From contig CAVSCK010000003.1 of the NCBI GenBank assembly GCA_963726455.1, positions 480,001-544,000 on the forward strand: 64,000 nt of DNA. The letters run 5' to 3'. Each line of letters begins with the position of its first letter. The first letter of the stretch is position 1. The DNA is from an uncultured bacterium. Lineage in GTDB: Bacteria; Zixibacteria; MSB-5A5; CAIYYT01. The position numbers were made by a program, and so were the translations under genes. Below the pieces are notes generated by a model. That model saw only the letters and a program-made list of their open reading frames with translations, ran no database searches and was not told the origin of the DNA. This document shows positions 1 to 64,000 of the stretch, one piece after another.

Positions 1-1064
1 TAGACGAAGCGCAGGTGATACACAACCGAGGTCAGGTCAGTGCCGTCAGGGTATATTCGTTTGAAATGATACTTGTGCCACATCGGGCATTCAGGGGCCT
101 TGTGGACAGTATCTACACGGGCAGGACAATCGATCACAGGGATATTCTCTTTGTCGAAAAAGAATAATTCGACGCGGCGATTAACCTGTGAACGGTAATT
201 GCTCTTCTCGGCATCGTCGATCGGAAATGATTCTCCGCAGGAGAGATATTTCTTCATATCGTCACAATATTTCAGACGAGAGCGATACTCAGAAGTTAAC
301 AATTCGCGACTGACCTGCAGGGCTGCCGCGATGTCGTCGTTATAGATGTCATAGACGGCGAGCCACATTTCCATCGGCCACTTGTGCGCTCCGTCATTCT
401 TGATCTTCGCGTGCGTACCCTCCGGTATCGTGACGCTTTCAGCGGGGGCGAGACCGCTGAGAACCCAATCGTTGTAATGGGAAATGAAGGCCTTGCAGGC
501 ATCGCTGACGTCATTGCTCCATTTGTCATCAAGTTTCACAGGGTCGCAATCGGCCCAGCTTCTGCGGTTCTTTACGTACAAGAGAATCTGCTGATAGTCT
601 TCAATTCGATGCCGCTTCTTGGAGACCTCCGCCCATTTGTCGCGAGTGCCTTCGAGTAGATACATGACATTCTGGGCACGCAGGTCAGACAACTCGAAGT
701 TCATTTTTGCGGCCCCGGAAGTATCGGTATGCCCGGCAATCAGCAGGCGCTTTTCGGGATCGAATTCGAATTGCTTCAGCCCAAGCGCCAGCGCCTGCAA
801 TCCGGAAACCTTGTCCTGGTCTTCCTGCAATTTGGCATCGTCGGGGTCGGTAGCATTTTCCGCGGCGCCGTCACTCGATGATTTTCCCTGCGGGCGTTCG
901 GGCATCATCACGGCGCTGTCAAGATGGAAGAGCACATCCTCCATCTCGAGCATCAGGACTTCGGCCGGATCAAGCTCGAATTCGGGGAACACCGTGGTGT
1001 CGGCGTCCTTGCCCCCAATCATTTCTCGAAAAGTGCAGGGTTTCTTTACGGCAGGTTTGGACAT
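1..1064 (-). CDS. OmpA-like peptidoglycan-binding domain protein with large internal insertion (runs off window start; not in ORF track)
   Basis: Manual translation from ATG at 1064 is open to position 1: MSKPAVKK...VLFHLDSA...LLIAGHTDTSGAAKMNFELSDLRAQNV...SCGESFPID...SQVNRRVELLFF. GHTD, LS.LRA, GES.P and NRRVE are OmpA_C motifs. Starts 8 nt after the PAAR gene stop. Confidence 0.85.
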   Translation of the reverse strand, partial: MSKPAVKKPCTFREMIGGKDADTTVFPEFELDPAEVLMLEMEDVLFHLDSAVMMPERPQGKSSSDGAAENATDPDDAKLQEDQDKVSGLQALALGLKQFEFDPEKRLLIAGHTDTSGAAKMNFELSDLRAQNVMYLLEGTRDKWAEVSKKRHRIEDYQQILLYVKNRRSWADCDPVKLDDKWSNDVSDACKAFISHYNDWVLSGLAPAESVTIPEGTHAKIKNDGAHKWPMEMWLAVYDIYNDDIAAALQVSRELLTSEYRSRLKYCDDMKKYLSCGESFPIDDAEKSNYRSQVNRRVELFFFDKENIPVIDCPARVDTVHKAPECPMWHKYHFKRIYPDGTDLTSVVYHLRFV

Positions 1065-1072
1065 TGTCTCTA

Positions 1073-2149
1073 TCAACTACTTCCGGGAAACTTGTCATCT
1101 CTGACATTGACTGAGATTTTCAGTTTCCCCGGGGCTACATCGGTTACTTTGGCATAGCCACCGCCGTCGAGTTTGCCTTCCTTGACTTCTCCGGACGGCA
1201 AAATCACGCGATATTTCTTGTCGCCGATGGCGTTACCTTCTTTATCCTTGAGCTTGAATTCCAGATCATCCACGTATTCCAGCAGGCCGGAGCGTTGTGT
1301 CAGGGTCGACGTCTTGGCGACAAAGTAGTAGGCCGGCGACGAATAACCACCGCCCTTCAACTTCTTTTCCTGGAGCTTGAGGAAGTCCTGGTCAACGACG
1401 AGTTCCCACTCGCCTTCGATCTTGTCGCCCTTAACGGTAGTTTCTATCTGCTTGAGAACCTGGTCGGGGAAGTTAGTGTCCCGGACGTGCACCTCCAGAA
1501 ATGCCTTTTGCCCTTCGGGAACGCCGGTGGTCTCAGCAGTCATTTGAACCTTCTCCCCTACCTTGGCGGAGTCTTTGGACCACTTGGCGCTGATGATCGC
1601 CCTGATTTCGATGTCGTAATTGCCGGGATCGATGTTGGCTTGCTTGACGCTGCCGGTCAGCGGCGATACACTCTTATTGCTCGATGGCGAGGTCAACTCA
1701 TATTCGGCGCCGGTGATAGGGAATCCGCCATTATCTACAATGGCGACATCCAAAAAATGTCCCTCCGGCTTTTCCATCGCAGCAGTCGCTGCCTCGGCCT
1801 CGGCGCTCTTCTCACCACCTCCGGTTCCGGCTCCTGCACCGGGGCTCATCGCATCCCCAATAAGCACAGTAGGGCAACCCATAGCGATACTGTCGGGCGG
1901 GCCTGCACAAAGCACCGGGTCACCGACTCGCGCGGCAGGCATATTGCCAATCATGACGCTGGCGCTGCCTTTCAGAATCGGGCCACCAACGTGCGGTGGT
2001 GGTGGAACACCCGGATTGAGCAGAGGACAGATATGGTTGTCTCCCATCCGGGCAGCCGGCATACCGCCGATTAGGACCATAGGAAATCCAACCATAATTG
2101 TTCCACCATGAACGGTCGAGTCAAATTGTCTGGCTGCGGGTTGTCCCAT
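1073..2149 (-). CDS. PAAR-repeat protein with C-terminal extension (contractile injection spike-tip type)
   Basis: Three PAAR motifs (PAARQFD, PAARMGD, PAARVGD) with His/Cys metal ligands in the first ~98 aa, a Gly/Ala linker, then ~240 aa of beta-rich sequence. Confidence 0.9.
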   Translation of the reverse strand: MGQPAARQFDSTVHGGTIMVGFPMVLIGGMPAARMGDNHICPLLNPGVPPPPHVGGPILKGSASVMIGNMPAARVGDPVLCAGPPDSIAMGCPTVLIGDAMSPGAGAGTGGGEKSAEAEAATAAMEKPEGHFLDVAIVDNGGFPITGAEYELTSPSSNKSVSPLTGSVKQANIDPGNYDIEIRAIISAKWSKDSAKVGEKVQMTAETTGVPEGQKAFLEVHVRDTNFPDQVLKQIETTVKGDKIEGEWELVVDQDFLKLQEKKLKGGGYSSPAYYFVAKTSTLTQRSGLLEYVDDLEFKLKDKEGNAIGDKKYRVILPSGEVKEGKLDGGGYAKVTDVAPGKLKISVNVRDDKFPGSS

Positions 2150-2331
2150 AAATCAGGCGCTATCTCCCTAATCGGTTTTACGCTGATATAGTCGTGGCTA
2201 CTGCCCTATGGTTCAAGCAAAGAAGCGCTTTCAGTTGACCGACAGAATTTAGCGTAGCAGCAGCGTTCCGTCAACATTCAATTTGAGCTGTACTGGAGGC
2301 ATTGCGCGGAAATCGCTTGATCTGCGCGAGA

Positions 2332-2901
2332 CTAGTTGTGTTCGGAGCTGGCTGTAGCCGCGTTCTTGGTGTTGGAGGATGATTCCTTGAGCGGGAGTCC
2401 ACACACCGGGCAGTACAAGTACTCTTTTTCGACCCATTTGTGGCCGTATTCGCACTGCTTTACCTTATGCTTCTGGTCGATGTAGACGTCGTCCCAGTCG
2501 GCTAGTATGGTGTAGTAGAGAGTGTTGCCCGAAACCCGCAGCGCCAGCGAAATTTCCTCTACCTTACAGATGGTCTCGCCGTCACATTCCAAGTAAATAG
2601 GGATCTTCTGCGTGGAAATCAGTTTCTCGGGACCACCCTTGGCAGGCCGCTCTGATTCACGGGATTCGATTTCGATTGTGGTCTCGCCGGTTCTCCCCAA
2701 AAAGACCAAGCTGCGCAAGGTCGTGACCTTGTCCACCGTCATACCCCATGAGGCAATTGATTGATTCGGTAACGCCGAAGTCGATTGGCCACCCTTGTAG
2801 TAACGGGTAGTCGTGATTTTCATGTCGGCGCGCAAATCTGATGCCAAGGCAAAGGCCAATGCAAGCGATACTATTAGCAGACTTGACGAGATTTTTCTCA
2901 C
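2332..2901 (-). CDS. Hypothetical exported protein with C-terminal zinc-ribbon-like motif
   Basis: N-terminal signal-peptide-like segment; C-terminal CEYGH...CPVCG. Confidence 0.65.
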   Translation of the reverse strand: MRKISSSLLIVSLALAFALASDLRADMKITTTRYYKGGQSTSALPNQSIASWGMTVDKVTTLRSLVFLGRTGETTIEIESRESERPAKGGPEKLISTQKIPIYLECDGETICKVEEISLALRVSGNTLYYTILADWDDVYIDQKHKVKQCEYGHKWVEKEYLYCPVCGLPLKESSSNTKNAATASSEHN

Positions 2902-2996
2902 GCGAATCCTCCGGGAAGCGATGGAAATCGCCCCTGCTGACTATATCGACGCAGACGCACTCAAAACTGAGTGCGGAGTGCACCGGACGGAGGATA

Positions 2997-5045
2997 TTAC
3001 GTCGTTTCAACCCTTTGGCAAAGCAATTTGTGTTCCGTAACCGGGCTAATTCCGACCACAAAACGGTGGACAATTCTGATTTCCGTCTTGCCGCGATAGC
3101 GATCATCCAATCTCCGGACGAATTCCTGGGCTACGCGGTCTCGTTCACCGGGTTGGAGCGAGTGATAAAAGGTCGTGCCGGCGCCGGATTTCATGACATG
3201 GTCATATACTTCCTGTCCGGAGTGTGCCAGGAAATCGAATGTCCCTTCGTTCAGCCAGTCGATGTCAAATCCGAAGTTCCGCAAATGCTCTTCAGTTTCT
3301 TTCGCGTCTAAAGGGAATTTCATCCGAACAGCCTTAGTCAGGATATCGGGCTCTTCTCGCACGATTTCCTCGAACAGTTCCAGTGGGACCTCGGGCGAGC
3401 GATCCAGGTGCGCGACGAAGGCGATAACGCCTCCGGGCTTCAGGATTCTTTTCAGCAGCGGGAAGATTTCCTCGCAGCCGACATAGCCGATAAGCCAGGT
3501 CATGGTGGCAACATCAACCGATTGCGCCGGCAGCTTACGCAATTCCACTAATACGTCACCGATGCGAAATTCGACGTTCCCCAAACCAAGCGTTCCGAGC
3601 CGTTGTCTTGCTTTTTCCACCATACCTTCGGTGAGATCAATGGCGATGACTTTGCCTGATGTCCCGACCATCCCCGCCAGCTTGGCAGTTGAGTATCCGG
3701 TGCCACAACCGCAGTCGACTGCGACCGAACGGGGTTTGATTTGGAGTTTCGCAAACATGTAGTCGATAGGCGCTGATGCTACCGACAACCAATAGTCTTC
3801 GTAGGTCTGGCTGGCGGAATTGTATCCTTTGACAATTTCGGCGTTGCCTGCGAGCTCGGAATTCTGTCCTTCCAGAATTCTGAAGAATCGCGGCGGCTCC
3901 TCCTCGGGAAGCGGCATTGGCGGCACCGTTTCCACACGGGCGGGTCGACAATGTTTGGAGCATTCGGAGAAATATCCACGTAACTGGTGGGCAAGACAGA
4001 TACTGTATGGATGCGTGATGTCGGCCTGCATGCGAGACATGATTACTCCCAAGTCCTCTTCAAGCACATTGCCGTAGGATATCGGCATCATGTTGCAGGG
4101 AGACACCTCTCCGCTGCCGTCAACGTAGATGTGTGAGTGCCCGGCGCCACAACCAAAGAACTCGGGAGACTCCATGTGCGCAAATGACGAGATGGGTGCG
4201 CTCTTCTCCTGTACATTGTATTCGGCCATGAGTTGAAACACGCGGGCGAATTCCAGTTCACCAAAGCCGATATCGCTGTTGATAATCCTACCGGCAGGCG
4301 CAGGTTCGATCAATTGGAGTTCATCGACGCCTAGACTTGTATTCAGCTCCACCAGTTTTCGGAAGTTGTCCCCTTCGAGAAGTCTTCTGGTCGGCACTGC
4401 GCATGTATAAGTGTAGAAGCCGTGCTTCTTCGCAAGCTCGATAGCTTTGAGAGCAATCTTGAACGCACCGAGACGTCCGCGGCGAGTGTCGTGTTCGCCT
4501 TCGTCGGCGGAATCGAGACTGATTGAGACAGAGTAGACGCGAGTTTCGCGCAACCGACACGCCAATTCGTCGTTGAATCCATAACCGGTAGTAGCCAAGA
4601 CGCCGCAGGAGTCTTCGCGTAAGCACGAGACTATTTCCACCAGGTCATTGCGCAAGCATGGTTCGCCGCCCGTGAAGTTGACGACGATTGCTCCCAATTC
4701 CTGCAGGCGCGTAACGACCTTCTGGAGTGCATCGGTTGACAGGTCGGACACGACCCGTCCGGCGTTGTAGCAGTGCCAGCAGTTGAAGATGCAGGCGTTG
4801 GTTAGCGCCAGGTCGACTGATTGTATCGGAGTTCTCTTGTCCGCGCCGAAGTAGGTCGCCATGAAACGGTCGAAGGGTTTGCCGGGAAAAGGCGGAATGA
4901 AGGTGCTGATAACATATTGATTGCCATATTCGCGCACGCGCTCGATTTCCAGAAAATCACGGAGGTACTGGTACAGCGACGGCGTGAAGAGGCGCATATC
5001 AACGCCCTTCATGAACTCATTCAAGAAATGCTCGTTGTTCGTCAT
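2997..5045 (-). CDS. Radical SAM (SPASM/twitch) - class I SAM methyltransferase fusion
   Basis: CxxxCxxC (CIFNCWHC), FTGGEP, twitch-like GCGAG..HIYVDGSGEVSPC, and a C-terminal UbiE-like MTase with DCGCGTG. Confidence 0.92.
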   Translation of the reverse strand: MTNNEHFLNEFMKGVDMRLFTPSLYQYLRDFLEIERVREYGNQYVISTFIPPFPGKPFDRFMATYFGADKRTPIQSVDLALTNACIFNCWHCYNAGRVVSDLSTDALQKVVTRLQELGAIVVNFTGGEPCLRNDLVEIVSCLREDSCGVLATTGYGFNDELACRLRETRVYSVSISLDSADEGEHDTRRGRLGAFKIALKAIELAKKHGFYTYTCAVPTRRLLEGDNFRKLVELNTSLGVDELQLIEPAPAGRIINSDIGFGELEFARVFQLMAEYNVQEKSAPISSFAHMESPEFFGCGAGHSHIYVDGSGEVSPCNMMPISYGNVLEEDLGVIMSRMQADITHPYSICLAHQLRGYFSECSKHCRPARVETVPPMPLPEEEPPRFFRILEGQNSELAGNAEIVKGYNSASQTYEDYWLSVASAPIDYMFAKLQIKPRSVAVDCGCGTGYSTAKLAGMVGTSGKVIAIDLTEGMVEKARQRLGTLGLGNVEFRIGDVLVELRKLPAQSVDVATMTWLIGYVGCEEIFPLLKRILKPGGVIAFVAHLDRSPEVPLELFEEIVREEPDILTKAVRMKFPLDAKETEEHLRNFGFDIDWLNEGTFDFLAHSGQEVYDHVMKSGAGTTFYHSLQPGERDRVAQEFVRRLDDRYRGKTEIRIVHRFVVGISPVTEHKLLCQRVETT

Positions 5046-5052
5046 ATTCTTT

Positions 5053-5319
5053 TCATTCTTTCTGAACCGAATGGTTCTCCAATGGATGTTGCCCGATCAA
5101 CCAAACCCCAGCTTTCAGAACTTGAGCGAGAGAGAGCATTCTGACAAAGATGCGCCGGGCACGGCCAAGGGCGCACAAAATGCAGCCACCTGCGATAGCT
5201 GCCCACGCAAAGAGCGTCGTCGTAAGTATCATCAGGAGACAATCGATCAAGGCGTTACCGATAGCGGTCAATTCCTTCTCGATCAAGTCGCCGCCGAGTT
5301 CAATGATTCCGTAATTCAC
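5053..5319 (-). CDS. Small hydrophobic hypothetical protein within the lipid operon
   Basis: GTG start overlaps the upstream TGA (GTGA at 5316-5319); one hydrophobic stretch; ends 7 nt before the radical SAM start. Confidence 0.5.
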   Translation of the reverse strand: MNYGIIELGGDLIEKELTAIGNALIDCLLMILTTTLFAWAAIAGGCILCALGRARRIFVRMLSLAQVLKAGVWLIGQHPLENHSVQKE

Positions 5320-6215
5320 AGTCTGGCTCCTTCCGGCAGTTTCAGCAGCGGCGTTGAAGATCGCGACCTCACCTCCGCCGTCGCGAAGAAGTAGCTGTCT
5401 TCGATGTGATCCGTGCCGCTGTAGAGAATGTTGGCCTCGCGCATGCTGACGATTTTGATGTCTCCATAGCCAACGCTGGATAGAATGGATTTCATGCGAT
5501 CCGGGCGGCTCGAAAATGTCAACGGCTCGTTAATCGAATTGCAGAGTTCGATCAATTGACGATTGCCCTGATAGTCGGTCTCATTGTCGGTTAGTTCCGG
5601 CGGAACGAAGTCGAAGGTGATGCGATTATTCGGGCCCAGTTCGGCAAGACGGCCAAGAGTCTCGGCCACGATATTCTCATTCAGGAAGAGTGTGACGCCT
5701 TCCCAGATAGAAAGCGTGCGCTTGTGCCTTGCGAATCCGGCGGCTAGGAGCTTGTCGTTAACAGAGTCCTTCGAGAAATCGGTGGCGACATACGTCACAT
5801 TAGCCGGCAGCCGGCCAAACAGGCGGCGGGTGAGCGCTTTCTTTATTTGCTGTGTCGATTCCAGATCTAGTTCAAAGACCTGGGCACGGCGAAATTCCGG
5901 CATGCGGAAGTAGCGGCTGTCGTACCCGGCTCCGAGAAGAACGATCTGCTCGAAACCTTCGTTGAGGCAGTCGCGGGCGAAGTCGTCCATAAAGCGCGCC
6001 CGCAGAACAATGGCTTTGCGAACGGAAGGGTTAATCACTTGCATCATGCCGACCATCTTCATCCCTTCCTGACCGGCGTAGTACGGCGCGAGTGGATCGG
6101 CGATTACGCGTTTCTCTGCGGGCAACGAACACTCAAACGCCTTCGCTCCCGCCGACCAGCGCGCAAAGAGAAACCCGCATGGTTTCTCAACTGTTTTGCT
6201 GTATACCTGCTGCAT
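5316..6215 (-). CDS. SAM-dependent methyltransferase, LCM/TIGR00027-type (carboxyl O-methyltransferase-like)
   Basis: DPLA..., RARFMDD, QIVLLGAGYDSR, VFELD and WEGVTLFL motifs; start moved to ATG 6215 (MQQVY) behind a GGAGAGAGG RBS. Confidence 0.88.
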   Translation of the reverse strand: MQQVYSKTVEKPCGFLFARWSAGAKAFECSLPAEKRVIADPLAPYYAGQEGMKMVGMMQVINPSVRKAIVLRARFMDDFARDCLNEGFEQIVLLGAGYDSRYFRMPEFRRAQVFELDLESTQQIKKALTRRLFGRLPANVTYVATDFSKDSVNDKLLAAGFARHKRTLSIWEGVTLFLNENIVAETLGRLAELGPNNRITFDFVPPELTDNETDYQGNRQLIELCNSINEPLTFSSRPDRMKSILSSVGYGDIKIVSMREANILYSGTDHIEDSYFFATAEVRSRSSTPLLKLPEGARL

Positions 6216-6234
6216 GGCTTGTACCTCTCTCCCT

Positions 6235-6948
6235 TTAGTATTTCCTGTCAAAGACCGGTTTGAGTACGCCGATGCCAAGGAGCACCGGGTTGACAAATAG
6301 CTGCACGCAGATAGCGAGCAGCAACACCCAGTAGATGATGGCTGGCGCCTGATCGAGCATGACGAACACCGGTATGAAGAAGATCGTCGTCAGGTAATTG
6401 ATGATGCTCTTGTAACCCGGTTTCCAGTGCGTGGTGACGAGGCAATTGATGGGGTAGTGCACGGGCGAAACGGTGAGCACGATCAGAGTGGCTACGTAAA
6501 TCGTCGGATATATCGGCGGCAACTGCAGGAAGTAGAAAGCGAAGACGGAGAAGAACACCGGCGGTGCACCGACAGAATAGCCGTTTGCCAGAAAGCTTTC
6601 TTTGCGCGAATACTTCGAGGATGCCGCCATCGCAGCGCCAACCACCAACCAGACTCCGACGCCCTCAACGAACAGGCCGGTCTTCCAGAACAACATCATC
6701 GGCACGAAAGTCAGTCCGACGAGATCAGTGATAATATCCAGTACTTCGCCGGAGGTACCCGGAAATTTGTCTTTGATTTTGAACTTGCGCGCAAGAGTGC
6801 CATCGAGACGGTCGACTAACAGGACCAACAGACTAAAACGCGCCGCAGCGTCGTAGCTGCCATCAAGCACCGCCATCATGGCCAGCGCGGCAAAGCCAAG
6901 TCCAACCAAGGTCAGGATATGCGGTCCGTAATAGAGATACTTCTTCAT
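6235..6948 (-). CDS. CDP-alcohol phosphatidyltransferase family (Pcs/PssA-like)
   Basis: D(R)LDGTLARK...GEVLDIITD signature; multiple TM helices; SPVHYP resembles the phosphatidylcholine synthase C-terminus. Confidence 0.88.
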   Translation of the reverse strand: MKKYLYYGPHILTLVGLGFAALAMMAVLDGSYDAAARFSLLVLLVDRLDGTLARKFKIKDKFPGTSGEVLDIITDLVGLTFVPMMLFWKTGLFVEGVGVWLVVGAAMAASSKYSRKESFLANGYSVGAPPVFFSVFAFYFLQLPPIYPTIYVATLIVLTVSPVHYPINCLVTTHWKPGYKSIINYLTTIFFIPVFVMLDQAPAIIYWVLLLAICVQLFVNPVLLGIGVLKPVFDRKY

Positions 6949-6961
6949 GACGACTTTCCTT

Positions 6962-7702
6962 TCATATTCCCATCAAGCGCCCCAGCCAGTAGGCCACCGG
7001 GGCGGAGACGATCAGACTGTCGAAGCGGTCAAAGATTCCACCATGACCCGGCAAAAGTCCGGAGAAATCTTTGATTCCAAGTTTGCGTTTTATCAGTGAG
7101 AAGAGCAGGTCACCGACCGTGGCGGCAGAGGCGATGGCGAAACCCATGATAGCGGCTTGGGTCTCAGTCAGGTTGGAGATTTGGGGCGCCATCGCCAAGG
7201 CGCCGACCACAGCTGTCCCCGCTCCGCATAACATTCCTTCCCAGGTTTTTCCGGGGCTTAGTCGGGGGCAAAGTTTATGGGTGCCGAGCAATCGGCCCCA
7301 GAGTTGTGCAAAACTGTCTGTCATCGAGACAAGCAGGAAGACGAGAGCGAAATCAGGGAACCATTGATCGCTGGTTCCAATCAACAGATGGGAAAGCAAG
7401 ACTACCACGAGAGCACCAAATAGAATACTCGCCGTGGTTGCGATGAAAGTTCGGCGGTTTAGTACGCGGATCATCTCGATGGTGCCTATCACTGCAATGG
7501 TCAGGAGCACGGCGGCCAGTAAACCGCGCCCGATCCATGCGAAAGTGAGAACACCGACGATGATCGCCGCATAAACGCAATATTTTGTCCAGTCCTCACA
7601 GCGACGAAATCCCGTCACCGATTGAATTCGGTGCGTCAGTGTCATCAGGGAGGCGCCGACGGCGAACAAGCCGGTGACCATGAAGACAAGAGCGGTGTTC
7701 AT
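6962..7702 (-). CDS. Phosphatidate cytidylyltransferase family (CdsA-like)
   Basis: DSFAQLWG...KLCPRLSPGKTWEG and GDLLFSLIKRKLGIKDFSGLLPGHGGIFDRFDS signatures. Confidence 0.92.
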   Translation of the reverse strand: MNTALVFMVTGLFAVGASLMTLTHRIQSVTGFRRCEDWTKYCVYAAIIVGVLTFAWIGRGLLAAVLLTIAVIGTIEMIRVLNRRTFIATTASILFGALVVVLLSHLLIGTSDQWFPDFALVFLLVSMTDSFAQLWGRLLGTHKLCPRLSPGKTWEGMLCGAGTAVVGALAMAPQISNLTETQAAIMGFAIASAATVGDLLFSLIKRKLGIKDFSGLLPGHGGIFDRFDSLIVSAPVAYWLGRLMGI

Positions 7703-8631
7703 TGTGCCCTCCCGAAGGACGCCGGCACAATCAGATTGACGGCCGAGGGGAGGACGCGAAATTCGAATGCATAACCGCGCTCATGAACTTGACCGTCCCC
7801 GAATAGCAGCATGGGTTCGGATGACCGGATACTTAAGGATGATTCGCGCAGGCGAACGACGTTTCCGGAGCAGTTATTGGCACCGGTGACTGTAGATAAC
7901 ACAGATTGCAGCAGTGAGTGACGATCATGGTTGTCGGTAATGGCGAACAGGTCGAGGTGGCCATCGCAATTGGAGGCCGCGGGCGCGACTTGGAATCTGC
8001 CTCCCAGAAACGGCTGGTTGGCGATGATGACCGAATATGCTTCGCCTTTCCAATCAGATTGATTCCCGTGAAGAGTCAAAGGAATCCCACGACGGGTACT
8101 GCGGCGATAGATAAGCGCCAAGGCCAACAGATAGAGCTTACTGCCAAATACGCGAGCTACCAGTTCTCCGGCTACGCCGGCTTTCCGGATTGATTCGGCT
8201 TCCTCGACAGCACAACACGGCAGGCCGAATCCGGCGACAGTGAGAAAACACCAGCCGTTGACGCTAATGGCGTCGACGCGCCGAATGTGGCGCCTTCCTA
8301 TCACTTGACACGCAGATCGCAGGTCGGTCGGAATATCATGATAGTTTGCCAGGTCATTCGCGGTGCCGGTCGGGATCAAGCCGACTGCGACGTCATGCCC
8401 GATGCAGCCGTTAACTACTTCGTTGATCGTACCGTCACCGCCGACCGCGACAATGGTGTCGCAGGCGTGCATACAAGCATCACGAGCCAACTCTGTTGCG
8501 TGGCCCGGAAAATCAGTCCAGGTGATGGCTCGCTGCTCAAGTGCGAGTAACTGGCGAAGCCGTTCGGTGAAACGCCGGGGTCGCCCTTTGCACGTCCGTG
8601 GATTTATGATGACCTGAGTTTGCATATTCAT
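7699..8631 (-). CDS. Diacylglycerol/lipid kinase family (YegS/DgkB-like)
   Basis: IINP, AVGGDGTINEVVNG, IPTGTANDLA and N.PFLGG...AP.AS..DG.LD motifs. Confidence 0.92.
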   Translation of the reverse strand: MNMQTQVIINPRTCKGRPRRFTERLRQLLALEQRAITWTDFPGHATELARDACMHACDTIVAVGGDGTINEVVNGCIGHDVAVGLIPTGTANDLANYHDIPTDLRSACQVIGRRHIRRVDAISVNGWCFLTVAGFGLPCCAVEEAESIRKAGVAGELVARVFGSKLYLLALALIYRRSTRRGIPLTLHGNQSDWKGEAYSVIIANQPFLGGRFQVAPAASNCDGHLDLFAITDNHDRHSLLQSVLSTVTGANNCSGNVVRLRESSLSIRSSEPMLLFGDGQVHERGYAFEFRVLPSAVNLIVPASFGRAQ

Positions 8632-8646
8632 TCTCTCGCGGCGTTG

Positions 8647-9768
8647 TCAGGCAGCGTGCGGCACTGCCTTTCCCCAATCGACGGCGAAGCAGTAGTCAAG
8701 CAAGGTGTCGAAGTAGCTCGAAAACTGCGGCAGACTGATTCCACTTCCACTTAGCGCCTCAAGCGTGTTGGCATCGTCGAAGCGGCGGACGACTTTCAGA
8801 TAGGGTTCAAACACGGACATCAATTGCAGAGTGCGAGAGTTGGGAGGTTGGATGTTGTCTTGAGCGTTACCGAAAGCCGGAAGATGAAGCTTATCCGCAG
8901 TTGCGTGTTTCCGCAAATAGCCCAGGAAATGGCCGACGATGTTGCCGACTGCGGGAGCGCCATCGGCCCCTGAGACGAGGTGATATATCTTGCCATTCGA
9001 GTCCGTATGCAAGAATATGTGGGTAATTGCCCGAGCGACATATTCGAGCGGGACTACGTCAAGCGGAGTGGCGGGATTGCAGGTTAAAGACTTAAGAACT
9101 CCCCGATAGATCAGCCGCAGCGGCGAATAGAGCACGTTGAAAGACAATGTCCGGCCTGTCTGCGAATCACCGACTACAATGCTGGGACGGAAGATCGTGA
9201 TCGGCAGTTCTGGCATCAGCGAACGAACATGTTGCTCGGCCTCAAACTTGGTGGCTTCGTAGCTATTGGAAAAGCGGCAGGGCTGTGCCGGTTCATCTTC
9301 ATAGATGTGACCCTCACGATCGCCGCAGACATAAGCAGTACTGATATGCGCAACTTTTTCCAGCCGACCAATCCTGGACGCCTGCTGTGCGAGTTCCATG
9401 ACGTTGCGGGTACCGAAACAGTTGATCTGGCGGGCACATTCCAAAGGCAAAGTGAATTGAACGGCTGCCGCTGAGTGGATAATGTGCGTGACAGTCGAGG
9501 CGAGATCCTGCCAATCGGCGTCGGACAACCCAAGCATTGGCTGAGCGATATCACCACAGACAACCCGGACACGATCTTCGAATTGGGCCAAGTCGAGTTC
9601 CCGGTCGAGAACCTGGACGGCCTGTTGCAGCCGTTCTTTCGCGGCCGATTTCGAACTTCCTCTGACAAGCGCAACGATTTCGGTCTCTGGCTCGTTGGCC
9701 AGAATCGTCAGAAGAATCTTTCCACCGATGTTCCCGGTGGCGCCGGTTATTAGTATCTTTGCTGACAT
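8647..9768 (-). CDS. Extended SDR, fatty acyl-CoA/thioester reductase (male-sterility, NAD_binding_4 type)
   Basis: ILITGATGNIG, GDIAQPMLGL, IIHSAAAVQF, HISTAYV, NSYEATKFEAE (YxxxK) and RPSIVVG. Confidence 0.88.
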   Translation of the reverse strand: MSAKILITGATGNIGGKILLTILANEPETEIVALVRGSSKSAAKERLQQAVQVLDRELDLAQFEDRVRVVCGDIAQPMLGLSDADWQDLASTVTHIIHSAAAVQFTLPLECARQINCFGTRNVMELAQQASRIGRLEKVAHISTAYVCGDREGHIYEDEPAQPCRFSNSYEATKFEAEQHVRSLMPELPITIFRPSIVVGDSQTGRTLSFNVLYSPLRLIYRGVLKSLTCNPATPLDVVPLEYVARAITHIFLHTDSNGKIYHLVSGADGAPAVGNIVGHFLGYLRKHATADKLHLPAFGNAQDNIQPPNSRTLQLMSVFEPYLKVVRRFDDANTLEALSGSGISLPQFSSYFDTLLDYCFAVDWGKAVPHAA

Positions 9769-9815
9769 TGTCCTACCTCGTGAATCGCTACTGGTTTCAT
9801 AACGACCAGCGTTAA

Positions 9816-9831
9816 AGCAATCCCAATGCCA
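9816..9831 (-). promoter_or_regulatory. sigma54 (-24/-12) promoter of the lipid operon
   Basis: Minus strand reads TGGCAT-TGGGA-TTGCT, matching TGGCAC-N5-TTGCW, 48 nt upstream of the 9768 start. Confidence 0.75.
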
Positions 9832-9920
9832 GCCAACGCTGAATGACTAGTTCATGCTGTGAGCCAAAGAGATAGCCCGTTCTTGAGGTCACCGCTTCTG
9901 ACATAATGTGAGCCGCCGTG

Positions 9921-9937
9921 GGGTATCATATATCCAG
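9921..9937 (-). promoter_or_regulatory. Candidate upstream activator (enhancer) site CTGG-N8-TACCC
   Basis: Minus strand CTGGATATATGATACCC, about 90 bp upstream of the -24 box; same motif occurs twice at 19550-19598. Confidence 0.4.
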
Positions 9938-10188
9938 CCGAAGAACTTCGGTAACCATCTGATCACCGGCAAATGCCGAAAAGACAGGCATTTTCAAACT
10001 TGTATTGCGGCGGGCTCTGCTCTATCTTCAGAGCGACATCAATTCGACAATCAAGGTGACGGGATGGCGATTGCGTACGGGAAAGTCCCTTGGTAACAGC
10101 TAATTTGGGGTGTGACAAAGTTCTTAGGAAAAGGTGTTACGACTTGGCGTCAAGTTGTCTCTGAAATCACGCTCAGCGGAGGTACCGA

Positions 10189-12012
10189 ATGAAATTGCCA
10201 TCGATACAGCAGGTCTGGCTTGAGGCCGGTCGAACGGCAAAAAGATTCCCATTGGTGCTAATCGCGACCACGATTGGAACGATTGCCGCTCTAATTTTGG
10301 TCGATCACGATTATTCCAAGGAAGGCACCTTTTTGAATGGAGTTCTACTCGCATCAGCCCTCGGTGCGATGTTATTGACCGGCGCGGTGCTGGTAGGAGA
10401 AAAGGGCCGACGCGGCAAACTCATTTTCTGGGCGATGCAAATCCTAAGTATCCTGCTGCTGGTCGGATATGCTTTCACAATCCCATTGAAACTTGTTGGA
10501 GCGCCACTTTTTCACGTTGTGCAGTTTCAGCTCTTCTGTTTTGCGCTGGCGCTGCTGGTGTCTGTCGGGCCGTTCCGCTCACCCGGTGAATTGAATGGAT
10601 TCTGGCAATATAACAAGACACTGGTCTTCAGAATTCTAACGTCACTACTTTTCGCGGGTGTCCTGTATGCCGGCCTTGCCATAGCGCTGGCGGCGCTGGA
10701 CCATCTGTTCGGCGTTGATATAGCCGGGAAGCGGTACTTCGAACTGTGGGTATTGATTGCAGGTATATTTGCTCCCTGGTTCTTTCTCGCCGGAGTACCC
10801 GAGGATCTGGATGCTTTAGAAAGCGTCAGTGAGTACTCCAAGGGTATAAAGGTATTCGCGCAATATATCCTCTCCCCGATCGCCCTGGTCTATTTCGTTA
10901 TTCTCTATGCCTACATCGTGAAGATTCTGCTCGAATGGAACTGGCCCAAGGGTTGGGTTGCAGAACTAATCCTTGGCTTCGCCGCTGTCGGTCTGTCGAC
11001 GTTAGTGCTGCTGTATCCGGTTCGCGAGCGGCCGGAGAACAAGTGGATCAGAGTTGCAACGCGCTGGTTCTTCCGGCTGATGATCCCGTTGATAGTTGTC
11101 TTGATCCTTGCGGTCTGGCGTCGAATCACGGATTACGGAGTTACGGAAGAAAGATATTTCGGTATTGCACTGGCCGTTTGGCTCGCAGTGGTGGTGGTGT
11201 ATTTCCTGGTCAGTAAAGCGAAGAGTATTAAGATTCTGCCCGGGTCAATGTGTATTCTGCTGCTGGTAACGAGCGTCGGGCCGTGGGGTGCCTTTTCCGT
11301 TTCCGAGAACAGCCAGATTGGGAAGCTGCGTATGTTGCTCGAAAGAAACGCCATGCTTGTCAACGAGAAAATCGAAAAGGCGCCCGCGACATTGCCTTCC
11401 GGCGACAAGGAACAGATTTGGTCAATTGTGCATTACCTCAACGGGATGCACGGCCTGGAAGATATTCGTCCCTGGTTCGAGGAAAAGATTGTGCCTGACT
11501 CCACCGGCATCCGTCCCAAGAAATTGTCGACGTCCATCGCGTTCGATCTGATGGGAGTCGAGTATGCCGGAGTCTGGCGAAGTGCCGCTTCGGACCAATT
11601 CATTTTCAATTCCGGATCAGACAACGCGGTGGACGTTGCCGGATTTGACCACTGGATGCCAAGGCAACAATTCGGGTCCAGTCCTGCAAAACCTGCCTCT
11701 CAGGGAAGCGAATTACTTTGGAGGACGAATACCGAACTTGACACGATCATGTTCTTTCTGCGCAAGGATAGCGTCAGTATAGATTCTATAGAGATATCGA
11801 TTCAGCCGCTTATGACAAGCTTGCTGAGCCAGTACGGCAACGCGAATGTCGAGGATGTCCCGCCTGACCAGATGTCAGTCGGCGCCGCAAGTCAAACAAT
11901 GCGCGTCAAGATGTTCGTGAATTCATTTTCCTTTAGAAGAGATGGTGACAAATTGATACCGATCTGGTATTCGGCCAACATCTTCTATTCGGTGGGCAGC
12001 CGGACGGAATGA
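10189..12012 (+). CDS. DUF4153-type integral membrane protein
   Basis: Many TM helices; RFP, WQYN, Y.KGIKVFAQYILSP, ILYAY..KI...WPKG and RRITDYGVTEERY motifs; GGAGG RBS. Confidence 0.8.
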   Translation: MKLPSIQQVWLEAGRTAKRFPLVLIATTIGTIAALILVDHDYSKEGTFLNGVLLASALGAMLLTGAVLVGEKGRRGKLIFWAMQILSILLLVGYAFTIPLKLVGAPLFHVVQFQLFCFALALLVSVGPFRSPGELNGFWQYNKTLVFRILTSLLFAGVLYAGLAIALAALDHLFGVDIAGKRYFELWVLIAGIFAPWFFLAGVPEDLDALESVSEYSKGIKVFAQYILSPIALVYFVILYAYIVKILLEWNWPKGWVAELILGFAAVGLSTLVLLYPVRERPENKWIRVATRWFFRLMIPLIVVLILAVWRRITDYGVTEERYFGIALAVWLAVVVVYFLVSKAKSIKILPGSMCILLLVTSVGPWGAFSVSENSQIGKLRMLLERNAMLVNEKIEKAPATLPSGDKEQIWSIVHYLNGMHGLEDIRPWFEEKIVPDSTGIRPKKLSTSIAFDLMGVEYAGVWRSAASDQFIFNSGSDNAVDVAGFDHWMPRQQFGSSPAKPASQGSELLWRTNTELDTIMFFLRKDSVSIDSIEISIQPLMTSLLSQYGNANVEDVPPDQMSVGAASQTMRVKMFVNSFSFRRDGDKLIPIWYSANIFYSVGSRTE

Positions 12013-12042
12013 AGTCGAAAGGCACAGAATTCGAGTCGTCAA

Positions 12043-14652
12043 ATGCAAGAGGATAATGACAATAAGCAATCCGTAGGCACTCTTTCACCGGGAAGCGACG
12101 TCGGTCATTACCAGGTCATAGACATGATCGGCAAAGGTGGCATGGGAGAAATCTACCTTGCTGACGACCGGCAACTACAACGACAGGTGGTGCTGAAGTT
12201 CCTGCCGGCTCATCTCGCCGTCGACAATGATTGTCGGACGCGCTTCCGGCAGGAAGCACAGGCAGCCGCCAAGCTGAACCACCCTAATATCGTTACCATC
12301 TACGAAGTCGGCGAATACGGAAGTCGGCCGTTTATCGCGATGGAGTATATTCACGGCCGCACTCTGCGTGATATCCTGCTTGAGGGACCAATGGCGCCTG
12401 TGCGTGCCGCCGAAATCATTTGCCAAACGTGTCAGGGATTGCAAGCGGCACATGAAGCCGGAACTGTCCACCGGGATATCAAACCCGCAAACATAATGCT
12501 CGATGACAAAGGCCGAGTGCGTCTGCTTGATTTCGGTCTGGCGAAAGCGTTGTGCTCCGAGCTCCCCAGTCAATCGCAGGCAACCGCCGGTACCGTGAAC
12601 TATCTCGCACCCGAAGTTTTGACTGGCGGAGCAATTACGCCGGCGTCCGACTTGTTTTCGCTCGGTGTGGTGCTGTACCAAATGCTGGCAGGACAACTGC
12701 CCTTTACCGGCGATTATGAAGCTGCCGTCCTTTATGCGATTGTCAACGAAGTGCCGCGAGACGTCCGAGACATAAATCCGCGCATTCCGGAACGCCTCGC
12801 CGCTATAGTCGACCGGCTTCTACAGAAGGATCCGCTCAAGCGATTTCAGTCCGCTCAAGAAGTTAGAGAAGCGTTGAGTTGCCGGTCGGAAGAAACGCAG
12901 AAGGAGATTCCAGTTCAGGTAAAAAGATCGGTTCGTAATCGACTCGTATATTACACCACCGTCACGGTGCTCATAGTGGTCACGAGTATTAGTGTCTGGA
13001 ATTACGCCAATAAGCCACCTGCCGGCGCAACAAGTAAGAAAGTGCTCGCAGTCCTGCCATTTGATAATCTGGGTTCTGCTGACGATGACTATTTTGCAAA
13101 TGGCATGACCGACGCTGTGGCCGCCAATCTGGCGAACTCTGGTGAAATAGCCGTGATTCAACGCGCCGGCACCATGTCATATCGGAAGAGTGTCAAGACT
13201 TCGCAGCAAATCGGGACAGAGCTGGGAGCAAAGTACCTTCTTACCGGAACGATTCAGTGGGACAAGGCAGTCGTGCCCGGCCAAATTCGCATTACCGCCG
13301 GCCTGATCAACGTTGAGCGTGGCAATTATCTCTGGCGACAACAATACGACCGCTCCATTGACCGAGTGTTCTTAGTACAGTCTGATATAGCCAATCAGGT
13401 CACTCGTTCCTTGAAGATCGAAGTACGGAGTGAGGCATCGTCAAGTGTAGCCGCTCAACCCACTGAGAACCTCGAGGCATACGACTATTACCTGAGGGGT
13501 AACGACTACTTCAACCGCAGTTGGGAGTTGAATGACATACGAAGCGCGATCCAGATGTATCAGCGTGCCGTCGAACTTGATTCAACGTTCGCGCTTGCCT
13601 ATGCAATGCTGTCCCGAGGCCACTCCAGTATGTACTGGGAATACTTCGATCATTCCGATCAGCGCCGCGCCACAGCGGAAGAAGCCGTCGCCCGAGCGTT
13701 GACACTTCAGCCCCAACTGGCAGAGGCACACCTGGCCAAAGGATACGTCTCTTATCACTGCTACCTGGATTACAGCGCCGCGCTGCGTGAATTCGACCTG
13801 GCCCTCAAAGGACAGCCGAATAACGCCGACCTCTACAACGCCATCGCGGCGGTGCAGCGTCGACAGGGGTTGCTGCAACAGGCATCGCAGAATTTTGCCA
13901 AGGCGTTGGAGCTGGATCCGCGTTCGCCGTTGCGCGCCTTTGACGTCGGGCTGACATTCGGCATGATGCGCCAATTTACTTCGGCGGACGAGTATCTTGA
14001 TCGCGCCATTTCGCTGGCCCCGGACTGGCCGCTGGCGTACATCTATAAGGCCTGGCTGGCAATATTCGAAAATGGAGACACCGCCCAAGCAGACCAGGTG
14101 CTGGCATCTGCCTCCGGCAAGGCAGATTTGTCGCGCTCGAAATATTATTGGTGGCTGCTGAGAATAATCGAACCGAATACTGAGAGACAACTGACTGAAG
14201 TCAACCTGGGGAGTGATACGGCGGCCTACTATCTTCAAGTCGCCGAAATCAATCGCTTGCTAGGGCAACGTCAGGCCGAAGCTGTCTTTGCTGATTCTGC
14301 CCGGCGGCTGCTCGAACCGCAACTCAAGTATTTCCCCGAAGACGCGCGCGTACACAGCTACCTTGGGCTGGCATACGCCGGCCTTCGACAGAAGGGCAAG
14401 GCGCTGATGCATGGTGGTAAGGCGGTCGAGCTTATCCCGACAACGCGTGAGGCCTTTGACGCGCCTTTCTGGATAATGAATCTTGCCGAATCAGAGGTAA
14501 TCTTCGGCGAAAACGATTCCGCTGTCAAGCACCTGGGAATACTGCTGTCAATTCCCGGCTTTGCGACCAGCACTTACTTGAAGCTGGACCCAATCTGGAA
14601 GCCCCTGCGAGGTAATCCCGGTTTTCAGCAACTGATACAGCCGATCTCATAA
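12043..14652 (+). CDS. Ser/Thr protein kinase with TM, TolB-like domain and TPR repeats
   Basis: GKGGMGEIY, HRDIKPANI, DFGLAK and YLAPE; one TM; LAVLPFDNLG TolB-N-like motif; EAYDYYLRG followed by TPRs. Confidence 0.93.
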   Translation: MQEDNDNKQSVGTLSPGSDVGHYQVIDMIGKGGMGEIYLADDRQLQRQVVLKFLPAHLAVDNDCRTRFRQEAQAAAKLNHPNIVTIYEVGEYGSRPFIAMEYIHGRTLRDILLEGPMAPVRAAEIICQTCQGLQAAHEAGTVHRDIKPANIMLDDKGRVRLLDFGLAKALCSELPSQSQATAGTVNYLAPEVLTGGAITPASDLFSLGVVLYQMLAGQLPFTGDYEAAVLYAIVNEVPRDVRDINPRIPERLAAIVDRLLQKDPLKRFQSAQEVREALSCRSEETQKEIPVQVKRSVRNRLVYYTTVTVLIVVTSISVWNYANKPPAGATSKKVLAVLPFDNLGSADDDYFANGMTDAVAANLANSGEIAVIQRAGTMSYRKSVKTSQQIGTELGAKYLLTGTIQWDKAVVPGQIRITAGLINVERGNYLWRQQYDRSIDRVFLVQSDIANQVTRSLKIEVRSEASSSVAAQPTENLEAYDYYLRGNDYFNRSWELNDIRSAIQMYQRAVELDSTFALAYAMLSRGHSSMYWEYFDHSDQRRATAEEAVARALTLQPQLAEAHLAKGYVSYHCYLDYSAALREFDLALKGQPNNADLYNAIAAVQRRQGLLQQASQNFAKALELDPRSPLRAFDVGLTFGMMRQFTSADEYLDRAISLAPDWPLAYIYKAWLAIFENGDTAQADQVLASASGKADLSRSKYYWWLLRIIEPNTERQLTEVNLGSDTAAYYLQVAEINRLLGQRQAEAVFADSARRLLEPQLKYFPEDARVHSYLGLAYAGLRQKGKALMHGGKAVELIPTTREAFDAPFWIMNLAESEVIFGENDSAVKHLGILLSIPGFATSTYLKLDPIWKPLRGNPGFQQLIQPIS

Positions 14653-14772
14653 TTCCACATTCGTGTGCCAAGCCATAGCGTCGGAAGAGGAGTACGTTTG
14701 TATTCCAAATAGACTCACCTTATATTGCGGTGGTTATGAAGCTTCGGAGACTCTCATCGACAAGGCGCCGCA

Positions 14773-16257
14773 TTGACTAGATCGCTACCCAGGAAGATCC
14801 TCAGATATTCTGGCTGGAGCTTGCTGGCTCTCGTCGTGCTGTATCTCGCGCTCCTAATTCCCGCAACTCAACCTCCGCCAGTTGCACCCGGTCAACGTGA
14901 GCCGTTCGCCTGGAATCAAGACAATTACTGGACACTGCTCGAAAGCAAGTTCCGACAGGCACGGGAAATCGGTTGCTCCCAGCAGGCAGATCAGATAAGA
15001 GCGGACCTTGACGGTTTGCGGAGCGTGATTGATTCGCTCGCGGTCGGCAATCTGACTCCTGATGCGCCGATATTCACGGAAATTGAGTATCGGATGTTCA
15101 ACCTTGGAGCTCTCGTGGGCGCCTGCCCGGAGCAACTGCCCACTTATCAGAAACTCTACGATCGGATGCGCGAAACTGTCAAGGATCAGTCACAGCATTG
15201 GGACATGAACTCGACGGCGGCGCGAAGACGACTCTATCGCTTGCTCTATGGCGGGCGCACAGCCATCGAAGAAATCATGATGCAGTCGCCCCCTGATTCG
15301 GTACCGGCTCTGACCCTTGCGCACGACGAGCCATCGCAGACGCCCGCAGCTCAGATACTGGGCGTTACCATTCATTCTGGGGACATTCTCGTATCGCGAG
15401 GCGGCGCACCGACGTCGGCTCTCATTGCGCGCGGAAATGATTTTCCCGGAAATTTCTCGCATGTGGCCCTTGTGCATGTCGACGAGAACACGGGCCAAGT
15501 TTCCATAATCGAATCGCATATTGAGAAGGGTGTCGCGGTCGCAACCCTGGATCAGTACTTGAAGGACACGAAGCTGCGGGTGATGGTGCTTAGACTGCGG
15601 GCAAATTTGCCGGCATTAGTGGCGGATCCGCTCTTGCCACATAAGGCAGCGTCGGCGGAATTGGCCAGGGCTCTTCGTGAGCACGTGCCGTACGATTTTG
15701 CCATGGACTTTCGTGATACAACGACGCTGTTCTGCTCTGAGGTAGCGTCGGAAGCATATGCGAGGGTCGGCATCAAGCTGTGGATGGGGCTTTCAAACAT
15801 CTCCGGCAAAGGAATCAAGTCGTGGCTGTCGGCATTTGGGGTGCGGCATTTTGAGACTCAGGAACCGTCAGACTTGGAATATGATCCACAGTTGCGCGTG
15901 GTTGCCGAGTGGCGCGATCCGGAGACATTGTTCAAGGATCGCGTCGACAATGCGATAATCGACGTCATGCTGGAACAGGCGGACAGCGGCAAGGTACTCA
16001 GTTATAATCTATACATGTTGCCGGTAGCGAGAGTGCTGAAGGCATATAGTTCATTGCTCAATCTATTCGATGGTATCGGCCCAATCCCAGAAGGTATGGA
16101 CGCCGCTGCCGCGCTTAAGAATGACTTGTTTACGAAGACCCACAACGCCGTAAAGGCACGGGTACTGGTTCTGGTGGAAGAATTCCGGAAGTCAAACGGA
16201 TACACGCCACCTTACTGGGAGTTGGTGAAGCTGGCGAGGATCGCAGCGACGAACTAA
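14773..16257 (+). CDS. Permuted papain-like NlpC/P60 (YiiX/YebB-like) amidase
   Basis: SGDILVSRG, FSHVALV, IES and PYDF...LFCSEV (His before Cys); N-terminal membrane anchor. Confidence 0.82.
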   Translation: MTRSLPRKILRYSGWSLLALVVLYLALLIPATQPPPVAPGQREPFAWNQDNYWTLLESKFRQAREIGCSQQADQIRADLDGLRSVIDSLAVGNLTPDAPIFTEIEYRMFNLGALVGACPEQLPTYQKLYDRMRETVKDQSQHWDMNSTAARRRLYRLLYGGRTAIEEIMMQSPPDSVPALTLAHDEPSQTPAAQILGVTIHSGDILVSRGGAPTSALIARGNDFPGNFSHVALVHVDENTGQVSIIESHIEKGVAVATLDQYLKDTKLRVMVLRLRANLPALVADPLLPHKAASAELARALREHVPYDFAMDFRDTTTLFCSEVASEAYARVGIKLWMGLSNISGKGIKSWLSAFGVRHFETQEPSDLEYDPQLRVVAEWRDPETLFKDRVDNAIIDVMLEQADSGKVLSYNLYMLPVARVLKAYSSLLNLFDGIGPIPEGMDAAAALKNDLFTKTHNAVKARVLVLVEEFRKSNGYTPPYWELVKLARIAATN

Positions 16258-16350
16258 ACCGAACCCGACCGCAACATCTTCGCGTCAGAATTCGGCGCTT
16301 CTGCCGGTCGAGGGCAGAATACCTACATCAATTCATCTTGAACTGAGGGA

Positions 16351-17697
16351 TCATGATCTCGAAACGCACGGCGCCGGACCGCTACTGAATATGTAGTGAA
16401 TCAAGTACACAACATCAGAGATATCAACACTTCCAGTACAGTCGGTATCGCCGATAAGAATATTATCCGGGCCAATGCGACCGCTAAAGACATAGCCAAT
16501 TATGGCCACAGCGTCACCAATGTCGACACTGCCGCTCAAGTCGAAATCACCCGCGACTACAACCTCATGAGGCGGCGCGATAAACTGTCCCGGCTGCAGC
16601 GACCGATGACCTATCACCGCCATCGTCCCTGCCGCAGAGTCCACGACTCCATCAGTATATGACCAATTTACTCTCAAGGGATGATACGTCGTGTCGTACA
16701 GTAGACCCAGAGGTGCAAGCAGATCAGATGCCGGTATGGTGGCACGGATGACATTATCGAAGTAGCCGTCCAATTGCGAAACGACCTCTGACGCAGTCGC
16801 GGGCAGGCCGTTGATAGTGATCGACGACAGGTTGATCTGTGACGCCGAACGGGCGTTGATAAAGTCTCCCAGCACGATTGTGTCTATGACGGGAGTCAGC
16901 GCTTGGAGATAATAGGTATATTGCGGTGACGGCATAATCGACGCCAGTGCTGGATAGGGATAATGTTTCGTGACGACGGTCGGAATACCAATGGTAGTCT
17001 GCTGCCAGGCTGCCGTATCAGTACTCGCGTAAACATAGTTCAGAAACGAATTGGGTCCCAGCTTGGCCGTGTCGAGACTGACAATTCCGGCCGGTACAGA
17101 GGTACAGCGCATGTCGACTGTACCGAAGAGGTTTGTGCCGGGCGGCATCCAGTTGCTCCAGCGCGAGAAGCAAAACGCCGCCGTCGAATCGGGCCAGTGT
17201 GCGAATCTACCGGTGTACAACACGTCCCCGATAGCCACATACCCGGCTCGGTGGAGCGAGTCTGCAATCATCGATCCTCCCGGTTTCCTGATTTTGAACG
17301 ACACCAGGAAGTCACTCACCCAATTGCGATTTACCATAATCACAGGGAGGTTTACCTTCGTGACTCCTGCCGGGAGAGAGGTAGCCGGCATAATCAATGT
17401 GTCACTACTGGTCAACAAGGGATAAGGCGGGTATGGAGGACAGGCGGGCGGAGGAGCCCACCACGTGAAGAAGTAATTGAATAGATATCTTAGGTCTCCC
17501 GTATTGATACCCTGCCGATGATCCACATCACCTCTCCCGGCAGGAATGGGCTGCCTCCCCACAAAATCCTGATACATGTGAATTATGTCGGCAATATCAC
17601 AGGAGTTACTCCCGTCAACATCACAGCAGTTTTGTGCGTCTGCAGGAACAAAAGCAAACATGGTCGTCAAAATCAGAATTAGCAAAGTGCTCTTCAT
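16351..17697 (-). CDS. Secreted protein with dockerin-like domains at both termini
   Basis: Signal peptide; N-terminal CDVDGSNSCDIADI...GDVDHRQGINTGDLRYLFNYFF; C-terminal GDFDLSGSVDIGDAV...GDTDCTGSVDISDVVYLIHYIFSSGPAPC. Confidence 0.85.
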   Translation of the reverse strand: MKSTLLILILTTMFAFVPADAQNCCDVDGSNSCDIADIIHMYQDFVGRQPIPAGRGDVDHRQGINTGDLRYLFNYFFTWWAPPPACPPYPPYPLLTSSDTLIMPATSLPAGVTKVNLPVIMVNRNWVSDFLVSFKIRKPGGSMIADSLHRAGYVAIGDVLYTGRFAHWPDSTAAFCFSRWSNWMPPGTNLFGTVDMRCTSVPAGIVSLDTAKLGPNSFLNYVYASTDTAAWQQTTIGIPTVVTKHYPYPALASIMPSPQYTYYLQALTPVIDTIVLGDFINARSASQINLSSITINGLPATASEVVSQLDGYFDNVIRATIPASDLLAPLGLLYDTTYHPLRVNWSYTDGVVDSAAGTMAVIGHRSLQPGQFIAPPHEVVVAGDFDLSGSVDIGDAVAIIGYVFSGRIGPDNILIGDTDCTGSVDISDVVYLIHYIFSSGPAPCVSRS

Positions 17698-17889
17698 GAA
17701 ACCCTCCGAGTATAGAATTCAAGAAGAAAGGCCGACGACTTTCAGGTCGCCACGAAAGAAGGACTTTTCGAGTTACTACGAATTTTGATGAAATATAGAC
17801 ATTCTACGCTCTCGTGTCAAGTTGAAAATGAGAGAAGGTCGATCAACAAGGCGAGACTTGCCGCGACAAAACCGCCCGGATGCCGGGAT

Positions 17890-19470
17890 TTATTCTTTTC
17901 CCGCATTGATCCCAAAGCGCGCCATCTTTTCTTTGAGCCCTTTGCGAGTCAGGCCGAGGGCGTTTGCCGTTCTGAGGATATTGCCGCTGTTCTCTCTCAA
18001 GGTTCCCGTGATGAGATCGCGCTCGACTTCTTCGACGATGTCGCGCAGCTTCCCGTTCCGGTTTCGCCCGGCCGGTTGCTGGATTGCGGCAGTGCTGATG
18101 ATTTCCGGCGAGAGATCGTTGACGTCGATGACCCCGTCGTCGTGGCTCACAACGGCTGCACGTTCGATTTCATTTTCCAGTTGGCGTACATTGCCTGGCC
18201 AGGAATAGTTGCCCAGTGCTTCCAGCGCCCTGGCCGTAATCGAAAGATACTCGTTGCCGAGTTTGATTCGCAGCTTTTCCAGAAAGTGGTGCACCAACAT
18301 TGGAATGTCGTCGCGGCGTTGGCTCAATGGCGGAAGATCGATGGTGAAGGTATTCAGTCGATAGAAAAGATCAGCACGGAAGTTGCCCCTGGCGATTTCC
18401 TCTTTGAGGTCGCGATTGGTGGCGGAGATGACCCTCACGTTGACATACTCCGTGCGTGCCGATCCGACCGGCCGGGTCTCACCGGATTCAATTACGCGCA
18501 GCACCGCCACCTGAGTCGAGGGAGGCGCTTCCCCTATTTCGTCGAGGAAAATCGTGCCGCCGTCTGCTTCCCGAAACAGGCCCGGTTTGTCTTTGTCGGC
18601 GCCGGTAAATGCGCCTTTGACGTAGCCGAAAAGCTCCGCTTCCAGAAGTGACTCCGTCTTGATGCCGCAATTCTTGACCACGAACGGTTTGCCGCGCCGA
18701 TCGCTATTGTGATGTATCGCCCGCGCCATCAATTCCTTGCCGGTTCCGGTAGCGCCGGCTATCAGCAGTGGTGAGTCATTGCCGGCAACTTTAGAGGCGA
18801 GTGTCAGCACGCTCTTAAGCGCCTGCGACTTCCCGATTATGTTTTCGAAAGAAAAAGTGGCATCCAGTTCTGCTTTAAGACGAATATTTTCCTCATGCAG
18901 TCGCCGCCTCGAAACTTCCAGCAATTCTGCCTTGCGAGAAAGTTCCGTCATGAGTATGGCATTCGATAGAATGTGTGCTGATTGCGAGATGATTATCCCG
19001 GCCAGCCGGCACTGTTCATCGCTAAACGGCCCACGTGCCGCATCACGCACCAGACTGGTTAAACCGATGACCTCTCCACGAACGACCATGGGGCAGCACA
19101 GAATGGATTTGAAGCGGCCATCTTCCGACGACAGGCCGTGAAAGCGTTCGTCGCTGTCCAGATCGTCTACCTTGAGCAAGCGATTGTTCTTGAGAACCCA
19201 GCCCGAAACAAGACTACTGACCTTGTATGGCATCTCACCTGGTTCGGAATGACTGCCGCGGATAACCGTGGTCATGTTGTCGTCCTTTTGCGGCTGCAAG
19301 AGATTGATCACACCTTGGGAGGCCGCAGTCAGACCAATCAACTCGTCGATGATAATCGACATCATGTGGTTGGTCTCGCGTGCCCGACAGACGCGGTCGA
19401 CTACTCGATTGATGCTCTTGAGTTCATCAAGAGCAGACTGCAATCGTTGCAGATCGCTTTCTTCTGCCAT
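17890..19470 (-). CDS. sigma54-dependent transcriptional activator (GAF - AAA+ - Fis HTH)
   Basis: N-terminal GAF; GATGTGKEL, ELFGYVKGAFTGA, FLDEIGE, DLFYRLN and WPGNVRQLEN; C-terminal HTH. Confidence 0.95.
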   Translation of the reverse strand: MAEESDLQRLQSALDELKSINRVVDRVCRARETNHMMSIIIDELIGLTAASQGVINLLQPQKDDNMTTVIRGSHSEPGEMPYKVSSLVSGWVLKNNRLLKVDDLDSDERFHGLSSEDGRFKSILCCPMVVRGEVIGLTSLVRDAARGPFSDEQCRLAGIIISQSAHILSNAILMTELSRKAELLEVSRRRLHEENIRLKAELDATFSFENIIGKSQALKSVLTLASKVAGNDSPLLIAGATGTGKELMARAIHHNSDRRGKPFVVKNCGIKTESLLEAELFGYVKGAFTGADKDKPGLFREADGGTIFLDEIGEAPPSTQVAVLRVIESGETRPVGSARTEYVNVRVISATNRDLKEEIARGNFRADLFYRLNTFTIDLPPLSQRRDDIPMLVHHFLEKLRIKLGNEYLSITARALEALGNYSWPGNVRQLENEIERAAVVSHDDGVIDVNDLSPEIISTAAIQQPAGRNRNGKLRDIVEEVERDLITGTLRENSGNILRTANALGLTRKGLKEKMARFGINAGKE

Positions 19471-19549
19471 CGCCGCCTTCCGAGTAAAAGGTCAATGTTT
19501 CCCGCTCAATATGCACAAACATTGAATCTCAGGTCAAGCGCAATTCCGA

Positions 19550-19598
19550 CTGGCACCCAGGTACCCAGCATCGCATGCCCACTGGCTATCCCCTACCC
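19550..19598 (+). promoter_or_regulatory. Tandem candidate activator-binding sites (CTGG-N8-TACCC x2, 32 bp apart)
   Basis: ctggcacccaggtaccc at 19550-19566 and ctggctatcccctaccc at 19582-19598, between the activator gene and a sigma54 promoter. Confidence 0.5.
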
Positions 19599-19678
19599 AT
19601 TCGCCAGTCGTCTCAACGGCATCCTACTTTGCTCGATACTCGTTGAACAACAACGCACTGAATGTAAGTTCATGAGAT

Positions 19679-19694
19679 TGGCATCGTGGTTGCT
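19679..19694 (+). promoter_or_regulatory. sigma54 (-24/-12) promoter
   Basis: TGGCAT-CGTGG-TTGCT upstream of the 19786 gene and divergent from the sigma54 activator. Confidence 0.8.
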
Positions 19695-19785
19695 TTTCGG
19701 GTTGATATCTGACGATCGGCCCAAGCGTGAGCCGGTCAGGAGAAACAAAAGCACATAGTCGTTCAAACCCACAGAGAGGTGAAAC

Positions 19786-21177
19786 ATGAGAGGAATCTCA
19801 CTACTTGCAATCGGCCTGACATTGATTGGGCTGTTGCTTGCGGGCTGCGAGAAAAACTACAATCCCGTGGCCGCTCCCGAGACGGACTCGCCCGTTGCGT
19901 TGGCGCCGCCAATTGAAATTCGCGAACTGGAAGCCAACAGCGTTGCGGATGCGGTCCGAGTTGCTCCGACGCCGATGGTGACGGTATCGGTCGGCGAGAG
20001 CATGCTGGAATTCTGGCCCTATACCGGTACCAACTTTGCCGGAACGCCCCAGGACCCCATCAATTTGATCTTTTACGGCAATGCCGATCCACGCGACATT
20101 CGTGCAGCGTTGCTGTCTCTGAATGGCGATCGCACGGCGCTTGGTTTCCCACCGGCGCCACCGTTCAATTCGACATGGGACGACGCCATTGGCGACGTGC
20201 AAACTGCATACGGTGGTATGCTCGGAGATGGTCCTTCGATGTCAACCAGCCCCGACGATCACGAGACGCCGGACAGGTCCTGCCATGACCGGGACTGGAC
20301 TGGAAGCACGATCCAACTGGCTTGCGGACCGTACGAAGGCATGCGCTTTCACTTGCGGCTGTTCAAGCTCGGTTGCTGGACGGTAGCAAACGCGCACCTT
20401 GACGTTCTGATTCCGGGGACGACCGATCATCAGGTCGTCAGTTGGGAAGTGGCAGAACAGTTTGTCATTGCCGATTTCATGCGCAGTGGGCTGCTCGATG
20501 AAACCACACCGATGATCCCGACGGGTCAGATCAACGATTCGCCGTTCAGAACCATTCCGGCGATCATTTACAACGGATTCCCGCCTGAACTTCGCGCCTT
20601 GATCGGTGGACCGATGTCCGATGTCACTGAGGACGTTCCTATCGGCACGGACGGACGCGCGGTTATTCTGAACCTCGCCCAAAAGGCCGAGCGCGTTGCG
20701 GAAGTGCGGACGCAGGACTTTGTCATCAACTTCAACCAGGCAATTCCCAAGCCCTTCTGCTCAAACGGGCCTACCGATTACGTGTTTGTTACCGGGCCCG
20801 TGCATTTGGTTCAGACCGCTCGCCTGACGCGTGCCGGAGTGTACGAAGTTGGCTTCTCCGCCACCGGGACCCTGAATGCCGTGCCGATTGATCCGACTAC
20901 CGGCCAACCGACTGGCGCGGCCATGCAGGCGTATGTTCGCGAAACCCATTCCGGGTTGATGAACAAGAATTTCTGTTCGGCAACAAGCAGCAAGTACCAG
21001 AAGCTAGGCCAAACTGATGATCCGAATGGCGGCCGCAGCTTCACGCATCTTATGGTCAATTCCTCCGGATTGAACAAATTTTCCGAAGACACCCGTTGCG
21101 GATCAGATCGATTCGACAATAGTGACGAGCGTTTCGCAAGATCAACCACTCCCGACCTGGCGCCTGATGAGCAATAG
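19786..21177 (+). CDS. Hypothetical lipoprotein, possibly with an LssY C-terminal-like domain
   Basis: Lipobox LLAGC; DPINLIFYG ... RFHLRLF ... AHLD ... HQV motifs reminiscent of LssY_C; GAGG RBS. Confidence 0.75.
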   Translation: MRGISLLAIGLTLIGLLLAGCEKNYNPVAAPETDSPVALAPPIEIRELEANSVADAVRVAPTPMVTVSVGESMLEFWPYTGTNFAGTPQDPINLIFYGNADPRDIRAALLSLNGDRTALGFPPAPPFNSTWDDAIGDVQTAYGGMLGDGPSMSTSPDDHETPDRSCHDRDWTGSTIQLACGPYEGMRFHLRLFKLGCWTVANAHLDVLIPGTTDHQVVSWEVAEQFVIADFMRSGLLDETTPMIPTGQINDSPFRTIPAIIYNGFPPELRALIGGPMSDVTEDVPIGTDGRAVILNLAQKAERVAEVRTQDFVINFNQAIPKPFCSNGPTDYVFVTGPVHLVQTARLTRAGVYEVGFSATGTLNAVPIDPTTGQPTGAAMQAYVRETHSGLMNKNFCSATSSKYQKLGQTDDPNGGRSFTHLMVNSSGLNKFSEDTRCGSDRFDNSDERFARSTTPDLAPDEQ

Positions 21178-21240
21178 GTCGCTGAATATGAGCTTCGGGG
21201 TTGTGACCTGAGGCAACCTTCCAAATACAGGGGCGTCTGA

Positions 21241-21275
21241 AAGCCGTCGCCAGTTCTGGCGGCGGCTTCAGCTTT
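21241..21275 (+). terminator. Probable intrinsic terminator
   Basis: aagccgtcgcca-gttc-tggcggcggctt hairpin followed by a weak T-rich tail, downstream of 21177. Confidence 0.55.
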
Positions 21276-21367
21276 ATTCTTAAGAAACTTGTGTCCAGAA
21301 CGTCATTTTCCATTTGACGAGTGACCACTTATTGATTAGTAATCGCGACAATATTTCTGGAGGAAGA

Positions 21368-21907
21368 ATGGCAGACGACAAGAAAGAACACTGGCTGAAT
21401 TACCTTGCGTTAACCACTGTCATTCTGGCAGTGTGTGCTACCCTATCAACTTTCCGTGGAAGCTCCTATTCGACTCGAACCGTAATCAGCCAGAATAAAG
21501 CATCCAATCAGTGGGCGTATTATCAGTCGAAGAGCATTAAGGGATATCTGTACGAGCTGCAAAAAGACGCATTTGAAATAGATTTGACTGCTCTGACAGG
21601 TAAGGGCGAATCGAATCAGGCCGCCGCTTACAACTCCAAGATGGCCGAATATGACAGCAGCATCACACGATACGAGAAGGAAAAGGCACAAATTCAAGAC
21701 GATGCAAGGAAGTATGAAGAGGAACGTGATCACAATCAGAGGCATTCGCAAGTTTTCGGTATCGCAGTGATCTACCTGCAGATCGCGATATTGCTTTCCT
21801 CAATTGCCGCCGTTCTCAAGAAGAAGATGGTCTGGCTCGGAGGCCTGTTGGTAGGCGCGGTGGGTATCGGATATTTTCTGTTTGCCTTCTTCGTTATGCC
21901 CGCTTGA
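21368..21907 (+). CDS. DUF4337 family membrane protein
   Basis: ALTTVILAVCAT, ASNQWAYYQSKSIK and LQIAILLSSIA motifs; start moved to the ATG after GGAGG. Confidence 0.82.
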   Translation: MADDKKEHWLNYLALTTVILAVCATLSTFRGSSYSTRTVISQNKASNQWAYYQSKSIKGYLYELQKDAFEIDLTALTGKGESNQAAAYNSKMAEYDSSITRYEKEKAQIQDDARKYEEERDHNQRHSQVFGIAVIYLQIAILLSSIAAVLKKKMVWLGGLLVGAVGIGYFLFAFFVMPA

Positions 21908-22264
21908 TTCCAACGGGGGGCGGCAATCGGAGCCACTGTAATGCCAAGCCATTGAATGACTTAACTCATCCCCGAGATTGTCGCGGTTTTGTCTGGGGCA
22001 CGACATTCATCTGGCACACTAACCTCGGCTTGACAAGCACCAGGCATAAGCTGATATTTCCCGCGTGATAAACGTCACCTGGCCGTTTGGCTGCGATGGC
22101 GCATGGAGAAGTCTGCATTTTCTTACCGGATCCATTTCCCTTTCAGGCACTAGAGACAGAGTTTAGTTCGATTGACAGATTGTTTCTATGACTTCTATGA
22201 GCGCTCAGGATAGATAAAACGGTGACGAAACGCGTTTACAACAACGGAGGCGCCGACACAGATT

Positions 22265-23206
22265 ATGAGCTCTGATAAGATATTCATTCACGAGGTTGGA
22301 CCGCGAGACGGTTTGCAGGTCGAGAAATCGACTGTTCCGCTCGAGGTAAAAATCAGATGGATTGACGGCCTGCTCGAAAGTGGGATTGATATTATTCAAC
22401 TCGGTTCCTTTGTGAATCCCGAAAAGGTTCCTCAGATGGCTGACACCGATAAGCTGTTCACTCATTACACTTCATCTGGCAAGAAACCGAGTGGCGCCGC
22501 ACTGTCGGGTCTGGTACTGAATGAAAAAGGCCAGGAGCGTGCCATGGCTTGTGGTGTGGAAATGCTTTGTATGGGCGTTTCGGTTAGCGAGACACACAGT
22601 CGGAAGAACACGGGGATGAGCACCTCAGAAGCTCTCGGGCGTATCGTGCCGATGGCGAAAAGTGCATTGGCCATAGGCAAAAGAGTACAAGTGTCGGTTC
22701 AGTCTGCCTTTGGCTGCGGATTCGAGGGACCCATCCCGCAGGAAAAGGTCTTGGGAATCGTCAAAGAATATCTCAACGCCGGTATTCGTAACATCAGTCT
22801 TGCCGATACCGCGGGCCACGCACAACCCCTGCAAGTAGAACAATTGTTCGGAAAGATCCGACAGCTTGATGCGAGCGCTGAACTGGCCTGTCATTTTCAC
22901 AACACCTACGGTCTCGGGTTGGCCAATTGCTTCGCGGCCCTGAAAGCGGGCGTCACCTACTTCGAGTCTGCGTTCGGCGGTCTCGGCGGCTGCCCGTTCA
23001 CCAAGCTCCCGGCCGGCAATGTAAGCACTGAGGATTTGGTGCATTCGCTGCAGCGGATGGGATTTCGGAGTGATATCAAACTTGACGTCCTGTTGGAAAC
23101 AGCACGCGCGGTAGCGGCCTTCTTCAACAGAGAATTGCCGGGACTGGTTCTTAAATCAGGATCGATTGTGGGCTTCAAAGGAAAAGAAAACAAAGAGGTG
23201 GTATGA
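22265..23206 (+). CDS. HMG-CoA lyase family (DRE-TIM) enzyme, possibly (R)-citramalyl-CoA lyase
   Basis: EVGPRDGLQ, SFVNPEKVPQMAD, AFGCGFEG, LADTAG, HFHNTYG and GLGGCPF...GNVSTEDLV. Confidence 0.9.
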   Translation: MSSDKIFIHEVGPRDGLQVEKSTVPLEVKIRWIDGLLESGIDIIQLGSFVNPEKVPQMADTDKLFTHYTSSGKKPSGAALSGLVLNEKGQERAMACGVEMLCMGVSVSETHSRKNTGMSTSEALGRIVPMAKSALAIGKRVQVSVQSAFGCGFEGPIPQEKVLGIVKEYLNAGIRNISLADTAGHAQPLQVEQLFGKIRQLDASAELACHFHNTYGLGLANCFAALKAGVTYFESAFGGLGGCPFTKLPAGNVSTEDLVHSLQRMGFRSDIKLDVLLETARAVAAFFNRELPGLVLKSGSIVGFKGKENKEVV

Positions 23207-24397
23207 AATTGCTGGAAAACATTCGCGTTATCGATATGACCAACGTGTTGTCTGGCCCGTTCGCGACTCTGCATTTGTCGCTGCTCGGAGCGGAAGTGAT
23301 CAAGATCGAGAATCCGGACGGCGGTGATTTGGCACGCAAACTGGGGAATGTCCCCAAACTCAACAAAGAGCTTATGGGGACAAGTTTCCTGGCTCAGAAT
23401 GCCAACAAGAAATCGCTCACGCTCAACATGAAGTTGCCTGAGGGAAAGAAGATCTTTGGCGAACTGCTTAAGAGCGCGGATGTATTGGTGGAGAACTTCC
23501 GTCCCGGCGTGATGGCACGTCTCGGGTTTTCCTTTGAGGAATGCCAGAAGATCAATCCGCGGCTGATATACTGCGCCATTTCCGGTTTTGGGCAGACCGG
23601 ACCGGATGCCTTCAAACCGGCTTACGATCAGATAATTCAGGGACTTTCAGGCGTAATGGATGTCAACGGTGATGAACGGCTTCATCCCTTGCGCGCCGGG
23701 TTTCCGATCTGTGACACGGTTGGTGGGCTGAACGCGGCGTTCGCAGTGATGGCGGCGCTCTACTATCGAGAGAAAACCGGCGAGGGCCAGTTCATTGACA
23801 TTGCGCTGCTTGACGCCATTATGCCACTGATGGGCTGGGTCGCGGCCAATCTGCTTGATCGGCGGGAAACATCCGATTCCGATGGGCAATGATAATTTCA
23901 CTGCAGCTCCATCCGGCGCGTTCAAAACGAAAGACGGCTATATAAATATCGCCGCCAATCAGCAGAAACAGTGGGAAGATCTCGCCGATGTTGTCGGGCT
24001 GCCGGAACTCAAGACTGATTCTCGTTTCCAGGAGCGCGATACCCGCAAAGCCAACCGCAAAGTGCTCACACCGATTTTGGAAGAGAAGCTCACGCAGCAT
24101 TGTACAAACTATTGGGTGGAGGTTCTGAACGAGAAGGGAATACCTGCGGGAGATATTCTCAGTCTGGAGAAGGCGCTGAATAGCGAGCAGATCAAGCACA
24201 GAGAGACGATCGCCAACGTGAACGAACCGGACATTGGCGACGTAAAGATATTCAATATGTCGGCGAAATTTTCCAAAACGCCCGCAAGCGTTGATATGGC
24301 GCCGCCGCGACTTTCGGCTCATACAGCAGAAATTCTTGGCCGGCTCGGATACAGCGAGGAAGACATGCGGGCGCTGAGAGAAAAGATGGTTATATGA
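23203..24397 (+). pseudogene. Class III CoA-transferase (CaiB/BaiF), frameshifted near 23855 (pseudogene or sequencing error)
   Basis: N-half 23203-23892 has LSGPFA, GAEVIKIE, NANKKS, ENFRPG and AYD. C-half in another frame (APSGAFKTKDG...APPRLSAHT). Removing one T from ctgcttgatc restores LLIGGKHP. Confidence 0.85.
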
Positions 24398-24437
24398 GCG
24401 ATTGTCGGATAGCAAATTCATGCAAGGAGCATCATAA

Positions 24438-25727
24438 ATGGGAATGACCTACGTACAAAAAGTCATCGCCAGGGCCTGCGGTAAATCCGCGGTCGCCGTC
24501 GGCGACGTGGTGGAGCCGGAAGTTCACCTCGCCATGTCGCATGAAAACGGCGCGCTGGTAATGAACCAGTTTGCCGAGATATACAAGGGCACCGGCCTGG
24601 TAGCCAACGTCTGGAATCCTGATCGCATCGCGATCATTCTCGATCATCGCGTCCCCGCCGAAAGCTCGAAGACGGCCACCAATCAGAAAAAGATTCGCGA
24701 CTATGTTGCCGAGCAGGGGATCAAGAAATTCCACGATATCCGTGGCGACGAAGGCGGCATCTGCCATCAGATTCTGCCTGAGCATGGTTATGTTCGCCCC
24801 GGCTACGTAGTAGTTGGCACGGACAGTCACACCACGAGTCATGGTTCGCTGGGTGCGTTCGCGTTCGGTATCGGCGCCACAGAAATGGCATCGGTCTGGG
24901 CGTTGGGCAGAGTGCTCAATGTCGAAGTGCCGGGCACGATCAAAGTCGTTGTCAACGGCAAATTGGCGTCGCACGTCGGGCCAAAGGATCTGATCTTGCA
25001 TCTGATCGGCAAACTGACTGCTGAAGGCGCGAATTTCAAAGTTCTGGAATTTCATGGGGAGGCAATCAGAACTATGCCGACCTCCGGACGCTTAACTGTC
25101 TGTAACATGTCGGTCGAAGCAGGAGCTACGTCGGGCATCGTGCCGCCGGATGAAGAAACCCTGCGTTATCTCAAGGTCGAAGCAGGCGTCAGCGAGAAGA
25201 TCGAGGTGTACGGCCCTGACAAGGACGCCGTCTATGAACAGGTCGTGGAGATTGACGCCACCAAACTTGGCCCACAGATTGCCTGTCCTCACACGGTGGA
25301 CAATATCAGAGCGGTCGAGCAAGTTGCGGGAACCAAAATCGATCAGATTGTAATCGGTTCCTGCACCAACGGACGTTTGGACGACTTGGAGGCCGCCGCC
25401 CGGATTCTCAAAGGCAAAAAGGTCGCGCGTGGAACCAGGATGTTGGTATTCCCGGCGTCGTGGCGGATTTATCGTGAGGCGCTCAAACGCGGGTATCTCG
25501 CGGACTTGGTGGATGCCGGCGCAGTCGTCTGCAATCCCGGCTGCGGACCCTGCTTGGGTGTGCATCAAGGCGCTTTGGGCGATAACGAAGTTGCTCTGGC
25601 GACCACGAACAGGAATTTCAAGGGACGTATGGGCAACCCAAATGCTGAAGTCTATCTCTGCTCACCCGAGGTAGCTGCTGCAAGCGCAATCACCGGTGTG
25701 ATTTCTGATCCCAGAGGAGGACGCTAA
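24438..25727 (+). CDS. leuC: 3-isopropylmalate dehydratase/homoaconitase family large subunit
   Basis: DHRVP, GICHQ, GTDSHTT, IGSCTNGR, NPGCGPCLG and NRNFKGRMG; substrate uncertain given the operon context. Confidence 0.9.
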   Translation: MGMTYVQKVIARACGKSAVAVGDVVEPEVHLAMSHENGALVMNQFAEIYKGTGLVANVWNPDRIAIILDHRVPAESSKTATNQKKIRDYVAEQGIKKFHDIRGDEGGICHQILPEHGYVRPGYVVVGTDSHTTSHGSLGAFAFGIGATEMASVWALGRVLNVEVPGTIKVVVNGKLASHVGPKDLILHLIGKLTAEGANFKVLEFHGEAIRTMPTSGRLTVCNMSVEAGATSGIVPPDEETLRYLKVEAGVSEKIEVYGPDKDAVYEQVVEIDATKLGPQIACPHTVDNIRAVEQVAGTKIDQIVIGSCTNGRLDDLEAAARILKGKKVARGTRMLVFPASWRIYREALKRGYLADLVDAGAVVCNPGCGPCLGVHQGALGDNEVALATTNRNFKGRMGNPNAEVYLCSPEVAAASAITGVISDPRGGR

Positions 25728-25728
25728 G

Positions 25729-26226
25729 ATGGGTAAAGTAGTTCTCAAAGTTGGCAATGACGTTTCGACTGATATCATTTATCCGGGACGTTTTATGGCG
25801 ACCGTACTCCCGACGGAGACGCCGCAGTTTGCATTTGCCGACCAGACTGAATTCAATAAGAAGCTGAAGAATAACGAAGTTCCCAAGGGCAGTTACATTG
25901 TCGCCGGCCAGAACTTCGGCTGTGGTTCCTCGCGCGAGCAGGCGGCATCCTGCCTCAAGGGGTGGGAGTTGACCATTGTGGCCAACCATTTCTCCAGAAT
26001 CTTCATGCAGAACTCGATCAATCTGGGTCTGGCAACCGTCATCTGTCCCGACATCGAAGCAGACGAAGGCGACGAACTGGAAATCAACGGTGAGGTAATT
26101 AAGAACATCACCAAGGGCAAGGAGTTCAAGATTCATCCGTTGCCCAAGGCGCGTCAGGCGATAATCGACGCGGGAGGGTTGATTCCCTACACGCGCACGC
26201 TTCTGATGAAGGAATCCAAGAAGTAG
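25729..26226 (+). CDS. leuD: 3-isopropylmalate dehydratase family small subunit
   Basis: DVSTDIIYPG, AGQNFGCGSSREQA and FSRIFMQNSINLGL. Confidence 0.9.
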   Translation: MGKVVLKVGNDVSTDIIYPGRFMATVLPTETPQFAFADQTEFNKKLKNNEVPKGSYIVAGQNFGCGSSREQAASCLKGWELTIVANHFSRIFMQNSINLGLATVICPDIEADEGDELEINGEVIKNITKGKEFKIHPLPKARQAIIDAGGLIPYTRTLLMKESKK

Positions 26227-26258
26227 CCACCAAAGCTATCACGAACATCACAAGTTCG

Positions 26259-26294
26259 AGCGGGTCAGATGCCAATTGCTTCTGACCCGCTTTT
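26259..26294 (+). terminator. Intrinsic terminator
   Basis: agcgggtcaga...tctgacccgct followed by ttt after leuD. Confidence 0.7.
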
Positions 26295-26364
26295 CAATGC
26301 GTAAGGTTAAGGTATCGTTACGCCATTCGGCGCGATCGCCGGATGATCGATGGCGTCTACGTGA

Positions 26365-27432
26365 TTAATTTCCCGAACAAGGGGCCGGGCCGCCCGCGAA
26401 TTTGTATTCTATAAGAAATACGGCATCCGCCAAGTCGATCGCACTGTCGCAGTTCGCATCACCGGTGATACTGGGGTTCGGCGCAGGTCCGCTCGCGAAA
26501 ATAAATTGGATGAGAAACATGGCATCCGAGACATCCAGAACCCCATCAGCATTCGCGTCACCAGCACCAACAGTACGAAGACTGAACACTTGTCTCGACC
26601 AGGTGGACGCGCCATGTTGATCCGCAGCGCTCACTTTCCACCAGTACGGTCTTCCCCAAAGCAGACTATCGCCCAATGTCAATGTAGCTGATCGCGTGGC
26701 TGGGGAATGAAACGTGTTAGAGAAGAGACTGTCGGAACTTGCATAGAGTGTGTATGTCACGGTGTCGCCGGGATCCGGATCAGATGATGCAGCCCAGATG
26801 AACTGCGGGTAGCGTGTCATCACAGGCGGCATCGGCCCATTGGTGGGTGACAGAAGGTCGAAGGCAACGGGTGCGTTGTTGGATGAGGCAAAGGCGACCG
26901 ACTTGCTCGCAGTATAGGTGTAATCACCGCCGGTGCCGCCGGTGTTGTTGGCGGCCAGTCCGCACACATAGAACGTAACGGGTCCGCCGTTGGTCGTTGG
27001 TGCGATCCACTGGAAACTCCATTTGGTGGAGTCTGCCGTTCCGGCATGAGTTCCGCCGCTGGTCTGAAACATGTACTGTCTGGAACCGGAGGTCTGTTGC
27101 TGGGTGTGCGTCGCGTCGGTTACCCGTAATAGTCCCGCAGCATTATTAGACGCATCCAGCACTGTCAACTCGAATCCCCATCGAGTCAGGCCGGTATGTT
27201 TGACGGTCGCCGTGACTGTTAGGGTGTCCCCCAGCGCAAATTGACTCTTGGAAACGTAGAGGGTGACCGATCCGGGACCAGGATTGGCGGCATTGGAGTG
27301 GCAATTTGCACAGGTGGATTCGCCTGGGGCGCCGGTCCGCGTACCCACAAAACTAGATGCATAAGCCCAACACATGGCAGAAACAAACAGCGAAATTGCG
27401 GATAGTAGCATGAGGGGAGAACGGTAATTCAT
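26365..27432 (-). CDS. Secreted Reeler/choice-of-anchor-V-type protein with C-terminal dockerin
   Basis: Signal peptide; RTGAPGESTCANCH, WGFELTV and WSFQWIAP...VTFYVCGLAAN; dockerin GDANADGVLDVSDA...GDANCDSAIDLADAVFL...GGPAPC. Confidence 0.85.
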   Translation of the reverse strand: MNYRSPLMLLSAISLFVSAMCWAYASSFVGTRTGAPGESTCANCHSNAANPGPGSVTLYVSKSQFALGDTLTVTATVKHTGLTRWGFELTVLDASNNAAGLLRVTDATHTQQQTSGSRQYMFQTSGGTHAGTADSTKWSFQWIAPTTNGGPVTFYVCGLAANNTGGTGGDYTYTASKSVAFASSNNAPVAFDLLSPTNGPMPPVMTRYPQFIWAASSDPDPGDTVTYTLYASSDSLFSNTFHSPATRSATLTLGDSLLWGRPYWWKVSAADQHGASTWSRQVFSLRTVGAGDANADGVLDVSDAMFLIQFIFASGPAPNPSITGDANCDSAIDLADAVFLIEYKFAGGPAPCSGN

Positions 27433-28004
27433 GGAGACTCCTTCCGTAGATGTCCTCTAGAATAGATTGAAGTAATGGCATTCGCGCGTCAGTGCGCGAT
27501 GAATCGGTATTCCTGCCCGAGTTAGAAGTTGCAGTCGATCGATGGCTGCGAAGGCGCGATAGCTACGAAAGGTAATTCTGGCAGAGATCAAAGTAGCAGT
27601 CGATGAATGACTGCGAAGAAGCGGTAAGATACACGATCTGTCCTGTTTGTCAAGAGCGAATCTTCCGTGACCGTTCGATTGATCATATTTTCCATTCGAC
27701 GATCCCGAGAATTCCCATCGGATTGATGGCGATGCGCTTGCTCGAGTCGTGACCGAGCATTACTGTCCGAATCAATGCAGGCAAGCGAGACCGGGTACCT
27801 CGCGAACAAACGTCGAATCTCAATCACCTTCCGCCTGACGTTATGATCGAACCTCTCGATCCCCGCATTTTCACTTGCCACAGCCGCTGAAAACCAGCAG
27901 ATTAGAAAAGAGAACTCGATCATTTTCAGCGACCGCCGTCTCGCACTTATGGTTTTGACTGAGGGTGATCTGCGCACGATAAGCAGTTTAAGAGTGATTA
28001 GTTC

Positions 28005-29832
28005 ATGAGTAAGAAGCCCAATGAAAGAGAGCTGATGCGAAAGGTCGGTGATGATGCCGCCGTGTCGGAGTCGTCGGTGCAGTCGCGTCCGGATGGCCCG
28101 GGCATTGACCGGGCTGAGTTCGAACAAATGCTGCTTGAGCTTTCCTCTGCATTCGCACACTTGCGCGCCGAACAGTTGGATATTGAAATCGGCAAATGGC
28201 TGCAGCGGATCGGCGAGTTCCTGCAACTGGATATGAATGTAATCTGGCAACCATGCCCCGACGGCCAGCACCTTAACGTTTCGCATTGCTGGACAGTTTC
28301 GGGGTCGGTGATCTTCCCGAACATCGTCTCGATAGCGGATATCCCCTGGCTGGCCGGCAAGCTTGGCCATGGTGAAACAGTCGTTTGTCATCGTATTGAT
28401 GATCTTCCTGCCGAAGCCGACAAGGAAAAGAAAATCCTCCGCGACAGAGGCGTCAAGTCAGTGGCAGGGATTCCGCTGTCGGTTGGGGGCATCAATGTCG
28501 GGGCCGTTAATTTTGGCACGCTTAGTGATGAACGCGAGTGGCCCGACTATCTGCTCAGACGATTGCAGTTGGTTGCGGAAATATTCGCTGGAGCACTCCT
28601 GCGCAGAACCACGCTTGAAGCCGTTCGCAACGAGAGAGACCGTGCCCAGCAGTATCTTGACATGGCGGGTACCATATTGATCGCTCTCGATCGAGGCGGC
28701 TGCGTTACCATGATAAATCAAAGAGGTTGCGAATTATTGGGATACACAGAAAGCGAGCTTATCGGCAAGGAATGGTTCGGAAATTTCCTGCCCAAGCACA
28801 TAGCCCGGGAAGTGAGAAGCACATTTGACCCACTGATGAGGGGTGAGAAGCAACCTGCCGAATATTACGAAAACTCAGTCCTCACCAAGAGCAGCGAAGA
28901 ACGACTGATAGCCTGGAACAACAGACTTCTGCACGACGGCTCCGGAAGAATTATCGGTACGTTAAGTTCGGGAGAGGATATAACTGAGCGAAGACAGATG
29001 TTGAGGGAGCTAAGAAAGAGCAAGGAAAGATTCGAACGGGTAGCTCAGCAAAGTCGTGAGATGGTTTGGGAAGTTGACGCCGACGGCCTGTTTACTTACG
29101 TGAGTCCGGCATCCGAGGCGATCCTTGGATATCGGCCGGAAGAGATGGTTGGCAAAATGCATTTCTACGATCTTCAGCCGACCGCCGAACGGGAGAAATT
29201 CAAAGCCGCATCGTTTCGTCAGATTACCAACCGCGAGTCGTTTCGCAATGACGTCAACCAAGCGGAAACCAAATCAGGCCGGATCGTCTGGTTCTTGACC
29301 AGCGGCGCGCCGGTGCTGGACGACCAGGGAAAGTTCACGGGTTATATCGGGTCTGACCTCGATATCACAGAGCGCGTACAGATGGAAGAGCGGCTCAAGG
29401 TCGAACGCGAGGAACTGACCGAGAAGAACATCGCACTAAAGCAGGTGCTCGACCATATCGAAAGAGAGCGGGCCAGCTTCCGACACGATATTAGTTCCGG
29501 CGTTGAAAACCTGCTGAAGCCAATCGTAGAGAAGCTAAAGAAGAAGCGGTGGCCAGTTAAGGGAACGCGAGATCGGCATAATGGAAGACGCCATTAACTC
29601 TATAATTGGCAAAGACATAGACAGCTTCACCAACAACCTGGCGAAACTGTCGCCACGCGAACGTGATGTCGCAGAGCTAATAAAGCAGGGACGGAGCTCA
29701 AAACAGATCGCGCAAGCTCTTAATATCGATGTGCTTACGGTACATAAACATCGCGACTCTATTCGCAGGAAACTGCAACTGAAGCACAAGGATCTGAACT
29801 TGACCAGCTTTCTCCGCTCCCACTGGCTTTAG
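28005..29832 (+). pseudogene. GAF-PAS-PAS-LuxR HTH regulator, frameshifted near 29540 (pseudogene or sequencing error)
   Basis: 28005-29597 encodes GAF plus two PAS/PAC domains. The LuxR HTH (LSPRERDVAELIKQGRSSKQIA...TVHKHRDSIRRKL) is in another frame, open from 29539. Deleting one base in aagaagaagc joins them. Confidence 0.82.
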
Positions 29833-30116
29833 CAGACCAATACCTAATCCATACTCAATAATGCCACATTGCGGTTTGCTTTATCATTACGATAATTCTC
29901 CCTGGGCTAGTGGAGCTATCCGAGGAATACAGAGCTCTGTAACGAGGCATTATCGACGGAGATATGTTCTGACGAACAACGGCAATAATGCCTCGCCTCG
30001 CACTCATCGTAAATCACAAAATTTCACGCGGTAATTCGGCAGCTAGTACGAAGCGAACAGTTGATCGACGTTCAAATCGTGAAGTTCTAATAGCGATTTA
30101 ATCAGACAAGCAATAG

Positions 30117-30143
30117 AGCCCCCTCTCGACTTGAGAGGGGGCT
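30117..30143 (-). terminator. Probable terminator hairpin after pmbA
   Basis: agccccctctc-gactt-gagagggggct perfect 11 bp stem just after the 30156 stop; weak U-tract. Confidence 0.55.
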
Positions 30144-30155
30144 GTCAGACTGGGC

Positions 30156-31508
30156 CTAGAAATCTGTCTTACCGGAAAACTTGAATGATCCCAGATGCAG
30201 AGTGGGCACGGAAACGCAGCCGACCGAGCTCCACCAGGCGCCGATCAACTGTGTTTCTTTCGAGACAGCGACAGTCGATTTGAAAGCACGCATGATCGAA
30301 TCGGTAAATCGCAGATTCTTGACACCGCACTTGATCTCACCATTTTCGATCAGGAATGTACCGTCACGAGTCATGCCGGTAAGAACGGAATTGCGCGTGT
30401 CGATCAAGCCGTTGATGTAATGGAAGCGCGTAATCAGAATGCCGCGCTTGATACCTGAAATCATCTTGGCTTTGGGCACTGTGCCCGGCGCCAACGACAG
30501 GTTAAGCCCCATCGCACCGGCGGCGGCTTCGGTGGCAGGAAGTGCATGGCCGGTCGATTTGGTCTTGCCTTTGGCGGCAGACACAGAATCGAAGACCACT
30601 CCCTTGGCGACACCCTTGTCGATCAGTTTCACTTTCTTTTTGGGAACGCCCTCGAAATCAAACGGGAACGCAATCAACTTAGGATTGAGAGCATCATCAA
30701 AGATCGAAATCTTATCGGACGTAATTTTGCGACCAATCCGTCCCGCAAGGAACGACGTGCCCTGCTGATATGATTTCGATCCGAAGGCGATGTAGTTCAA
30801 CCATTCTAGCACTTCGGCGACGGCCGCCGGCTCCAGGACTACCTCATATTCCCCGGGTTCGATTTGCTGTGGATTCTGCGAAAGGCGGCACTTATCGACC
30901 GCGGTTTTGGCAAGAGCTGCGAAATCAAGATTGGCAACCTTGCGCGATACCGCCGACGCGTAGCCAGAGGACGTGTCGCCGGTGACCACCATATTGATAG
31001 TCGCTGAACTAACGGGCTGATAAGCACGCACACCGTGTGAACTCACGATGCCTATTTCGCCGCTACCGGTTGCCAGCGCGCCGGCGACAGAATAGCCGGC
31101 CTTGCTCGCAACGCTAATGATTTTCTGAACTGAGCGAGCACGTTGCATGGGCGTGTAGCTCGCCGTCGCTTTATCGAAGGTGTTCAGTTTCGCGTACTTG
31201 GCTTTCTTTGGCAGGCCGGGAAACTTCGGGTTGTCCGACTGGCTGCGGGCGATTACGATGGAGTTGTCGAGCGTCAGTTTGAGATCAGCATCCACAAGTG
31301 AATTAGTCGAAGCCACCCCGACTTTCTTTCCGATCACGGTTCGAAACAGGATGCGACAGTCGTTTTCGTACACATTCTGATGAATGTGGTTGTTGGCAAA
31401 TCGCGTCAAAGCGCTTTCATCGCCGATGTAGGCAATCTCGGTCTGGTCGGCTTGGGAATACGCGAGAATGGATTCCAGCTTCTTGAGGAGTTTCTCTTTG
31501 CCTATCAC
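30156..31508 (-). CDS. pmbA: TldE/PmbA family protein
   Basis: TRFANNHIHQN, PGEYEVVLEPAAV, FDFEGVP, STGHA and TGMTRDGTFLIENG; GTG start at 31508 overlaps the tldD stop (GTGA). Confidence 0.88.
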   Translation of the reverse strand: MIGKEKLLKKLESILAYSQADQTEIAYIGDESALTRFANNHIHQNVYENDCRILFRTVIGKKVGVASTNSLVDADLKLTLDNSIVIARSQSDNPKFPGLPKKAKYAKLNTFDKATASYTPMQRARSVQKIISVASKAGYSVAGALATGSGEIGIVSSHGVRAYQPVSSATINMVVTGDTSSGYASAVSRKVANLDFAALAKTAVDKCRLSQNPQQIEPGEYEVVLEPAAVAEVLEWLNYIAFGSKSYQQGTSFLAGRIGRKITSDKISIFDDALNPKLIAFPFDFEGVPKKKVKLIDKGVAKGVVFDSVSAAKGKTKSTGHALPATEAAAGAMGLNLSLAPGTVPKAKMISGIKRGILITRFHYINGLIDTRNSVLTGMTRDGTFLIENGEIKCGVKNLRFTDSIMRAFKSTVAVSKETQLIGAWWSSVGCVSVPTLHLGSFKFSGKTDF

Positions 31509-32947
31509 TTGCTCACCCCCACCTTGACGTTGCGGAATCGCGCCGGCGCGGTGCCGTGGGCGACGCGCGCGACTTGCATTGGTTCTCCCTTGCCGCAATT
31601 GGGTACTCCCCAGACATGCCAGTGATCTCGATTGCAGATGGCATCGCAGGAGTTCCAGAATTCAGGAGTGATACCGGTATAGACGGCGTTCTTGTACATT
31701 TGTCCCAGTTTGCCGTCCTTGATTTCCCAGGCGCACTCGACACCAAATTGGAAGTTCAGCCGCTTGTCATCGATCGACCAGCTCTTGTTCAGATCCAGGA
31801 AGATACCGCGCTGCGTGTCAGCAATCAGATTGTCGAGCGTCCACTCCCCCGGTTCGAGGTTAATATTGGTCATGCGGATAATCGGAATGCGATTCCATCC
31901 GTCGGCGCGCATGGCGCCATTGGAGCGCTGGTTAATGACGGGCGCCGTGTCTCTGCCGGTCAGATAGCCGACAAACATTCCATTCTCGATGATCGGCGTG
32001 CGCTGGGCCTTGACACCTTCGTCATCATAGCCGAAACTCCCCAGTCCTCCGGGAATCGTGGCATCGGCATTGATATTGACAATATCAGAGCCATACTTGA
32101 GCTTGCCCAGTTTGTCGAGAGAAAGAAACGAACCGCCGGCAAACGAAATTTCGGTACCCAGCACTCGATCGAATTCGACGGGGTGGCCGCAGGATTCATG
32201 CACCTGCAACGCCAACTGCGGCGCGCCGATGATGATTGCCGTTACTTCGTCGGGGCAGGCAGGCGCCTGCAATAACATGATGGCTTCCTCACGCACGCGC
32301 TCCGCATGATCCAGTAGGTGCATATCTTCGACGAACTCCCAGCCGAGAGTGGCATAGTCACCGCCATGGGAATTGGGATAGGAACGTGTTTGCGCTTCCT
32401 TGCCATCGTAGGCGACTGCTTCGTAGCCGGCGCCTGATTCGATAATCTCCTGCTCGATTTCAGATCCTTCCGTGGAAACAAAGAGCTTCGCGGTTTTGGT
32501 AAAATCCATCGACGCTTCCGCGGTCTTGATCTTCTTTGACTTCTTCAAGATGTTCGTGCATTGAATGAGCAGGCCAAGCTTGTCTTCCGTCGATACCGCG
32601 AACGGGTCCTTCTGGCAGCTTGAACGATAGTGATCAACAAACGGCTCCTGCTCCGCAAGCACGACCGGGTCATGCTTGGTGATTGCCGAGGCTTTGGCGA
32701 TTTGCAGCGCCTGATTGGCGGTCTTCTTTAAGGCCGCCGGGGTCACATTGGCGGTCGCGGCAAATCCCCAGGCATTATTTGCCAGCACCCGAATACCAAC
32801 ACCGACATCGAGGTTACGCGCCAGCGAGTCGACGGTGCCGTCCGACACGTGGATCGCCTCGTTTTCCCTGCGGACGAAGCGACAATCGGCATACGTCACA
32901 CCCTTGCTGCGCAACCAGTCGATACACTCTTTGAGTTTATCCTTCAT
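31505..32947 (-). CDS. tldD: TldD family metalloprotease
   Basis: GIRVLANNAWGFAA, HESCGHPVE (HExxxH), YDDEGV, RMTNINLEPG and CGKGEP. Confidence 0.92.
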   Translation of the reverse strand: MKDKLKECIDWLRSKGVTYADCRFVRRENEAIHVSDGTVDSLARNLDVGVGIRVLANNAWGFAATANVTPAALKKTANQALQIAKASAITKHDPVVLAEQEPFVDHYRSSCQKDPFAVSTEDKLGLLIQCTNILKKSKKIKTAEASMDFTKTAKLFVSTEGSEIEQEIIESGAGYEAVAYDGKEAQTRSYPNSHGGDYATLGWEFVEDMHLLDHAERVREEAIMLLQAPACPDEVTAIIIGAPQLALQVHESCGHPVEFDRVLGTEISFAGGSFLSLDKLGKLKYGSDIVNINADATIPGGLGSFGYDDEGVKAQRTPIIENGMFVGYLTGRDTAPVINQRSNGAMRADGWNRIPIIRMTNINLEPGEWTLDNLIADTQRGIFLDLNKSWSIDDKRLNFQFGVECAWEIKDGKLGQMYKNAVYTGITPEFWNSCDAICNRDHWHVWGVPNCGKGEPMQVARVAHGTAPARFRNVKVGVSK

Positions 32948-33050
32948 TACACCTCCAGAGGTTCTTAATACTATATCCGAGTATACGTTTCAAATTTCCG
33001 TGGGATACACGATCACCGATCTTTTGCGGGAGCACCGGTCAAGACCTGCT

Positions 33051-33611
33051 CTATTCGCGATGGACTGCGCTACCGAGCGCGATGAGTACCTGGGAAATAC
33101 ATTCGCAATCCTTCTCATGAGTCAAGACTGTAGTGACTATCAATAACTGGCCCGAAACTACCCAGGCCTGAACCATGTACTTGAATTCGCCGGGCTTAGG
33201 CGCTTTGTCGGTAGCAAAGAAATACCAGCCGCGACCGGAGGCCCCATTGATTGGTTTGAGCGCTATTTGACTCTCCTCGCTGCCGGGGAGGATTCTTTCT
33301 TTCACGTACGCGTCCAGCTTGATTCGCAAACTGATTTGCGACGTGTCGATCAAGGTGTCAGTCATGCTGTACCCAGGGGTCATCAACACCGAAAACCTGT
33401 CGCCTGCTGCGGGCGAAAAAGTGATCGTCGGTGGCAAATCCATGCCTGGTTGCCGGACTTCACTCTTCCAATCCTGCGGGACTGTCAACACCAGTTTTCC
33501 ATGTTTCGGCAGAGAATACTTTCGCTCTTTCATCTTTTCTGCGGCTTCGAGACCGAAGACTGCGAAAGAGATCGTAAGTGCTAGAATTGTGAGAATCACT
33601 TTCCTTAGCAT
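33051..33611 (-). CDS. Hypothetical exported protein
   Basis: Signal peptide; GGAGG RBS; L.VP..W motif of PsbP-like folds (weak). Confidence 0.65.
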   Translation of the reverse strand: MLRKVILTILALTISFAVFGLEAAEKMKERKYSLPKHGKLVLTVPQDWKSEVRQPGMDLPPTITFSPAAGDRFSVLMTPGYSMTDTLIDTSQISLRIKLDAYVKERILPGSEESQIALKPINGASGRGWYFFATDKAPKPGEFKYMVQAWVVSGQLLIVTTVLTHEKDCECISQVLIALGSAVHRE

Positions 33612-33824
33612 CTAAAGGTCCTCCTGGATCCGTTAATCCCCATATGAGGGCGAGCGGTCGCGTCTGACCCATAATAACATTCCGAATTGATCGGAGCCAT
33701 GCCTAATTCTTCGCAGGAAATTACAAACCCGGAGTTGACGACTAACTGATTGGTATTACACGTGTTAACCTTGGCGTCCATGGTAACATTGCAATGGATA
33801 TCGACGATATCTGCAAAAATAAAC

Positions 33825-33853
33825 TGGACTTTTCGGAAATTATGCCGTATACT
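33825..33853 (+). promoter_or_regulatory. sigma70 promoter of RRM gene 1
   Basis: TGGACT-N17-TATACT; a homologous element precedes RRM gene 2. Confidence 0.55.
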
Positions 33854-33867
33854 ATAACAAGTAACTA

Positions 33868-34024
33868 ATCTCCACTGTAAGTGTTGTTCAAGTTTTGCTA
33901 CGTTATTTCAATCCTTGTCAATCCCTGAAAATCGGAGATACGCGCAATAAGGCGCACAAAACAATTCTCCTTTGCCAGATAGGTCTATTGCCTTTCGGCA
34001 AGGGAACATCTACAGGAGTGTAGA
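33868..34024 (+). ncRNA. Conserved candidate structured 5' leader of RRM gene 1
   Basis: Shares ATCTCCA, AGTTTTGCT, CAATCCTTGTCAA, TCGGAGATAYGCGC-N6-GCGCA and TCTACAGGAGT.TAGAATG with 34600-34757. Confidence 0.5.
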
Positions 34025-34360
34025 ATGAATATCTTCGTAGGCAATCTGTCCCGCGAAACCGCAGAAGCTGACCTGCGCCAGGCCTTTGAGGCCTTTGGCC
34101 AAGTCACAAAAGCAACCGTAATTACTGACAAGTTCACCGGCCAGTCAAAGGGCTTCGGATTTGTCGAGATGGCATCCAAGGCGGAAGCCGAAGCTGCTAT
34201 CAGCGGTATGTCGGGCAAGGAATTGCACGGTCGTACTCTTAACGTTAGCGAAGCACGCCCTCGTCCCGAAGGTGGCGGCGGCGGTGGTCGTCGTGATGGC
34301 GGCGGCGGTGGCGGTAACCGTGGCGGTTACGGTGGCGGCGGTGGACGTCGCAGCTGGTAA
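34025..34360 (+). CDS. RRM RNA-binding protein with glycine-rich tail
   Basis: RNP2 IFVGNL, RNP1 KGFGFVEM, V.EARPR and a GGG/RGG tail. Confidence 0.95.
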   Translation: MNIFVGNLSRETAEADLRQAFEAFGQVTKATVITDKFTGQSKGFGFVEMASKAEAEAAISGMSGKELHGRTLNVSEARPRPEGGGGGGRRDGGGGGGNRGGYGGGGGRRSW

Positions 34361-34398
34361 TACGGCCAAGCATACACTTAAATTAGTGTAGTCTATTC

Positions 34399-34428
34399 AA
34401 GGCAGGAACCAAGGGTTCCTGCCTTTTT
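34399..34428 (+). terminator. Intrinsic terminator
   Basis: aaggcaggaacc-aag-ggttcctgcctt followed by ttt. Confidence 0.8.
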
Positions 34429-34556
34429 GATCGCTCACCGGTTTGTTCGTTCCGAACGTGATTGTACCGGAAATACAACCGACGGCGTAAATCGAAGACC
34501 TGACTTGCGAAACAGCCAGAAAGGTAGATTGTGGAGGGCAATCCTTTAAATTAAAC

Positions 34557-34585
34557 CCGACTTTCCGCGGGTGAAGGCGTATAAT
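34557..34585 (+). promoter_or_regulatory. sigma70 promoter of RRM gene 2
   Basis: CCGACT-N17-TATAAT. Confidence 0.55.
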
Positions 34586-34599
34586 AGGAAAGATCACTG

Positions 34600-34757
34600 A
34601 TCTCCATCTTTAGTTTTGCTCAAGATTTGTAACTAAAAAGCAATCCTTGTCAACTCGTGAATTCGGAGATATGCGCTAACACGCGCAATTAAACGGTTCC
34701 CGTTTGGGAGGTTGGCCTTTGGTCGCCTTCGACGAGACATCTCTACAGGAGTTTAGA
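34600..34757 (+). ncRNA. Conserved candidate structured 5' leader of RRM gene 2
   Basis: Same motif blocks and near-identical spacing as 33868-34024. Confidence 0.5.
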
Positions 34758-35066
34758 ATGAATATTTACGTAGGCAATCTGTCACCGGAGACGGAAGAGA
34801 CAGATCTTAGAAAGGCATTTGAGCCGTACGGCCAAGTGACTCGCGCACACATTATTGTAGACAAAATCACCAGTCTGTCCAAGGGCTTCGGTTTTGTCGA
34901 CATGGCCGTGGAAGACGAGGGTCGATCGGCAATGACCGGATTGGCCGGCAAAGAGCTGCAGGGCCGCGCGATCAAGATGAGTGAAGCGCGCCGGCTCAGC
35001 GAAGTTCACCCACGCAAGCCAAATCAACCGGACAGCGGCTATCGGGACAGGCACGGCAACCAGTAA
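34758..35066 (+). CDS. RRM RNA-binding protein (paralog 2, no glycine tail)
   Basis: IYVGNL and KGFGFVDM; start moved to ATG 34758 after AGGAG. Confidence 0.92.
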   Translation: MNIYVGNLSPETEETDLRKAFEPYGQVTRAHIIVDKITSLSKGFGFVDMAVEDEGRSAMTGLAGKELQGRAIKMSEARRLSEVHPRKPNQPDSGYRDRHGNQ

Positions 35067-35103
35067 TTCGCCGCGGGCCCAAAACCGTTAGCTAGAACGA
35101 TTC

Positions 35104-35133
35104 AAGGCAGAAGTCCGGGATTTCTGCCTTTTC
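35104..35133 (+). terminator. Intrinsic terminator
   Basis: aaggcagaagtcc...gatttctgcctt followed by ttc; homologous to the 34399 terminator. Confidence 0.7.
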
Positions 35134-35311
35134 GTTTGTGCCAGAATGAATTTGGCATCCCCCATCTTCTCTTCTCCAGGTGACCAACTCGGCTTATCGC
35201 AGTTGGGCAGTTAACCCTCGATGCGCACCAGACTTTTCAATTAAAATTGCGAACCTAACCGTCGTAGTTCGGTTATAAGACACGAAAAATGATGATTAAG
35301 GAGGGAACCAT

Positions 35312-36805
35312 ATGGTTCGCAGAATCTCATCGATGCAAGTAGTTGTGGCCGTTATTACAGTGCTGGCCGCGGCAATGTTCATGGATATTTACGCCGTAAA
35401 ATCCCCGCCGGCAACTGTAATGACCGTGGTAACGCCATCCAAAGACCGACCAGTATATTCTCTGCGCGACCTCAACCAGGCATTTGTAGATATCGCCAGA
35501 GCGGTGACACCGACAGTCGTGACAGTTTCGACCGAAAAGACTCTGAAAATGCGGGAAGTCAATCCGTTTGCGGGCTTCTTTGACAGTCCGTTTGGCGATT
35601 TCTTTGGGAATCCGGGTAACGGACGCGGCCAAAGACAGGCGCCTGAACGCGAGTTTCATCAGCAAGGCCTTGGCTCAGGGGTGATTGTTTCCAGCGACGG
35701 TTATATCCTGACCAACAATCACGTGATCGCAGGTGTTGACAGCATCACGGTTCGAACCTATGACGGTCGCACTTTCCCGGCGAAAGTGATCGGCGCCGAT
35801 CCGAAAACCGATGTTGCGGTGATCAGGGTCAGTGCCGAGAATCTGCCCGCCATCAAGAAAGGCAACAGCGACAGTCTGCAGGTTGGCGAAATGGTCATGG
35901 CAATTGGCAGCCCGCTGAGCCCCAACCTGGCTCACACGGTAACGCGCGGAATCGTCAGCGCCACAGGACGCGCCAACGTCGGGCTGGCGGAGTATGAAGA
36001 TTTTATTCAGACGGATGCGGCCATCAATCCGGGCAATTCGGGGGGCGCACTGGTTAACATGGATGGCGAATTAGTCGGCATCAACAGCGCGATCGTCAGC
36101 CAGAGCGGCGGATTCCAGGGAATCGGACTAGCTGTGCCGGTCAATATGGCGTTTCGTGTAATGGATGCGCTGATCAAGACCGGCAAGGTCGTTCGCGGCT
36201 GGCTCGGTGTCTCGATTCAGAACATCAGTCCGAGCATTGGCAATGCCATGCACCTGCCAAATCAGGAAGGGGCTCTGGTAGGCAGTGTGTCGCCTGGAAG
36301 TCCAGCCGCCAAGGCGGGATTAAGGAATGGCGATGTGATCACCAAGCTGAACAATCACCTAATCAAGAATTCCACTGAATTGCGTAACGATATAGCAGGC
36401 ACTGCACCCGGATCATCAGTAGCTCTCACAATCATGCGTGACGGCAAAGAGATGGAAGTAAATGCGCAACTGGCCGAGCTACCCACTGAGACGGCTCCGG
36501 CTGCCACCAAGTCAGCGTTGTCTGACCTGCTCGGATTTAAAGTTCAGACGCTCGATCGCGAGATTGCCGGCAAGTACGCCCTGGACGCAAGATTGAACGG
36601 TGTGGTAGTCATTGATATCGACCAGAACAGCAATGCCTACGCCGCCGGGCTGCGAGAAGGCGACTTGATCAGTTCGGTCAACCAGTCAGACGTCTCCAAC
36701 GCCGCCGACTTTAGCAATGCCGTGAAGGATGCCAAGCAAGGCGATACAGTTCTGCTCCGTGTGGTCCGCCAGGACAGCGGCTTCTACTTAACCTTCACTC
36801 TCTAA
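35312..36805 (+). CDS. htrA: Do/DegP-DegQ family serine protease with two PDZ domains
   Basis: GLGSGVIVS, TNNHV, D.AV, QTDAAINPGNSGG, then two PDZ domains. Confidence 0.95.
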   Translation: MVRRISSMQVVVAVITVLAAAMFMDIYAVKSPPATVMTVVTPSKDRPVYSLRDLNQAFVDIARAVTPTVVTVSTEKTLKMREVNPFAGFFDSPFGDFFGNPGNGRGQRQAPEREFHQQGLGSGVIVSSDGYILTNNHVIAGVDSITVRTYDGRTFPAKVIGADPKTDVAVIRVSAENLPAIKKGNSDSLQVGEMVMAIGSPLSPNLAHTVTRGIVSATGRANVGLAEYEDFIQTDAAINPGNSGGALVNMDGELVGINSAIVSQSGGFQGIGLAVPVNMAFRVMDALIKTGKVVRGWLGVSIQNISPSIGNAMHLPNQEGALVGSVSPGSPAAKAGLRNGDVITKLNNHLIKNSTELRNDIAGTAPGSSVALTIMRDGKEMEVNAQLAELPTETAPAATKSALSDLLGFKVQTLDREIAGKYALDARLNGVVVIDIDQNSNAYAAGLREGDLISSVNQSDVSNAADFSNAVKDAKQGDTVLLRVVRQDSGFYLTFTL

Positions 36806-36818
36806 ATAACAAGCATAC

Positions 36819-36850
36819 CCGGCCGAGACGAAATTGTCTCGGCCGGTTTT
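36819..36850 (+). terminator. Intrinsic terminator
   Basis: ccggccgagac-gaaatt-gtctcggccgg followed by tttt. Confidence 0.8.
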
Positions 36851-36881
36851 CTTGCATTCGTAATGTGCTGACTGAGCGAGA

Positions 36882-37463
36882 TTACTTCTTGCTCGCAGTC
36901 GCTTCCAGATAGGTCCTGAAATTATCGGTCGTCCCTTGGGGCGCAATCTCGAACTTGATCGATACTGACTTTTCACCGGTTTTGGAGTAGATCAGGCGAA
37001 ATCTCGGAGCGACTGATGACGTATCGCTCACGAAAATCCAACTCGTAGTATCCGATGACACGGTCGCTGTGTAGTTGATCACATGGCCTTCGTTGTCCCA
37101 ATAGGTAGCTTTGGCCGATTTGTCCGGTTCCTGATGGATAACCATCAGATCGGTATGGGAGTAAGCCGGCTGGTCTTTGGTGGCAGGATAATTGGCGTAA
37201 TTGGTCCGAACCAGGACCCGCTTGTCCAGATCGAGGTAGAATTTGAAACCTCCGGTGCCCTGTCCCGGATTGTTGCCCCCGCCTTCGCCTTCCCAGTTAC
37301 CGAGTAGAAAATTCCATTTTGACCAGTCAGCGGCAGGCGCCGCGCCCTGTGCTGACGCAAAAGCCGGCCACAGACAGACCGCCATAAAAGCGCCGAAGAG
37401 AAATGCTCGCATCAGGACTGTGTGAGATCTAGCATTCGAACAAATTCGTTTTTCAAACTTCAC
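36882..37463 (-). CDS. Hypothetical exported beta-barrel-like protein
   Basis: Signal peptide ending AFASA; FLLGNWEGEG and YWDNEGHVINY motifs; start may be downstream (MRAFL). Confidence 0.7.
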   Translation of the reverse strand: MKFEKRICSNARSHTVLMRAFLFGAFMAVCLWPAFASAQGAAPAADWSKWNFLLGNWEGEGGGNNPGQGTGGFKFYLDLDKRVLVRTNYANYPATKDQPAYSHTDLMVIHQEPDKSAKATYWDNEGHVINYTATVSSDTTSWIFVSDTSSVAPRFRLIYSKTGEKSVSIKFEIAPQGTTDNFRTYLEATASKK

Positions 37464-37592
37464 GATATCCTCCAGTTCAATCCAATTGTAATGTCGAAGA
37501 AAGTGATAGACCGGCGTTAATTCAAGCTGATATTTGCGGATCTGAACATCGCTTGATGTGAATACAACTACGGAAGCAGATGCGGATTACAA

Positions 37593-37634
37593 TAGCGGGG
37601 GCAAGACTTGAACCTGCGACCTTCGGGTTATGAG
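37593..37634 (-). repeat. Duplicated 3' half of tRNA-fMet (att-like direct repeat)
   Basis: 42 bp matching 41370-41411 with 2 mismatches; starts at the anticodon loop (CTCATAA) and lacks CCA. Confidence 0.9.
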
Positions 37635-37868
37635 ATTCTCAGGTATCCCAACACGGGCCACTACTTTACACCAGGCGACAATAGCGGCAAAAACTTACGA
37701 AGCTCATTTTGTCCGGTGTTGTCCCGTGCTATGCCCTTTCTTGCGAGGGACAGACTTATGCATTGGAGAAGAAGCGCGCCCCGATCTGGCAAACCCTTCA
37801 TTGCCTGAGGACATTCAGCATTCTTCCACTTTCTCATACATATGAAACTTGCGATCGGAAGCAAGAAG

Positions 37869-40800
37869 TCAGCGCCAATCGCCGAGCGAAATGAAAGCTC
37901 CCCAGGTATAAGGATGATCCGGTAATCGTGCAGCCCGAAGCTTTCTTATCTCCGCCAATTGCAGGTCCCTCAGTCGCTCCGGAATCGGCTTCTTAGACTG
38001 ACTATATAACTGACTCATGACGGCAGCCGTCGCTTCATCCGGCACCGGCCACAACGAACTGATCACTGTTCTTGCTCCTGCCATCTGGAACGCTCGTCGA
38101 AGCCCGTATACTCCTTCGCCCGACTTCACCTCGCCTAAACCTGTCTCACAGGCCGACAAAACCACCAAATCCGTGCCCATCAAGTTCATCCCTGATACTT
38201 CCGACGCCGACAATATACCGTCGTCAACATGAGCACTATCACAACCGGCACCGTGAAGATTCGCGCCGGCCAGTAGAAGCCCCGACTGCAGTAACGGATT
38301 CTCTCCCACAAAGCTCTCGTCCGGGCCGACATTATGTTTCGCCACGAACTGAGGCGCGCACTGCCCCGTCAGGTAGTATCCATGCGTCGCCAGATGGAGT
38401 ACTCGCTTGCCTGGGGCCGCGGCCTTGAATTGGTCCTCTGACGCCTTGGGGCCCACGTAGACCTGTGCCGAATCTTCGCCCCGACCTGGCCAAAGTTTCG
38501 CTATCATCTCGATTTCGGCTCGTGTAAATGGCAGACTGCCAACCTTGAGGTCGGAAAGGGAACCACACCCCGACCGTACATCTCGAGTCCTGTACTCTCT
38601 TTCACCGGTCGCTGTCGAAGCGAACTGCACCTCGCCGGGCTGCTGCGTTCGTGCGGAAATTGTAGCATCAAAGTCCGGATCACCCAGAGCAAACAGACCA
38701 CGACCACTCTCCGGTTTGTCCTTCAACCGGATCAGGTCACGGCCTGAAGAAAGATGATGGAGAACGTATTTTTCAGTCAGGTATTTTCCTTCCTCATCGA
38801 TCAACCCGGCTAACGACACTAAATTCAGCGAACCGTCCAGCCCTACGAAGATCGTCTGATTCTTCTTGAAATGCTTCTCCAATGGCCTCCAGATCTTCTC
38901 ATAAATGGCTCGGCTGATCGGTTCGTATTCGGCCATGTCGGCAGCATTTGGCATCCGACCTGAAGAGGCCAATTGTTGCATATGCTTCAGAAGTCGCTCG
39001 ACCAAAGGCTCGATCTCCAAAGCACTTCCCAAATTCACAATCTCCGGTTTCTCATTCTTGCCGATGATCAAAGCCGCATAGCGAGGTATTAGCGAATCTG
39101 GCTTTAGCTGGTGATAGTCCCATTTGAGATACTCAACAAGGGTAGTGCCCAGCGGCAAAGCTGAACTAATGCGCTCGACCGAAATGTTGTTCAGTGCCCG
39201 TAATCGCTGGAAGCTCGCGCTGTGACGTGACAACTCTGCTTCGAGATCATCCGCTGCGGCAACCAAGGAGTCAAGTTCACGCTTGTAAGCGCCAGTGGTA
39301 TCGTTGCCGGGACCTGCACTGTAGAGTCTGGAAATTCGCATTCGTGCGCCACGAACAGATTCTGCCAAATTCAACGTAGTCGAATCCTTCTCCGTTGTCA
39401 GTTGCCTTTGACGCTCCATAATTGCTTCAGAAACTATGCCCTTCGATTCCAGCATAACGGTGCCGCCTTCAAGTATCGAGTCGCGGTCAATTGCTCCGAA
39501 GTCGATAAGGCACGACAAGTAATTGCTGCCGGCACTCTTGATGGATCTGGAATAAGCAAGCGCGTCCTTCTCGGAAAGCATACAGGCGTTATCGTGAAAG
39601 AGCTTGATCCGGATGTCGAAGGCTGCTGACTCCTCCATAATGCCCAAGGCGAATTGTCCGTTGGCACGATAAGCGCGGGAAAGAGACTCCCTGTAGTTCG
39701 CCACATAAGGACAGCCGGGATCGATCGCCTTTTCCAAAAGCGACAACATTTTTTTGTAGAGAACCTCAGCGTCTGCGAATCGTGACTCGAAGTAATAGAG
39801 GTCGGCTATGGCACCGAGAGTCAGCGCCACATCGGGATGAGATGGGCCGAGGGCCCGTTCTCGAATTCCAAGTGATCTGCTTAGAAGAGATTCAGCTTCA
39901 GAATAGCGTTCTTGTCCCAAATAGGCATTGGCTAGGGCAGTCATGCTCATTCCCACATCAGGATGATCCTGGCCGAAAGCCTTTTCTCTGATCATCAAAG
40001 CCCTTATATAAAGTGACTCGGCAACGGCATATTTCCCTTGATCGTTATTCAGGGCGCCCAAATTGCTCAGGCTTGCAGCAACCTCAGGATGATCTGGGCC
40101 ACGAGACTTCTCCCGGATCGACAATGCTCTCTTCCAATATTGTTCGGCTTCCGCAACCCTTGACAGATCATAATAAATATTGCCGAGATTAGATAAGACC
40201 GTTGCCAACTGCGGATCATCCGGACCCAGAACCTTTTCTCGTATTGCAAGTACTCTTCTCAGAAGCGGTTCTGCTTCGGCATCCCGTCCTTGAACCCAAT
40301 AATCCATGGCGAGGTTGTTTAGGCTAATGGAGACGTCCAGGTGCTCGGAACCGAGGGCTTTTTCTCGGATTGCCAGCGCTCGCTCGTGGCACTGAATGGC
40401 ATCTCGATAACGTGCCTGTTGTGCATAGATATTCCCGAGAATCGTCAGACATTCGGCTACACCCGGATGTTCACGACCGTTAAGCTGCTCCCGAATGGCG
40501 ATTGCTTTCTGAAGCAACTCTTCTGCCTCGGCAAATCGTGCAAGGTCACAGTCGAGACGGGCAACGTTAACCGCGCTTAGCGCGACTTCCAGGTTATTTG
40601 GGCCAAACAACTTTATCTTGAGGCCCAGGGCTTGGCGAAGTAAGGTATCAGCTTCGGCATAGGAGGAAGTGTTCAGGTAATACGTTCCCAATCGGTGCAA
40701 GACTCGAGCAGTAATAGTATCGTCTCCACCAAATTCCTTCCTTGTCAATTCAAGTAGAGCTTTACACGTGACGATTGCTGAGTCTGGGTTCTTCGCTTTC

Positions 40801-40913
40801 CAAAGCGAATCAGATCGATTGGCCAGTTCTTTCCAAGTCTGTGCCGATAAAGACGGTGAGAAACAGACCAGCATTGCCACGAATGCAAGAAGTATCCCTG
40901 CTGATGCCTTCAT
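37869..40913 (-). CDS. Secreted TPR-repeat + CHAT (caspase-like) protease
   Basis: Signal peptide; kinesin-light-chain-type TPRs (RALAIREKALG.EH.DV); CHAT catalytic LHLATHG and VVLSACETG; W.AF end motif. Confidence 0.93.
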   Translation of the reverse strand: MKASAGILLAFVAMLVCFSPSLSAQTWKELANRSDSLWKAKNPDSAIVTCKALLELTRKEFGGDDTITARVLHRLGTYYLNTSSYAEADTLLRQALGLKIKLFGPNNLEVALSAVNVARLDCDLARFAEAEELLQKAIAIREQLNGREHPGVAECLTILGNIYAQQARYRDAIQCHERALAIREKALGSEHLDVSISLNNLAMDYWVQGRDAEAEPLLRRVLAIREKVLGPDDPQLATVLSNLGNIYYDLSRVAEAEQYWKRALSIREKSRGPDHPEVAASLSNLGALNNDQGKYAVAESLYIRALMIREKAFGQDHPDVGMSMTALANAYLGQERYSEAESLLSRSLGIRERALGPSHPDVALTLGAIADLYYFESRFADAEVLYKKMLSLLEKAIDPGCPYVANYRESLSRAYRANGQFALGIMEESAAFDIRIKLFHDNACMLSEKDALAYSRSIKSAGSNYLSCLIDFGAIDRDSILEGGTVMLESKGIVSEAIMERQRQLTTEKDSTTLNLAESVRGARMRISRLYSAGPGNDTTGAYKRELDSLVAAADDLEAELSRHSASFQRLRALNNISVERISSALPLGTTLVEYLKWDYHQLKPDSLIPRYAALIIGKNEKPEIVNLGSALEIEPLVERLLKHMQQLASSGRMPNAADMAEYEPISRAIYEKIWRPLEKHFKKNQTIFVGLDGSLNLVSLAGLIDEEGKYLTEKYVLHHLSSGRDLIRLKDKPESGRGLFALGDPDFDATISARTQQPGEVQFASTATGEREYRTRDVRSGCGSLSDLKVGSLPFTRAEIEMIAKLWPGRGEDSAQVYVGPKASEDQFKAAAPGKRVLHLATHGYYLTGQCAPQFVAKHNVGPDESFVGENPLLQSGLLLAGANLHGAGCDSAHVDDGILSASEVSGMNLMGTDLVVLSACETGLGEVKSGEGVYGLRRAFQMAGARTVISSLWPVPDEATAAVMSQLYSQSKKPIPERLRDLQLAEIRKLRAARLPDHPYTWGAFISLGDWR

Positions 40914-41366
40914 ACCCGCTCCCTTAAAGTTATGGACTGCCCGAGCGCAGAAGGCACGTCGGCCAGCTACGCCACAAATGTAAACAACACTGCAATTATC
41001 TTCAATTAAGTCTCAGGAGGGTAACATGTCAAGGGGAAAACGGTTGACATGGTTCCACATTGACTAGGAACTAAACCGGGGCGTCCGGATCCCGTCGTCG
41101 CGCTGATCTGGCTTTTCGAGAATCTTGGCTCTCCCTGCCGACTTAGCGGAAGCGAGTCAGTATTTCTTGCGATCGCCACGAGAACACTTCAAGAGACTCG
41201 AAATGATGACTGAAATGCAAACACAGTTATAATCCATTCAGCAGGAACTGGAGAAGCGGGTGGACACGAAGGATAAGTTTGGGTCAATTTGCCAGTCGGG
41301 GATTCTCCTTGACTTCCCTCTCAATGATAAAGCCCCTGGAGATATTGGACTTCAAGGGCCTAAGTT

Positions 41367-41443
<77 letters not shown>

Positions 41444-41452
41444 ATCGCTCCG

Positions 41453-41481
41453 TATATATCAGAGTCCAGGATGAATGTCAA
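41453..41481 (-). promoter_or_regulatory. sigma70 promoter of the tRNA
   Basis: TTGACA-N17-TATATA immediately upstream of the tRNA 5' end. Confidence 0.7.
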
Positions 41482-41696
41482 GCGAAATAAAGAATCATTC
41501 CCCCTATATTTCGGCCGCCGGGATTTGTCCGCAAGTCCATCAAGTCTAACGCGGTGACTAGCATACCATCTTTGAACCAGTGCGTTACGGAGAGGGCGGT
41601 ACGACAGCCGATTAGCCGTCCCTTAGTATTGAGCAGCCAGAAAGAGCTTGCTTTGGGCGGTGTTGTTGTGTACCTCTACGCCGGAGTAAATCAACA

Positions 41697-42554
41697 ATGT
41701 TATCAGAAAATCAAAACCCGAACGTAATTCGTCGCAGCAGCCACGCCGGAAGTTTCTATCCATCCGATCCGGTGGTACTGGCAGGTCAAATTAAGGAAAT
41801 GCTGGAGGCTGCTTCAATTGAAGGTGAGATCGGGAAAGTCGTTGGCTTGGTGTCGCCACATGCCGGTTATATGTATTCGGGTGGTTGCGCGGCGCACGGA
41901 TATAGGACTATCGCTAAGAAGAAATATGATGTCGTGGTTGTGATCTCGCCGTCGCACCAGGTATTCTTTGACGGCGCGTCAGTGTTCAACGGCGGTGGCT
42001 ACGAGACACCTTTGGGTGTAGTTTACACTGAACTTGATTTGGCCAAGGAAATCGGCAACGTTCACCCCAAAGTGACACTGTCTGCGACCGGACACATCGG
42101 TGGCAGAGCAGCCGAGCATGCGCTGGAAGTTCAACTTCCGTTCCTGCAAGTTGTGCTGGGGGATTTCAAACTCGTCCCTATTGTAATGGGGGATCAAGAG
42201 CAGGACGTCGTCACGGCACTAGCCGAAGTTCTCTCATCCAAACTGAGCAACAGGAATGCATTGATAGTAGCCAGCTCTGATTTGTCGCATTACTATCCGG
42301 CCGAGAAGGCGCTCAAGATGGATGGCGGCGTGATCAACGCCATTGAGAAATACGACTGGAAGCTGCTTCAGGACCGAGTCGTCGGAGGCACATCACAGGC
42401 ATGTGGTGCCGGCCCCATTGCCTGCTGCATGTACGCATCGAAACGATTGGGGGCCAATCGAGCGCGCGTAGCGAAGTATACACACTCAGGCATTGTTACC
42501 GGCGACAATTCCGAAGTCGTGGGATACCTGTCTGCGATATTTGACCGGAAATAA
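41697..42554 (+). CDS. amrB: AmmeMemoRadiSam system protein B (MEMO1 family)
   Basis: HAGSFYP, PHAGYMYSG, SPSH, EHALEVQLPFLQ, ASSDLSHY, ACGAGP and VVGY. Confidence 0.92.
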   Translation: MLSENQNPNVIRRSSHAGSFYPSDPVVLAGQIKEMLEAASIEGEIGKVVGLVSPHAGYMYSGGCAAHGYRTIAKKKYDVVVVISPSHQVFFDGASVFNGGGYETPLGVVYTELDLAKEIGNVHPKVTLSATGHIGGRAAEHALEVQLPFLQVVLGDFKLVPIVMGDQEQDVVTALAEVLSSKLSNRNALIVASSDLSHYYPAEKALKMDGGVINAIEKYDWKLLQDRVVGGTSQACGAGPIACCMYASKRLGANRARVAKYTHSGIVTGDNSEVVGYLSAIFDRK

Positions 42555-42743
42555 GCGGCCGGCAACCAGACAATTTCCTCACTCAAAATTCCCTGACATT
42601 GAAAGTTTACTACCGCACTTCTTGTTTGATCTATTCGATGACGGACAGGTGAATACTCTCGTTGCCTCATAACTAGAAGTGGTACCGGTCAAACTTGCGG
42701 TAACTCGGCGCTGTATCAAGCTCAGAAGTGGATTTGCGTTAGC

Positions 42744-42772
42744 TTGACATCATGCCGCCGCTAAGGTAATTT
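42744..42772 (+). promoter_or_regulatory. sigma70 promoter of the dprA operon
   Basis: TTGACA-N17-TAATTT. Confidence 0.55.
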
Positions 42773-42775
42773 GCG

Positions 42776-43708
42776 ATGGAGATGCTTGCGAAATCCGCAT
42801 TTCAAGAGCGATCTTGCGGAAAGGAGTTTCCTATCAGTTTCACAGATGAAGACATAGCGGTAATTGCGATTCGCGAGTACGCGGCAGTCGGGCCGCGCAC
42901 GTTTCAACTCCTGCTGACTCACTTTGGAACTATGGAGAAGATCTTTAGCTCCCTTCCGGGCGAGATCGCCGAGCTTCCCAGGATGAGCGACGAGCGCGAA
43001 GAACAGATACGCGCATCAATGGAAAACGCGCCCTACATCCGCAAACGCTTATCAATGCTTCACGACCGCGGCATTGAGGTTTCGACCGTCTTCAATCTGA
43101 CATATCCAACGTCACTGTTGGAAATCGCCGACCCACCGCCGTTGATCTATTGGCGGGGTGAATACAATGTATTTAATCGCAACTGCGTCGCTATCGTCGG
43201 CACGCACACAGCCAGCAACGGTGGGATCGCCGAGGCCGTCAGACTGGGGAAGATGATCTCCGCAACCGGCGCCGTGGTCGTCTCAGGTCTGGCGCGTGGT
43301 ATAGACGGCGGTGCTCATGTCGGGGCATTGTCCGGCGAGGGCAAAACTATTGCCGTGCTTGGCTGCGGTTTTGATGACATATATCCTCCAGAGCACAAAG
43401 CACTCGCGGACAATATCGCCGGGCACGGACTGCTTGTTTCCGAATACCCGCCGGACTCCGAGGTCACAGTCGGGCGGCTGATGGCGCGTAACCGGCTGAT
43501 TATCGGACTGGCAAAGTCTGTTATTGTCGTGGAGGTATCGTCGGACACCGGCGGCACGGTCGCCGCAATTGCCGAGACAGTCAAGCAGGGCAAGACACTG
43601 TTTACTTGCTTCAATCCCAACACCAATGGCGCCAGCACAAACAGCATGGGGGCGGTCCATTTAGCGAGCGCAGACGACTGGAAAATGGTTCTGCAATACA
43701 TGGTGTGA
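42776..43708 (+). CDS. dprA: DNA-processing protein DprA/Smf (start uncertain)
   Basis: YP..LLEIADPPPLIY.RG, VAIVGT, VVSGLARGIDGGAH, TIAVLGCG, LVSEYPP and ARNRLI.GL. Confidence 0.9.
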   Translation: MEMLAKSAFQERSCGKEFPISFTDEDIAVIAIREYAAVGPRTFQLLLTHFGTMEKIFSSLPGEIAELPRMSDEREEQIRASMENAPYIRKRLSMLHDRGIEVSTVFNLTYPTSLLEIADPPPLIYWRGEYNVFNRNCVAIVGTHTASNGGIAEAVRLGKMISATGAVVVSGLARGIDGGAHVGALSGEGKTIAVLGCGFDDIYPPEHKALADNIAGHGLLVSEYPPDSEVTVGRLMARNRLIIGLAKSVIVVEVSSDTGGTVAAIAETVKQGKTLFTCFNPNTNGASTNSMGAVHLASADDWKMVLQYMV

Positions 43709-43713
43709 CATCG

Positions 43714-43941
43714 ATGAACCACGAAGAACGAGTCAGAGTAATACAGGAAATCGTCGATGAAGCGACCCTGAGATTGATGATGGGCGGCATTACGTTGACG
43801 GACGCAGATCTCATCCTACTACGGGTCCGCAACCAGGCCAGACTCCTGCTCCCGGACAAAATGCAAACATACGACTTGATCTACCATAGTCGCTTGCAGA
43901 GACTGATTGACCAATTCGTCAGGCCCAATCAGCTTGCGTGA
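43714..43941 (+). CDS. Small conserved-looking hypothetical protein
   Basis: ATG 5 nt after the dprA stop; helical MNHEERVRVIQEIVD...LPDKMQTYDLIYHSRLQRLIDQF; overlaps the yigZ start. Confidence 0.65.
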   Translation: MNHEERVRVIQEIVDEATLRLMMGGITLTDADLILLRVRNQARLLLPDKMQTYDLIYHSRLQRLIDQFVRPNQLA

Positions 43942-44554
43942 CAGTTATCTCACTATTGCCGCCAGCATACGTGCGGAAATCAAGGTCGAGCGATCACGAT
44001 TTATCGCCACGGCAACACCGGTAGATTCAAAGGCCACCGCCGAGGCGGCATACGAGCAAATCCGCAAAGAATTCCATGACGCCACTCACAATTGTCTTGC
44101 CTATCAGTTGGGAATGGAACCTAGCGTTATTTTTAGGTATTCCGATGACGGCGAACCCTCGGGTACCGCCGGTAAGCCAATCTATGACGCGATCCTTGGC
44201 CGCGATCTTACCGATATAATGATTGTTGTGACCCGTTACTTCGGAGGCATCAAGCTCGGCACAGGTGGACTTGGACGCGCCTATCGTGACGCGGCAGCGG
44301 CAGTGCTCGACAACGCTTCCGTGGTGGAGCGATTCCTGATGCAGGATTTCAAATTGAGATTTGCACACGAACAGATATCGGCCGTGATGAAATTACTGTC
44401 AGATTTTGGCCTGAAACCGTTGGACACTATCTATGGCGACGATGTGCTGCTTGCTGCAGCGATCAGGCGGGGGCAGTTCGAAATATTCCGAAACGCATTT
44501 GTCGACCGCACGCACGGCAAGGCGGCAATTGAAAAGATTGAGGAGGAAGCATGA
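43934..44554 (+). CDS. yigZ: IMPACT/YigZ family protein
   Basis: KVERSRFIA, ATHNCLAY, SDDGEPSGTAGKPI and VTRYFGGIKLGTGGL.RAY; TTG start approximate. Confidence 0.92.
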   Translation: MRDSYLTIAASIRAEIKVERSRFIATATPVDSKATAEAAYEQIRKEFHDATHNCLAYQLGMEPSVIFRYSDDGEPSGTAGKPIYDAILGRDLTDIMIVVTRYFGGIKLGTGGLGRAYRDAAAAVLDNASVVERFLMQDFKLRFAHEQISAVMKLLSDFGLKPLDTIYGDDVLLAAAIRRGQFEIFRNAFVDRTHGKAAIEKIEEEA

Positions 44555-45126
44555 GCGATTGGCTTGCTAATATCGACACCAATTTGTTCATCTTCTTGAA
44601 CGGGAAGCTGGCAAACCCTGTCTTCGACGCCGTCATGCCGATAATCACCAACGACTGGCTGTTGCGCGTAGTGTTTCTAATCATTGTAGTATCACTCGCA
44701 ATCTTCGGCAAGAAACAGGGTCGAATCGCCGCCGTTCTCTGCGTGATCGCGGTTGGCTGCTCCGATCAAATGTCATCACACCTGATCAAACCGTTGGTAT
44801 CGCGTCTGCGACCATGCCATGTTGTCGCCAGCGTGCACCTGCTAATCAATTGCTCCCAGGGATTGTCTTTTCCGTCATCCCATGCCGCTAATTCCTTTGC
44901 ACCGGCTGTTCTCATGTCATTCTTCTATCCCAAGAAAGTGTGGCTCTTCCTTGCGATTGCGGCGGTCGTGGCCTACTCGCGCATCGTGGTCGGCGTACAT
45001 TATCCGTTCGATGTCGCGGCAGGGGCCGTGGTCGGTGCTATCTGTGGCATTGTCATCGTAGTGATTTACCGTTACGTGAACGCCAGATTCATTGCTAGGA
45101 AGCACCCGCCTCAATCTACGGCTTGA
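44551..45126 (+). CDS. PAP2 family phosphatase (BcrC-like)
   Basis: KPLVSRLRP, SFPSSHA and SRIVVGVHYPFDV. Confidence 0.92.
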   Translation: MSDWLANIDTNLFIFLNGKLANPVFDAVMPIITNDWLLRVVFLIIVVSLAIFGKKQGRIAAVLCVIAVGCSDQMSSHLIKPLVSRLRPCHVVASVHLLINCSQGLSFPSSHAANSFAPAVLMSFFYPKKVWLFLAIAAVVAYSRIVVGVHYPFDVAAGAVVGAICGIVIVVIYRYVNARFIARKHPPQSTA

Positions 45127-45527
45127 CAGGCAGCCAGAGTGGAATTCCGCCTTCGGCAGGCATGCACCTGCCTCTCCGGAGAAATTTTCCTACTATTGAA
45201 TAATGTAGTGTTCGCGCCGCAACCATTTGCGCTGTAAGTCACCAACGCCCAAGTAGTTGACCTTTCACCACGTGTGGGCATCATCTTTGCAGTCTTTGAA
45301 TCGGATTGGAGGGTCATGGAAGACCTGAAAGAATTTCGCCGGTTCAAATCAAATGATCTTGAGCGGCTTCCTGTCGCAGATTCAAGTAGTACCCTTTCTC
45401 CCGTGTCTAGGTCATTCTCAGCAGAATTCGAATTTGCAGTCGGACGGTTTGTGTTATACAGACTCTCCCCTACACGAATCTTCCGTCAAGAGATTTTGCA
45501 CCACTTGCTAGTCGACCGGAGCAACTG

Positions 45528-47558
45528 ATGGAAACCATGTTCGAACAAACTCAGTATCTACCTGCGGAACAGATTGTTAACTCCCTCGAAACAACAAGAC
45601 TATCATCGGAGCCAGGACTCAGAGAGTTGGATTTCTGGAAGGAAATGCAGGTCCCTGATCCGGGGGCTGTTCTTTCTGCGTTTCCGAATATCCTCTCGGG
45701 CTGCGGCTCAAAGGCGAATCTGCGTAAACTCCGCCGCGACTATCCGGACGCGTGTTCGCAAATTGAGGAGAGCGCGCGCGCTGCGCTACAGCATTGTTTC
45801 GACCTGCTTGGTTCAGGGAATGTCGAGCTCGGCGAAAGCATCGACTGGTCACTGGATTTCAAGAGCGGTAAACGCTGGGATTTGCGTGAGCGCCGCCTGC
45901 AGAAACTCATAAATCGACGCGACAACTCAGATGTCAGGATTCCCTGGGAGCTTTCCCGCTGCAATCATTTCCTGACGATGGCGTTGGCGTATCTTCTGAC
46001 CAACGATCACACGTTTGCGATCGAATTCGAGAATCAAGTTTACTCCTGGCGCGACGCGAACCCCTACGAGTTTAGTCTCAACTGGACCAGCACGTCGGAG
46101 ACTTCATATCGGTGCCTCAACTGGTTGGTTGCCTACAAGGCATTCGGCCTGCAACGAAGATTCACCCCGGAATTCGAGCGAGAGTTCTTGACCGAACTCT
46201 ACAAAGGTGGCCGCTTCATTCGCGCCAATCTGGACGACACCGGGCTTGGCGAGAATGCTTCCGACCGTATAATCGATCTCGTGGGTTTGCTGTACATCGG
46301 CGAATTGTTCAGGAATACGACTTACGGTTACGAATGGCGAAGATTGGCGATTGCGCAACTTGAAAGAGAGACCGCCTCTCGGATTGACGCCGAGGGACTT
46401 GAATACGAATCATCGCTTCCCTACCACGGGGTCATATCTGAGTTCCTTCTCTATGCGCAACTGTTGTCCTCAAGAAGTGATTTTCGTTTCTCGGAGACAT
46501 TTGCTGCCACCCTCATCAAGATGCTGCGGCAGCTTGCCTTCTTCACGCAACGTGATGGTACGATCCTGCCGTTCGGAGACTGCGACGACAGTCGCCTGTT
46601 CAAGATTACCGCGCGACATCCCCGTGATTTTCGTGACCTGATTGCAATCGGCAAGGTACAATTCGGGGACTCGTCTGGCGCCGGCACCGCACATGCGCCC
46701 GAGGAATTGGCTGTCTTCGAAGATTCTCAGATTGCGCCTGGCGGTAAAAAGGCCAACCAACCGTTGGGCTGTTCCGTATACTTCACTGCCTCGGGAATAT
46801 GCCGTCTCAGTTCAAACGATCTGACCGCAACTTTCTTCGCAAACGGAGTCAGCGCCGGCGGTTTGGGAAGTCATAAACACAACGACACTCTGAGTTTCAC
46901 CCTCGAACACCACGGAATTCCGGTATTGATTGACCCCGGAACCTACACCTATACCGCCGATGAAACCTGGCGCAATCTATTTCGCTCGGCAGCCAGTCAC
47001 AATTGCGTGACGGTTGACGACTGTGAGCCAAACAGAATGGTAAGCGGTTTGCCCTTCGTACTACGACGCGATAGCCACCCCCTGGTCGTTCGTTGGGACA
47101 GCGACGATGATTTTGATCTGGTGGTCGCCGAAAATGACGGGTACTGCCGGCTGGACGATCCGGTTATACATCGACGTTCGCTCTTTCTCGACAAGGCGAC
47201 GCAAGTACTGTTGCTGCGTGACGAACTTATCGCACAGGGCCTGCATGTCATCAACTACCATTTTCAGGCCGACAACATCAGAATCACGCTGCTCAGAGAT
47301 CAATATCTGCGACTGCAACCGCACGCAGACGGATCAGGGATTCTACTGGCAAACTGCGTCCCCGGACTGAGTATGGGAATCAGCACCAATTGGGTTTCGC
47401 CGCGATATGGTGTCAAACACTCCGGCCTGAAAATCACTGCCTCGGCGAAAGTCAAGTTGCCGTTTGCTTCGCTTTTCGCCTTTGTACCTGACGACACCGG
47501 TGATTTGGTTTCGGCAGGTGCGAAGATTGAAGCCGCTCGCAACTTGATCGGCTGGTAG
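45528..47558 (+). CDS. Heparinase II/III family protein
   Basis: IDWSLDFKSG, DVRIPWELSR, ESSLPYH, FGD.DD and HKHNDTLSF...IDPGTYTY...RNLFRSAASHN. Confidence 0.88.
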   Translation: METMFEQTQYLPAEQIVNSLETTRLSSEPGLRELDFWKEMQVPDPGAVLSAFPNILSGCGSKANLRKLRRDYPDACSQIEESARAALQHCFDLLGSGNVELGESIDWSLDFKSGKRWDLRERRLQKLINRRDNSDVRIPWELSRCNHFLTMALAYLLTNDHTFAIEFENQVYSWRDANPYEFSLNWTSTSETSYRCLNWLVAYKAFGLQRRFTPEFEREFLTELYKGGRFIRANLDDTGLGENASDRIIDLVGLLYIGELFRNTTYGYEWRRLAIAQLERETASRIDAEGLEYESSLPYHGVISEFLLYAQLLSSRSDFRFSETFAATLIKMLRQLAFFTQRDGTILPFGDCDDSRLFKITARHPRDFRDLIAIGKVQFGDSSGAGTAHAPEELAVFEDSQIAPGGKKANQPLGCSVYFTASGICRLSSNDLTATFFANGVSAGGLGSHKHNDTLSFTLEHHGIPVLIDPGTYTYTADETWRNLFRSAASHNCVTVDDCEPNRMVSGLPFVLRRDSHPLVVRWDSDDDFDLVVAENDGYCRLDDPVIHRRSLFLDKATQVLLLRDELIAQGLHVINYHFQADNIRITLLRDQYLRLQPHADGSGILLANCVPGLSMGISTNWVSPRYGVKHSGLKITASAKVKLPFASLFAFVPDDTGDLVSAGAKIEAARNLIGW

Positions 47559-47667
47559 GCGACCGCTCTGATAAGCGAGACATCGTTTTAGCCCTGACAT
47601 CACACGCACATTACGTATATTGTATGATGGTGTCGGCGGTCGACGAACGGACGGCGGCAAAACTATT

Positions 47668-48417
47668 ATGACACATTGTCGAAGAATGTTAGCTTATGGT
47701 ATCAGTTTGATTTTGGTCTGGCTTCTGGGGTCGGCACCTGTATTGAGCAGAGACAGTACACATATGAACGAGAACGACAAGGATCCCTTCCATTATCAGC
47801 GCCGGCAGATGGTGGAAACGCAACTAGCAGCGCGCGATATTCATGACAAACTGGTCCTGGAGGCAATGGCCAAAGTGCCCCGGCACGAATTCATTCCCAA
47901 ACAGTTTCGCGACGAAAGCTATACGGACAACCCGCTATCCATTGGCTATGGACAAACGATTTCGCAACCTTACATCGTAGCGTTAATGACTCAGTTGGCG
48001 CTGGTGGATACATCGTCGAAAGTGCTGGAGATCGGCACCGGATCGGGATATCAAGCCGCGATACTGGCGACACTGGTCAAGCAGGTATATTCGATCGAGA
48101 TAGTTGAGCCACTATGCCGGCGTGCGGATTCAACTCTGTCCAAACTGGGCTACACCAATGTGACTGTAAAATGTGGTGACGGCTATCGGGGGTGGCCGGA
48201 GCAAGCGCCTTTTGACGCCGTACTCGTCACGGCGGCGCCTGACCATATTCCCCAACCTTTGATCGATCAGCTCAAAGTAGGCGGCCGGCTGGTGATTCCG
48301 GTCGGTGATCAAAACCAGGAATTACTGCAAATTGTCAAATCGGAGCAGGGCACGATCACCAAGGATGTCATCCCAGTGCGTTTCGTCCCCATGACCGGCG
48401 AGGCGGAAAAGCGGTAG
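47668..48417 (+). CDS. pcm: Protein-L-isoaspartate(D-aspartate) O-methyltransferase
   Basis: VPRHEF, QTISQPYIVA, VLEIGTGSGYQAA, GDGY.GWPEQAPFD and VRFVPM; start 47668 or 47763. Confidence 0.95.
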   Translation: MTHCRRMLAYGISLILVWLLGSAPVLSRDSTHMNENDKDPFHYQRRQMVETQLAARDIHDKLVLEAMAKVPRHEFIPKQFRDESYTDNPLSIGYGQTISQPYIVALMTQLALVDTSSKVLEIGTGSGYQAAILATLVKQVYSIEIVEPLCRRADSTLSKLGYTNVTVKCGDGYRGWPEQAPFDAVLVTAAPDHIPQPLIDQLKVGGRLVIPVGDQNQELLQIVKSEQGTITKDVIPVRFVPMTGEAEKR

Positions 48418-48461
48418 GCCATCTACCCCAATTGTGCACGTTACATAATGAGGCCATCCGC

Positions 48462-48496
48462 AAAAACAAAAGCCCCGCCGGTGGCGGGGCTTTCTA
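48462..48496. terminator. Bidirectional intrinsic terminator between convergent pcm and ppdK
   Basis: A-tract, aaagccccgcc-ggt-ggcggggcttt hairpin, T-tract. Confidence 0.8.
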
Positions 48497-48514
48497 TTAA
48501 CAGTCGTGACTGAG

Positions 48515-51343
48515 CTACTTCTTCTTTGGTTTGTCGTCCTTCCCTGCCTGACGTTCCCTGATCGCAATTTGCGCAGCCGCCAGACGAGCAATCGGAACTC
48601 GGAAAGGTGAACACGATACGTAATTCAGTCCCGTACGATGGCAGAAACCGATTGAATCGGGATCGCCGCCGTGCTCACCGCAGATACCGGTTTTGAGATT
48701 CGGCTTGACCGATCGCCCTTTGTCCACAGCCATTTTGATAAGTTGACCGACACCTGCTTGGTCAATCGTAACAAACGGGTCACGCGACAGGATGCCTTTT
48801 TCGTAATAATACCTGAGGAATTTGCCGGCATCGTCGCGCGAGAATCCCATCGTCATCTGCGTCAAATCGTTGGTGCCAAAACTGAAGAAATCGGCCTCCT
48901 GCGCGATCTCGTCCGCAGTCAGCGCCGCTCGTGGAATCTCGATCATCGTGCCAACCAAGTACGGAATCTCGAACTTGTACTTGCGAGTCATCTGTTCCCC
49001 GATCCGCACGATAATTTCTTTCTGGTTGGCCAACTCGGCTCGTTGTCCCACCAAGGGCACCATGATTTCCGGGAAGACGCGTTTGCCGTCTCTCATCAGC
49101 TCTGCCGCGGCCATGAAGATCGCCTTAACCTGCATCTCAGTAATCTCGGGATAGGTGATGCCAAGCCGGCAGCCACGGTGGCCAAGCATCGGGTTCTGTT
49201 CGTGCAGACTGTCGATACGGTCAAGAATCTTTCTCAGGCGGCCGATATCCTCCGATTTTTCGTTTGCAGTCTCGGCGTCCTGAATCTGCTTCAGAACGTC
49301 CTCGCGTTTGGGAAGAAACTCGTGCAGCGGCGGATCGAGCGTTCTGATCGTCACCGGCAGACCTTCCATCGCTTCGAAGATCGCTTTGAAGTCTGCTTTC
49401 TGGAACGGCAGGAGCTTGTCCAGCGACGCCTGACGTTCATCTTGCGTGGTTGCCAGAATCATCGCCTGAATGTGCGGTAGACGATTCTTGCCGAAAAACA
49501 TATGCTCGGTTCGGCAGAGCCCGATTCCTTCGGCGCCAAATTTACGCGCCAGTGCCGCATCACTCGGTGTATCGGCATTGGTGCGAATACCGATCGCGCG
49601 CACTTCGTCGGCCCAGGTCATGAACGTGCCAAATTCCCCGGAGAGTTCGGGGTCAATGGTCGGTACTTCGCCCAGCATGACTTCGCCGGTGGTGCCGTTG
49701 ATCGTGATGACTTCTTTGTCCTTTACCACCAGAGTTCCGATGGCAAATTGCCGGCGTGCCTCGTAAACGCGAACATCTTCGCAACCGGCCACGCACGGTT
49801 TGCCCATGCCGCGTGCAACCACGGCTGCGTGGGATGTCATACCACCGCGGGCGGTCAAAACGCCTTCGGCTGCAATCATGCCGGCGATGTCGTCCGGATT
49901 GGTTTCAGTTCGGACCAGGATGGTCTTCTCACCGCGTTCAGCCAGGCGAACGGCCTCATCGGCGTGAAATACAACTTTGCCGGACGCCGCTCCAGGTGAA
50001 GCCGACAGCCCGCGTGCAATCACTTCAACGTCGGCGTTGGGGTCGATACGTGGATGGAGAAGCTGATCGAGTTGCTCCGGCTGAATGCGCAGCAGCGCTT
50101 CGTCTTTGGTAATCAGCTTCTCGTGAACCATATCCACGGAAATCTTGACGGCGGCCTGCGCGGTGCGTTTGCCGGTGCGCGTCTGGAGCATGTACAACTT
50201 GTTCTCTTGAATCGTGAACTCAAAGTCCTGCACGTCGCGGTAGTGTTTTTCCAGTTTGCCGGTGATGTCTTTGAGTTGCTTATAGGCCTCCGGCATCACT
50301 TTCGCCAACTCAGTGATAGGTTGAGGCGTGCGAATACCCGCGACTACGTCCTCACCCTGCGCGTTAACCAGAAACTCGCCATAGAATTCCTTGTTGCCGT
50401 TGGAGGGATTGCGCGTGAAGCCAACACCGGTGGCCGACGAATCTCCCATATTGCCGAACACCATCGCCTGAATATTGACGGCGGTGCCCAGATCAGATGG
50501 AATGTGATTGGCGGCGCGATAGGTGATTGCCCGTGGCGAATTCCAACTGCGAAATACAGCATCGCGCGCCATCTGCAATTGCATCCAGGGATCAGTTGGA
50601 AACGGTTCGCCGGACTTGGCGGTGATCAGCTTCAGGAACTGCTTGACGATATCTTTCAGGTCGTCGATTGAAAGCGACGCGTCATGTTTGATCGAACGTT
50701 GTCTTTTCTTCTTGGTGATGATCTCCTCAAACTGATCTTTGTCAATACCAAGCACGACATTTCCGAACATGGAGATGAATCGGCGGTAGTTGTCATAAGC
50801 AAACCGAGGATTGTTGGTCTTGGCGATCAGTCCCTTCAAGGTCTCTTCATTTAGCCCGAGATTCAGGATCGTGTCCATCATTCCCGGCATCGAGAATTTG
50901 GCGCCCGATCGCACCGAAACCAGCAGTGGATTCTTGGCATCACCAAACCTGGCTCCCATCGCCTTTTCAAGATGCTCCATGATCTGCTTCATTTCGCGAT
51001 CAAACGTTTTCGGCAAAGACATCTTGTTGTCGTAGTAGAGACGACAAACTTCGGTGGAGATGGTGAATCCCGGTGGCACCGGAATTCCCAAATTAGTCAT
51101 CTCGGCGAGGCCGGCGCCTTTTCCTCCCAGCGTGTCTTTCATCGCACCATCACCTTCGGCCTTACCGCCGCCGAAAGAATAGAAGTATTTACCGCCGGGA
51201 AGCAGCGACGGCCTCTTCTTTTCGACCGGAAGTTCTTTGATTTGAACTCCGATTTTGCGGGGCTTCAAAGGTTTTGCGGCAATTGCTTTTGGTTTGGAGG
51301 CAACTTTCGGTTTACTCTTCGGCGTCACCTTTTTCTTTGCCAT
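48515..51343 (-). CDS. ppdK: Pyruvate, phosphate dikinase
   Basis: LGGKGAGLAEM, PLLVSVRSGA, GGMTSHAAVVARG (phospho-His), GIGLCRTEHM and GICGEHGG. Confidence 0.97.
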   Translation of the reverse strand: MAKKKVTPKSKPKVASKPKAIAAKPLKPRKIGVQIKELPVEKKRPSLLPGGKYFYSFGGGKAEGDGAMKDTLGGKGAGLAEMTNLGIPVPPGFTISTEVCRLYYDNKMSLPKTFDREMKQIMEHLEKAMGARFGDAKNPLLVSVRSGAKFSMPGMMDTILNLGLNEETLKGLIAKTNNPRFAYDNYRRFISMFGNVVLGIDKDQFEEIITKKKRQRSIKHDASLSIDDLKDIVKQFLKLITAKSGEPFPTDPWMQLQMARDAVFRSWNSPRAITYRAANHIPSDLGTAVNIQAMVFGNMGDSSATGVGFTRNPSNGNKEFYGEFLVNAQGEDVVAGIRTPQPITELAKVMPEAYKQLKDITGKLEKHYRDVQDFEFTIQENKLYMLQTRTGKRTAQAAVKISVDMVHEKLITKDEALLRIQPEQLDQLLHPRIDPNADVEVIARGLSASPGAASGKVVFHADEAVRLAERGEKTILVRTETNPDDIAGMIAAEGVLTARGGMTSHAAVVARGMGKPCVAGCEDVRVYEARRQFAIGTLVVKDKEVITINGTTGEVMLGEVPTIDPELSGEFGTFMTWADEVRAIGIRTNADTPSDAALARKFGAEGIGLCRTEHMFFGKNRLPHIQAMILATTQDERQASLDKLLPFQKADFKAIFEAMEGLPVTIRTLDPPLHEFLPKREDVLKQIQDAETANEKSEDIGRLRKILDRIDSLHEQNPMLGHRGCRLGITYPEITEMQVKAIFMAAAELMRDGKRVFPEIMVPLVGQRAELANQKEIIVRIGEQMTRKYKFEIPYLVGTMIEIPRAALTADEIAQEADFFSFGTNDLTQMTMGFSRDDAGKFLRYYYEKGILSRDPFVTIDQAGVGQLIKMAVDKGRSVKPNLKTGICGEHGGDPDSIGFCHRTGLNYVSCSPFRVPIARLAAAQIAIRERQAGKDDKPKKK

Positions 51344-51480
51344 GGCTTATATCCAGTCCAAGTTAAATGTGTTTTCAAACAGTAGTTACGGCGCAATTCG
51401 CCAAAACAAAAGCGCCGCAGCGATTCTACACCCAGAACCGAGCTGCAGCACCTTATTAATGTTTGATTCGAAATTTACCG

Positions 51481-51804
51481 TCACATGGTAAACATCTTCT
51501 CGCCAGCAATAATCTTTTGCAGCATTTTCAGAGTTTTTTCGGCCGGAGAGTGCATCAGATCGTGCGTGTTGTACGTCAAGCGCGCCGAATCACGCTTGAA
51601 TTCTAAGGCGTTTCTGCCCTTGGCTCCGGGGAGTCGTTGTTTCTTTTTGTGCAACAGATTGTACTGGCGCTGGTACTCCTTGGCCTTTTCGCGATGAGCC
51701 AGATAGTACTGGCGCTGATATTCCTGTCGCCTCCGCTTCGCCTCTTCAGGAGAGAGAGGCTCTTTACGCCTACGGCGCGTCTTTGTGAGGGTTATTTTTG
51801 CCAT
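51481..51804 (-). CDS. Small very basic hypothetical protein
   Basis: MAKITLTKTRRRRK...EYQRQY repeated twice; GGAAGG RBS; own promoter upstream. Confidence 0.65.
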   Translation of the reverse strand: MAKITLTKTRRRRKEPLSPEEAKRRRQEYQRQYYLAHREKAKEYQRQYNLLHKKKQRLPGAKGRNALEFKRDSARLTYNTHDLMHSPAEKTLKMLQKIIAGEKMFTM

Positions 51805-51894
51805 CCCCACCTTCCCTGGCATAAGGTTAATAACTCAACCAACTGAGAAGGCCACTCACCTCTTGCGGCTCCTCAAAAACTTCCTGTTGCAACT

Positions 51895-51923
51895 AATTTA
51901 ACCCGTTTAACTTAAGCTGTCAA
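51895..51923 (-). promoter_or_regulatory. sigma70 promoter with upstream A-tracts
   Basis: TTGACA-N17-TAAATT on the minus strand, with A-tracts upstream. Confidence 0.6.
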
Positions 51924-52024
51924 CAGTTTTTTTTGAAATCGGCACACTTTTTTTGTGGCTTTTTGGCACCCCATGTAAGCAGTTGTTGTAACAAGACTTC
52001 TGTAAGTCAAGAAAGCCAACTGGC

Positions 52025-52732
52025 CTAAGTGATCATCTTTATCCAGTCACGAATGTACTGTATCCTATAGATTAACAACGAGATACGCGCCATGACTGTG
52101 TATCCGAACGTCGCTCCGAATCCAATCATTAGAGTATAGATACCCAATTTGGCGGCTCCACCCCAAGCGCCCTTATGCGCCTTGGAGAAAAAGAAATATA
52201 TCAGCGACGACATGGTACCAACGATGACGACGACATCCCAAATCCCCTGCGGGACTCCAAGAAATCCAGCCGTACTCCAGTCGAATCCAAGCCCTATCGT
52301 CGTTCCGCGAAGCTGTGATAGCACGTTGTTCTTCATGGTAACGGGAATGGCAATACCGCTGGAGATACCCAGAAACAAGGCGAGCGGATAACGGCTTATC
52401 CAGGCATACTTTCTGGAAAATCGCGTCCACATTGCAATACCGAGCAGGGCAGGAATAATGTAGTAGAACTCATCGAATTTCGGCTTCCAGGTATTGTACT
52501 GCACTTTCGTGACCGGATCGACGGCAAAATCGAATAAGTGGCTAAGAAGATTGGGATTAATACCGTTGTAGTAAAGCAGAATGGCCCAGTAACCCACGGA
52601 GACACCCACTACCAAATGCTCCGCGAACTTATAGAAAGGATTGTCTTTGTATAGAAAAGAGAACAGGCAAAGCGTCAAGAAGACACCCACCGTTGTCCAA
52701 ATTATCGTGTCCGTGCTAAAAGTCTGTTCCAT
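52025..52732 (-). CDS. Cassette 3 subunit D: uncharacterised multi-TM protein
   Basis: FSFLYKDNPFYKFAE and YFFFSK.HKG...MIGFGATFGYTVMARISLL; paralog of D1 and D2. Confidence 0.85.
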   Translation of the reverse strand: MEQTFSTDTIIWTTVGVFLTLCLFSFLYKDNPFYKFAEHLVVGVSVGYWAILLYYNGINPNLLSHLFDFAVDPVTKVQYNTWKPKFDEFYYIIPALLGIAMWTRFSRKYAWISRYPLALFLGISSGIAIPVTMKNNVLSQLRGTTIGLGFDWSTAGFLGVPQGIWDVVVIVGTMSSLIYFFFSKAHKGAWGGAAKLGIYTLMIGFGATFGYTVMARISLLIYRIQYIRDWIKMIT

Positions 52733-53589
52733 TATTTACTCTCCTGTTTCGGAGCGCTCTTGCGTTTGCTGAGGAAGAAAGCCAGGTTCCCCATAATAAT
52801 GAAGATGATAATCACCACATGCGCGAATACCTGTACTTTCATCGCCTCGGTTGCCGTTCCGGGATTCTTGCAGAGAGTCTCATATTCTGCAGCCCCTTTC
52901 ATCCCGCCGATGATTCCGAATATCTGCTTCGATTGATAGTAGGGGTAGTAGTCGGCCGCCATAACACCGGTCATCGCCAGTGCGAGCTTCACGTTATAAC
53001 GAGCGTTTCCATCAGCGACCCACATGTCCGAGACGTTGCCTGCCGACAGATTAATGACGCCTTTGATGTTGTCATAATTCTTGATACCGCGCATCATGGG
53101 AATGGAGTCAAGGGTGGTACCGTAGTAATCTTGCGGAAAAGGAATACGGAAATTCATACCCATGCCGAGGATGATAATGCCGGGATAGGGTTTGTAGCCG
53201 AGGTAGACATAATCGATCCCACGTTCAGGCTTGAACCCGTGATAGACCAGGCAGGAATCCGCCACGTCCCTTACGATTTCTTCGGCCATCTGAGCACCGG
53301 TCTGTGACAATGTGAGAGTGATTACCTTAAGTTTCTTGGCGTAGCACTGCTCCAGCATGGCATAGGCCACCGGGTTTAGTTCCGCCAATGAACCCGGATC
53401 GTAATCCAATGAGAGCAGGATATAGTCGCCCGGTTTCAGGGCTTCAATGAAGTCGTAGATTTCCCTGACTTCCTTGACCGGAGTCAGTGGAACAGTAAAT
53501 GGAATAAACAGTGGAGTGATAACAAAAACCAGTAACACCGCAAAAACCCAGCGGCGATCGAGAGCCAAAAGTCGGTCGTGAAATGTCAT
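52732..53589 (-). CDS. Cassette 3 subunit C: TM - soluble alpha/beta domain - TM
   Basis: DRR.VF, DYDP...EL.P, DYVYLGY, YPY and GIIGGMKGAAEYE...HVVII.FII.GN. Confidence 0.85.
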   Translation of the reverse strand: MTFHDRLLALDRRWVFAVLLVFVITPLFIPFTVPLTPVKEVREIYDFIEALKPGDYILLSLDYDPGSLAELNPVAYAMLEQCYAKKLKVITLTLSQTGAQMAEEIVRDVADSCLVYHGFKPERGIDYVYLGYKPYPGIIILGMGMNFRIPFPQDYYGTTLDSIPMMRGIKNYDNIKGVINLSAGNVSDMWVADGNARYNVKLALAMTGVMAADYYPYYQSKQIFGIIGGMKGAAEYETLCKNPGTATEAMKVQVFAHVVIIIFIIMGNLAFFLSKRKSAPKQESK

Positions 53590-53601
53590 GCCATTCTCCT
53601 C

Positions 53602-54237
53602 TCAATCCTTGCCCAGGTATGAACGTTCAATACCCAGCACAATCTTTAGCGCGGTGGCAACCCCGCCCAGACCGACACCGATGAGGATTGCGCGTTTCGC
53701 GGCCAAATTCGGCACCATTAACATCCAACTACCCACCTGGTTGATCGGATCAGCGAGCGGTCCCGTCGGTATTACTCGCATCATCAACAGGAGAGCCGCG
53801 ACGAGCAATACCGTCGAGACAGCTGAACGGGCGCGAAAAGCGCGGTATGATGCCGAGGCGATATAGAACGCGAGCAATGCGAAGATGGTCGCCTGTATCG
53901 GGATGAAGATGTTGCTGTAAAGCAGGCGGAAGATCGTGCCGTTGAGACCGTTAAAGACCTGGGACCCCTTGATCGTAAGTCCAAAGACAATCATCGCAAA
54001 CATCGAGACCAGGACTACCACACTGTATTGCCAATCTTCGGAACGGCGCTTTATCTTGTAATAGCCGACGTGAATTTGCGACCAGATACCGAGTACCATC
54101 GCAAAAATACCGATTACCGTTAGCCCGTCTAAAGCCACTTCATAGAAGCGTAGCGATGGTTCGGACGGAACAAAGTACTGAATGGCCAGCAACACACCGA
54201 AAACGAAAACCAATATTAATGGAATCTGTTGTTTCAT
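53602..54237 (-). CDS. Cassette 3 subunit B: uncharacterised multi-TM protein
   Basis: MKQQIPL and FALLAFYIASASYRAFRAR...PN.AAKRAILIG...LGIERSYL; start moved to ATG 54237 after GGAGG. Confidence 0.85.
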   Translation of the reverse strand: MKQQIPLILVFVFGVLLAIQYFVPSEPSLRFYEVALDGLTVIGIFAMVLGIWSQIHVGYYKIKRRSEDWQYSVVVLVSMFAMIVFGLTIKGSQVFNGLNGTIFRLLYSNIFIPIQATIFALLAFYIASASYRAFRARSAVSTVLLVAALLLMMRVIPTGPLADPINQVGSWMLMVPNLAAKRAILIGVGLGGVATALKIVLGIERSYLGKD

Positions 54238-54247
54238 GCCAACCTCC

Positions 54248-55495
54248 TCACCACCAGGGCGCGTCAAAGGGTTTACTGAGGAAATCTGCTCCAGTGAATA
54301 CCCGGAGAGCGAGAAGGACAACCATGCCGGCAAGCACGATGGCTTTGAGATAGTCTTGCGCTTTCAGCGTTCCGAGTAGCAGGGGCTCCCGGCCGAGATA
54401 GGCACTAGCAGCATACAGTTCCTCACCCAGCAGAGTATAGTCGCAAGCGACCACAAAGAAAGGCAGCTGCGAGACCTGGTCCGTGCCCGCGATTTGGATC
54501 GAACCGGCAAGGACTCCCGTTTCCGCCAGCAACAGCGATTCGGCGGCGAAATAACCGAGATAAATGTTGGTCGCCGGTTTTTCCCGGAGAATCGTTCCAT
54601 TGACTGCGGCGACGTACGGGAACTGCTGACTGGTCACGTAGTAGACGGAGTCTTCTTTGTAAGTGTCGGGCCGTCCCGCATCGGCATAGCCTGTCTTCAC
54701 GGTCTCCTGCGCAATGGTCATTACGACGGGATCACAGCAAGGGACAATCATCGAAGTCTGGTATTCTGCCACTTTGCGCGCCACGCGACCGAGCACGGTA
54801 AACGAGGCGATCGTGGCAATGTCTCCGGCGGTTCCAATTCCTAACACGTACAGGATCGGTTTGCCCATTTCGGTGGCACGACCGATAGCTTCATCAATGG
54901 CTTCGATACCCGCCAGCGGGCGCACATAAAGATCGATGCCCTTCTTGGCCATGTTGATTAATTTGACGGTCAGAATCAAGAAGATGATGCAGAAGAGTAG
55001 CTCCGGCATCTTCATAGAGTTGAACCAGTTGTCGTAGGCCTGTACGGGTCCGCCCGCTGCCGGTGCGCTCTTTCCGCCCGGGCCAACGGCATAGACGCGA
55101 TAGTACAGATTCGTGTTCTTCGGCAAATATTCGGGACTTGTCTTATCGCGGTTCCCTTTGTCCGCATAACTGGAATTTCCCAGAACGACTGTCCCCGCTT
55201 TCAGCCACGCCGAATCGGGAGCGTCGGGTGAAGTCGCGCGATAAATGTCATAACTGATCACGTTCTTCTTACCAGCGCCGTCATCAGGTGACAGGGTCCA
55301 TTTCACCTGGACACCATGGCCGTCATCGTTGGGAAGATCTTTTAGAGTTACATTAGAGGGCGGCGCGGGCGGTTCCGACGGGATCACCGCCGTTTCAGCG
55401 GGAGGGTCGGAGGTCGCCGTCTGCGCCAATATTGCCTGAGTAAGGCAAAGTGACATACAGATCAGGAGGAACAATATCAGATGTTTCACTTCCAC
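54248..55495 (-). CDS. Cassette 3 subunit A: signal peptide - FN3 - TM - conserved domain (DUF6754-like by recollection) - TM
   Basis: DLPNDDG FN3; R.LAGIEAIDEAIGRATEMG; PFFVVACDYTLLGEELYAASAYL. Confidence 0.85.
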   Translation of the reverse strand: MEVKHLILFLLICMSLCLTQAILAQTATSDPPAETAVIPSEPPAPPSNVTLKDLPNDDGHGVQVKWTLSPDDGAGKKNVISYDIYRATSPDAPDSAWLKAGTVVLGNSSYADKGNRDKTSPEYLPKNTNLYYRVYAVGPGGKSAPAAGGPVQAYDNWFNSMKMPELLFCIIFLILTVKLINMAKKGIDLYVRPLAGIEAIDEAIGRATEMGKPILYVLGIGTAGDIATIASFTVLGRVARKVAEYQTSMIVPCCDPVVMTIAQETVKTGYADAGRPDTYKEDSVYYVTSQQFPYVAAVNGTILREKPATNIYLGYFAAESLLLAETGVLAGSIQIAGTDQVSQLPFFVVACDYTLLGEELYAASAYLGREPLLLGTLKAQDYLKAIVLAGMVVLLALRVFTGADFLSKPFDAPWW

Positions 55496-55517
55496 CTCGC
55501 GTGGCTTAAGGATTTTG

Positions 55518-56336
55518 TCACAATATATTCAACCAGTCTCCGAAGAGAAAGGTAATTCTTCCCACCAGCAGCGAAATGCGCCCCATTACCGTGTATCCAA
55601 ACGACGCACCGAAGGTGATCATCAGAATCCAGATTCCGATTCGCGACGCGACACCAAAGGCGCCTTTGTGTTCTTTCGAGAAGAAGAAGTAGATCAGTCC
55701 GCACATCACGCCGACAAAGATTACCCAGTTAGTCAGGATAGCTATGAACTGTCCATCGGCGGCCAGCGACACATGGCTGATGAAATCGCCCACTCCTTTC
55801 CAGTCAACAAAGAGCGGAATGAATGAGTTGGCGACCTGACTGATAAAATCGGAACGGAGATAGCGAGTCAAGTTAAGGCCGGCGGTGGCGCCGATAATGA
55901 ATGCCAACGACCAACGCGACATCCAACCGACTTTGGGCATCAATCGCATCAGCAAAATCAAACCAAATATGATTGGTATGTAGATTAGGACGTGATCCGC
56001 CTGCGCCTGATATGGCACTTTGAAAAATTCCGACAGGGTCTGGGACGCGCGCGGCACGAAGTTGCCTACGACGGTACTCCAGAAGCCGTAGCACATCCAA
56101 TAGCCGGCTGAGATGCCGACGTACAGACTTTCTGCAAACTTGTAGAATGGATTGTCGCGATAGAGAAATGAGAATATTGATAGCGTCAGAAACACCGCGA
56201 AAGTGATCAGGAAGCCGTCGCGGATATTCATGAATTGTGATTCTGAAGTGCCACTGCTTGATTTGGTGATCCAGCTAATGACGAATACCAAAGCCACTAA
56301 GGCCATCACGATTCTGCCGGCGGTCTTCATGTTCAT
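55518..56336 (-). CDS. Cassette 2 subunit D
   Basis: FSFLYRDNPFYKFAE and YFFFSKEHKG...MITFGASFGYTVMGRISLL; extra N-terminal TM. Confidence 0.85.
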   Translation of the reverse strand: MNMKTAGRIVMALVALVFVISWITKSSSGTSESQFMNIRDGFLITFAVFLTLSIFSFLYRDNPFYKFAESLYVGISAGYWMCYGFWSTVVGNFVPRASQTLSEFFKVPYQAQADHVLIYIPIIFGLILLMRLMPKVGWMSRWSLAFIIGATAGLNLTRYLRSDFISQVANSFIPLFVDWKGVGDFISHVSLAADGQFIAILTNWVIFVGVMCGLIYFFFSKEHKGAFGVASRIGIWILMITFGASFGYTVMGRISLLVGRITFLFGDWLNIL

Positions 56337-57241
56337 AATTTACCGCCCTTTTTGCGTGATCTGAAATAAGCCACATTACCAATTACTATGAATGCGATGA
56401 TAACCACGTGAGCCATGGTCTGCGGCCCCATCATGCGCAGAGCGGGCATCGGCTTCTTTTCGAAGCGTGGATAGGTCTTGAGCAGTTGTGATTCATACTC
56501 CGCGGCGCCCTTGGTTCCACCAAGCAAGCCCACGAGCTGTCGGGGCCAATAAGGGTACAGAAGCGGAGTTGAGACCGCCGCCGAGCCGCCTGCCGTCGGC
56601 ACCTTGCCCGGATCGCCCGCAAACAGCACCCATTCCTTCACACCTGGTTTACCGCCGCCAACGGAAATCAGCAAATCCATATCCTTGAGCGACTGGACAT
56701 CCTTGAACATCGGCAGCGAATCGAGCGAATTGCCATAGGCGTCAGAGGGAAACATCTTGCGGAAATTCGTAATGACAACATTAAGTACGCCCTCGTTGCC
56801 GGCTTTGTACCCGAGATTGCAGTAGTCTACCCCGTACTTGGCATCGGGAAAATCCGGTTTGAGAACCTGGTCCAGACTCAACCTAAGCAATGACTGCCCG
56901 GTTGCCCAAAGTGACATAAAGTAGAGTCGGTGCTTCTTTTCGAGAATGTGCCTGATAAAAGCATCGGTCATCGGCTGAACTTCCGGTGCCATGGCGGGAT
57001 CGAAGTCGTAAGACAGCACAATTTTCGATCCGGGCGGCAGACTCTCGATCTTGTCGAACACATTCTTCACGATCGGAGTTGCGACTTCGCCGAATTCAAG
57101 TCGGAAAATGATCGCCAGCGCCACCGTCAGTCCGACGAACAAGTACACAATACGCCGGTCAACATCGCGGCCTTTAATGGACAGGTAGAGAATCCAAAGC
57201 AGCCCGCCACCGATAACGATAATCGAAACTATCAGACCCAT
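56333..57241 (-). CDS. Cassette 2 subunit C
   Basis: DRRIVY, DFDP...EVQP, DYCNLGY, YPY and GLLGGTKGAAEYE; start moved to ATG 57241, 1 nt after the B2 stop. Confidence 0.85.
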   Translation of the reverse strand: MGLIVSIIVIGGGLLWILYLSIKGRDVDRRIVYLFVGLTVALAIIFRLEFGEVATPIVKNVFDKIESLPPGSKIVLSYDFDPAMAPEVQPMTDAFIRHILEKKHRLYFMSLWATGQSLLRLSLDQVLKPDFPDAKYGVDYCNLGYKAGNEGVLNVVITNFRKMFPSDAYGNSLDSLPMFKDVQSLKDMDLLISVGGGKPGVKEWVLFAGDPGKVPTAGGSAAVSTPLLYPYWPRQLVGLLGGTKGAAEYESQLLKTYPRFEKKPMPALRMMGPQTMAHVVIIAFIVIGNVAYFRSRKKGGKL

Positions 57242-57242
57242 C

Positions 57243-57917
57243 TCAACTATCCCCTCCCAGGTAGCTGCGCTCAATGCCCAGTAGCAGGCGTAGCGACATC
57301 GAAATTACCCCCAGCGAGATTCCAATCATGATGGCACGTTGTCCGGCCAGGTTAGGGGCATTCATAATCCAAATTGCCAGATTGGGAATTTGCAGCACCG
57401 AGAGCTGATCCGGCACCCAATTTGTCAAGAGCACGCCCAGTGCCGTTCTCCCTAACAAAATTATGAACGCGGCAACAAGAAGTATCGTGGCTTCGGTATT
57501 CTTGGCACGGAATGCCCGATACGATGCGGACGCGACAAAGAAAGCCAGCAGCGCGTACATCGTCGAATTCAGCGGCGACATGACGTATTGGAATAGAAGC
57601 TGGAAGTAAGAGCCCGTTTGCGAAAGATCGCCTGAGATACCCCCGGAATTGCCAAGCTTGAACAGCCCGGTCGCCAGCATCAGACCAAAGCCAAATAGAG
57701 TAACGATTGAATAGCCCCAGTCCTCTGATTTGCGGCTGATCTTTTCGGTATGAACGCGAATGAGGTTGCCACCACCAAGGAAGAACGCGAATACGGCGAT
57801 TATGTCGAAATAGAGTGAAGCATCTTCCTGCAAGTATTTGGCCGAAGGCACAAACACCGACACGACCAGCAGTGTGCCGACCGCGGAGAGAATAAGCATG
57901 GGAATCTGGCGTTTCAC
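57243..57917 (-). CDS. Cassette 2 subunit B
   Basis: MKRQIP and ALLAFFVASASYRAFRAKN...PNLAGQRAIMIG...LGIERSYL. Confidence 0.85.
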   Translation of the reverse strand: MKRQIPMLILSAVGTLLVVSVFVPSAKYLQEDASLYFDIIAVFAFFLGGGNLIRVHTEKISRKSEDWGYSIVTLFGFGLMLATGLFKLGNSGGISGDLSQTGSYFQLLFQYVMSPLNSTMYALLAFFVASASYRAFRAKNTEATILLVAAFIILLGRTALGVLLTNWVPDQLSVLQIPNLAIWIMNAPNLAGQRAIMIGISLGVISMSLRLLLGIERSYLGGDS

Positions 57918-57932
57918 TGTCTTGTCTTACTC

Positions 57933-59201
57933 CTAGCCCGTCGAGAACATCTCACGCAGCACTTTTTCAACCCAAACCATGGAACCCCATCCCCAGGCGC
58001 TGGCAATAGTTGTGGCAATCACGCCGACCAATATCACGATCATGGCAATGGCTTTGCCGACATCCTGCCCTTTGAGCGAGCCCATTTGGCGCGGTTCTTC
58101 CGAAAGATAAGCCGATGCGGCAAACAGTTCTTCGCCGATCAATGTGTAATCACAGGCAGCGACAAAGAAAGGCAACTGCGCTGGCATGGCGGTTCCGGCG
58201 ATTTGAATCGCACCTATTGAGTTACCGGTTTCGGCCATAATCAGCGATTCGGCGAAAAACGCCCCCAGGAAGAAACAGGCCGCGGGTTTTTCGCGTACCA
58301 TGATGCCGTCAACGGCCGCAACAAATCCGAACTGCTCGTCGGTGACATAATGAACCATGTCATCGTTATAGGCATCCGGCCGACCGGCAGTCACATAGGC
58401 CTGCTTGATCGTCTCGCGCGCGGCAGTCATCACCAGCGACGCACGCACCGGCATATTGATCTTGGTGTCGTACTCCGCCACGGTGCGGGCGATTCTTCCC
58501 AGAATCGTCAGTCCCGCAATCGTCTGCACATCGTCCATATCCTGAATACCGGCAACGAAGAGAATCGGGCGCCCCATCTCGGTTGCGCGACCGACGGCTT
58601 CATCAATGGCCTCCAAGCCGGCGATGCGGCGCAGAAATAATTTTGTGCCTCGCTTAGCGCTTTCGATAAACAGAATCACCGCGCCGCAGAAAATGACGCC
58701 GATGATCAACACCCAGGCCAACCGCGTATCGAACCACTGCTTCTCAGATTGAGCGGGCGCCGAAGGTTCGGAGGTTACCTTGTTGTTGTTGACCAGGGCG
58801 GCAACAGTGTAAGTATAGCTGCTGTCATCGGATGTATTTCTATCTTCGTAGGAACGGGTCGCAAATGGAGCAACGTCGATCGAGTCGATCTTATTGGAGA
58901 TGACGTTCGTGCGCCGGATTTCGAAGCCCCGGAAATTGTCGAGCTTTTCGTAACCGGGATCCTTCCATTCGACAGTGATCGAACCACCGGCATCGTTGTC
59001 GGTATCGAAGGCCTTGACAGTTACGGCGCCTAGATTGGGAATGGTCTGAACGGGCGTTGACGGCAGCAACGGCTTAAGTGTGTCACTCGTCGGCGTCGCA
59101 CTTTCGACCGCGAGTAGACAACCACTCAAAGAAATGAATAGTACCGTAACCAGGAGAAATATGAGGGCATCAAGCTTCGCAATGCGAAGGGGTGCTGTCA
59201 T
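57933..59201 (-). CDS. Cassette 2 subunit A (FN3 + DUF6754-like)
   Basis: DTDNDAG FN3; RRIAGLEAIDEAVGRATEMG; PFFVAACDYTLIGEELFAASAYL. Confidence 0.85.
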   Translation of the reverse strand: MTAPLRIAKLDALIFLLVTVLFISLSGCLLAVESATPTSDTLKPLLPSTPVQTIPNLGAVTVKAFDTDNDAGGSITVEWKDPGYEKLDNFRGFEIRRTNVISNKIDSIDVAPFATRSYEDRNTSDDSSYTYTVAALVNNNKVTSEPSAPAQSEKQWFDTRLAWVLIIGVIFCGAVILFIESAKRGTKLFLRRIAGLEAIDEAVGRATEMGRPILFVAGIQDMDDVQTIAGLTILGRIARTVAEYDTKINMPVRASLVMTAARETIKQAYVTAGRPDAYNDDMVHYVTDEQFGFVAAVDGIMVREKPAACFFLGAFFAESLIMAETGNSIGAIQIAGTAMPAQLPFFVAACDYTLIGEELFAASAYLSEEPRQMGSLKGQDVGKAIAMIVILVGVIATTIASAWGWGSMVWVEKVLREMFSTG

Positions 59202-59207
59202 AAAATG

Positions 59208-59864
59208 CTATTTAACCAGTTTCAGCCAGTCGGTGAGCAAGAAATCAATTCGTCCCAACAGGAGCGACATACGGCTCATGACCGTGTATCCGAATGACGC
59301 GCCGAAGGTGATCATCAAGAACCAAGTGCCGACTTTGGCGGCTCCGCCAAAAAGGCCCTTGTGCTCTTTCGAGAAGTAGAAATAGATAAGACCCGTGATC
59401 GTACCGATTACAATCACAAATCGTCCAATAATTTCGTAGCTGTTCCCCGACGCGACTGCTGCGACCGTGTCGACGACCGTCCCGTGGACCTGAGCCACGG
59501 CATTGGTTGAGAAGTAGGTCATCATTCTCAAACCGACCGTGGCACCGACGATGAACGCCAGCGGCCAGCGCGCAATCCAGCCCGCCTTGCCGATAAGGCG
59601 AGTGAGAAGCATTACGCCGAGGATGATACCGCCAATAAACCAATAATCCGGGTCAGGGAGACCCTGAGCGTCTAGATGATTAATACCACTGACGATCGGT
59701 CGATACAGACTATCCCAGAAATAAGTAATGAACCAGAATCCGGCAGAAATTCCGATGAATATCGCCTCGGAGACCTTATAGAAAATATTGTCCCGATACA
59801 GGAATGAGACAATTCCGAGGGTCAAGAGAGCAGCGAGCCAGATGCCAATCAATGTGCTGTCCAT
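59208..59864 (-). CDS. Cassette 1 subunit D (true start MDSTL at 59864; the ORF-track fusion is an artefact)
   Basis: SFLYRDNIFYKVSE and YFYFSKEHKG...MITFGASFGYTVMSRMSLL; GAAGGG RBS. Confidence 0.85.
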   Translation of the reverse strand: MDSTLIGIWLAALLTLGIVSFLYRDNIFYKVSEAIFIGISAGFWFITYFWDSLYRPIVSGINHLDAQGLPDPDYWFIGGIILGVMLLTRLIGKAGWIARWPLAFIVGATVGLRMMTYFSTNAVAQVHGTVVDTVAAVASGNSYEIIGRFVIVIGTITGLIYFYFSKEHKGLFGGAAKVGTWFLMITFGASFGYTVMSRMSLLLGRIDFLLTDWLKLVK

Positions 59865-59875
59865 CGGATTCCCTT

Positions 59876-60860
59876 CTATTCCCTTACTTCCTTGCGTTTG
59901 CCAAGGAAGAGTGCCACGTTGCCGATGATAATAAAGGCAATCACTACGATATGAGAAAAGGACTGGGCGAGTATGTAAGTTGTTGCTTTCGCCTATCTCG
60001 CCGGTTGCCATTTCAAATTCGGCTGCGCCCGTCATACCACCCGCGAGCCCTTTTAGTTTTCCTGAACTCAGGTAGGGATACACCGACGGCGCTTGAACAG
60101 CGGTGTTGCCGGCGCCAAGATCCTTGCCAAAACGATCGACGGCAATCTGCACCCATTCGACAGTGCCCGGATAGCCGGCGGAGAAATTGATTACGTAATC
60201 AATGTTGCTGAAATTTTCTACTCCTTTGAGCAAAGGAATGCTGTCATACAGAGTGTTGTAAATGTCACGCGGGAAAGGATCGCGGAATGATCTCCCCATA
60301 CGCTGAACCAGAAATTCGTTGCCCGATTGGAATCCGAGATTGACGTAATCAGTCCCGTACTTCAGATTCATCTTCTTTACTTCCGGTTCCTCCAGGGCTC
60401 TGACCACCGACATATTGGCCTGCTGAGGTCCCTGAGGCCACAAACCCATGATAATAACCTTCAGGCCATGCTTGAACGCGTATTTCATAAATGCATCAGC
60501 CATCGGTTGCAGTTCCGGCGCTGAAGGGGGATCATAATCAAATGCCGCCAAGACTTTCGAACCGGGCTCGAGCTTGGTAATCGCGTCGTAAAGCAATTGA
60601 ACTTCGGGAGAAATCTTCACCGGCGGGCGGAAACTCATGAAGAATGGAAGTGTCAGTGAAACGGCGATAAAGACAAACACTGTGCGCCTGCCAACCGGTC
60701 TACCTATGATAGTCAGTATGAGCATGCCGACAAGGGCAAGGAACAACAAGACCGTTACGACAACTGAAACGGATGATGAGAAAGAAAGGGGCTTGGGGAG
60801 CACGATAATCAAGATCAGTAATCCAAGCAGCACGAACCAAGGGGTATACTTCTTCATCAT
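59876..60860 (-). pseudogene. Cassette 1 subunit C, frameshifted near 59990 (likely sequencing error)
   Basis: DYDP..ELQP, DYVNLGF, YPY and GLAGGMTGAAEFE. Removing one base near 59990 gives KATTYILAQSFSHIVVIAFIIIGNVALFLGKRKEVRE*, matching the C2/C3 C-termini. Confidence 0.85.
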
Positions 60861-61531
60861 CAGCCTTCCAGATGTGACCTTTCAATACCGAGCATGATTC
60901 GGAGCGCCGTCGATGCCGTGCCAAGAGCAATGCCTATCATGACTGCGCGCTGCCCTGCGGTCTGGGGAAATGCCATCAGCCAATTAGAGAGATCGGAGAG
61001 TCGATAACCCTCTGGCATGAATCCCGTTAGTAAGTCACCGACAGGCACCCTGCCTATCATCACAAAGAAAGCCGCAAGCAACAGCAGTGTCGCTTGCAGG
61101 TTCCGGGCTCGGAAAGCTCGATAAGAAGCCGAAGCCACGAAGAACGCCAAGATCGCGAACATCGTTGACGAAAGCGGCGTATAGACGTATTGATACATCC
61201 AGTCAAAATGGGTTCCTGGATCGCGGAATGAGCCGGGCGGATTCATCCCCAGACCTTTGAAGCCGTCATAGGCGCCGACGGCAACCATAATAAGGAAACA
61301 AACGATAATTATGAGTGAGATCGGCCAATCCTTCGCCTTTCGGGAGATATTGAACAACTGAATCTTCAAGAGACTGAGTGCCCCTAACCAAACAGCGAAC
61401 GCGCCTGCCATGGCGAACCAGAGATTGAAAATCTGTTCTGATCGGCTGAAGGGATCATGAGGGATAAAATATGAAACAAGGAATACGAGTCCGGCGACGA
61501 ATGTGATGATTAAGGGTACTTCGCGTTTCAT
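60860..61531 (-). CDS. Cassette 1 subunit B
   Basis: MKREVPL and FAILAFFVASASYRAFRARN...PQTAGQRAVMIG...LGIERSHL. Confidence 0.85.
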   Translation of the reverse strand: MKREVPLIITFVAGLVFLVSYFIPHDPFSRSEQIFNLWFAMAGAFAVWLGALSLLKIQLFNISRKAKDWPISLIIIVCFLIMVAVGAYDGFKGLGMNPPGSFRDPGTHFDWMYQYVYTPLSSTMFAILAFFVASASYRAFRARNLQATLLLLAAFFVMIGRVPVGDLLTGFMPEGYRLSDLSNWLMAFPQTAGQRAVMIGIALGTASTALRIMLGIERSHLEG

Positions 61532-61549
61532 ATCTATAAACTCAATTGA

Positions 61550-62767
61550 CTAACTTATCTTCAAGAGTAAATCTGCCAGATTGATATTGAATATCGCCAG
61601 AATAAGCAGCACTACAATCGCCAGCATGAAAAGGCCCTTCGCAAAGTCCTGTCCCTTAAGCGAACCCAAGAGTCGAGGTTCTCTCTCGAGATAGGCGCTT
61701 GCCGCAAACAGCTCTTCTCCAATCAGTGTGTAATCGCAAGCAGCCACAAAGAACGGAATCTGCGCCGGCTGGTTGGTACCGGCAATCTGAATAGCACCGG
61801 CTTCGTTTCCGGTCTCTACCAAAATCAGTGACTCAGCAAAGAACCCCCCCAGATAGAACATGGTAGCCGGTTTCTGGCGCATGACCATGCCGTCGATCGC
61901 CGCCGCATACCCAAACTGGTCATCGGTGACGTAGTGCACCATGTCTTCCTTGAAGGCATCAGGCTTGCCGACTTTGCTGTAGGCTTCTCTGACCGCCTCT
62001 TTGGCCGTCATCATCACGAGTGACTTGGATACAGGTACGTCGAGCTGAGTTTCGTTCTGAGCACAGATACGCGCAACGCGACCCAGGATCGTGATGGCAG
62101 CAATAGTGGCAACGTCATCCAAGTCCTGAATGCCCGGGACGAAAAAGACCTTGCGACCCATTTCCGTCGCCCGGCCGATGGCATCGTCTACAGCATCAAT
62201 GCCGGCGATTTTGCGGACATAGAGCTCTTTGCCGGACTTGGCCTGATAGATATAAAACAAAATCGCAATGGAGACCACGATCGTCCAAATCAAGATGTTC
62301 ATCCGGCGCATATTGAACCACTGCGCGATTGGCTTCACCGGCCCAACTGTCTCCGATTCACTCCTGCCCGCCACCACGGTACTGTCTGCCTTGTTCAGGT
62401 CACTGACCGCAGCAATCCTGTAATAATAACTCGAATCCATGGTTACGTTGTTATCAGTAAATGCGTTTTGCCCTTTCGTGGTCTCACCGACGACTACGAA
62501 CGGTCCGCCTGTCGATGTTGAACGCAGGACCTGATATTTGGTCACTAATCGCTGATCATCCGCCGAAAGCTGCCAACTGACGTCCAGAGCCGAGCCATTG
62601 TCATTCGGCGTGTCTTCGGCAACGACGTTGGTTGGTGGCGCCGGATTCTCAGTTGTGACTTGAACGGATTTAGCTGAATCGACAGGAGTATTTGTCTGAG
62701 AGAAGATCGGGGTGCAGAGCAGGAGAATTACTGCGATCAAGAAGACGGATATTCTGAGACGCCGCAT
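61550..62767 (-). CDS. Cassette 1 subunit A (FN3 + DUF6754-like)
   Basis: DTPNDNG FN3; RKIAGIDAVDDAIGRATEMG; PFFVAACDYTLIGEELFAASAYL. Confidence 0.85.
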   Translation of the reverse strand: MRRLRISVFLIAVILLLCTPIFSQTNTPVDSAKSVQVTTENPAPPTNVVAEDTPNDNGSALDVSWQLSADDQRLVTKYQVLRSTSTGGPFVVVGETTKGQNAFTDNNVTMDSSYYYRIAAVSDLNKADSTVVAGRSESETVGPVKPIAQWFNMRRMNILIWTIVVSIAILFYIYQAKSGKELYVRKIAGIDAVDDAIGRATEMGRKVFFVPGIQDLDDVATIAAITILGRVARICAQNETQLDVPVSKSLVMMTAKEAVREAYSKVGKPDAFKEDMVHYVTDDQFGYAAAIDGMVMRQKPATMFYLGGFFAESLILVETGNEAGAIQIAGTNQPAQIPFFVAACDYTLIGEELFAASAYLEREPRLLGSLKGQDFAKGLFMLAIVVLLILAIFNINLADLLLKIS

Positions 62768-62890
62768 TGTTCTCCCAACTTAGGCCACCAATACAACCGA
62801 TTGTGCGCACAGGCACTGTCTATAAGACGGTTTCCGCTGCCGATTTGTGCATTCGGCCGGCTGCCTCGGTGGGCCACTCCGAATTGGCGC

Positions 62891-62919
62891 AAATTAGCCA
62901 AGGTCGAGTCTGGTGTCAA
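62891..62919 (-). promoter_or_regulatory. sigma70 promoter of the 12-gene cassette array
   Basis: TTGACA-N17-TAATTT on the minus strand, about 124 nt upstream of the A1 start. Confidence 0.6.
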
Positions 62920-62951
62920 GGACAAAATGCTCTGGCGGGCCCGCCGCAACT

Positions 62952-62988
62952 AAAAGGGCGCCGCCCGAGATGGACTCTTGGCGGCGCC
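62952..62988 (-). terminator. Intrinsic terminator of mdh
   Basis: Minus strand ggcgccgccaagag...ctcgggcggcgcc followed by ctttt. Confidence 0.65.
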
Positions 62989-63033
62989 GTAGGGAGGACT
63001 GTACTTCTTGCGAAGTCTAATCTCTGATTCGGC

Positions 63034-63960
63034 CTAGTAGCCGAGTAATTTCAGATGCTCCTTGTAAGTTGCAGCCGATTTCTGCAGGGCTGACAACTCC
63101 TTCTGCTCCAGCTTCATTTCCACGATCTTCTCGACACCAGTCTGTCCGAGAACCACCGGCACGCCGATGTACATGTCATTGATGCCATACTGGCCGGTCA
63201 GGAACGCGGAGCAGGGATACAGCTTCTTCTTGTCGTTCAGCACCGAGTCGACCATTGCCACGGTAGCAGCAGCAGGTGCATAATATGCGGAACCGGTCTT
63301 TAGCAGGGCGACGATTTCACCACCGCCGTTGATCGTACGCTGACTGATCGCTTCGATCCGATCAGGAGCCATAAGTTCCGTAATCGGCACTCCAGCCGCT
63401 GTAGTGTAGCGCGGCAACGGCACCATCGTGTCGCCGTGACCACCCAGAACCATCGCCTCGGTCTCGGTCTGCGCTATTCCCAGCTCCATCCCAATGAATG
63501 TCCGGAAGCGGATCGAGTCCAGGATACCGGCCTGACCAAACACGCGATTGGCCGGAAAACCGGAGACTTTGTAGGCATGGAACGTCATCAGGTCAAGCGG
63601 ATTGGCGACCATCAGAATTATCGCGTGGGAGGCGAACTCCTTGACTTTCTGCGCCACCGAGCCAATGATCTCCGCGTTCTTGGTCAACAGATCTTCGCGC
63701 GACATTCCCGGTTTGCGAGCCAAGCCGGCGGTATGAACCACTATGTCCGAACCGCGCATATCCGCAAAGTCATTTGAACCCTTGATTGTGACATCATACC
63801 CGCGAATCGGCCCCGCCTGCATCAGGTCGAGCGCCTTCCCCTGCGGCATTCCTTCGACGACGTCGATCAACATGATGTCGCAAAGATTGCCCTCGGCCAG
63901 ATACTGTGCAACCGCTGCACCGACATTTCCGGCCCCGATTACCGTTACTTTTCTACGCAT
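63034..63960 (-). CDS. mdh: Malate dehydrogenase (LDH-like)
   Basis: GAGNVG, GKALDL, ARKPGMSREDL (Arg specificity residue), LDSIRF, LGGHGD and GGGEIV.LLKTGSAYYAP. Confidence 0.96.
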   Translation of the reverse strand: MRRKVTVIGAGNVGAAVAQYLAEGNLCDIMLIDVVEGMPQGKALDLMQAGPIRGYDVTIKGSNDFADMRGSDIVVHTAGLARKPGMSREDLLTKNAEIIGSVAQKVKEFASHAIILMVANPLDLMTFHAYKVSGFPANRVFGQAGILDSIRFRTFIGMELGIAQTETEAMVLGGHGDTMVPLPRYTTAAGVPITELMAPDRIEAISQRTINGGGEIVALLKTGSAYYAPAAATVAMVDSVLNDKKKLYPCSAFLTGQYGINDMYIGVPVVLGQTGVEKIVEMKLEQKELSALQKSAATYKEHLKLLGY

Positions 63961-64000
63961 CGTTTCACTCCTTCGTTTCTGGCACGTGCCACATCAGCTC

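Follow-up and report, generated by a model that had tools for sequence, protein, structure and literature searches.

Does a compact run of genes for lipid enzymes encode a pathway of its own, and which of its members belong to that pathway? The question is raised by a locus in the 64,000-nucleotide stretch of DNA analysed here (the window), and it is approached by comparative genomics of uncultured genomes. The source of the window is an uncultured sediment bacterium. Between positions 2997 and 9831, seven open reading frames (ORFs) follow one another on the minus strand, with overlaps or gaps of -4 to +19 nt by their coordinates, and the ORF list and profile searches agree with the families named in a sequence-only reading of the same DNA:

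8647..9768, minus strand: stand-alone thioester-reductase-type SDR, 373 aa (PF07993 NAD_binding_4, 212 bits)
7699..8631, minus strand: YegS/BmrU/DgkB-family soluble lipid kinase, 310 aa (DAGK_cat 98 bits, YegS_C 53 bits)
6962..7702, minus strand: CdsA-like CTP:lipid-phosphate cytidylyltransferase, 246 aa (PF01148 CTP_transf_1, 154 bits)
6235..6948, minus strand: Pcs-like CDP-alcohol phosphotransferase, 237 aa (PF01066, 37 bits)
5316..6215, minus strand: LCM/TIGR00027-family SAM-dependent methyltransferase, 299 aa from the ATG at 6215 (PF04072 LCM, 136.6 bits)
5053..5319, minus strand: 88-aa ORF, no family match
2997..5045, minus strand: radical SAM and class I methyltransferase fusion, 682 aa (Radical_SAM at residues 81-212, weak SPASM, methyltransferase at 440-547)

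The conserved unit consists of five genes, those for the SDR, the lipid kinase, the CdsA-like cytidylyltransferase, the Pcs-like transferase and the LCM methyltransferase; the 88-aa ORF and the fusion lie outside it. Of 15 loci retrieved from genomes of the phylum, 12 keep this five-gene order, as do 14 metagenome loci. The cassette is nevertheless rare, with the transferase present in 22 of 285 phylum genomes and SDR orthologs in 28, and the transferase, called the hub of the cluster family, belongs to a family that has only 141 members among 5.77 billion proteins at E<=1e-10. The expectation that the cluster would be conserved and match no characterised pathway was borne out by homolog, profile and literature searches: no curated equivalog model was passed by the operon proteins in the profile search, and literature searches found no pathway with this gene set. 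If read correctly, the five-gene set would be a hitherto undescribed lipid route. It had also been proposed that gene order mirrors the order of the pathway, which does not hold in so simple a form, as four high-GC distant contigs (L105, L109, L112 and L113) carry the same families in other arrangements, CDPOH-LCM-LipK-CdsA or SDR-CDPOH-LCM. The first of these is found in L113, where the SDR is absent within 9 kb. The LCM gene lies directly 3′ of the transferase gene in both type A and type B loci.

Regulation of the operon by sigma-54, also claimed from sequence, is corroborated by the following features:

9817..9831, minus strand: sigma-54 type -24/-12 element, TGGCAT-N5-TTGC (TGGCATTGGGATTGC), one mismatch to TGGCAC-N5-TTGC
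12043..14652, plus strand: Ser/Thr protein kinase with TPR repeats (Pkinase 185 bits), divergent neighbour
17890..19470, minus strand: GAF-domain sigma-54 enhancer-binding protein (Sigma54_activat 216 bits, GAF, HTH_8)
19679-19693, plus strand: second sigma-54-type element, one mismatch, divergent from the activator
19786-21177, plus strand: lipoprotein gene, 463 aa, with a lipobox (LLAGC) in its translation, divergent from the activator

The first element ends 49 nt upstream of the SDR ATG at 9768. Over both strands of the 64-kb window a stricter pattern matches only five times; two of these matches precede the lipid operon and the lipoprotein gene, and among 16 orthologous upstream regions the strict pattern occurs in eight, at -53 to -67, against 0.03 expected. 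The protein clusters of the activator and of the Ser/Thr kinase are each represented in 11 of the 16 cassette neighbourhoods (window counted), and rpoN is present in the genome. The lipoprotein cluster is found in nine of these neighbourhoods, with a sigma-54-like element before the gene in six of the nine, and the gene at 19786 is called co-regulated with the lipid operon; no Pfam family was found for its product at E<=1. A domain search found no receiver domain in the activator. The five-gene accessory cassette would be expressed from a sigma-54 promoter, probably driven by the neighbouring GAF-type enhancer-binding protein, upstream of which the adjacent Ser/Thr kinase probably acts.

The operon had further been read as separate from housekeeping phospholipid synthesis, and a check of the genome agrees: the operon CdsA is a second copy, the other cdsA being uppS-linked, and six PF01066 genes exist besides the operon's transferase. 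The two CdsA proteins are 40% identical, only over the C-terminal 122 residues, and the N-terminal half of the operon enzyme is unlike housekeeping CdsA. TmCdsA (4q2e) likewise matches residues 101-243 only, and the score against the PRK11624 equivalog is 95.9 bits (cut-off 385). A likeness limited to the C-terminal catalytic part would fit the same chemistry on a different lipid. Overall, the operon very probably encodes a dedicated, sigma-54-controlled, CDP-dependent lipid pathway. The families, the sigma-54 control, the separateness and the conservation thus stand from the earlier interpretation, whereas the membership of the fusion and the small ORF and the equation of gene order with pathway order do not.

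What lipid would such a pathway make? The SDR, whose translation has GxxGxxG and YxxxK motifs, scores 165.6 bits against TIGR01746, under the cut-off of 213.35, and is of the alcohol- or aldehyde-forming thioester-reductase type; it would convert an acyl thioester to a fatty alcohol. Among solved structures, those most like it are the MxaA R domain (4u7w, 117.7 bits), a carboxylic acid reductase and a fatty acyl-CoA reductase (61 bits), which places it nearer the R domain than the last of these; PDB 7eoz is one of the solved-structure matches. The reductase domain of ElbD, the myxobacterial ether-lipid enzyme, and fatty acyl-CoA reductases are NAD_binding_4 proteins that supply lipid alcohols or aldehydes for non-ester lipids; the operon SDR differs from ElbD in standing alone at 373 aa, without ligase, carrier or acyltransferase domains. 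The neighbouring kinase (116.9 bits against TIGR00147, cut-off 118.65; solved relatives YegS and DgkB) is taken to be a lipid-alcohol kinase. Its gene lies directly 3′ of the SDR gene wherever the two are linked, including loci without CdsA and transferase genes. Where CdsA, the transferase and LCM are absent, other genes come after the pair: in G074 it is followed by a UbiA-family transferase; in G168 and G169 by a UbiA-family transferase and a dikinase resembling PEP synthase or rifampicin phosphotransferase; and in G216 by a dikinase. UbiA enzymes work on mono- or diphosphates of lipids and do not take phosphatidate. Because the SDR-kinase pair persists with UbiA, the kinase more probably acts on a simple lipid alcohol that the SDR provides.

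This adjacency, where a UbiA-type enzyme replaces CdsA, transferase and LCM, is the reason that we favour, tentatively and at slightly less than even chances, a route from fatty alcohol through alkyl phosphate and CDP-alkanol to an alkylphospho head group, with methylation as the last step; this agrees with the chemistry proposed in the sequence-only reading. The SDR would reduce a fatty acyl thioester (on ACP or CoA) to a long-chain alcohol, the YegS-type kinase would phosphorylate it, and the CdsA-like enzyme would add CMP, so that a CDP-activated lipid alcohol (a "CDP-alkanol") takes the role of CDP-diacylglycerol. The Pcs-like transferase would then move the alkyl-phosphate to a small hydroxylated head group, probably serine-like and bearing a carboxylate, and the LCM-family enzyme would methylate this head group, a methyl ester being the likeliest form; the family alone does not fix the acceptor. 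The product would be a phospholipid without glycerol, or at least a non-canonical one, with less negative charge and made on demand. The type of head group is hinted at by analogy with sister clusters, where the same transferase family is accompanied by DUF3419, a LysA-like decarboxylase and Psd, enzymes that handle carboxylate or aminocarboxypropyl groups. DUF3419 is the domain of the betaine lipid synthase BtaA/BTA1; sister clusters place its gene directly beside the transferase gene, whereas the window has the LCM methyltransferase in that position and lacks DUF3419. No BtaB-type N-methyltransferase was seen. The LCM protein itself scores 156.4 bits against TIGR00027, over the cut-off of 93.55. 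A longer ORF (5316-6296, 326 aa) would begin at a TTG at 6296, but the ATG at 6215 is the more likely start; orthologs outside the genus are 60-84% identical, and their alignments with the long ORF begin at its residue 28.

However, several observations count against the fatty-alcohol route. We know of no characterised DAGK_cat kinase that uses plain fatty alcohols and of no CdsA that accepts alkyl phosphates, and "CDP-alkanol" was not found in the literature searched. The SDR is nearest carrier-protein-dependent R domains, yet the operon encodes no carrier protein. The kinase and CdsA occur in L113 with no SDR within 9 kb, and in G170 about 646 kb separate the SDR from the cassette.

A somewhat unlikely alternative is that the DgkB-like kinase and the CdsA-like enzyme maintain a private pool of CDP-diacylglycerol, to which the Pcs-like enzyme adds an unusual alcohol made or modified by the SDR, with methylation by LCM. 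The resulting diacyl phospholipid would bear a new head group and might serve as a donor lipid, its diacylglycerol being recycled. This is consistent with the closest characterised relatives of the kinase, which use diacylglycerol or phosphatidylglycerol, with the identity between the two CdsA catalytic regions, with type B loci that join kinase and CdsA with no SDR nearby, and with the nearness of the transferase to Pcs, a user of CDP-diacylglycerol and a free alcohol (choline). The transferase shares with Pcs the PF01066 family, the size class of about 237 aa and an intact motif DxxDGxxAR...GxxxDxxxD with a 12-residue spacer, which we take to be typical of Pcs; D46, D49, G50, A53, R54, G67, D71 and D75 are invariant in 12 orthologs. 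Its best NCBIfam matches are phosphatidylcholine synthase models, at 79 bits where cut-offs run from 300 to 440; because 79 and 71 bits stand against cut-offs of 400, it is not a Pcs equivalog. Unlike Pcs, it shares an operon with a reductase, a kinase, a cytidylyltransferase and an LCM methyltransferase of its own. Diacylglycerol recycling by DgkB/YegS and CdsA uses the same two families in the same order, kinase and then CTP-dependent activation, but the operon differs in its second, operon-specific CdsA, in the thioester reductase that precedes the kinase, and in sister loci that pair the same kinase with UbiA-type enzymes. The diacylglycerol route leaves unexplained both the SDR-kinase adjacency, which also occurs beside UbiA-type modules unable to use phosphatidate, and the need for a second CdsA, whose N-terminal half is unrelated, and thioester reductases of this kind take long acyl or carrier-bound substrates.

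The fatty-alcohol route shares its scheme with the handling of isoprenoid and archaeal lipid alcohols, in which a kinase is followed by a second phosphorylation or by CTP activation by CarS, and then by a UbiA-type or CDP-alcohol transferase; in both, a free lipid alcohol is phosphorylated, activated and transferred. Sister loci L100, L103, L114-L116 and L118 carry a CarS-like enzyme instead of CdsA, in others UbiA-like enzymes are accompanied by ThiL-like or dikinase-like proteins, and G185 has three further genes after its cassette, for a UbiA-like protein, a second lipid kinase and a ThiL-like monophosphate kinase. The operon differs in that its alcohol would be made by reducing a fatty acyl thioester and would have no isoprenoid origin, and in encoding no glycerol-phosphate backbone enzyme.

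That all seven ORFs form one pathway, with the fusion as a late radical modification of the alkyl chain or head group, is improbable. In the window the fusion gene follows LCM by 270 nt, with no sigma-54-like or notable sigma-70-like site in the interval, and no more than 10 kb separate it from the cassette in G000, G003, G039, G235 and L075; in G001 it shares a short contig with cassette genes. Its methyltransferase part resembles JHAMT and BioC, O-methyltransferases that act on the carboxyl group of lipid-like acids. Among the 285 phylum genomes the fusion occurs in 10 and together with the transferase in six, against about 0.8 expected, related genomes not being independent. However, the fusion is missing from 16 of the 22 cassette genomes and the transferase from 4 of the 10 fusion genomes, the two are 1.7 Mb apart in G075, the cassette and downstream genes occur without the fusion at a same-genus locus (L070, L078), and homologs in Planctomycetota and Verrucomicrobiota (35-37% identity) stand in unrelated contexts. 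The fusion is a facultative neighbour of the cassette and not a conserved pathway part; here it would be co-transcribed, as an optional addition drawn from a sigma-54 regulon of the same kind, and would provide no required step. For the 88-aa ORF, no DNA or protein counterpart was found in the corresponding position, not even in loci of the same genus, where three to five tandem genes of a ~190-aa family sit instead, and it is probably not a gene.

The fusion has a CX3CX2C motif and three further cysteines (C85, C89, C92, C299, C317 and C350, invariant in 25 sequences), and its predicted structure (pLDDT 87.4) suggests a SkfB/SuiB-like fold joined to a Tam/JHAMT/BioC-type methyltransferase. 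It differs from the SPASM RiPP maturases SkfB, SuiB and CteB in having only three conserved cysteines beyond CX3CX2C, and from these and ArsL/ArsM in being joined to this methyltransferase. Like the arsinothricin enzymes ArsL and ArsM, the fusion pairs a radical SAM enzyme with an ArsM-like methyltransferase (NF008823, 57 bits); the RCCLKC tail that defines the ArsL subfamily (10.1101/2024.02.01.577332) is absent from the fusion. It is equally improbable that the fusion modifies a peptide or protein, candidate targets being the tandem ~190-aa secreted proteins with a conserved PGxGHxYA motif, and shares only regulation with the lipid cassette: RiPP maturases (SkfB, SuiB, CteB, PqqE) are the nearest solved folds of its radical-SAM half, one to five ~190-aa paralogs precede it in relatives, often with an Omp85-like gene after it, and sigma-54-like elements precede the fusion itself in L005 (by a histidine kinase/activator pair) and L012 (with no such pair nearby) and the ~190-aa gene before it in L009. 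Against this, the window's genome keeps an intact fusion, yet the query used detects no ~190-aa member in it and a close Omp85-like ortholog was not found there, and the ~190-aa proteins resemble small outer-membrane proteins (signal peptide, C-terminal Phe), not leader-core precursors.

Between positions 9768 and 2997, the minus strand of the window carries seven ORFs at intervals of −4 to +19 nt (ORF coordinates). They are, from 5′ to 3′:

8647–9768, minus strand: thioester-reductase-type SDR, 373 aa (PF07993, 212.5 bits)
7699–8631, minus strand: YegS/DgkB-type lipid kinase, 310 aa (DAGK_cat and YegS_C)
6962–7702, minus strand: CdsA-like cytidylyltransferase, 246 aa (PF01148, 154 bits)
6235–6948, minus strand: Pcs-like CDP-alcohol phosphotransferase ("transferase" hereafter), 237 aa (PF01066, 37.4 bits)
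5316–6215 from ATG (alternative TTG at 6296), minus strand: LCM/TIGR00027 methyltransferase (PF04072, TIGR00027)
5053–5319, minus strand: 88-aa ORF, no family
2997–5045, minus strand: radical SAM and class I methyltransferase fusion, 682 aa (PF04055)

The gene families listed in the sequence-only reading proved correct, since Pfam and NCBIfam profile searches returned these same assignments. The first five genes, termed the cassette here, are compact, and their translations all appear to retain intact motifs. The SDR contains the Rossmann GxxGxxG and catalytic YxxxK motifs, scores 165.6 bits with TIGR01746 (cut-off 213.35), and aligns with the MxaA R domain over residues 4–350. The kinase has a GGDG motif and exceeds the Pfam cut-offs for both of its domains, and is just under that of TIGR00147 (116.9 bits vs. 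118.65). The CdsA-like protein belongs to PF01148; it scores 95.9 bits with the PRK11624 equivalog (cut-off 385), and TmCdsA aligns with its residues 101–243 only. The LCM gene is above both of its cut-offs (PF04072, 136.6 bits vs. 22.3; TIGR00027, 156.4 vs. 93.55), and its start is more likely ATG 6215 than TTG 6296, as alignments with orthologs from other genera begin at residue 28. The transferase is a member of the CDP-alcohol phosphatidyltransferases (PF01066 cut-off, 22 bits), and D46, D49, G50, A53, R54, G67, D71, and D75 of its D-x2-D-G-x2-A-R...G-x3-D-x3-D motif are invariant in 12 orthologs. Its best curated matches are phosphatidylcholine synthases, from which it differs in falling far under their cut-off (79 bits vs. 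400); Pcs equivalogs (NF045885/NF045888 and others) gave 79.0, 70.6, 49.8, 47.3, and 45.9 bits against cut-offs of 300–440. No relative of the transferase was found among solved structures at E ≤ 0.01, nor any fused form among proteins of 416–2000 aa (weak evidence), and complex prediction for the transferase and LCM on two alignments scored 0.00, which gives no verdict on binding. No equivalog model was passed by any of the operon enzymes, passes being limited to broad families (Pfam models and the TIGR00027 subfamily).

To our knowledge, most of the membrane lipid diversity of uncultured bacterial phyla has yet to be charted, and many sediment ether/alkyl lipids have no known origin. Full-text searches outside subscription journals yielded no paper on this gene combination, on a fatty-alcohol kinase, or on a CDP-alkanol, and the papers that a search listed contain no occurrence of "fatty alcohol kinase," "long-chain alcohol kinase," or "CDP-alkanol." With no literature match in that coverage, no equivalog passed, and the cluster conserved, the earlier remark that this is not a recognized pathway still stands. 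The cassette appears to encode CDP-alcohol-dependent lipid head-group synthesis in a new gene combination, each enzyme coming from a known superfamily. The evidence throughout is sequence comparison among uncultured genomes.

The transferase occurs in 22 of 285 genomes of the host's phylum and 16 of 130 genera; these counts, like those that follow, span related genomes and are hence not independent. The order SDR-kinase-CdsA-transferase-LCM is kept in 12 of the 15 loci fetched around it and in 14 metagenome loci. Three fetched loci are partial: L066 is masked where the SDR is expected, L070 is cut off by a contig end, and L074 looks degraded. In L074 (G176:C1:872000-891999, from a genome 72% complete), the SDR match is partial, only residues 1–107 of the transferase are present, and a search of the locus for LCM found none; the cassette copy there seems to be decaying. 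Ortholog identity to the window proteins is 60–84% for transferase and LCM and 30–64% for SDR, kinase, and CdsA. The transferase family has few members (141 proteins at E ≤ 1e-10 among 5.77 billion); their source names point to Zixibacteria/GN15, and automatic annotation calls some of them phosphatidylcholine synthase and others phosphatidylserine synthase.

The operon had been proposed to be separate from housekeeping phospholipid synthesis, and the rest of the genome agrees: a second cdsA sits in the classical position after uppS, and there are six PF01066 genes besides the transferase. The two CdsA proteins align over their C-terminal 122 residues only (40% identity), a stretch that includes KRxxxxKDxxxxxPGHGGxxDRxD, and the N-terminal membrane half of the operon protein is unrelated to its housekeeping counterpart. 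Because the likeness is confined to the C-terminal part, it would fit the same nucleotidyl-transfer chemistry acting on a different lipid phosphate.

The main finding of the comparison is that SDR and kinase form an invariant adjacent pair, while the genes after the pair vary. SDR orthologs occur in 28 of 285 phylum genomes, including several in which the transferase was not found. In G074, the pair is followed by a UbiA-family transferase and has the same lipoprotein, activator, and kinase upstream; in G168 and G169, it is followed by a UbiA-family transferase, a PEP-synthase/rifampicin-phosphotransferase-like dikinase, and a GNAT gene; in G216, the dikinase lies downstream of the pair; and in G174, the pair is convergent with a dikinase-GNAT-Psd-DUF3419-MacB-ABC row. 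G185 has the full cassette, then a co-directional UbiA-like gene (best matches to DGGGP-synthase models), a second lipid kinase, and a ThiL-like monophosphate kinase. UbiA-family genes after the pair or cassette were located at L062:11363-14867, L135:10255-11697, and L137:10913-15660 (fetched loci), partnered by a ThiL-like kinase or an 883-aa dikinase of the PEP-synthase/rifampicin-phosphotransferase type. These loci look set up to convert an alcohol to its phosphate and then to its diphosphate, ahead of alkyl transfer.

The substrates of UbiA enzymes are lipid mono- or diphosphates, and these enzymes are not known to use phosphatidate. A fatty-alcohol reading is simplest because the pair precedes such enzymes. 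The SDR would yield a long-chain alcohol and the kinase its phosphate; downstream modules would activate the alkyl phosphate, with CTP in the window's cassette and by a second phosphoryl transfer elsewhere, and the activated lipid would then be transferred. In the window's cassette, the activated form would be a CDP-alkanol, condensed by the Pcs-like enzyme with a small alcohol. A diacylglycerol-based route, in which the kinase acts as a DgkB and the CdsA-like enzyme makes CDP-diacylglycerol, is possible though doubtful: it agrees with the characterized relatives of the enzymes and with one class of distant-relative clusters (type B), where the SDR is not nearby, but it accounts for neither the SDR-kinase pairing nor the UbiA variants.

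The fatty-alcohol reading in its full form is likewise tentative. It would have the cassette produce, via CDP-alkanol, alkylphospho-(amino acid methyl ester) lipids that lack glycerol. The pair, a plug-in front end serving a CdsA/Pcs-like module in some cases and UbiA-type alkyl transferases in others, would constitute the first route in bacteria that converts a fatty acid via a fatty alcohol into an alkyl phosphate. Through the UbiA branch, ether/alkyl-phosphate lipids would be made in a new way, and all of this would be under a kinase/sigma-54 circuit. If the fatty-alcohol route is true, CDP-alkanol is a new activated lipid intermediate, and three textbook enzyme families gain a new substrate class. 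The cassette layout predicts outcomes that can be checked directly by heterologous expression and lipidomics.

Hints to the head group come from distant relatives of the transferase (47–53% identity, GC 61–74%). LCM stays adjacent to the transferase in type B loci. In type C loci, DUF3419, described as a betaine-lipid synthase domain, stands in LCM's stead, together with a MacB/ABC exporter, a LysA-like PLP decarboxylase, and a FemAB/GNAT-like protein; type C2 loci have a CarS-like enzyme instead of CdsA. LCM-family enzymes methylate carboxylates, and one member, TYW4, acts on an aminocarboxypropyl carboxylate. This chemistry and the decarboxylases in sister clusters suggest a head group resembling an amino acid, with its carboxylate masked or removed, and from these hints an alkylphospho-serine-like methyl ester is proposed as the product, the head group being a guess. 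The hub transferase is also found beside BtaA-like, decarboxylase, and exporter genes, which suggests that there is a broader family of head-group pathways not yet described. One such sister cluster, with the same transferase family, is carried by metagenome contigs L101, L102, L104, L106, L107, and L108 (GC 66–74%) and comprises SDR, DUF3419 (BtaA-like), transferase, MacB permease, ABC ATPase, LysA-like decarboxylase, FemAB/GNAT-like, and CdsA genes; it may serve to synthesize and export a lipid decorated with an aminopropyl group or an amino acid.

Sigma-54 control, claimed for the operon from the sequence alone, was judged by GG and GC 10 nt apart at about −24/−12, an enhancer-binding protein, and rpoN. 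The element TGGCATTGGGATTGC (9817–9831, minus strand) is one base off consensus and ends 49 nt before the SDR start codon; the strict pattern has five matches on both strands of the window, this site and one at 19679 among them. Eight of 16 orthologous SDR upstream regions have the strict pattern, all at −53 to −67 (~0.03 expected by chance), and four more (L061, L063, L064, L073) show GG-N10-GC variants at the same position by eye; L066 is masked and three have no element directly upstream. In two of those three (L005, L072), a sigma-54 match precedes the small gene before the SDR. By protein clustering of 16 neighborhoods (the window and 15 fetched loci), a GAF-AAA+-HTH_8 sigma-54 activator (window copy, 17890–19470) and a TPR Ser/Thr kinase (12043–14652) each recur in 11, and a histidine kinase with an NtrC-type activator replaces them in a minority variant (L005, L072, L081). 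rpoN is on contig C5 of the genome. Given the conserved element, the conserved activator and kinase neighbors, and rpoN, sigma-54 control of the cassette is well supported. A search for activator sites found no inverted repeats of at least 10 nt in 9770–10190, and sigma-70-like promoters and terminators in 2000–10300 showed no excess over shuffled expectation. A search for sequencing runs turned up one DNA run and no RNA run.

Divergent from the GAF activator is a 463-aa lipoprotein gene (19786–21177, plus strand; lipobox LLAGC), present in nine of the 16 neighborhoods. It is probably part of the cassette's regulon, given its conservation beside the cassette and its own sigma-54-type element, the one at 19679, 107 nt upstream. 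The protein has no Pfam family, and ESM Atlas gave unnamed clusters only (0.90–0.91). Between the SDR promoter and the Ser/Thr kinase lies a DUF4153 membrane protein gene (10189–12012, plus strand), found in this genome only among the 16 neighborhoods, which looks like an insertion into a conserved divergent arrangement.

The fusion and the 88-aa ORF, earlier counted as pathway members, are not core. The fusion is found in 10 of 285 phylum genomes, six with the transferase (G000, G001, G003, G039, G075, G235) and four without (G074, G143, G209, G216), and is absent from 16 of 22 cassette genomes. Fusion and cassette are 1.7 Mb apart in G075, and two same-genus loci (L070, L078) have the cassette and downstream genes and no fusion. 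A single pathway of all seven ORFs, as first read, is thus unlikely. Co-occurrence of fusion and cassette is nonetheless above chance (6 observed vs. ~0.8 expected, among related genomes that are not independent); the fusion has a sigma-54-like element of its own in L005 and L012, and in L009 one lies before a ~190-aa gene that stands ahead of the fusion. The fusion therefore probably belongs to the same kind of regulon as the cassette. Planctomycetota, Verrucomicrobiota, and other groups have homologs with 35–40% identity whose gene contexts are unrelated; recurrent neighbors of the closer homologs are a histidine kinase paired with a sigma-54 activator, an Omp85-like gene, a gene of the endonuclease/exonuclease/phosphatase family, and one to five genes in tandem for secreted proteins of a ~190-aa family that share a PGxGHxYA motif.

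The fusion's radical SAM half belongs to PF04055 (66.3 bits) and has an invariant C85/C89/C92 (CX3CX2C). A SPASM domain has about seven Cys for two auxiliary clusters; here the SPASM score is 20.7 bits vs. 21.5, the only conserved downstream Cys are C299, C317, and C350, and the auxiliary region looks more like a one-cluster "twitch" domain. In the structure model (pLDDT 87.4), this half resembles RiPP maturases, and the C-terminal half resembles whole small-molecule methyltransferases (Tam, JHAMT, BioC); a protein-modifying role for the fusion is judged improbable. An ArsL/ArsM arsinothricin-type pair was rejected because the 682-aa sequence has no RCCLKC, the C-terminal motif described as marking ArsL (10.1101/2024.02.01.577332).

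Same-genus relatives have three to five tandem ~190-aa paralogs between LCM and fusion (L070:5621-8888, L071:9157-11114, L075:10833-13707, L078:9298-11469), with a signal peptide, glycine-rich hydrophobic segments, an invariant-looking PGxGHxYA, and a C-terminal Phe. The query used detected none in the genome from which the window comes. The 88-aa ORF was ruled out as a remnant of this family, having no DNA or protein similarity to it; since it sits in place of these genes yet shares nothing with them, and is unconserved, it is probably not a gene. Just 3′ of the fusion (3–2901, minus strand), three genes encode a secreted protein of 189 aa whose C terminus has a zinc-ribbon-like CxxC pair, a PAAR-domain protein of 358 aa, and an OmpA-like protein; synteny of the first two is kept in same-genus loci with or without the fusion. 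Elsewhere in the window, a CoA-transferase family III gene (23203–24397, plus strand) appears split into two overlapping ORFs, 23203–23892 and 23855–24397, which cover profile positions 1–212 and 213–366, respectively, through either a frameshift or a sequencing error.

Follow-up and report, generated by a model that had tools for sequence, protein, structure and literature searches.

Two subunits of a four-protein membrane module share a common build, with their domains predicted on opposite sides of the membrane

We suggest, at a probability of about 60%, that proteins A and C are different subunits of a conserved four-protein inner-membrane module, and that what they have in common is their build and general fold class. 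Sequence features support a placement of the A domain (DUF6754) in the cytoplasm and of the C domain outside, i.e. on opposite sides of the membrane. An origin of the pair by duplication and inversion is unproven, as no evidence shows that one of the two arose from the other.

The genes lie in a stretch of 64,000 nucleotides, the window of this analysis, whose open reading frames (ORFs) include three tandem A-B-C-D four-gene cassettes on the minus strand, the strand of all features given here. The range of 52732-62767 named in the earlier note takes in A1-B1-C1/D1, A2-B2-C2-D2 and A3-B3-C3 and leaves D3 (52025-52732; 235 aa, from its ORF) just outside. The genes and strings that it quoted are present in the sequence and belong to A2 (57933-59201), C2 (56333-57274) and C3 (52732-53589). 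In the first cassette, A1 (61550-62767; 405 aa) consists of a signal peptide, an FN3 domain, a transmembrane (TM) helix, the DUF6754 domain and a second TM helix, and is followed by B1 (60860-61531; 223 aa), a polytopic membrane protein by ORF and hydropathy. C1 and D1 share a single ORF of 550 aa (59208-60860), in which the C1 part reaches to ~59990, the D1 part starts from ~59850 and the frame changes at ~59980-59995; the C-terminal TM helix and stop codon expected of C1 are found in a different frame.

The second cassette holds the two proteins that the earlier note had aligned. A2 (422 aa, from its ORF and DUF6754 match) carries an exported FN3 domain at 58752-59039 (residues ~55-150) and the DUF6754 region at 57993-58745 (residues 153-403). 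C2 has 313 aa when read from a TTG codon (302 aa in its database form), and its alpha/beta domain, predicted to lie outside the cytoplasmic membrane, spans 56447-57106 (residues 57-276). B2 (57243-57917; 224 aa) and D2 (55518-56336; 272 aa, a polytopic membrane protein) were assigned from ORF and hydropathy. In the third cassette, A3 (54248-55495; 415 aa) was recognized by its ORF and DUF6754 match, and B3 (53602-54333; 243 aa from TTG) and C3 (285 aa) by ORF and hydropathy; the true start of B3 is probably further in than the TTG codon. C3 has the motif DRR ahead of its first TM helix.

That A and C share a build came from AlphaFold2 models of the full-length chains of A2 (pLDDT 89.7) and C2 (pLDDT 95.7). 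In A2, a TM helix (residues 159-183) is followed by a helix (196-209), six strand-helix units (213-367) and a second TM helix (370-403); in C2, the corresponding elements are at residues 40-56, 67-78, 84-273 and 277-311. Both proteins are alpha/beta domains flanked by two TM helices, as the earlier note had proposed, and the order of secondary structure elements in the models is identical for all thirteen of them, a match that exceeds a common alpha/beta character and speaks against our preferred reading. A and C both have a helix leading from the first TM helix to strand 1, and both domains run straight into the closing TM helix. Across the seven helix pairs, lengths are correlated with r = 0.81, a value reached by 46 of 5000 permutations. 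The four blocks that had been aligned by eye fall on equivalent elements of both proteins: one on strand 4, two on strands 5 and 6 with the helix that follows each, and the fourth on the last TM helix; as sequence similarity, the same alignment does not rise above chance.

The general fold is assigned to the Rossmann-like three-layer alpha/beta class, with a parallel sheet of alternating strands and helices and a match to known Rossmann-like domains. When C was compared with the PDB by Foldseek, the matches were weak (best E-value 4.8e-4, TM-score of at most 0.32); for A, FN3 domains took up the lists of both searches, and in one of these none of the 50 matches listed lies outside residues 31-162. 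Archaeal phosphopantothenate synthetase is found in both Foldseek lists at probabilities of 0.92-0.96 and TM-scores of 0.18-0.37, another point against our preferred reading. The KTN/RCK domains of Trk/Ktr potassium transport and domain III of the proton-translocating transhydrogenase gave match scores at a level common for unrelated models. These domains are cytoplasmic, unlike the C domain, which is predicted to lie outside.

The earlier note had gone on to regard A and C as distant homologs, and in this it was supported by none of the sequence tests run. No significant match emerged from BLASTP of either pair (A2 with C2, A3 with C3), the best E-value of 0.087 falling in a TM helix. Four hhalign runs of A profiles with C profiles aligned a TM helix and a basic patch only, at probabilities of 3.1%, 2.9% (7.7% when run in global mode) and 8.2%; the A profile is shallow (Neff 2-3), and this reduces the power of such comparisons. 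The C profile was built from 150 sequences of a family that counts 4750 clusters at 50% identity. In a cross-scan with Pfam, none of 150 C members matched DUF6754 at E ≤ 1. Language-model neighbours of the A domain gave no usable match once the DUF6754 and fn3 clusters had been left out, and those of C in the ESM Atlas (30 of 30) belong to one set of clusters without a common Pfam family.

An explanation that would keep A and C related is that they are ancient paralogs: a gene for a TM-domain-TM protein would have been duplicated within the module and one copy flipped, giving a pseudo-symmetric antiparallel pair whose sequence similarity has since been erased. We consider this unlikely. The thirteen elements in the same order and the correlated helix lengths would fit such an origin, as would the mirror-image Lys/Arg bias of the two proteins and the presence of their genes in one operon with congruent trees. 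A marginal signal points the same way: of eight restricted hhalign runs, the one on the C-terminal half together with the TM helix reached P = 0.0056, compared with 0.07 and 0.18 for reversed controls, in an alignment that is partly in the register proposed by eye. That one case apart, comparison of the soluble domains alone was no better than reversed controls, which counts against the paralogs together with the lack of a significant match by BLASTP, HMM or profile-profile comparison of A with C. A unit-by-unit matrix of profile scores is also against them, since its diagonal has no excess: the pairs 4-4, 5-5 and 6-6 of the by-eye alignment have z-scores of -0.8, 0.6 and -0.1, compared with 7.1 and 4.8 for the strongest pairs, which are out of register, and the sum over the diagonal is reached by 305 of 720 permutations as z-scores and by 271 of 720 as raw scores.

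Two further points weaken the case for paralogs. B and D, which would be expected to pair as well, have an hhalign probability of 2.6%; with the other cross-pairs at 0.2-4.2%, a duplication of A-B to C-D as a whole was rejected as unsupported. Moreover, the known inverted pairs in the part of the mini-review PMC3962082 that deals with them have four to six membrane spans, and the presumed dual-topology precursors of such pairs are called small there, that part giving no description of a large globular domain that folds on both sides. Less probable still is the bolder version, in which A and C go back to an ancient duplication and inversion of a TM-Rossmann-TM protein, with one fold at work on both faces of the membrane as the pseudo-symmetric frame of a new kind of transport or signalling machine that is driven by an actin-fold ATPase and not by an ABC, P-type or V-type one. 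If it were true, A and C would differ from the small polytopic pairs treated in that part of PMC3962082 by their large soluble domains, one on either side of the membrane.

That A and C are different subunits of opposite orientation, which we prefer, brings us to their membrane topology. Lys and Arg residues were counted in the 15-residue flanks of the TM helices of 115 A and 150 C sequences. At the first TM helix of A, an average of 0.86 before the helix rises to 4.81 after it (more after the helix in 114 of 115 sequences, with one tie), and at the last TM helix the count is 2.10 on the domain side and 1.08 on the other (domain side richer in 84, the reverse in 5, ties in 26). For C, the N-terminal tail ahead of the first TM helix has 3.61 compared with 1.52 on the domain side (tail richer in 135, the reverse in 3, ties in 12), and at the last TM helix 1.86 compares with 4.05 in the tail (tail richer in 128, the reverse in 4, ties in 17). 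The residues D39, R40 and R41 (C2 numbering) are almost invariant among the 150 C sequences.

Since their Lys/Arg bias is opposite, A and C are predicted to be inserted in opposite orientations, and the sidedness claimed in the earlier note is supported for both. A cytoplasmic A domain agrees with the bias at both TM helices and with the exported FN3 domain that, behind a signal peptide, precedes the first of them. An extracytoplasmic C domain agrees with the bias at both of its TM helices and with CARDB repeats, which are typical of surface proteins and are inserted within the domain of one C relative. The placement was derived from the positive-inside rule and the domain context, and could be wrong for that reason, but this is very improbable given that all four helices have a strong and consistent bias, that the signal peptide and FN3 domain stand ahead of the A helix, that CARDB repeats occur within a C domain, and that natural C-D fusions retain the last TM helix of C. 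A Pfam scan of the inserts in 13 longer C relatives returned no match.

A belongs to a catalogued family of unknown function, Pfam DUF6754 (PF20539), which covers subunit A and not C. The matches of A1 (E-value 2.5e-117, 391 bits), A2 (4.1e-127, 423 bits) and A3 (6.5e-112, 373 bits) are far above the curated cut-off of 27 bits, and all 115 A-family members match it. The N-terminal part of A matches FN3 in both sequence and fold, and this FN3 domain is the only part of A, B, C and D for which a relative of solved structure was found. For B, C and D, neither Pfam nor NCBIfam gave a family above cut-off. Our literature search found no paper with 'DUF6754' or 'PF20539', nor one on the four-protein cassette. 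The single match of B in the PDB, subunit F of the Mrp antiporter (E-value 0.084), was taken as chance. A link to eIF-2B-like proteins was left at the same level: A2 matches IF-2B with E-values of 0.13 (Pfam) and 0.0055 (NCBIfam), just 3 of 115 A members do so at E ≤ 1 (best 0.11), and eIF2B chains are present in the Foldseek list of C, with IF-2B absent from the 25 families listed for C members.

The order A-B-C-D is kept across many phyla. The full run is present in 66 of 77 loci, nine others are truncated at the end of a contig, and two with room for the partners lack them. The trees of A and of C both cluster paralogs by cassette position. All 81 genomes sampled from the source phylum have DUF6754, most of them with 4-5 copies, and the 14 well-known genomes used as controls all lack it. 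In a collection with one genome per species, a relative is encoded in 629 stretches, whose records span many phyla and include the cultured genus Gimesia. The module is not rare, and would represent a widespread and unstudied four-protein membrane complex.

A gene resembling that of the glutamate mutase accessory protein (GlmL, Pfam MutL) lies within 6 kb of the cassette in 30 of the 77 loci, and a second gene, for a protein of ~375 aa, likewise accompanies the cassette in 30 of 77. In the ten loci checked, the order is GlmL-like gene, second gene, A, B, C, D, with the pair directly upstream of A. In the source genome there is one GlmL-like gene pair to five cassettes; PF13941 occurs in it once, and also in 5 of 5 genomes of other phyla that have the cassette.

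How the module may be organized is suggested by gene context and analogy, on which the roles proposed here for the subunits rest. In A and C alike, a globular alpha/beta domain of the Rossmann-like type would be anchored in the membrane by helices at both of its ends, with the A domain predicted in the cytoplasm behind the exported FN3 domain and the C domain outside the membrane. B and D could make up the core within the membrane. Outside, the C domain may meet a ligand or partner, and the very conserved inner A domain could couple the module to the cytoplasmic actin-fold GlmL-like protein and the ~375-aa second protein. Knowing on which side each domain lies would be the first step to a working model, as it indicates the places at which a ligand might bind and a cytoplasmic motor might dock. 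A mirror-image duplication, if shown, would widen the known routes to internal symmetry in membrane complexes.

Proteins that pair in inverted topology include MdtI/MdtJ (YdgE/YdgF) and RnfE/RnfA (YdgQ/YdgL), with NqrD/NqrE as a further case. YdgE/YdgF and YdgQ/YdgL are given in Table 1 of PMC3962082 as paralog pairs of small membrane proteins with inverted topology, and the partners in such pairs are called homologous there. A and C differ from these pairs, with the four to six spans given in that source, in that each has a globular domain of 190-220 residues flanked by two TM helices. Like the inverted pairs, A and C are encoded in one operon (with B between them) and have opposite Lys/Arg bias; unlike them, their homology was detected by no test.

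In group II ECF transporters, one shared energising module serves several membrane units. The five cassettes and single GlmL-like gene pair of the source genome resemble this arrangement as a functional analogy only, and no sequence or fold relation of the module to any ABC or ECF component was found. The two systems would also differ in what drives them: the candidate energiser here is a member of the actin-fold MutL/GlmL family and not an ABC ATPase.

The minus strand of the window carries a four-gene membrane-protein cassette in three tandem copies (52025-62767). Cassette 1 consists of the ORFs A1 (61550-62767), B1 (60860-61531) and a single frame holding C1 and D1 (59208-60860); cassette 2 of A2 (57933-59201), B2 (57243-57917), C2 (56333-57274) and D2 (55518-56336); and cassette 3 of A3 (54248-55495), B3 (53602-54333), C3 (52732-53589) and D3 (52025-52732). 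A1, A2 and A3 hit Pfam DUF6754 with E-values from 1e-112 to 1e-127; for B, C and D, neither Pfam nor NCBIfam gave a family above the cut-off. The flanks (48515-51343 and 63034-63960) hold genes of pyruvate phosphate dikinase and of the lactate/malate dehydrogenase family according to Pfam. The signal sequence of A2 (59100-59201) ends in a lipobox-like L-S-G-C, and the signals of A1 and A3 resemble the usual cleaved type. In the 550-aa frame of C1-D1, the expected last TM helix and stop codon of C1 lie in a different frame; a one-base frame change at about 59980-59995 removes this anchor and lets reading continue into D1. Either the assembly is wrong here or the gene is broken. The natural C-D fusions P0253, P0268 and P0346 retain the helix that C1-D1 lacks.

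A-B-C-D is one unit. Stretches encoding a relative of A number 629 in a one-genome-per-species collection, with record titles that include Zixibacteria, Ignavibacteria, Gemmatimonadota, Planctomycetota (including Gimesia), Acidobacteriota, Fermentibacteria, WOR-3, Coatesbacteria and Cloacimonadota. The full run on one strand is found in 66 of the 77 loci kept; nine more are interrupted by a contig end, and two (L034 and L081) have room for partners with none detected. All 81 genomes sampled from the phylum have DUF6754, and none of 14 control genomes does. This genome has five copies: the three in the window, one on contig C1 (1-2331 of locus L003), where an A of 290 aa without FN3 is followed by B and C, and one on contig C4 (793270-794017; loci L005 and L006), which is more divergent, is divided over two frames and is followed by B-like and then C-like genes. 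Trees of A and of C, the latter a quick version, both group paralogs by cassette position, which shows that each cassette was duplicated as a whole, long ago; the single cassettes of Gimesia and Acidobacteriota branch beside position 2 in both. B and D have no detectable relation to each other (profile probability 2.6%). Apart from FN3, we found no solved relatives of the four proteins, and our literature search found no paper naming 'DUF6754' or 'PF20539'.

AlphaFold2 models built from alignments of the two families, 115 sequences for A and 150 for C (mean pLDDT 89.7 for A2 and 95.7 for C2), show that the common build of A and C proposed in the earlier note is real. The A2 model starts with a signal helix and FN3 strands (61-143), followed by a TM helix (159-183), a helix (196-209), six strand-helix units (213-367) and a TM helix (370-403). 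C2 has an additional N-terminal helix and then the same series: TM helix (40-56), helix (67-78), six strand-helix units (84-273) and TM helix (277-311). The thirteen domain elements thus come in identical order, and the seven helix pairs are correlated in length (r 0.81; as high in 46 of 5000 permutations). All strings quoted in the earlier note were found in A2, C2 and C3, and its by-eye alignment is in structural register, since its four blocks cover equivalent elements of A2 and C2, namely strand 4, strands 5 and 6 (each together with its helix) and the final TM helix; likeness of sequence above chance was not borne out by BLASTP, profile and unit-matrix tests. Within residues 282-300 of C2, which lie in its last TM helix, the polar residues Q285, H289 and N300 are nearly invariant in 150 sequences, and at the start of the last TM helix of A2 (residues 377-383), D380 and K383 are invariant in 115. 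These are candidates for an intramembrane polar path or a helix contact.

The proposal that the two domains face opposite sides is supported by the Lys and Arg counts in the 15 residues either side of the four TM helices. Around the first TM helix of A, the mean is 0.86 before and 4.81 after, on the domain side (more after in 114 of 115 sequences, one tie); around its last, it is 2.10 before, on the domain side, and 1.08 after (84 with more before, five with more after, 26 ties). For C, the first TM helix has 3.61 before, in the N-terminal tail, and 1.52 after, on the domain side (135 with more before, three with more after, 12 ties), and the last has 1.86 before, on the domain side, and 4.05 after, in the tail (128 with more after, four with more before, 17 ties). 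By the positive-inside rule, this bias places the A domain in the cytoplasm and the C domain outside, a prediction from sequence with which three independent hints agree: a signal peptide and FN3 domain precede the first TM helix of A; the C relative P0286 has about 560 residues of CARDB-type repeats, typical of surface proteins, inserted within its domain; and natural C-D fusions retain the last TM helix of C. Members of the C family can accommodate large inserts at a single site, immediately before strand 3 (P0286, P0242 and P0250-type relatives), which is where the repeats of P0286 sit; P0242 has two tandem C domains between one single pair of TM helices.

The likeliest reading, to which we give a probability of about 0.6, is that A and C are two distinct subunits belonging to one module, which share a build and face opposite sides of the membrane. 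C would present a Rossmann-like domain outside the membrane, A would have a strongly conserved one on the cytoplasmic side (115 A sequences share 47 invariant columns), and B and D may form the membrane core. The A domain could be the docking site of an actin-fold GlmL-like protein (PF13941, MutL/GlmL) and the product of a second gene beside it, which has about 375 codons and no family. Within 6 kb of the cassette, the GlmL-like gene is found in 30 of 77 loci and the second gene in 30 of 77; in ten (L050, L051, L056, L057, L058, L061, L065, L067, L068 and L078) the same-strand order is GlmL-like gene, second gene, A, B, C, D, with the pair directly upstream of A. PF13941 is present in 5 of 5 genomes checked from other phyla carrying the cassette. 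In this genome, one PF13941 gene of 635 codons, followed by the second gene, lies on contig C5 (1414-4428 of L084), apart from all five cassettes.

That A and C are true mirror-image paralogs, akin to the inverted-topology pseudo-symmetry inferred in the earlier note, would fit a build that agrees in detail, and the profile of A has little depth (Neff 2-3). On detectable homology, the one defining test run, the pair fails. With BLASTP, A2 did not match C2, nor did A3 match C3 (best E 0.087, within a TM helix). Four profile-profile runs with growing alignments gave probabilities of 3.1%, 2.9% (local), 7.7% (global) and 8.2%, and the only stretch aligned in every run paired the first TM helix and basic patch of A with the last TM helix of C. 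Eight further runs were restricted to the soluble domain, its halves, or the C-terminal half with the TM helix; real scores were not above those of column-reversed controls, with one exception in the eight (C-terminal half with TM helix, P 0.0056 versus 0.07 and 0.18), which leans on the TM helix. When each strand-helix unit of A was scored against each of C, the summed score of the six pairs in register was reached by 305 of 720 permutations (z-score) or 271 of 720 (raw score), and the maxima were off-register (A unit 1 with C unit 6, z 7.1; A unit 2 with C unit 4, z 4.8). A Pfam scan at E <= 1 found DUF6754 in none of 150 C proteins, and no family is shared between the lists of the 25 Pfam families matched most often by A and by C. 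By language-model features, C has neighbours in its own family only; for the A domain, no usable neighbour remained after setting aside the clusters of DUF6754 and fn3. Foldseek matched the C domain to generic Rossmann-like domains only; with full-length A, the FN3 domain occupied both lists. An archaeal phosphopantothenate synthetase common to the A and C lists (probability 0.92-0.96) was discounted as evidence at TM-scores of 0.18-0.37.

We consider mirror-image paralogy unlikely and favour different subunits of one module. The comparison with known systems points the same way: the known inverted-topology pairs of the mini-review PMC3962082 have 4 to 6 membrane spans, with no large soluble domain described in the part consulted, whereas A and C each hold an alpha/beta domain between two TM helices.

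Follow-up and report, generated by a model that had tools for sequence, protein, structure and literature searches.

Three diverged copies of a conserved four-gene membrane cassette in an uncultured Zixibacteria genome, a gene unit linked in related loci to a putative GlmL/MutL-type ATPase

The window analyzed here is a stretch of 64,000 nucleotides from an uncultured bacterium of the Zixibacteria. Its minus strand carries, from 62767 to 52025, three co-oriented cassettes of four genes in the order A-B-C-D. Neighboring cassette genes in the ORF listing were spaced by -4 to +22 nt, indicating tight coupling. An earlier note on this DNA had described twelve co-oriented genes with gaps of at most about 20 nt; the common orientation held, while the number of ORFs listed is 11.

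The first cassette opens with A1 (61550..62767, 405 aa), which encodes a signal peptide, an FN3 domain, a transmembrane (TM) helix, a DUF6754 domain, and a second TM helix. It is followed by B1 (60860..61531, 223 aa), with about six TM helices by hydropathy and a match to the B-family HMM, and by C1 (59876..60860), which combines at least one N-terminal TM helix, a Rossmann-like domain, and a C-terminal TM helix. DNA alignment with the intact ortholog of the closest relative, L001, revealed one extra base in C1 at about 59987-59990, and three-frame translation located its C-terminal TM helix in another frame. As a result of this 1-nt insertion, C1 runs into the frame of D1 to give a single 550-aa ORF (59208-60860), which explains the count of 11 ORFs instead of 12. 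The multi-TM protein D1 (59208..59864), assigned by blastp to D2 and D3, comprises 218 aa from an ATG at 59864 with aaggga just before it.

The second cassette contains A2 (57933..59201, 422 aa), B2 (57243..57917, 224 aa; B-family HMM and hydropathy), C2 (56333..57241, 302 aa from its ATG, with an alternative TTG start at 57274), and D2 (55518..56336, 272 aa). The third contains A3 (54248..55495, 415 aa), B3 (53602..54237, 211 aa), C3 (52732..53589, 285 aa), and D3 (52025..52732, 235 aa). B3 was counted from its ATG, since translation from the listed TTG at 54333 would extend the gene into A3. C2, D2, B3, and D3 were identified from their ORFs and hydropathy.

Downstream of the cassettes, on the same strand, lie a small and very basic ORF (51481..51822, 113 aa) with no Pfam match, which follows the cassettes in this clade (16 loci), and a gene assigned by Pfam to pyruvate phosphate dikinase (48515..51343), kept in this position in 17 loci. 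Upstream, again on the minus strand, Pfam identified a malate/lactate dehydrogenase (63034..63960), which among the loci occupies this position only in L001 besides the window. The single upstream promoter proposed earlier was not borne out, as a sigma-70 consensus scan of the minus strand came up empty from 62768 to 63033. Six terminator-like sites fall within the cassette run, and such sites were no commoner than in shuffled sequence (8 on both strands vs 12.9 +/- 3.6 expected).

All three A proteins matched the full Pfam model PF20539 (DUF6754), with 391, 423, and 373 bits for A1, A2, and A3 against a cut-off of 27 (E values 2.5e-117, 4.1e-127, and 6.5e-112) and alignments spanning profile positions 2-3 to 249-252 of 257. 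The resemblance named in the earlier note was thus verified at E values of 1e-112 to 1e-127. NCBI names relatives of A either 'DUF6754 domain-containing protein' or 'fibronectin type III domain-containing protein'. An AF2 model of A3 (pLDDT 92.5) consisted of a signal peptide, FN3, TM, a Rossmann-like domain, and TM. The N-terminal part is an FN3 domain: the A profile matched FN3 chains, titin among them, across residues about 37-148 (lowest E value 1.9e-35), and Foldseek matched the A model to titin FN3 at a target TM-score of 0.77-0.80. The Pfam FN3 model was absent from the three A proteins of the window at E <= 0.1; PF00041 was present in some relatives. Elsewhere in the family, A proteins have beta-propellers at the N-terminus or additional FN3 domains. 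The outward-facing domain types include FN3, beta-propeller, and RHS, and in L035 the A protein ends, beyond TM2, in an SppA protease domain. Because of its signal peptide, the N-terminus of A is expected to be exported, with which the beta-propeller, FN3, and SppA fusions agree; this topology would place FN3 in the periplasm and DUF6754 in the cytoplasm. The DUF6754 domain contains 41 invariant columns across 117 sequences, and its many invariant acidic residues include E209, E319, E325, D352, E358, and E359.

B, C, and D had no match at cut-off in Pfam or NCBIfam, and PDB profile searches gave best E values of 0.11 for C and 0.38 for B, and no match for D. In keeping with the uncharacterized complex described in the earlier note, no subunit matched a characterized transporter or enzyme family, and no transporter signature was detected in any of them with Pfam, NCBIfam, or PDB profiles. 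One source names a long relative of B 'ECF transporter S component', a name that NCBIfam did not reproduce. The AF2 model of C3 (pLDDT 95.0, pTM 0.88) consisted of a TM helix (12-28), a Rossmann-like alpha/beta domain (39-239), and a second TM segment (245-278), and Foldseek returned only generic Rossmann matches for it (TM-score <= 0.31). C2 has one more N-terminal TM helix than C3. Invariant R12 and R13 precede TM1 of C and a basic tail follows TM2; the positive-inside rule, the one basis for this placement, predicts that the Rossmann-like domain of C is periplasmic. In B, S128 and R132 are invariant and R135 nearly so, while D retains N31, E38, R114, H186, and R216. B and D had no detectable kinship to each other (hhalign probability 0.2).

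The three cassettes are strongly diverged. Between window paralogs, blastp identities were 44-45% for A, 36-42% for B, 33-36% for C, and 35-44% for D, and the DNA repeat (period 3.5-3.7 kb) reached 60-83% identity in its most conserved segments only. The copies are therefore old, as the note had proposed. Of the motifs it quoted, D.PND.G, GRATEMG, ACDYTL.GEEL.AASAYL, and D(Y/F)DP were found in the translations, whereas GG.KGAAEYE occurs in C2 and C3 but reads GGMTGAAEFE in C1. Divergence was unevenly distributed: the cytoplasmic domain of A was 59-65% identical between paralogs, its FN3 domain 21-36%, and the domain of C 31.5%. Since the periplasmic face appears to have diversified while the cytoplasmic face was kept, each of the three copies would most likely have its own external substrate or partner. 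This outward/cytoplasmic contrast is the sole observation that speaks for different ligands per copy.

With the A profile we fetched 76 related loci; they come from the 80 top-ranked of at least 635 confirmed matches, with similarity to A2 setting the rank. In 65 of these loci A, B, C, and D follow one another at least once in this order on one strand, and in 9 of the other 11 a contig end cuts in or less than 1.5 kb is available downstream. A, B, C, and D are a real conserved gene unit, and the synteny that had been suggested for check extends over about ten phyla. By record titles these are Zixiibacteriota, 'Ignavibacteria' bins, Planctomycetota, Acidobacteriota, Gemmatimonadota, Myxococcota, Eiseniibacteriota, Fermentibacterota, Cloacimonadota, and Fidelibacterota; longer forms of A extend the range to Eremiobacterota, Armatimonadota, and Vulcanimicrobiota. 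Genes flanking the cassettes vary between phyla and indicate no pathway, and no conserved regulator gene was found near the cassettes among the related loci.

Cassettes were also inherited as wholes. Four cassette types (T1-T4) defined on the A tree of 83 cassettes could be mapped onto every one of the A, B, C, and D trees with no more than the minimum of three changes, compared to about 42 for shuffled type labels (minimum 33-35; 500 shuffles per tree). This congruence on all four subunit trees supports co-evolution of the cassettes as units. In the window, the A1, A2, and A3 cassettes belong to T1, T2, and T3, respectively, with T2 being the type common to the single-copy cassettes of other phyla. 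Multiple tandem cassettes occurred only in Zixibacteria-like bins among the 76 loci. C and D also occur naturally as one protein: of the 150 top-scoring D-family representatives (2792 in all), three (P0140, P0141, and P0186) are C-D fusions in which the C profile is complete.

One or more of three genes for soluble proteins, which we call G, E, and F, lie beside the cassette in 33 of the 76 loci; of the 52 loci in which 3.5 kb or more precedes the first A, 25 contain E or F. The arrangement is either a co-directional G-E-F-A-B-C-D run or a divergent placement just upstream of the cassette. In the run, F and A overlap or are separated by only a few nt, as seen in at least nine loci that are distant in phylogeny. 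E is a putative ASKHA ATPase of the GlmL/MutL type (PF13941, E value about 1e-125), scoring 420-436 bits over its full length in nine loci and 303-348 bits in two more where it is truncated or fused. It falls below the NCBIfam cut-offs for accessory_GlmL (238 vs 475 bits) and glmL_fam (178 vs 204 bits). F has a barrel-sandwich-hybrid domain (L068 F vs RnfC_N, 28.9 bits, cut-off 25.6) and shares one ORF with E in L044; G is a small protein. No hydrophobic segment was found in E, F, or G. No locus carried more than one E-F set, even beside two to four cassettes. The genes were not found in the window, which stops 1.2 kb upstream of A1, nor in the 6.3 kb upstream and 4.1 kb downstream available for L001. 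The remaining 27 of those 52 loci likewise show no E or F nearby, and they include all Gemmatimonadota, Myxococcota, and Eiseniibacteriota loci seen, so the membrane complex may work alone or E and F may be encoded elsewhere. The earlier statement that no ATPase is present thus holds within the window but not beyond it.

Our data suggest, with a probability that we put at roughly 40%, that A-B-C-D is an inner-membrane complex whose paralogous copies act as outward-facing specificity modules and are probably powered or controlled by an ATPase module that they share. The four proteins would be subunits of one complex with about 16 TM helices, in which B and D would form a polytopic core, each side of the membrane would carry one Rossmann-like domain, and A would add a variable outward-facing domain. 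T1, T2, and T3 would be ancient whole-cassette paralogs that varied on the periplasmic side while their cytoplasmic side was conserved. As a single E-F-G set accompanies one to four cassettes, it may serve them all by docking onto the conserved DUF6754 face, from where it would drive or gate movement of something across the membrane.

We consider it unlikely that A-B-C-D is instead a self-contained secondary transporter or channel, moving a solute or ion by the membrane potential, with a tethered binding domain on C, a regulatory domain on A, and E, F, and G accessory or unrelated. The lack of E and F nearby in the window and in the 27 loci above would fit such a device, as would small, polytopic B and D with invariant polar or charged residues, and in the model both ends of the putative periplasmic domain of C are membrane-anchored, as in a tethered binding domain. 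However, no transporter family matched in Pfam, NCBIfam, or the PDB, the near-overlap of F and A in distant loci argues for one operon with one function, and the conservation of DUF6754 exceeds that usual for a regulatory appendage.

It is similarly improbable that the cassette encodes a membrane enzyme or envelope-biogenesis complex. On that reading, DUF6754 would be a HAD-like/Rossmannoid domain with a catalytic or lipid-binding role, working on a lipid or a precursor linked to one, while the substrate would be held by B and D and the product handled on the outer side by C and FN3. Among about 50 of at least 500 Foldseek matches for A that were shown, the single one outside FN3 was to the HAD-like LNS2 domain of Nir2 in complex with phosphatidic acid (9jtz, E value 8.7e-07), but this is a weak match with a TM-score of just 0.20-0.34 and an rmsd of 24-25 A. 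Together with the generic Rossmann matches of C, it would suit an enzymatic or lipid-binding role no less than a complex served by an ATPase module. In the HAD Rossmannoid fold, strand 1 ends with D-x-D-x-[TV]. A 'DMDDV'-like acidic motif, resembling D-x-D-x-V, occurs in T1, T2, and T4 two to three residues past the strand, yet this QDMDD-like motif after GRATEMG is missing from all 23 T3 proteins, A3 included, and T3 was kept. The many invariant acidic residues of DUF6754 favor an enzyme, as do the FN3, beta-propeller, and RHS domains of A, for which polymer or protein binding is usual. Against it, no glycosyltransferase, polymerase, flippase, or acyltransferase model matched at cut-off in Pfam or NCBIfam, and the neighboring genes, varying by phylum, point to no pathway. 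A signaling or sensing complex, with variable outward domains that sense and a conserved cytoplasmic domain that signals to E and F, would suit this same pattern of variation and paralogs that differ chiefly on the outside. We regard it as the most improbable of these readings: kinase, cyclase, HAMP, PAS, and receiver domains are absent from all seven proteins, no regulator gene is conserved nearby, and four membrane subunits with about 16 helices far exceed what known sensors need.

Returning to a membrane complex served by a shared ATPase module, it is possible, if doubtful, that G-E-F and A-B-C-D represent an ancient and unrecognized class of membrane machine, powered by an ASKHA ATPase rather than an ABC, P-type, V/F-type, or AAA+ motor, in which one motor would serve several interchangeable membrane modules. 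If so, the system would be common in Planctomycetota, Acidobacteriota, Zixibacteria, Gemmatimonadota, Eremiobacterota, Armatimonadota, and other phyla that lack well-studied model organisms. A literature search for DUF6754, PF20539, PF13941, GlmL, and the system found no relevant paper, and this widespread bacterial system appears to be undescribed so far. The Pfam entry PF20539 presents a domain of unknown function and is silent on the partners B, C, and D, on tandem paralogy, and on a link to a GlmL-type ATPase.

Searches against several known systems gave no match. A2, B2, C2, D2, and L068 G, E, and F gave 0 matches to the anti-phage defense models of PADLOC at E <= 0.01, and no curated model of a characterized transporter family (ABC, ECF, TRAP, PTS, MFS, and others) matched B, C, or D at cut-off. 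Like Rnf/Nqr, the system combines a multi-subunit membrane complex with small six-helix subunits, a TM-anchored subunit with a predicted periplasmic domain, and, in loci outside the window, a soluble subunit (F) with an N-terminal barrel-sandwich-hybrid domain. However, that domain of F was the sole match: no Rnf or Nqr model in Pfam or NCBIfam matched A to D, the B and D profiles retrieved no NqrD/E or RnfA/E chain from the PDB, and no subunit matched a flavin or iron-sulfur family.

GlmL/MutL, the accessory protein of coenzyme-B12 glutamate mutase (PF13941, TIGR01319), is the nearest known counterpart of E from the related loci. GlmL naturally works with a partner that has a Rossmann-like subunit for cofactor binding, to which the predicted Rossmann-like cytoplasmic domain of A may be analogous. 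Compared to GlmL, E has about 125 additional C-terminal residues and no mutase genes near its loci, and its presumed partner is membrane-embedded. Group II ECF transporters and shared ABC ATPases use one energizing module to serve several specificity modules. Although no ABC ATPase, EcfT, or S-component model matched here, they offer an analogy for the occurrence of one G-E-F set per locus beside one to four paralogous membrane modules that differ most in their outward-facing parts.

The cassette's four membrane-protein genes (A, B, C and D) are encoded on the minus strand, running from 62767 down to 52025 in the ORF listing. Cassette 1 comprises A1 (61550-62767), B1 (60860-61531) and a single 550-aa ORF (59208-60860) joining C1 and D1. 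Cassette 2 comprises A2 (57933-59201), B2 (57243-57917), C2 (56333-57241) and D2 (55518-56336), and cassette 3 comprises A3 (54248-55495), B3 (53602-54237), C3 (52732-53589) and D3 (52025-52732). The strict order A-B-C-D, repeated three times, was as the earlier note described it; its count of twelve genes is one more than the eleven ORFs seen, C1 and D1 being joined. Using homolog-supported start codons, the spacing of adjacent genes was -4 to +22 nt. Paralogs shared 44-45% (A), 36-42% (B), 33-36% (C) and 35-44% (D) identity by blastp. In a DNA self-comparison only the most conserved segments aligned, at 60-83% identity and with a period of 3.5-3.7 kb. The identities of all four subunits and the repeat period bear out the proposal of three copies of one cassette, and the motifs quoted for these proteins were present. 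A sigma-70 scan of the minus strand upstream of A1 revealed no promoter-like site and so did not confirm the upstream promoter proposed for the run. Terminator-like sites within the run did not exceed those in shuffled sequences. No riboswitch or RNA leader was matched by Rfam in 51300-64000 (E <= 1), and no RNA family at gathering score in seven related loci.

The joined ORF reflects a break in C1. Past '...AAEFEMATGEIG', the C-terminal TM helix of C1 is encoded in another frame. DNA alignment with the intact ortholog of L001, the nearest relative of the window locus, placed one additional base in the window at ~59987-59990. With the shifted frame included, C1 spans 59876-60860 (minus strand) and stops at 59876, 11 nt before the D1 ATG at 59864. 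As sequenced, C1 is missing the final TM helix and continues into D1 as a fusion. The extra base may reflect either a true mutation or an error of assembly. A second case of broken cassette genes was seen in the third cassette of locus L007 (13711-16710), where A and C each consist of two overlapping ORFs. Natural C-D fusions with a complete C part were found in 3 of the best 150 D-family representatives.

Sequence comparisons assigned a family to A alone. A1, A2 and A3 matched the whole Pfam model PF20539 (DUF6754; presumably IPR046642 in InterPro, a number that may be wrong) with E values of 1e-112 to 1e-127, confirming the family suggested for A in the earlier note. No Pfam or NCBIfam model matched B, C or D at cut-off, and NCBIfam release 20 held no model for A, B, C, D or for F and G, two soluble proteins encoded beside some related cassettes. 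Profiles of B, C and D, each built from 24-36 homologs, found nothing meaningful among PDB sequences. The A profile retrieved FN3 domains only (titin and others), which matched its N-terminal part. By hhalign, no homology was detected between A and C (probability 5) or between B and D (probability 0.2). In the ESM Atlas, D3 matched 'hypothetical' clusters only, and comparison of B2 with named clusters gave no usable match. PADLOC models did not match the system proteins.

AlphaFold2 models were obtained for A3 (117-sequence alignment; pLDDT 92.5) and C3 (114 sequences; pLDDT 95.0, pTM 0.88). The A3 model begins with a signal-peptide helix and a beta sandwich (47-151). A TM helix (160-184) leads into an alpha/beta domain with parallel strands (197-368), which is followed by a second TM helix (371-401). 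The C3 model consists of a three-layer alpha/beta domain (39-239) between TM helices at 12-28 and 245-278. Foldseek against the PDB was run with the whole A model, so that FN3 matches (TM, target, ~0.8) dominated the listing and crowded out the DUF6754 domain. The sole non-FN3 match listed was weak, to the HAD-like LNS2 domain of Nir2 (E 8.7e-07, TM 0.20-0.34). The C model yielded generic Rossmann-like matches only (eIF2B, GT-B, SDR; best E 1e-3, TM <= 0.31). Hydropathy indicated about six TM segments in B and several, weaker ones in D.

These features suggest an orientation for A and C. As a signal peptide and FN3 precede TM1 of A, the DUF6754 domain should be cytoplasmic and the C-terminus outside. 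In other A proteins the N-terminus bears beta-propeller, RHS or additional FN3 domains. A lone DUF6754 protein without B, C or D (L035:9959-12346) carries a signal peptide peptidase SppA (Peptidase_S49) domain after TM2; the same Zixibacteria chromosome holds two more cassette loci, L018 and L072. Both the N-terminal domains and the position of SppA fit this topology. In C, TM1 is directly preceded by invariant arginines and TM2 is followed by a basic tail; by the positive-inside rule, this would put the Rossmann-like domain on the periplasmic side. The signal peptide of A2 (57933-59201) ends in L-S-G-C, which we take to resemble a lipoprotein lipobox; those of A1 and A3 resemble ordinary signal peptides.

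To delineate the range of the cassette, one genome per species was scanned with the A profile, giving at least 641 pattern matches, at least 635 of them confirmed. The 80 most similar to A2 were retained and make up 76 loci; the phyla among them are therefore a minimum and the proportions no census. Six-frame ORFs of these loci were searched with B, C and D HMMs derived from the window copies. A complete A-B-C-D run of the same order and strand was found in 65 of the 76, across many phyla, so the four-gene synteny is conserved. Nine of the other 11 lie at a contig edge or have <1.5 kb downstream, and L031 and L035 hold A alone. Tandem arrays of 2-4 cassettes occurred only in Zixibacteria-like bins (titled Zixiibacteriota, 'Ignavibacteria/les' or unclassified). 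Planctomycetota, Acidobacteriota, Gemmatimonadota, Myxococcota, Eiseniibacteriota, Fermentibacterota, Cloacimonadota and Fidelibacterota loci carried one cassette each. Overall, the A family has >8000 relatives at E <= 1e-10, and the D profile matched 2792 representative clusters (50% identity) at E <= 1e-3 and 640 at E <= 1e-30.

FastTree trees of 83 cassettes, one per subunit, resolved four types on the A tree. T1 (23 cassettes), T2 (31) and T3 (23) include window cassettes 1, 2 and 3, respectively. Of the 17 single-copy cassettes found in other phyla or in unclassified bins, 13 fall in T2, as do the remaining four (Gemmatimonadota L025 and L054; unclassified L037 and L064); among those single cassettes only L053, L060 and L062 lie outside T2. 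T4 (6 cassettes) unites the third cassettes of L023, L051 and L052 with three single cassettes, those of L053 (Cloacimonadota), L060 (Fermentibacterota) and L062. On every one of the four subunit trees, the type labels could be explained by 3 changes, the fewest that four states allow; shuffled labels required ~42 (minimum 33-35; 500 shuffles per tree). This congruence, which answers the question whether the cassettes evolve as units, indicates that whole cassettes were duplicated, without later exchange of subunits between types, and that the duplications predate the split of the sampled Zixibacteria-like lineages.

Divergence between the window paralogs was uneven. The cytoplasmic domain of A is 59-65% identical, FN3 21-36% and the periplasmic domain of C 31.5%; at ~60% between paralogs, the cytoplasmic domain of A is conserved like core machinery. 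In T1, T2 and T4, an acidic 'QDMDD'-like motif comes after GRATEMG and the first strand; all 23 T3 A proteins lack it. Long subunit forms were also observed. The T3 B subunit reaches ~590 aa in L013 (15019-16797) and L014 (15238-17013); that of L013, the one scanned, carries FG-GAP repeats, presumably on the periplasmic side. Apart from FG-GAP, Pfam recognized only an EF-hand in one D insert among the domains fused to long D and B forms. Many Planctomycetaceae relatives of B are ~610 aa long, with an insert that has no Pfam match. The name 'ECF transporter S component', given to a long B relative by one source, was not reproduced by NCBIfam.

In 33 of the 76 loci, the cassette is adjoined by one or more genes of a soluble module, G, E and F. 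G (~115-185 aa) has no family match. E (~610-630 aa) matches PF13941 'MutL protein' (E ~1e-125), the GlmL/MutL accessory protein family of the ASKHA (actin/Hsp70/sugar-kinase) superfamily; it scored below NCBIfam cut-offs and had no PDB match by phmmer. The remark that no ATPase is visible therefore holds within the window and fails for related loci, where this gene stands beside cassettes. F (~375 aa) is strongly conserved (mean column identity 63%) and begins with a barrel-sandwich-hybrid domain (RnfC_N, 28.9 bits in L068); its profile found no relative in the PDB. No hydrophobic segment was detected in E, F or G. Two arrangements occur. In one, the order is G-E-F-A-B-C-D and F overlaps A or is separated from it by a few nt; in the other, a divergently oriented E-F pair lies immediately upstream of A. 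E and F form a single ORF in L044. An apparent F-A fusion in L067 was rejected, as its 801-aa 'A' ORF is over-extended and overlaps F in another frame.

E or F was present in 25 of the 52 loci having >=3.5 kb upstream of the first A. These included all Planctomycetota (8/8), Acidobacteriota (3/3) and Fermentibacterota (1/1) loci, 8 of the 17 with a Zixiibacteriota title and 3 of the 4 with an Ignavibacteriota title; among the 52, none was found in Gemmatimonadota, Myxococcota, Eiseniibacteriota or Cloacimonadota loci. No locus had more than one E-F set, even with 2-4 cassettes. G, E and F were seen neither in the window, which ends 1.2 kb upstream of A1, nor in the 21 kb around the L001 cassettes.

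Flanking genes offered little guidance to function. A malate/lactate dehydrogenase gene precedes A1 and has the same position in L001 only. Downstream lie a small basic ORF of 113 aa (orf113; 51481-51822, minus strand; no Pfam match) and then pyruvate phosphate dikinase (PPDK). Zixibacteria-like loci share orf113 (16 loci) and PPDK (17 loci) downstream of the cassettes, with orf113 always between the last cassette and PPDK (e.g. L001:17443-17766). The orf113 proteins are rich in K, R and Q and 54-92% identical across loci; homology to G was rejected (hhalign probability 0.05). A sigma-70-like site (51923-51895; TTGACA, 17 nt spacer, TAAATT) lies directly upstream of orf113. No metabolic neighbour was conserved across phyla, and flanks vary by phylum outside the Zixibacteria-like clade. 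We read the PPDK linkage as inherited gene order and no functional clue.

Elsewhere in the window, a PAAR-motif protein (1073-2149, minus) precedes an ORF (3-1076, minus) that has a weak, sub-threshold OmpA-like match and is truncated at the window edge; the pair (3-2149) may belong to a locus related to type VI secretion or toxin delivery. A CoA-transferase family III ORF (23203-23892, plus) covers Pfam model positions 1-212 of 366 only and is followed by an overlapping ORF (23855-24397), so the gene may be split or frameshifted. A 1014-aa protein (37869-40913, minus) has many TPR repeats and, at its C-terminus, a CHAT protease-like domain.

Our data argue with high confidence that A-D form one heteromeric inner-membrane complex of four subunit families. 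They support an architecture in which either face of the membrane has one Rossmann-like domain and the complex displays a variable domain to the outside. We have moderate confidence that this membrane complex works with E and F, and low confidence that its function is transport. The interpretation we favor, an ATP-dependent machine, follows from two patterns: the outside of the complex is diversified and its inside conserved, and one ATPase-containing module accompanies several membrane modules. The GlmL-type ATPase would then be the motor of a translocation or assembly machine, within a shared energising or regulatory module serving several specificity modules. We give this interpretation a probability of about 0.4.

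Three rival explanations were considered. Cassettes lacking a neighbouring E or F, as in L001, are what a self-contained secondary transporter would show; with the ATPase module beside cassettes in other loci, we regard this as unlikely. A membrane enzyme with a HAD-like cytoplasmic domain, the fold class of the LNS2 match to A, seems similarly improbable, that match being weak. A sensor would also have a variable exterior and a conserved interior, and is the explanation to which we give least credence.

The system appears to be undescribed. Searches by name or accession (DUF6754, PF20539, PF13941) found no paper. Among the papers listed on GlmL and GlmL/ASKHA, titles and abstract openings showed nothing relevant, nor did the matches listed for system keywords in Zixibacteria and Planctomycetes contexts. 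B, C and D lack any Pfam or NCBIfam model, A belongs to a DUF, and the family spans about a dozen phyla dominant in soils, sediments and oceans. If the link to the ASKHA ATPase is functional, it would represent a new way to couple ATP to a membrane process. Regardless of that link, the seven proteins, two of them confidently modelled, are a defined structural target, Planctomycetota isolates carry the system, B relatives having been seen in Planctomicrobium isolates, and thousands of 'hypothetical' genes could gain annotation. For the favored ATP-dependent machine, the diversified exterior over a conserved interior and the single E-F set per several cassettes would, by analogy, both match systems in which a shared module serves several specificity modules.
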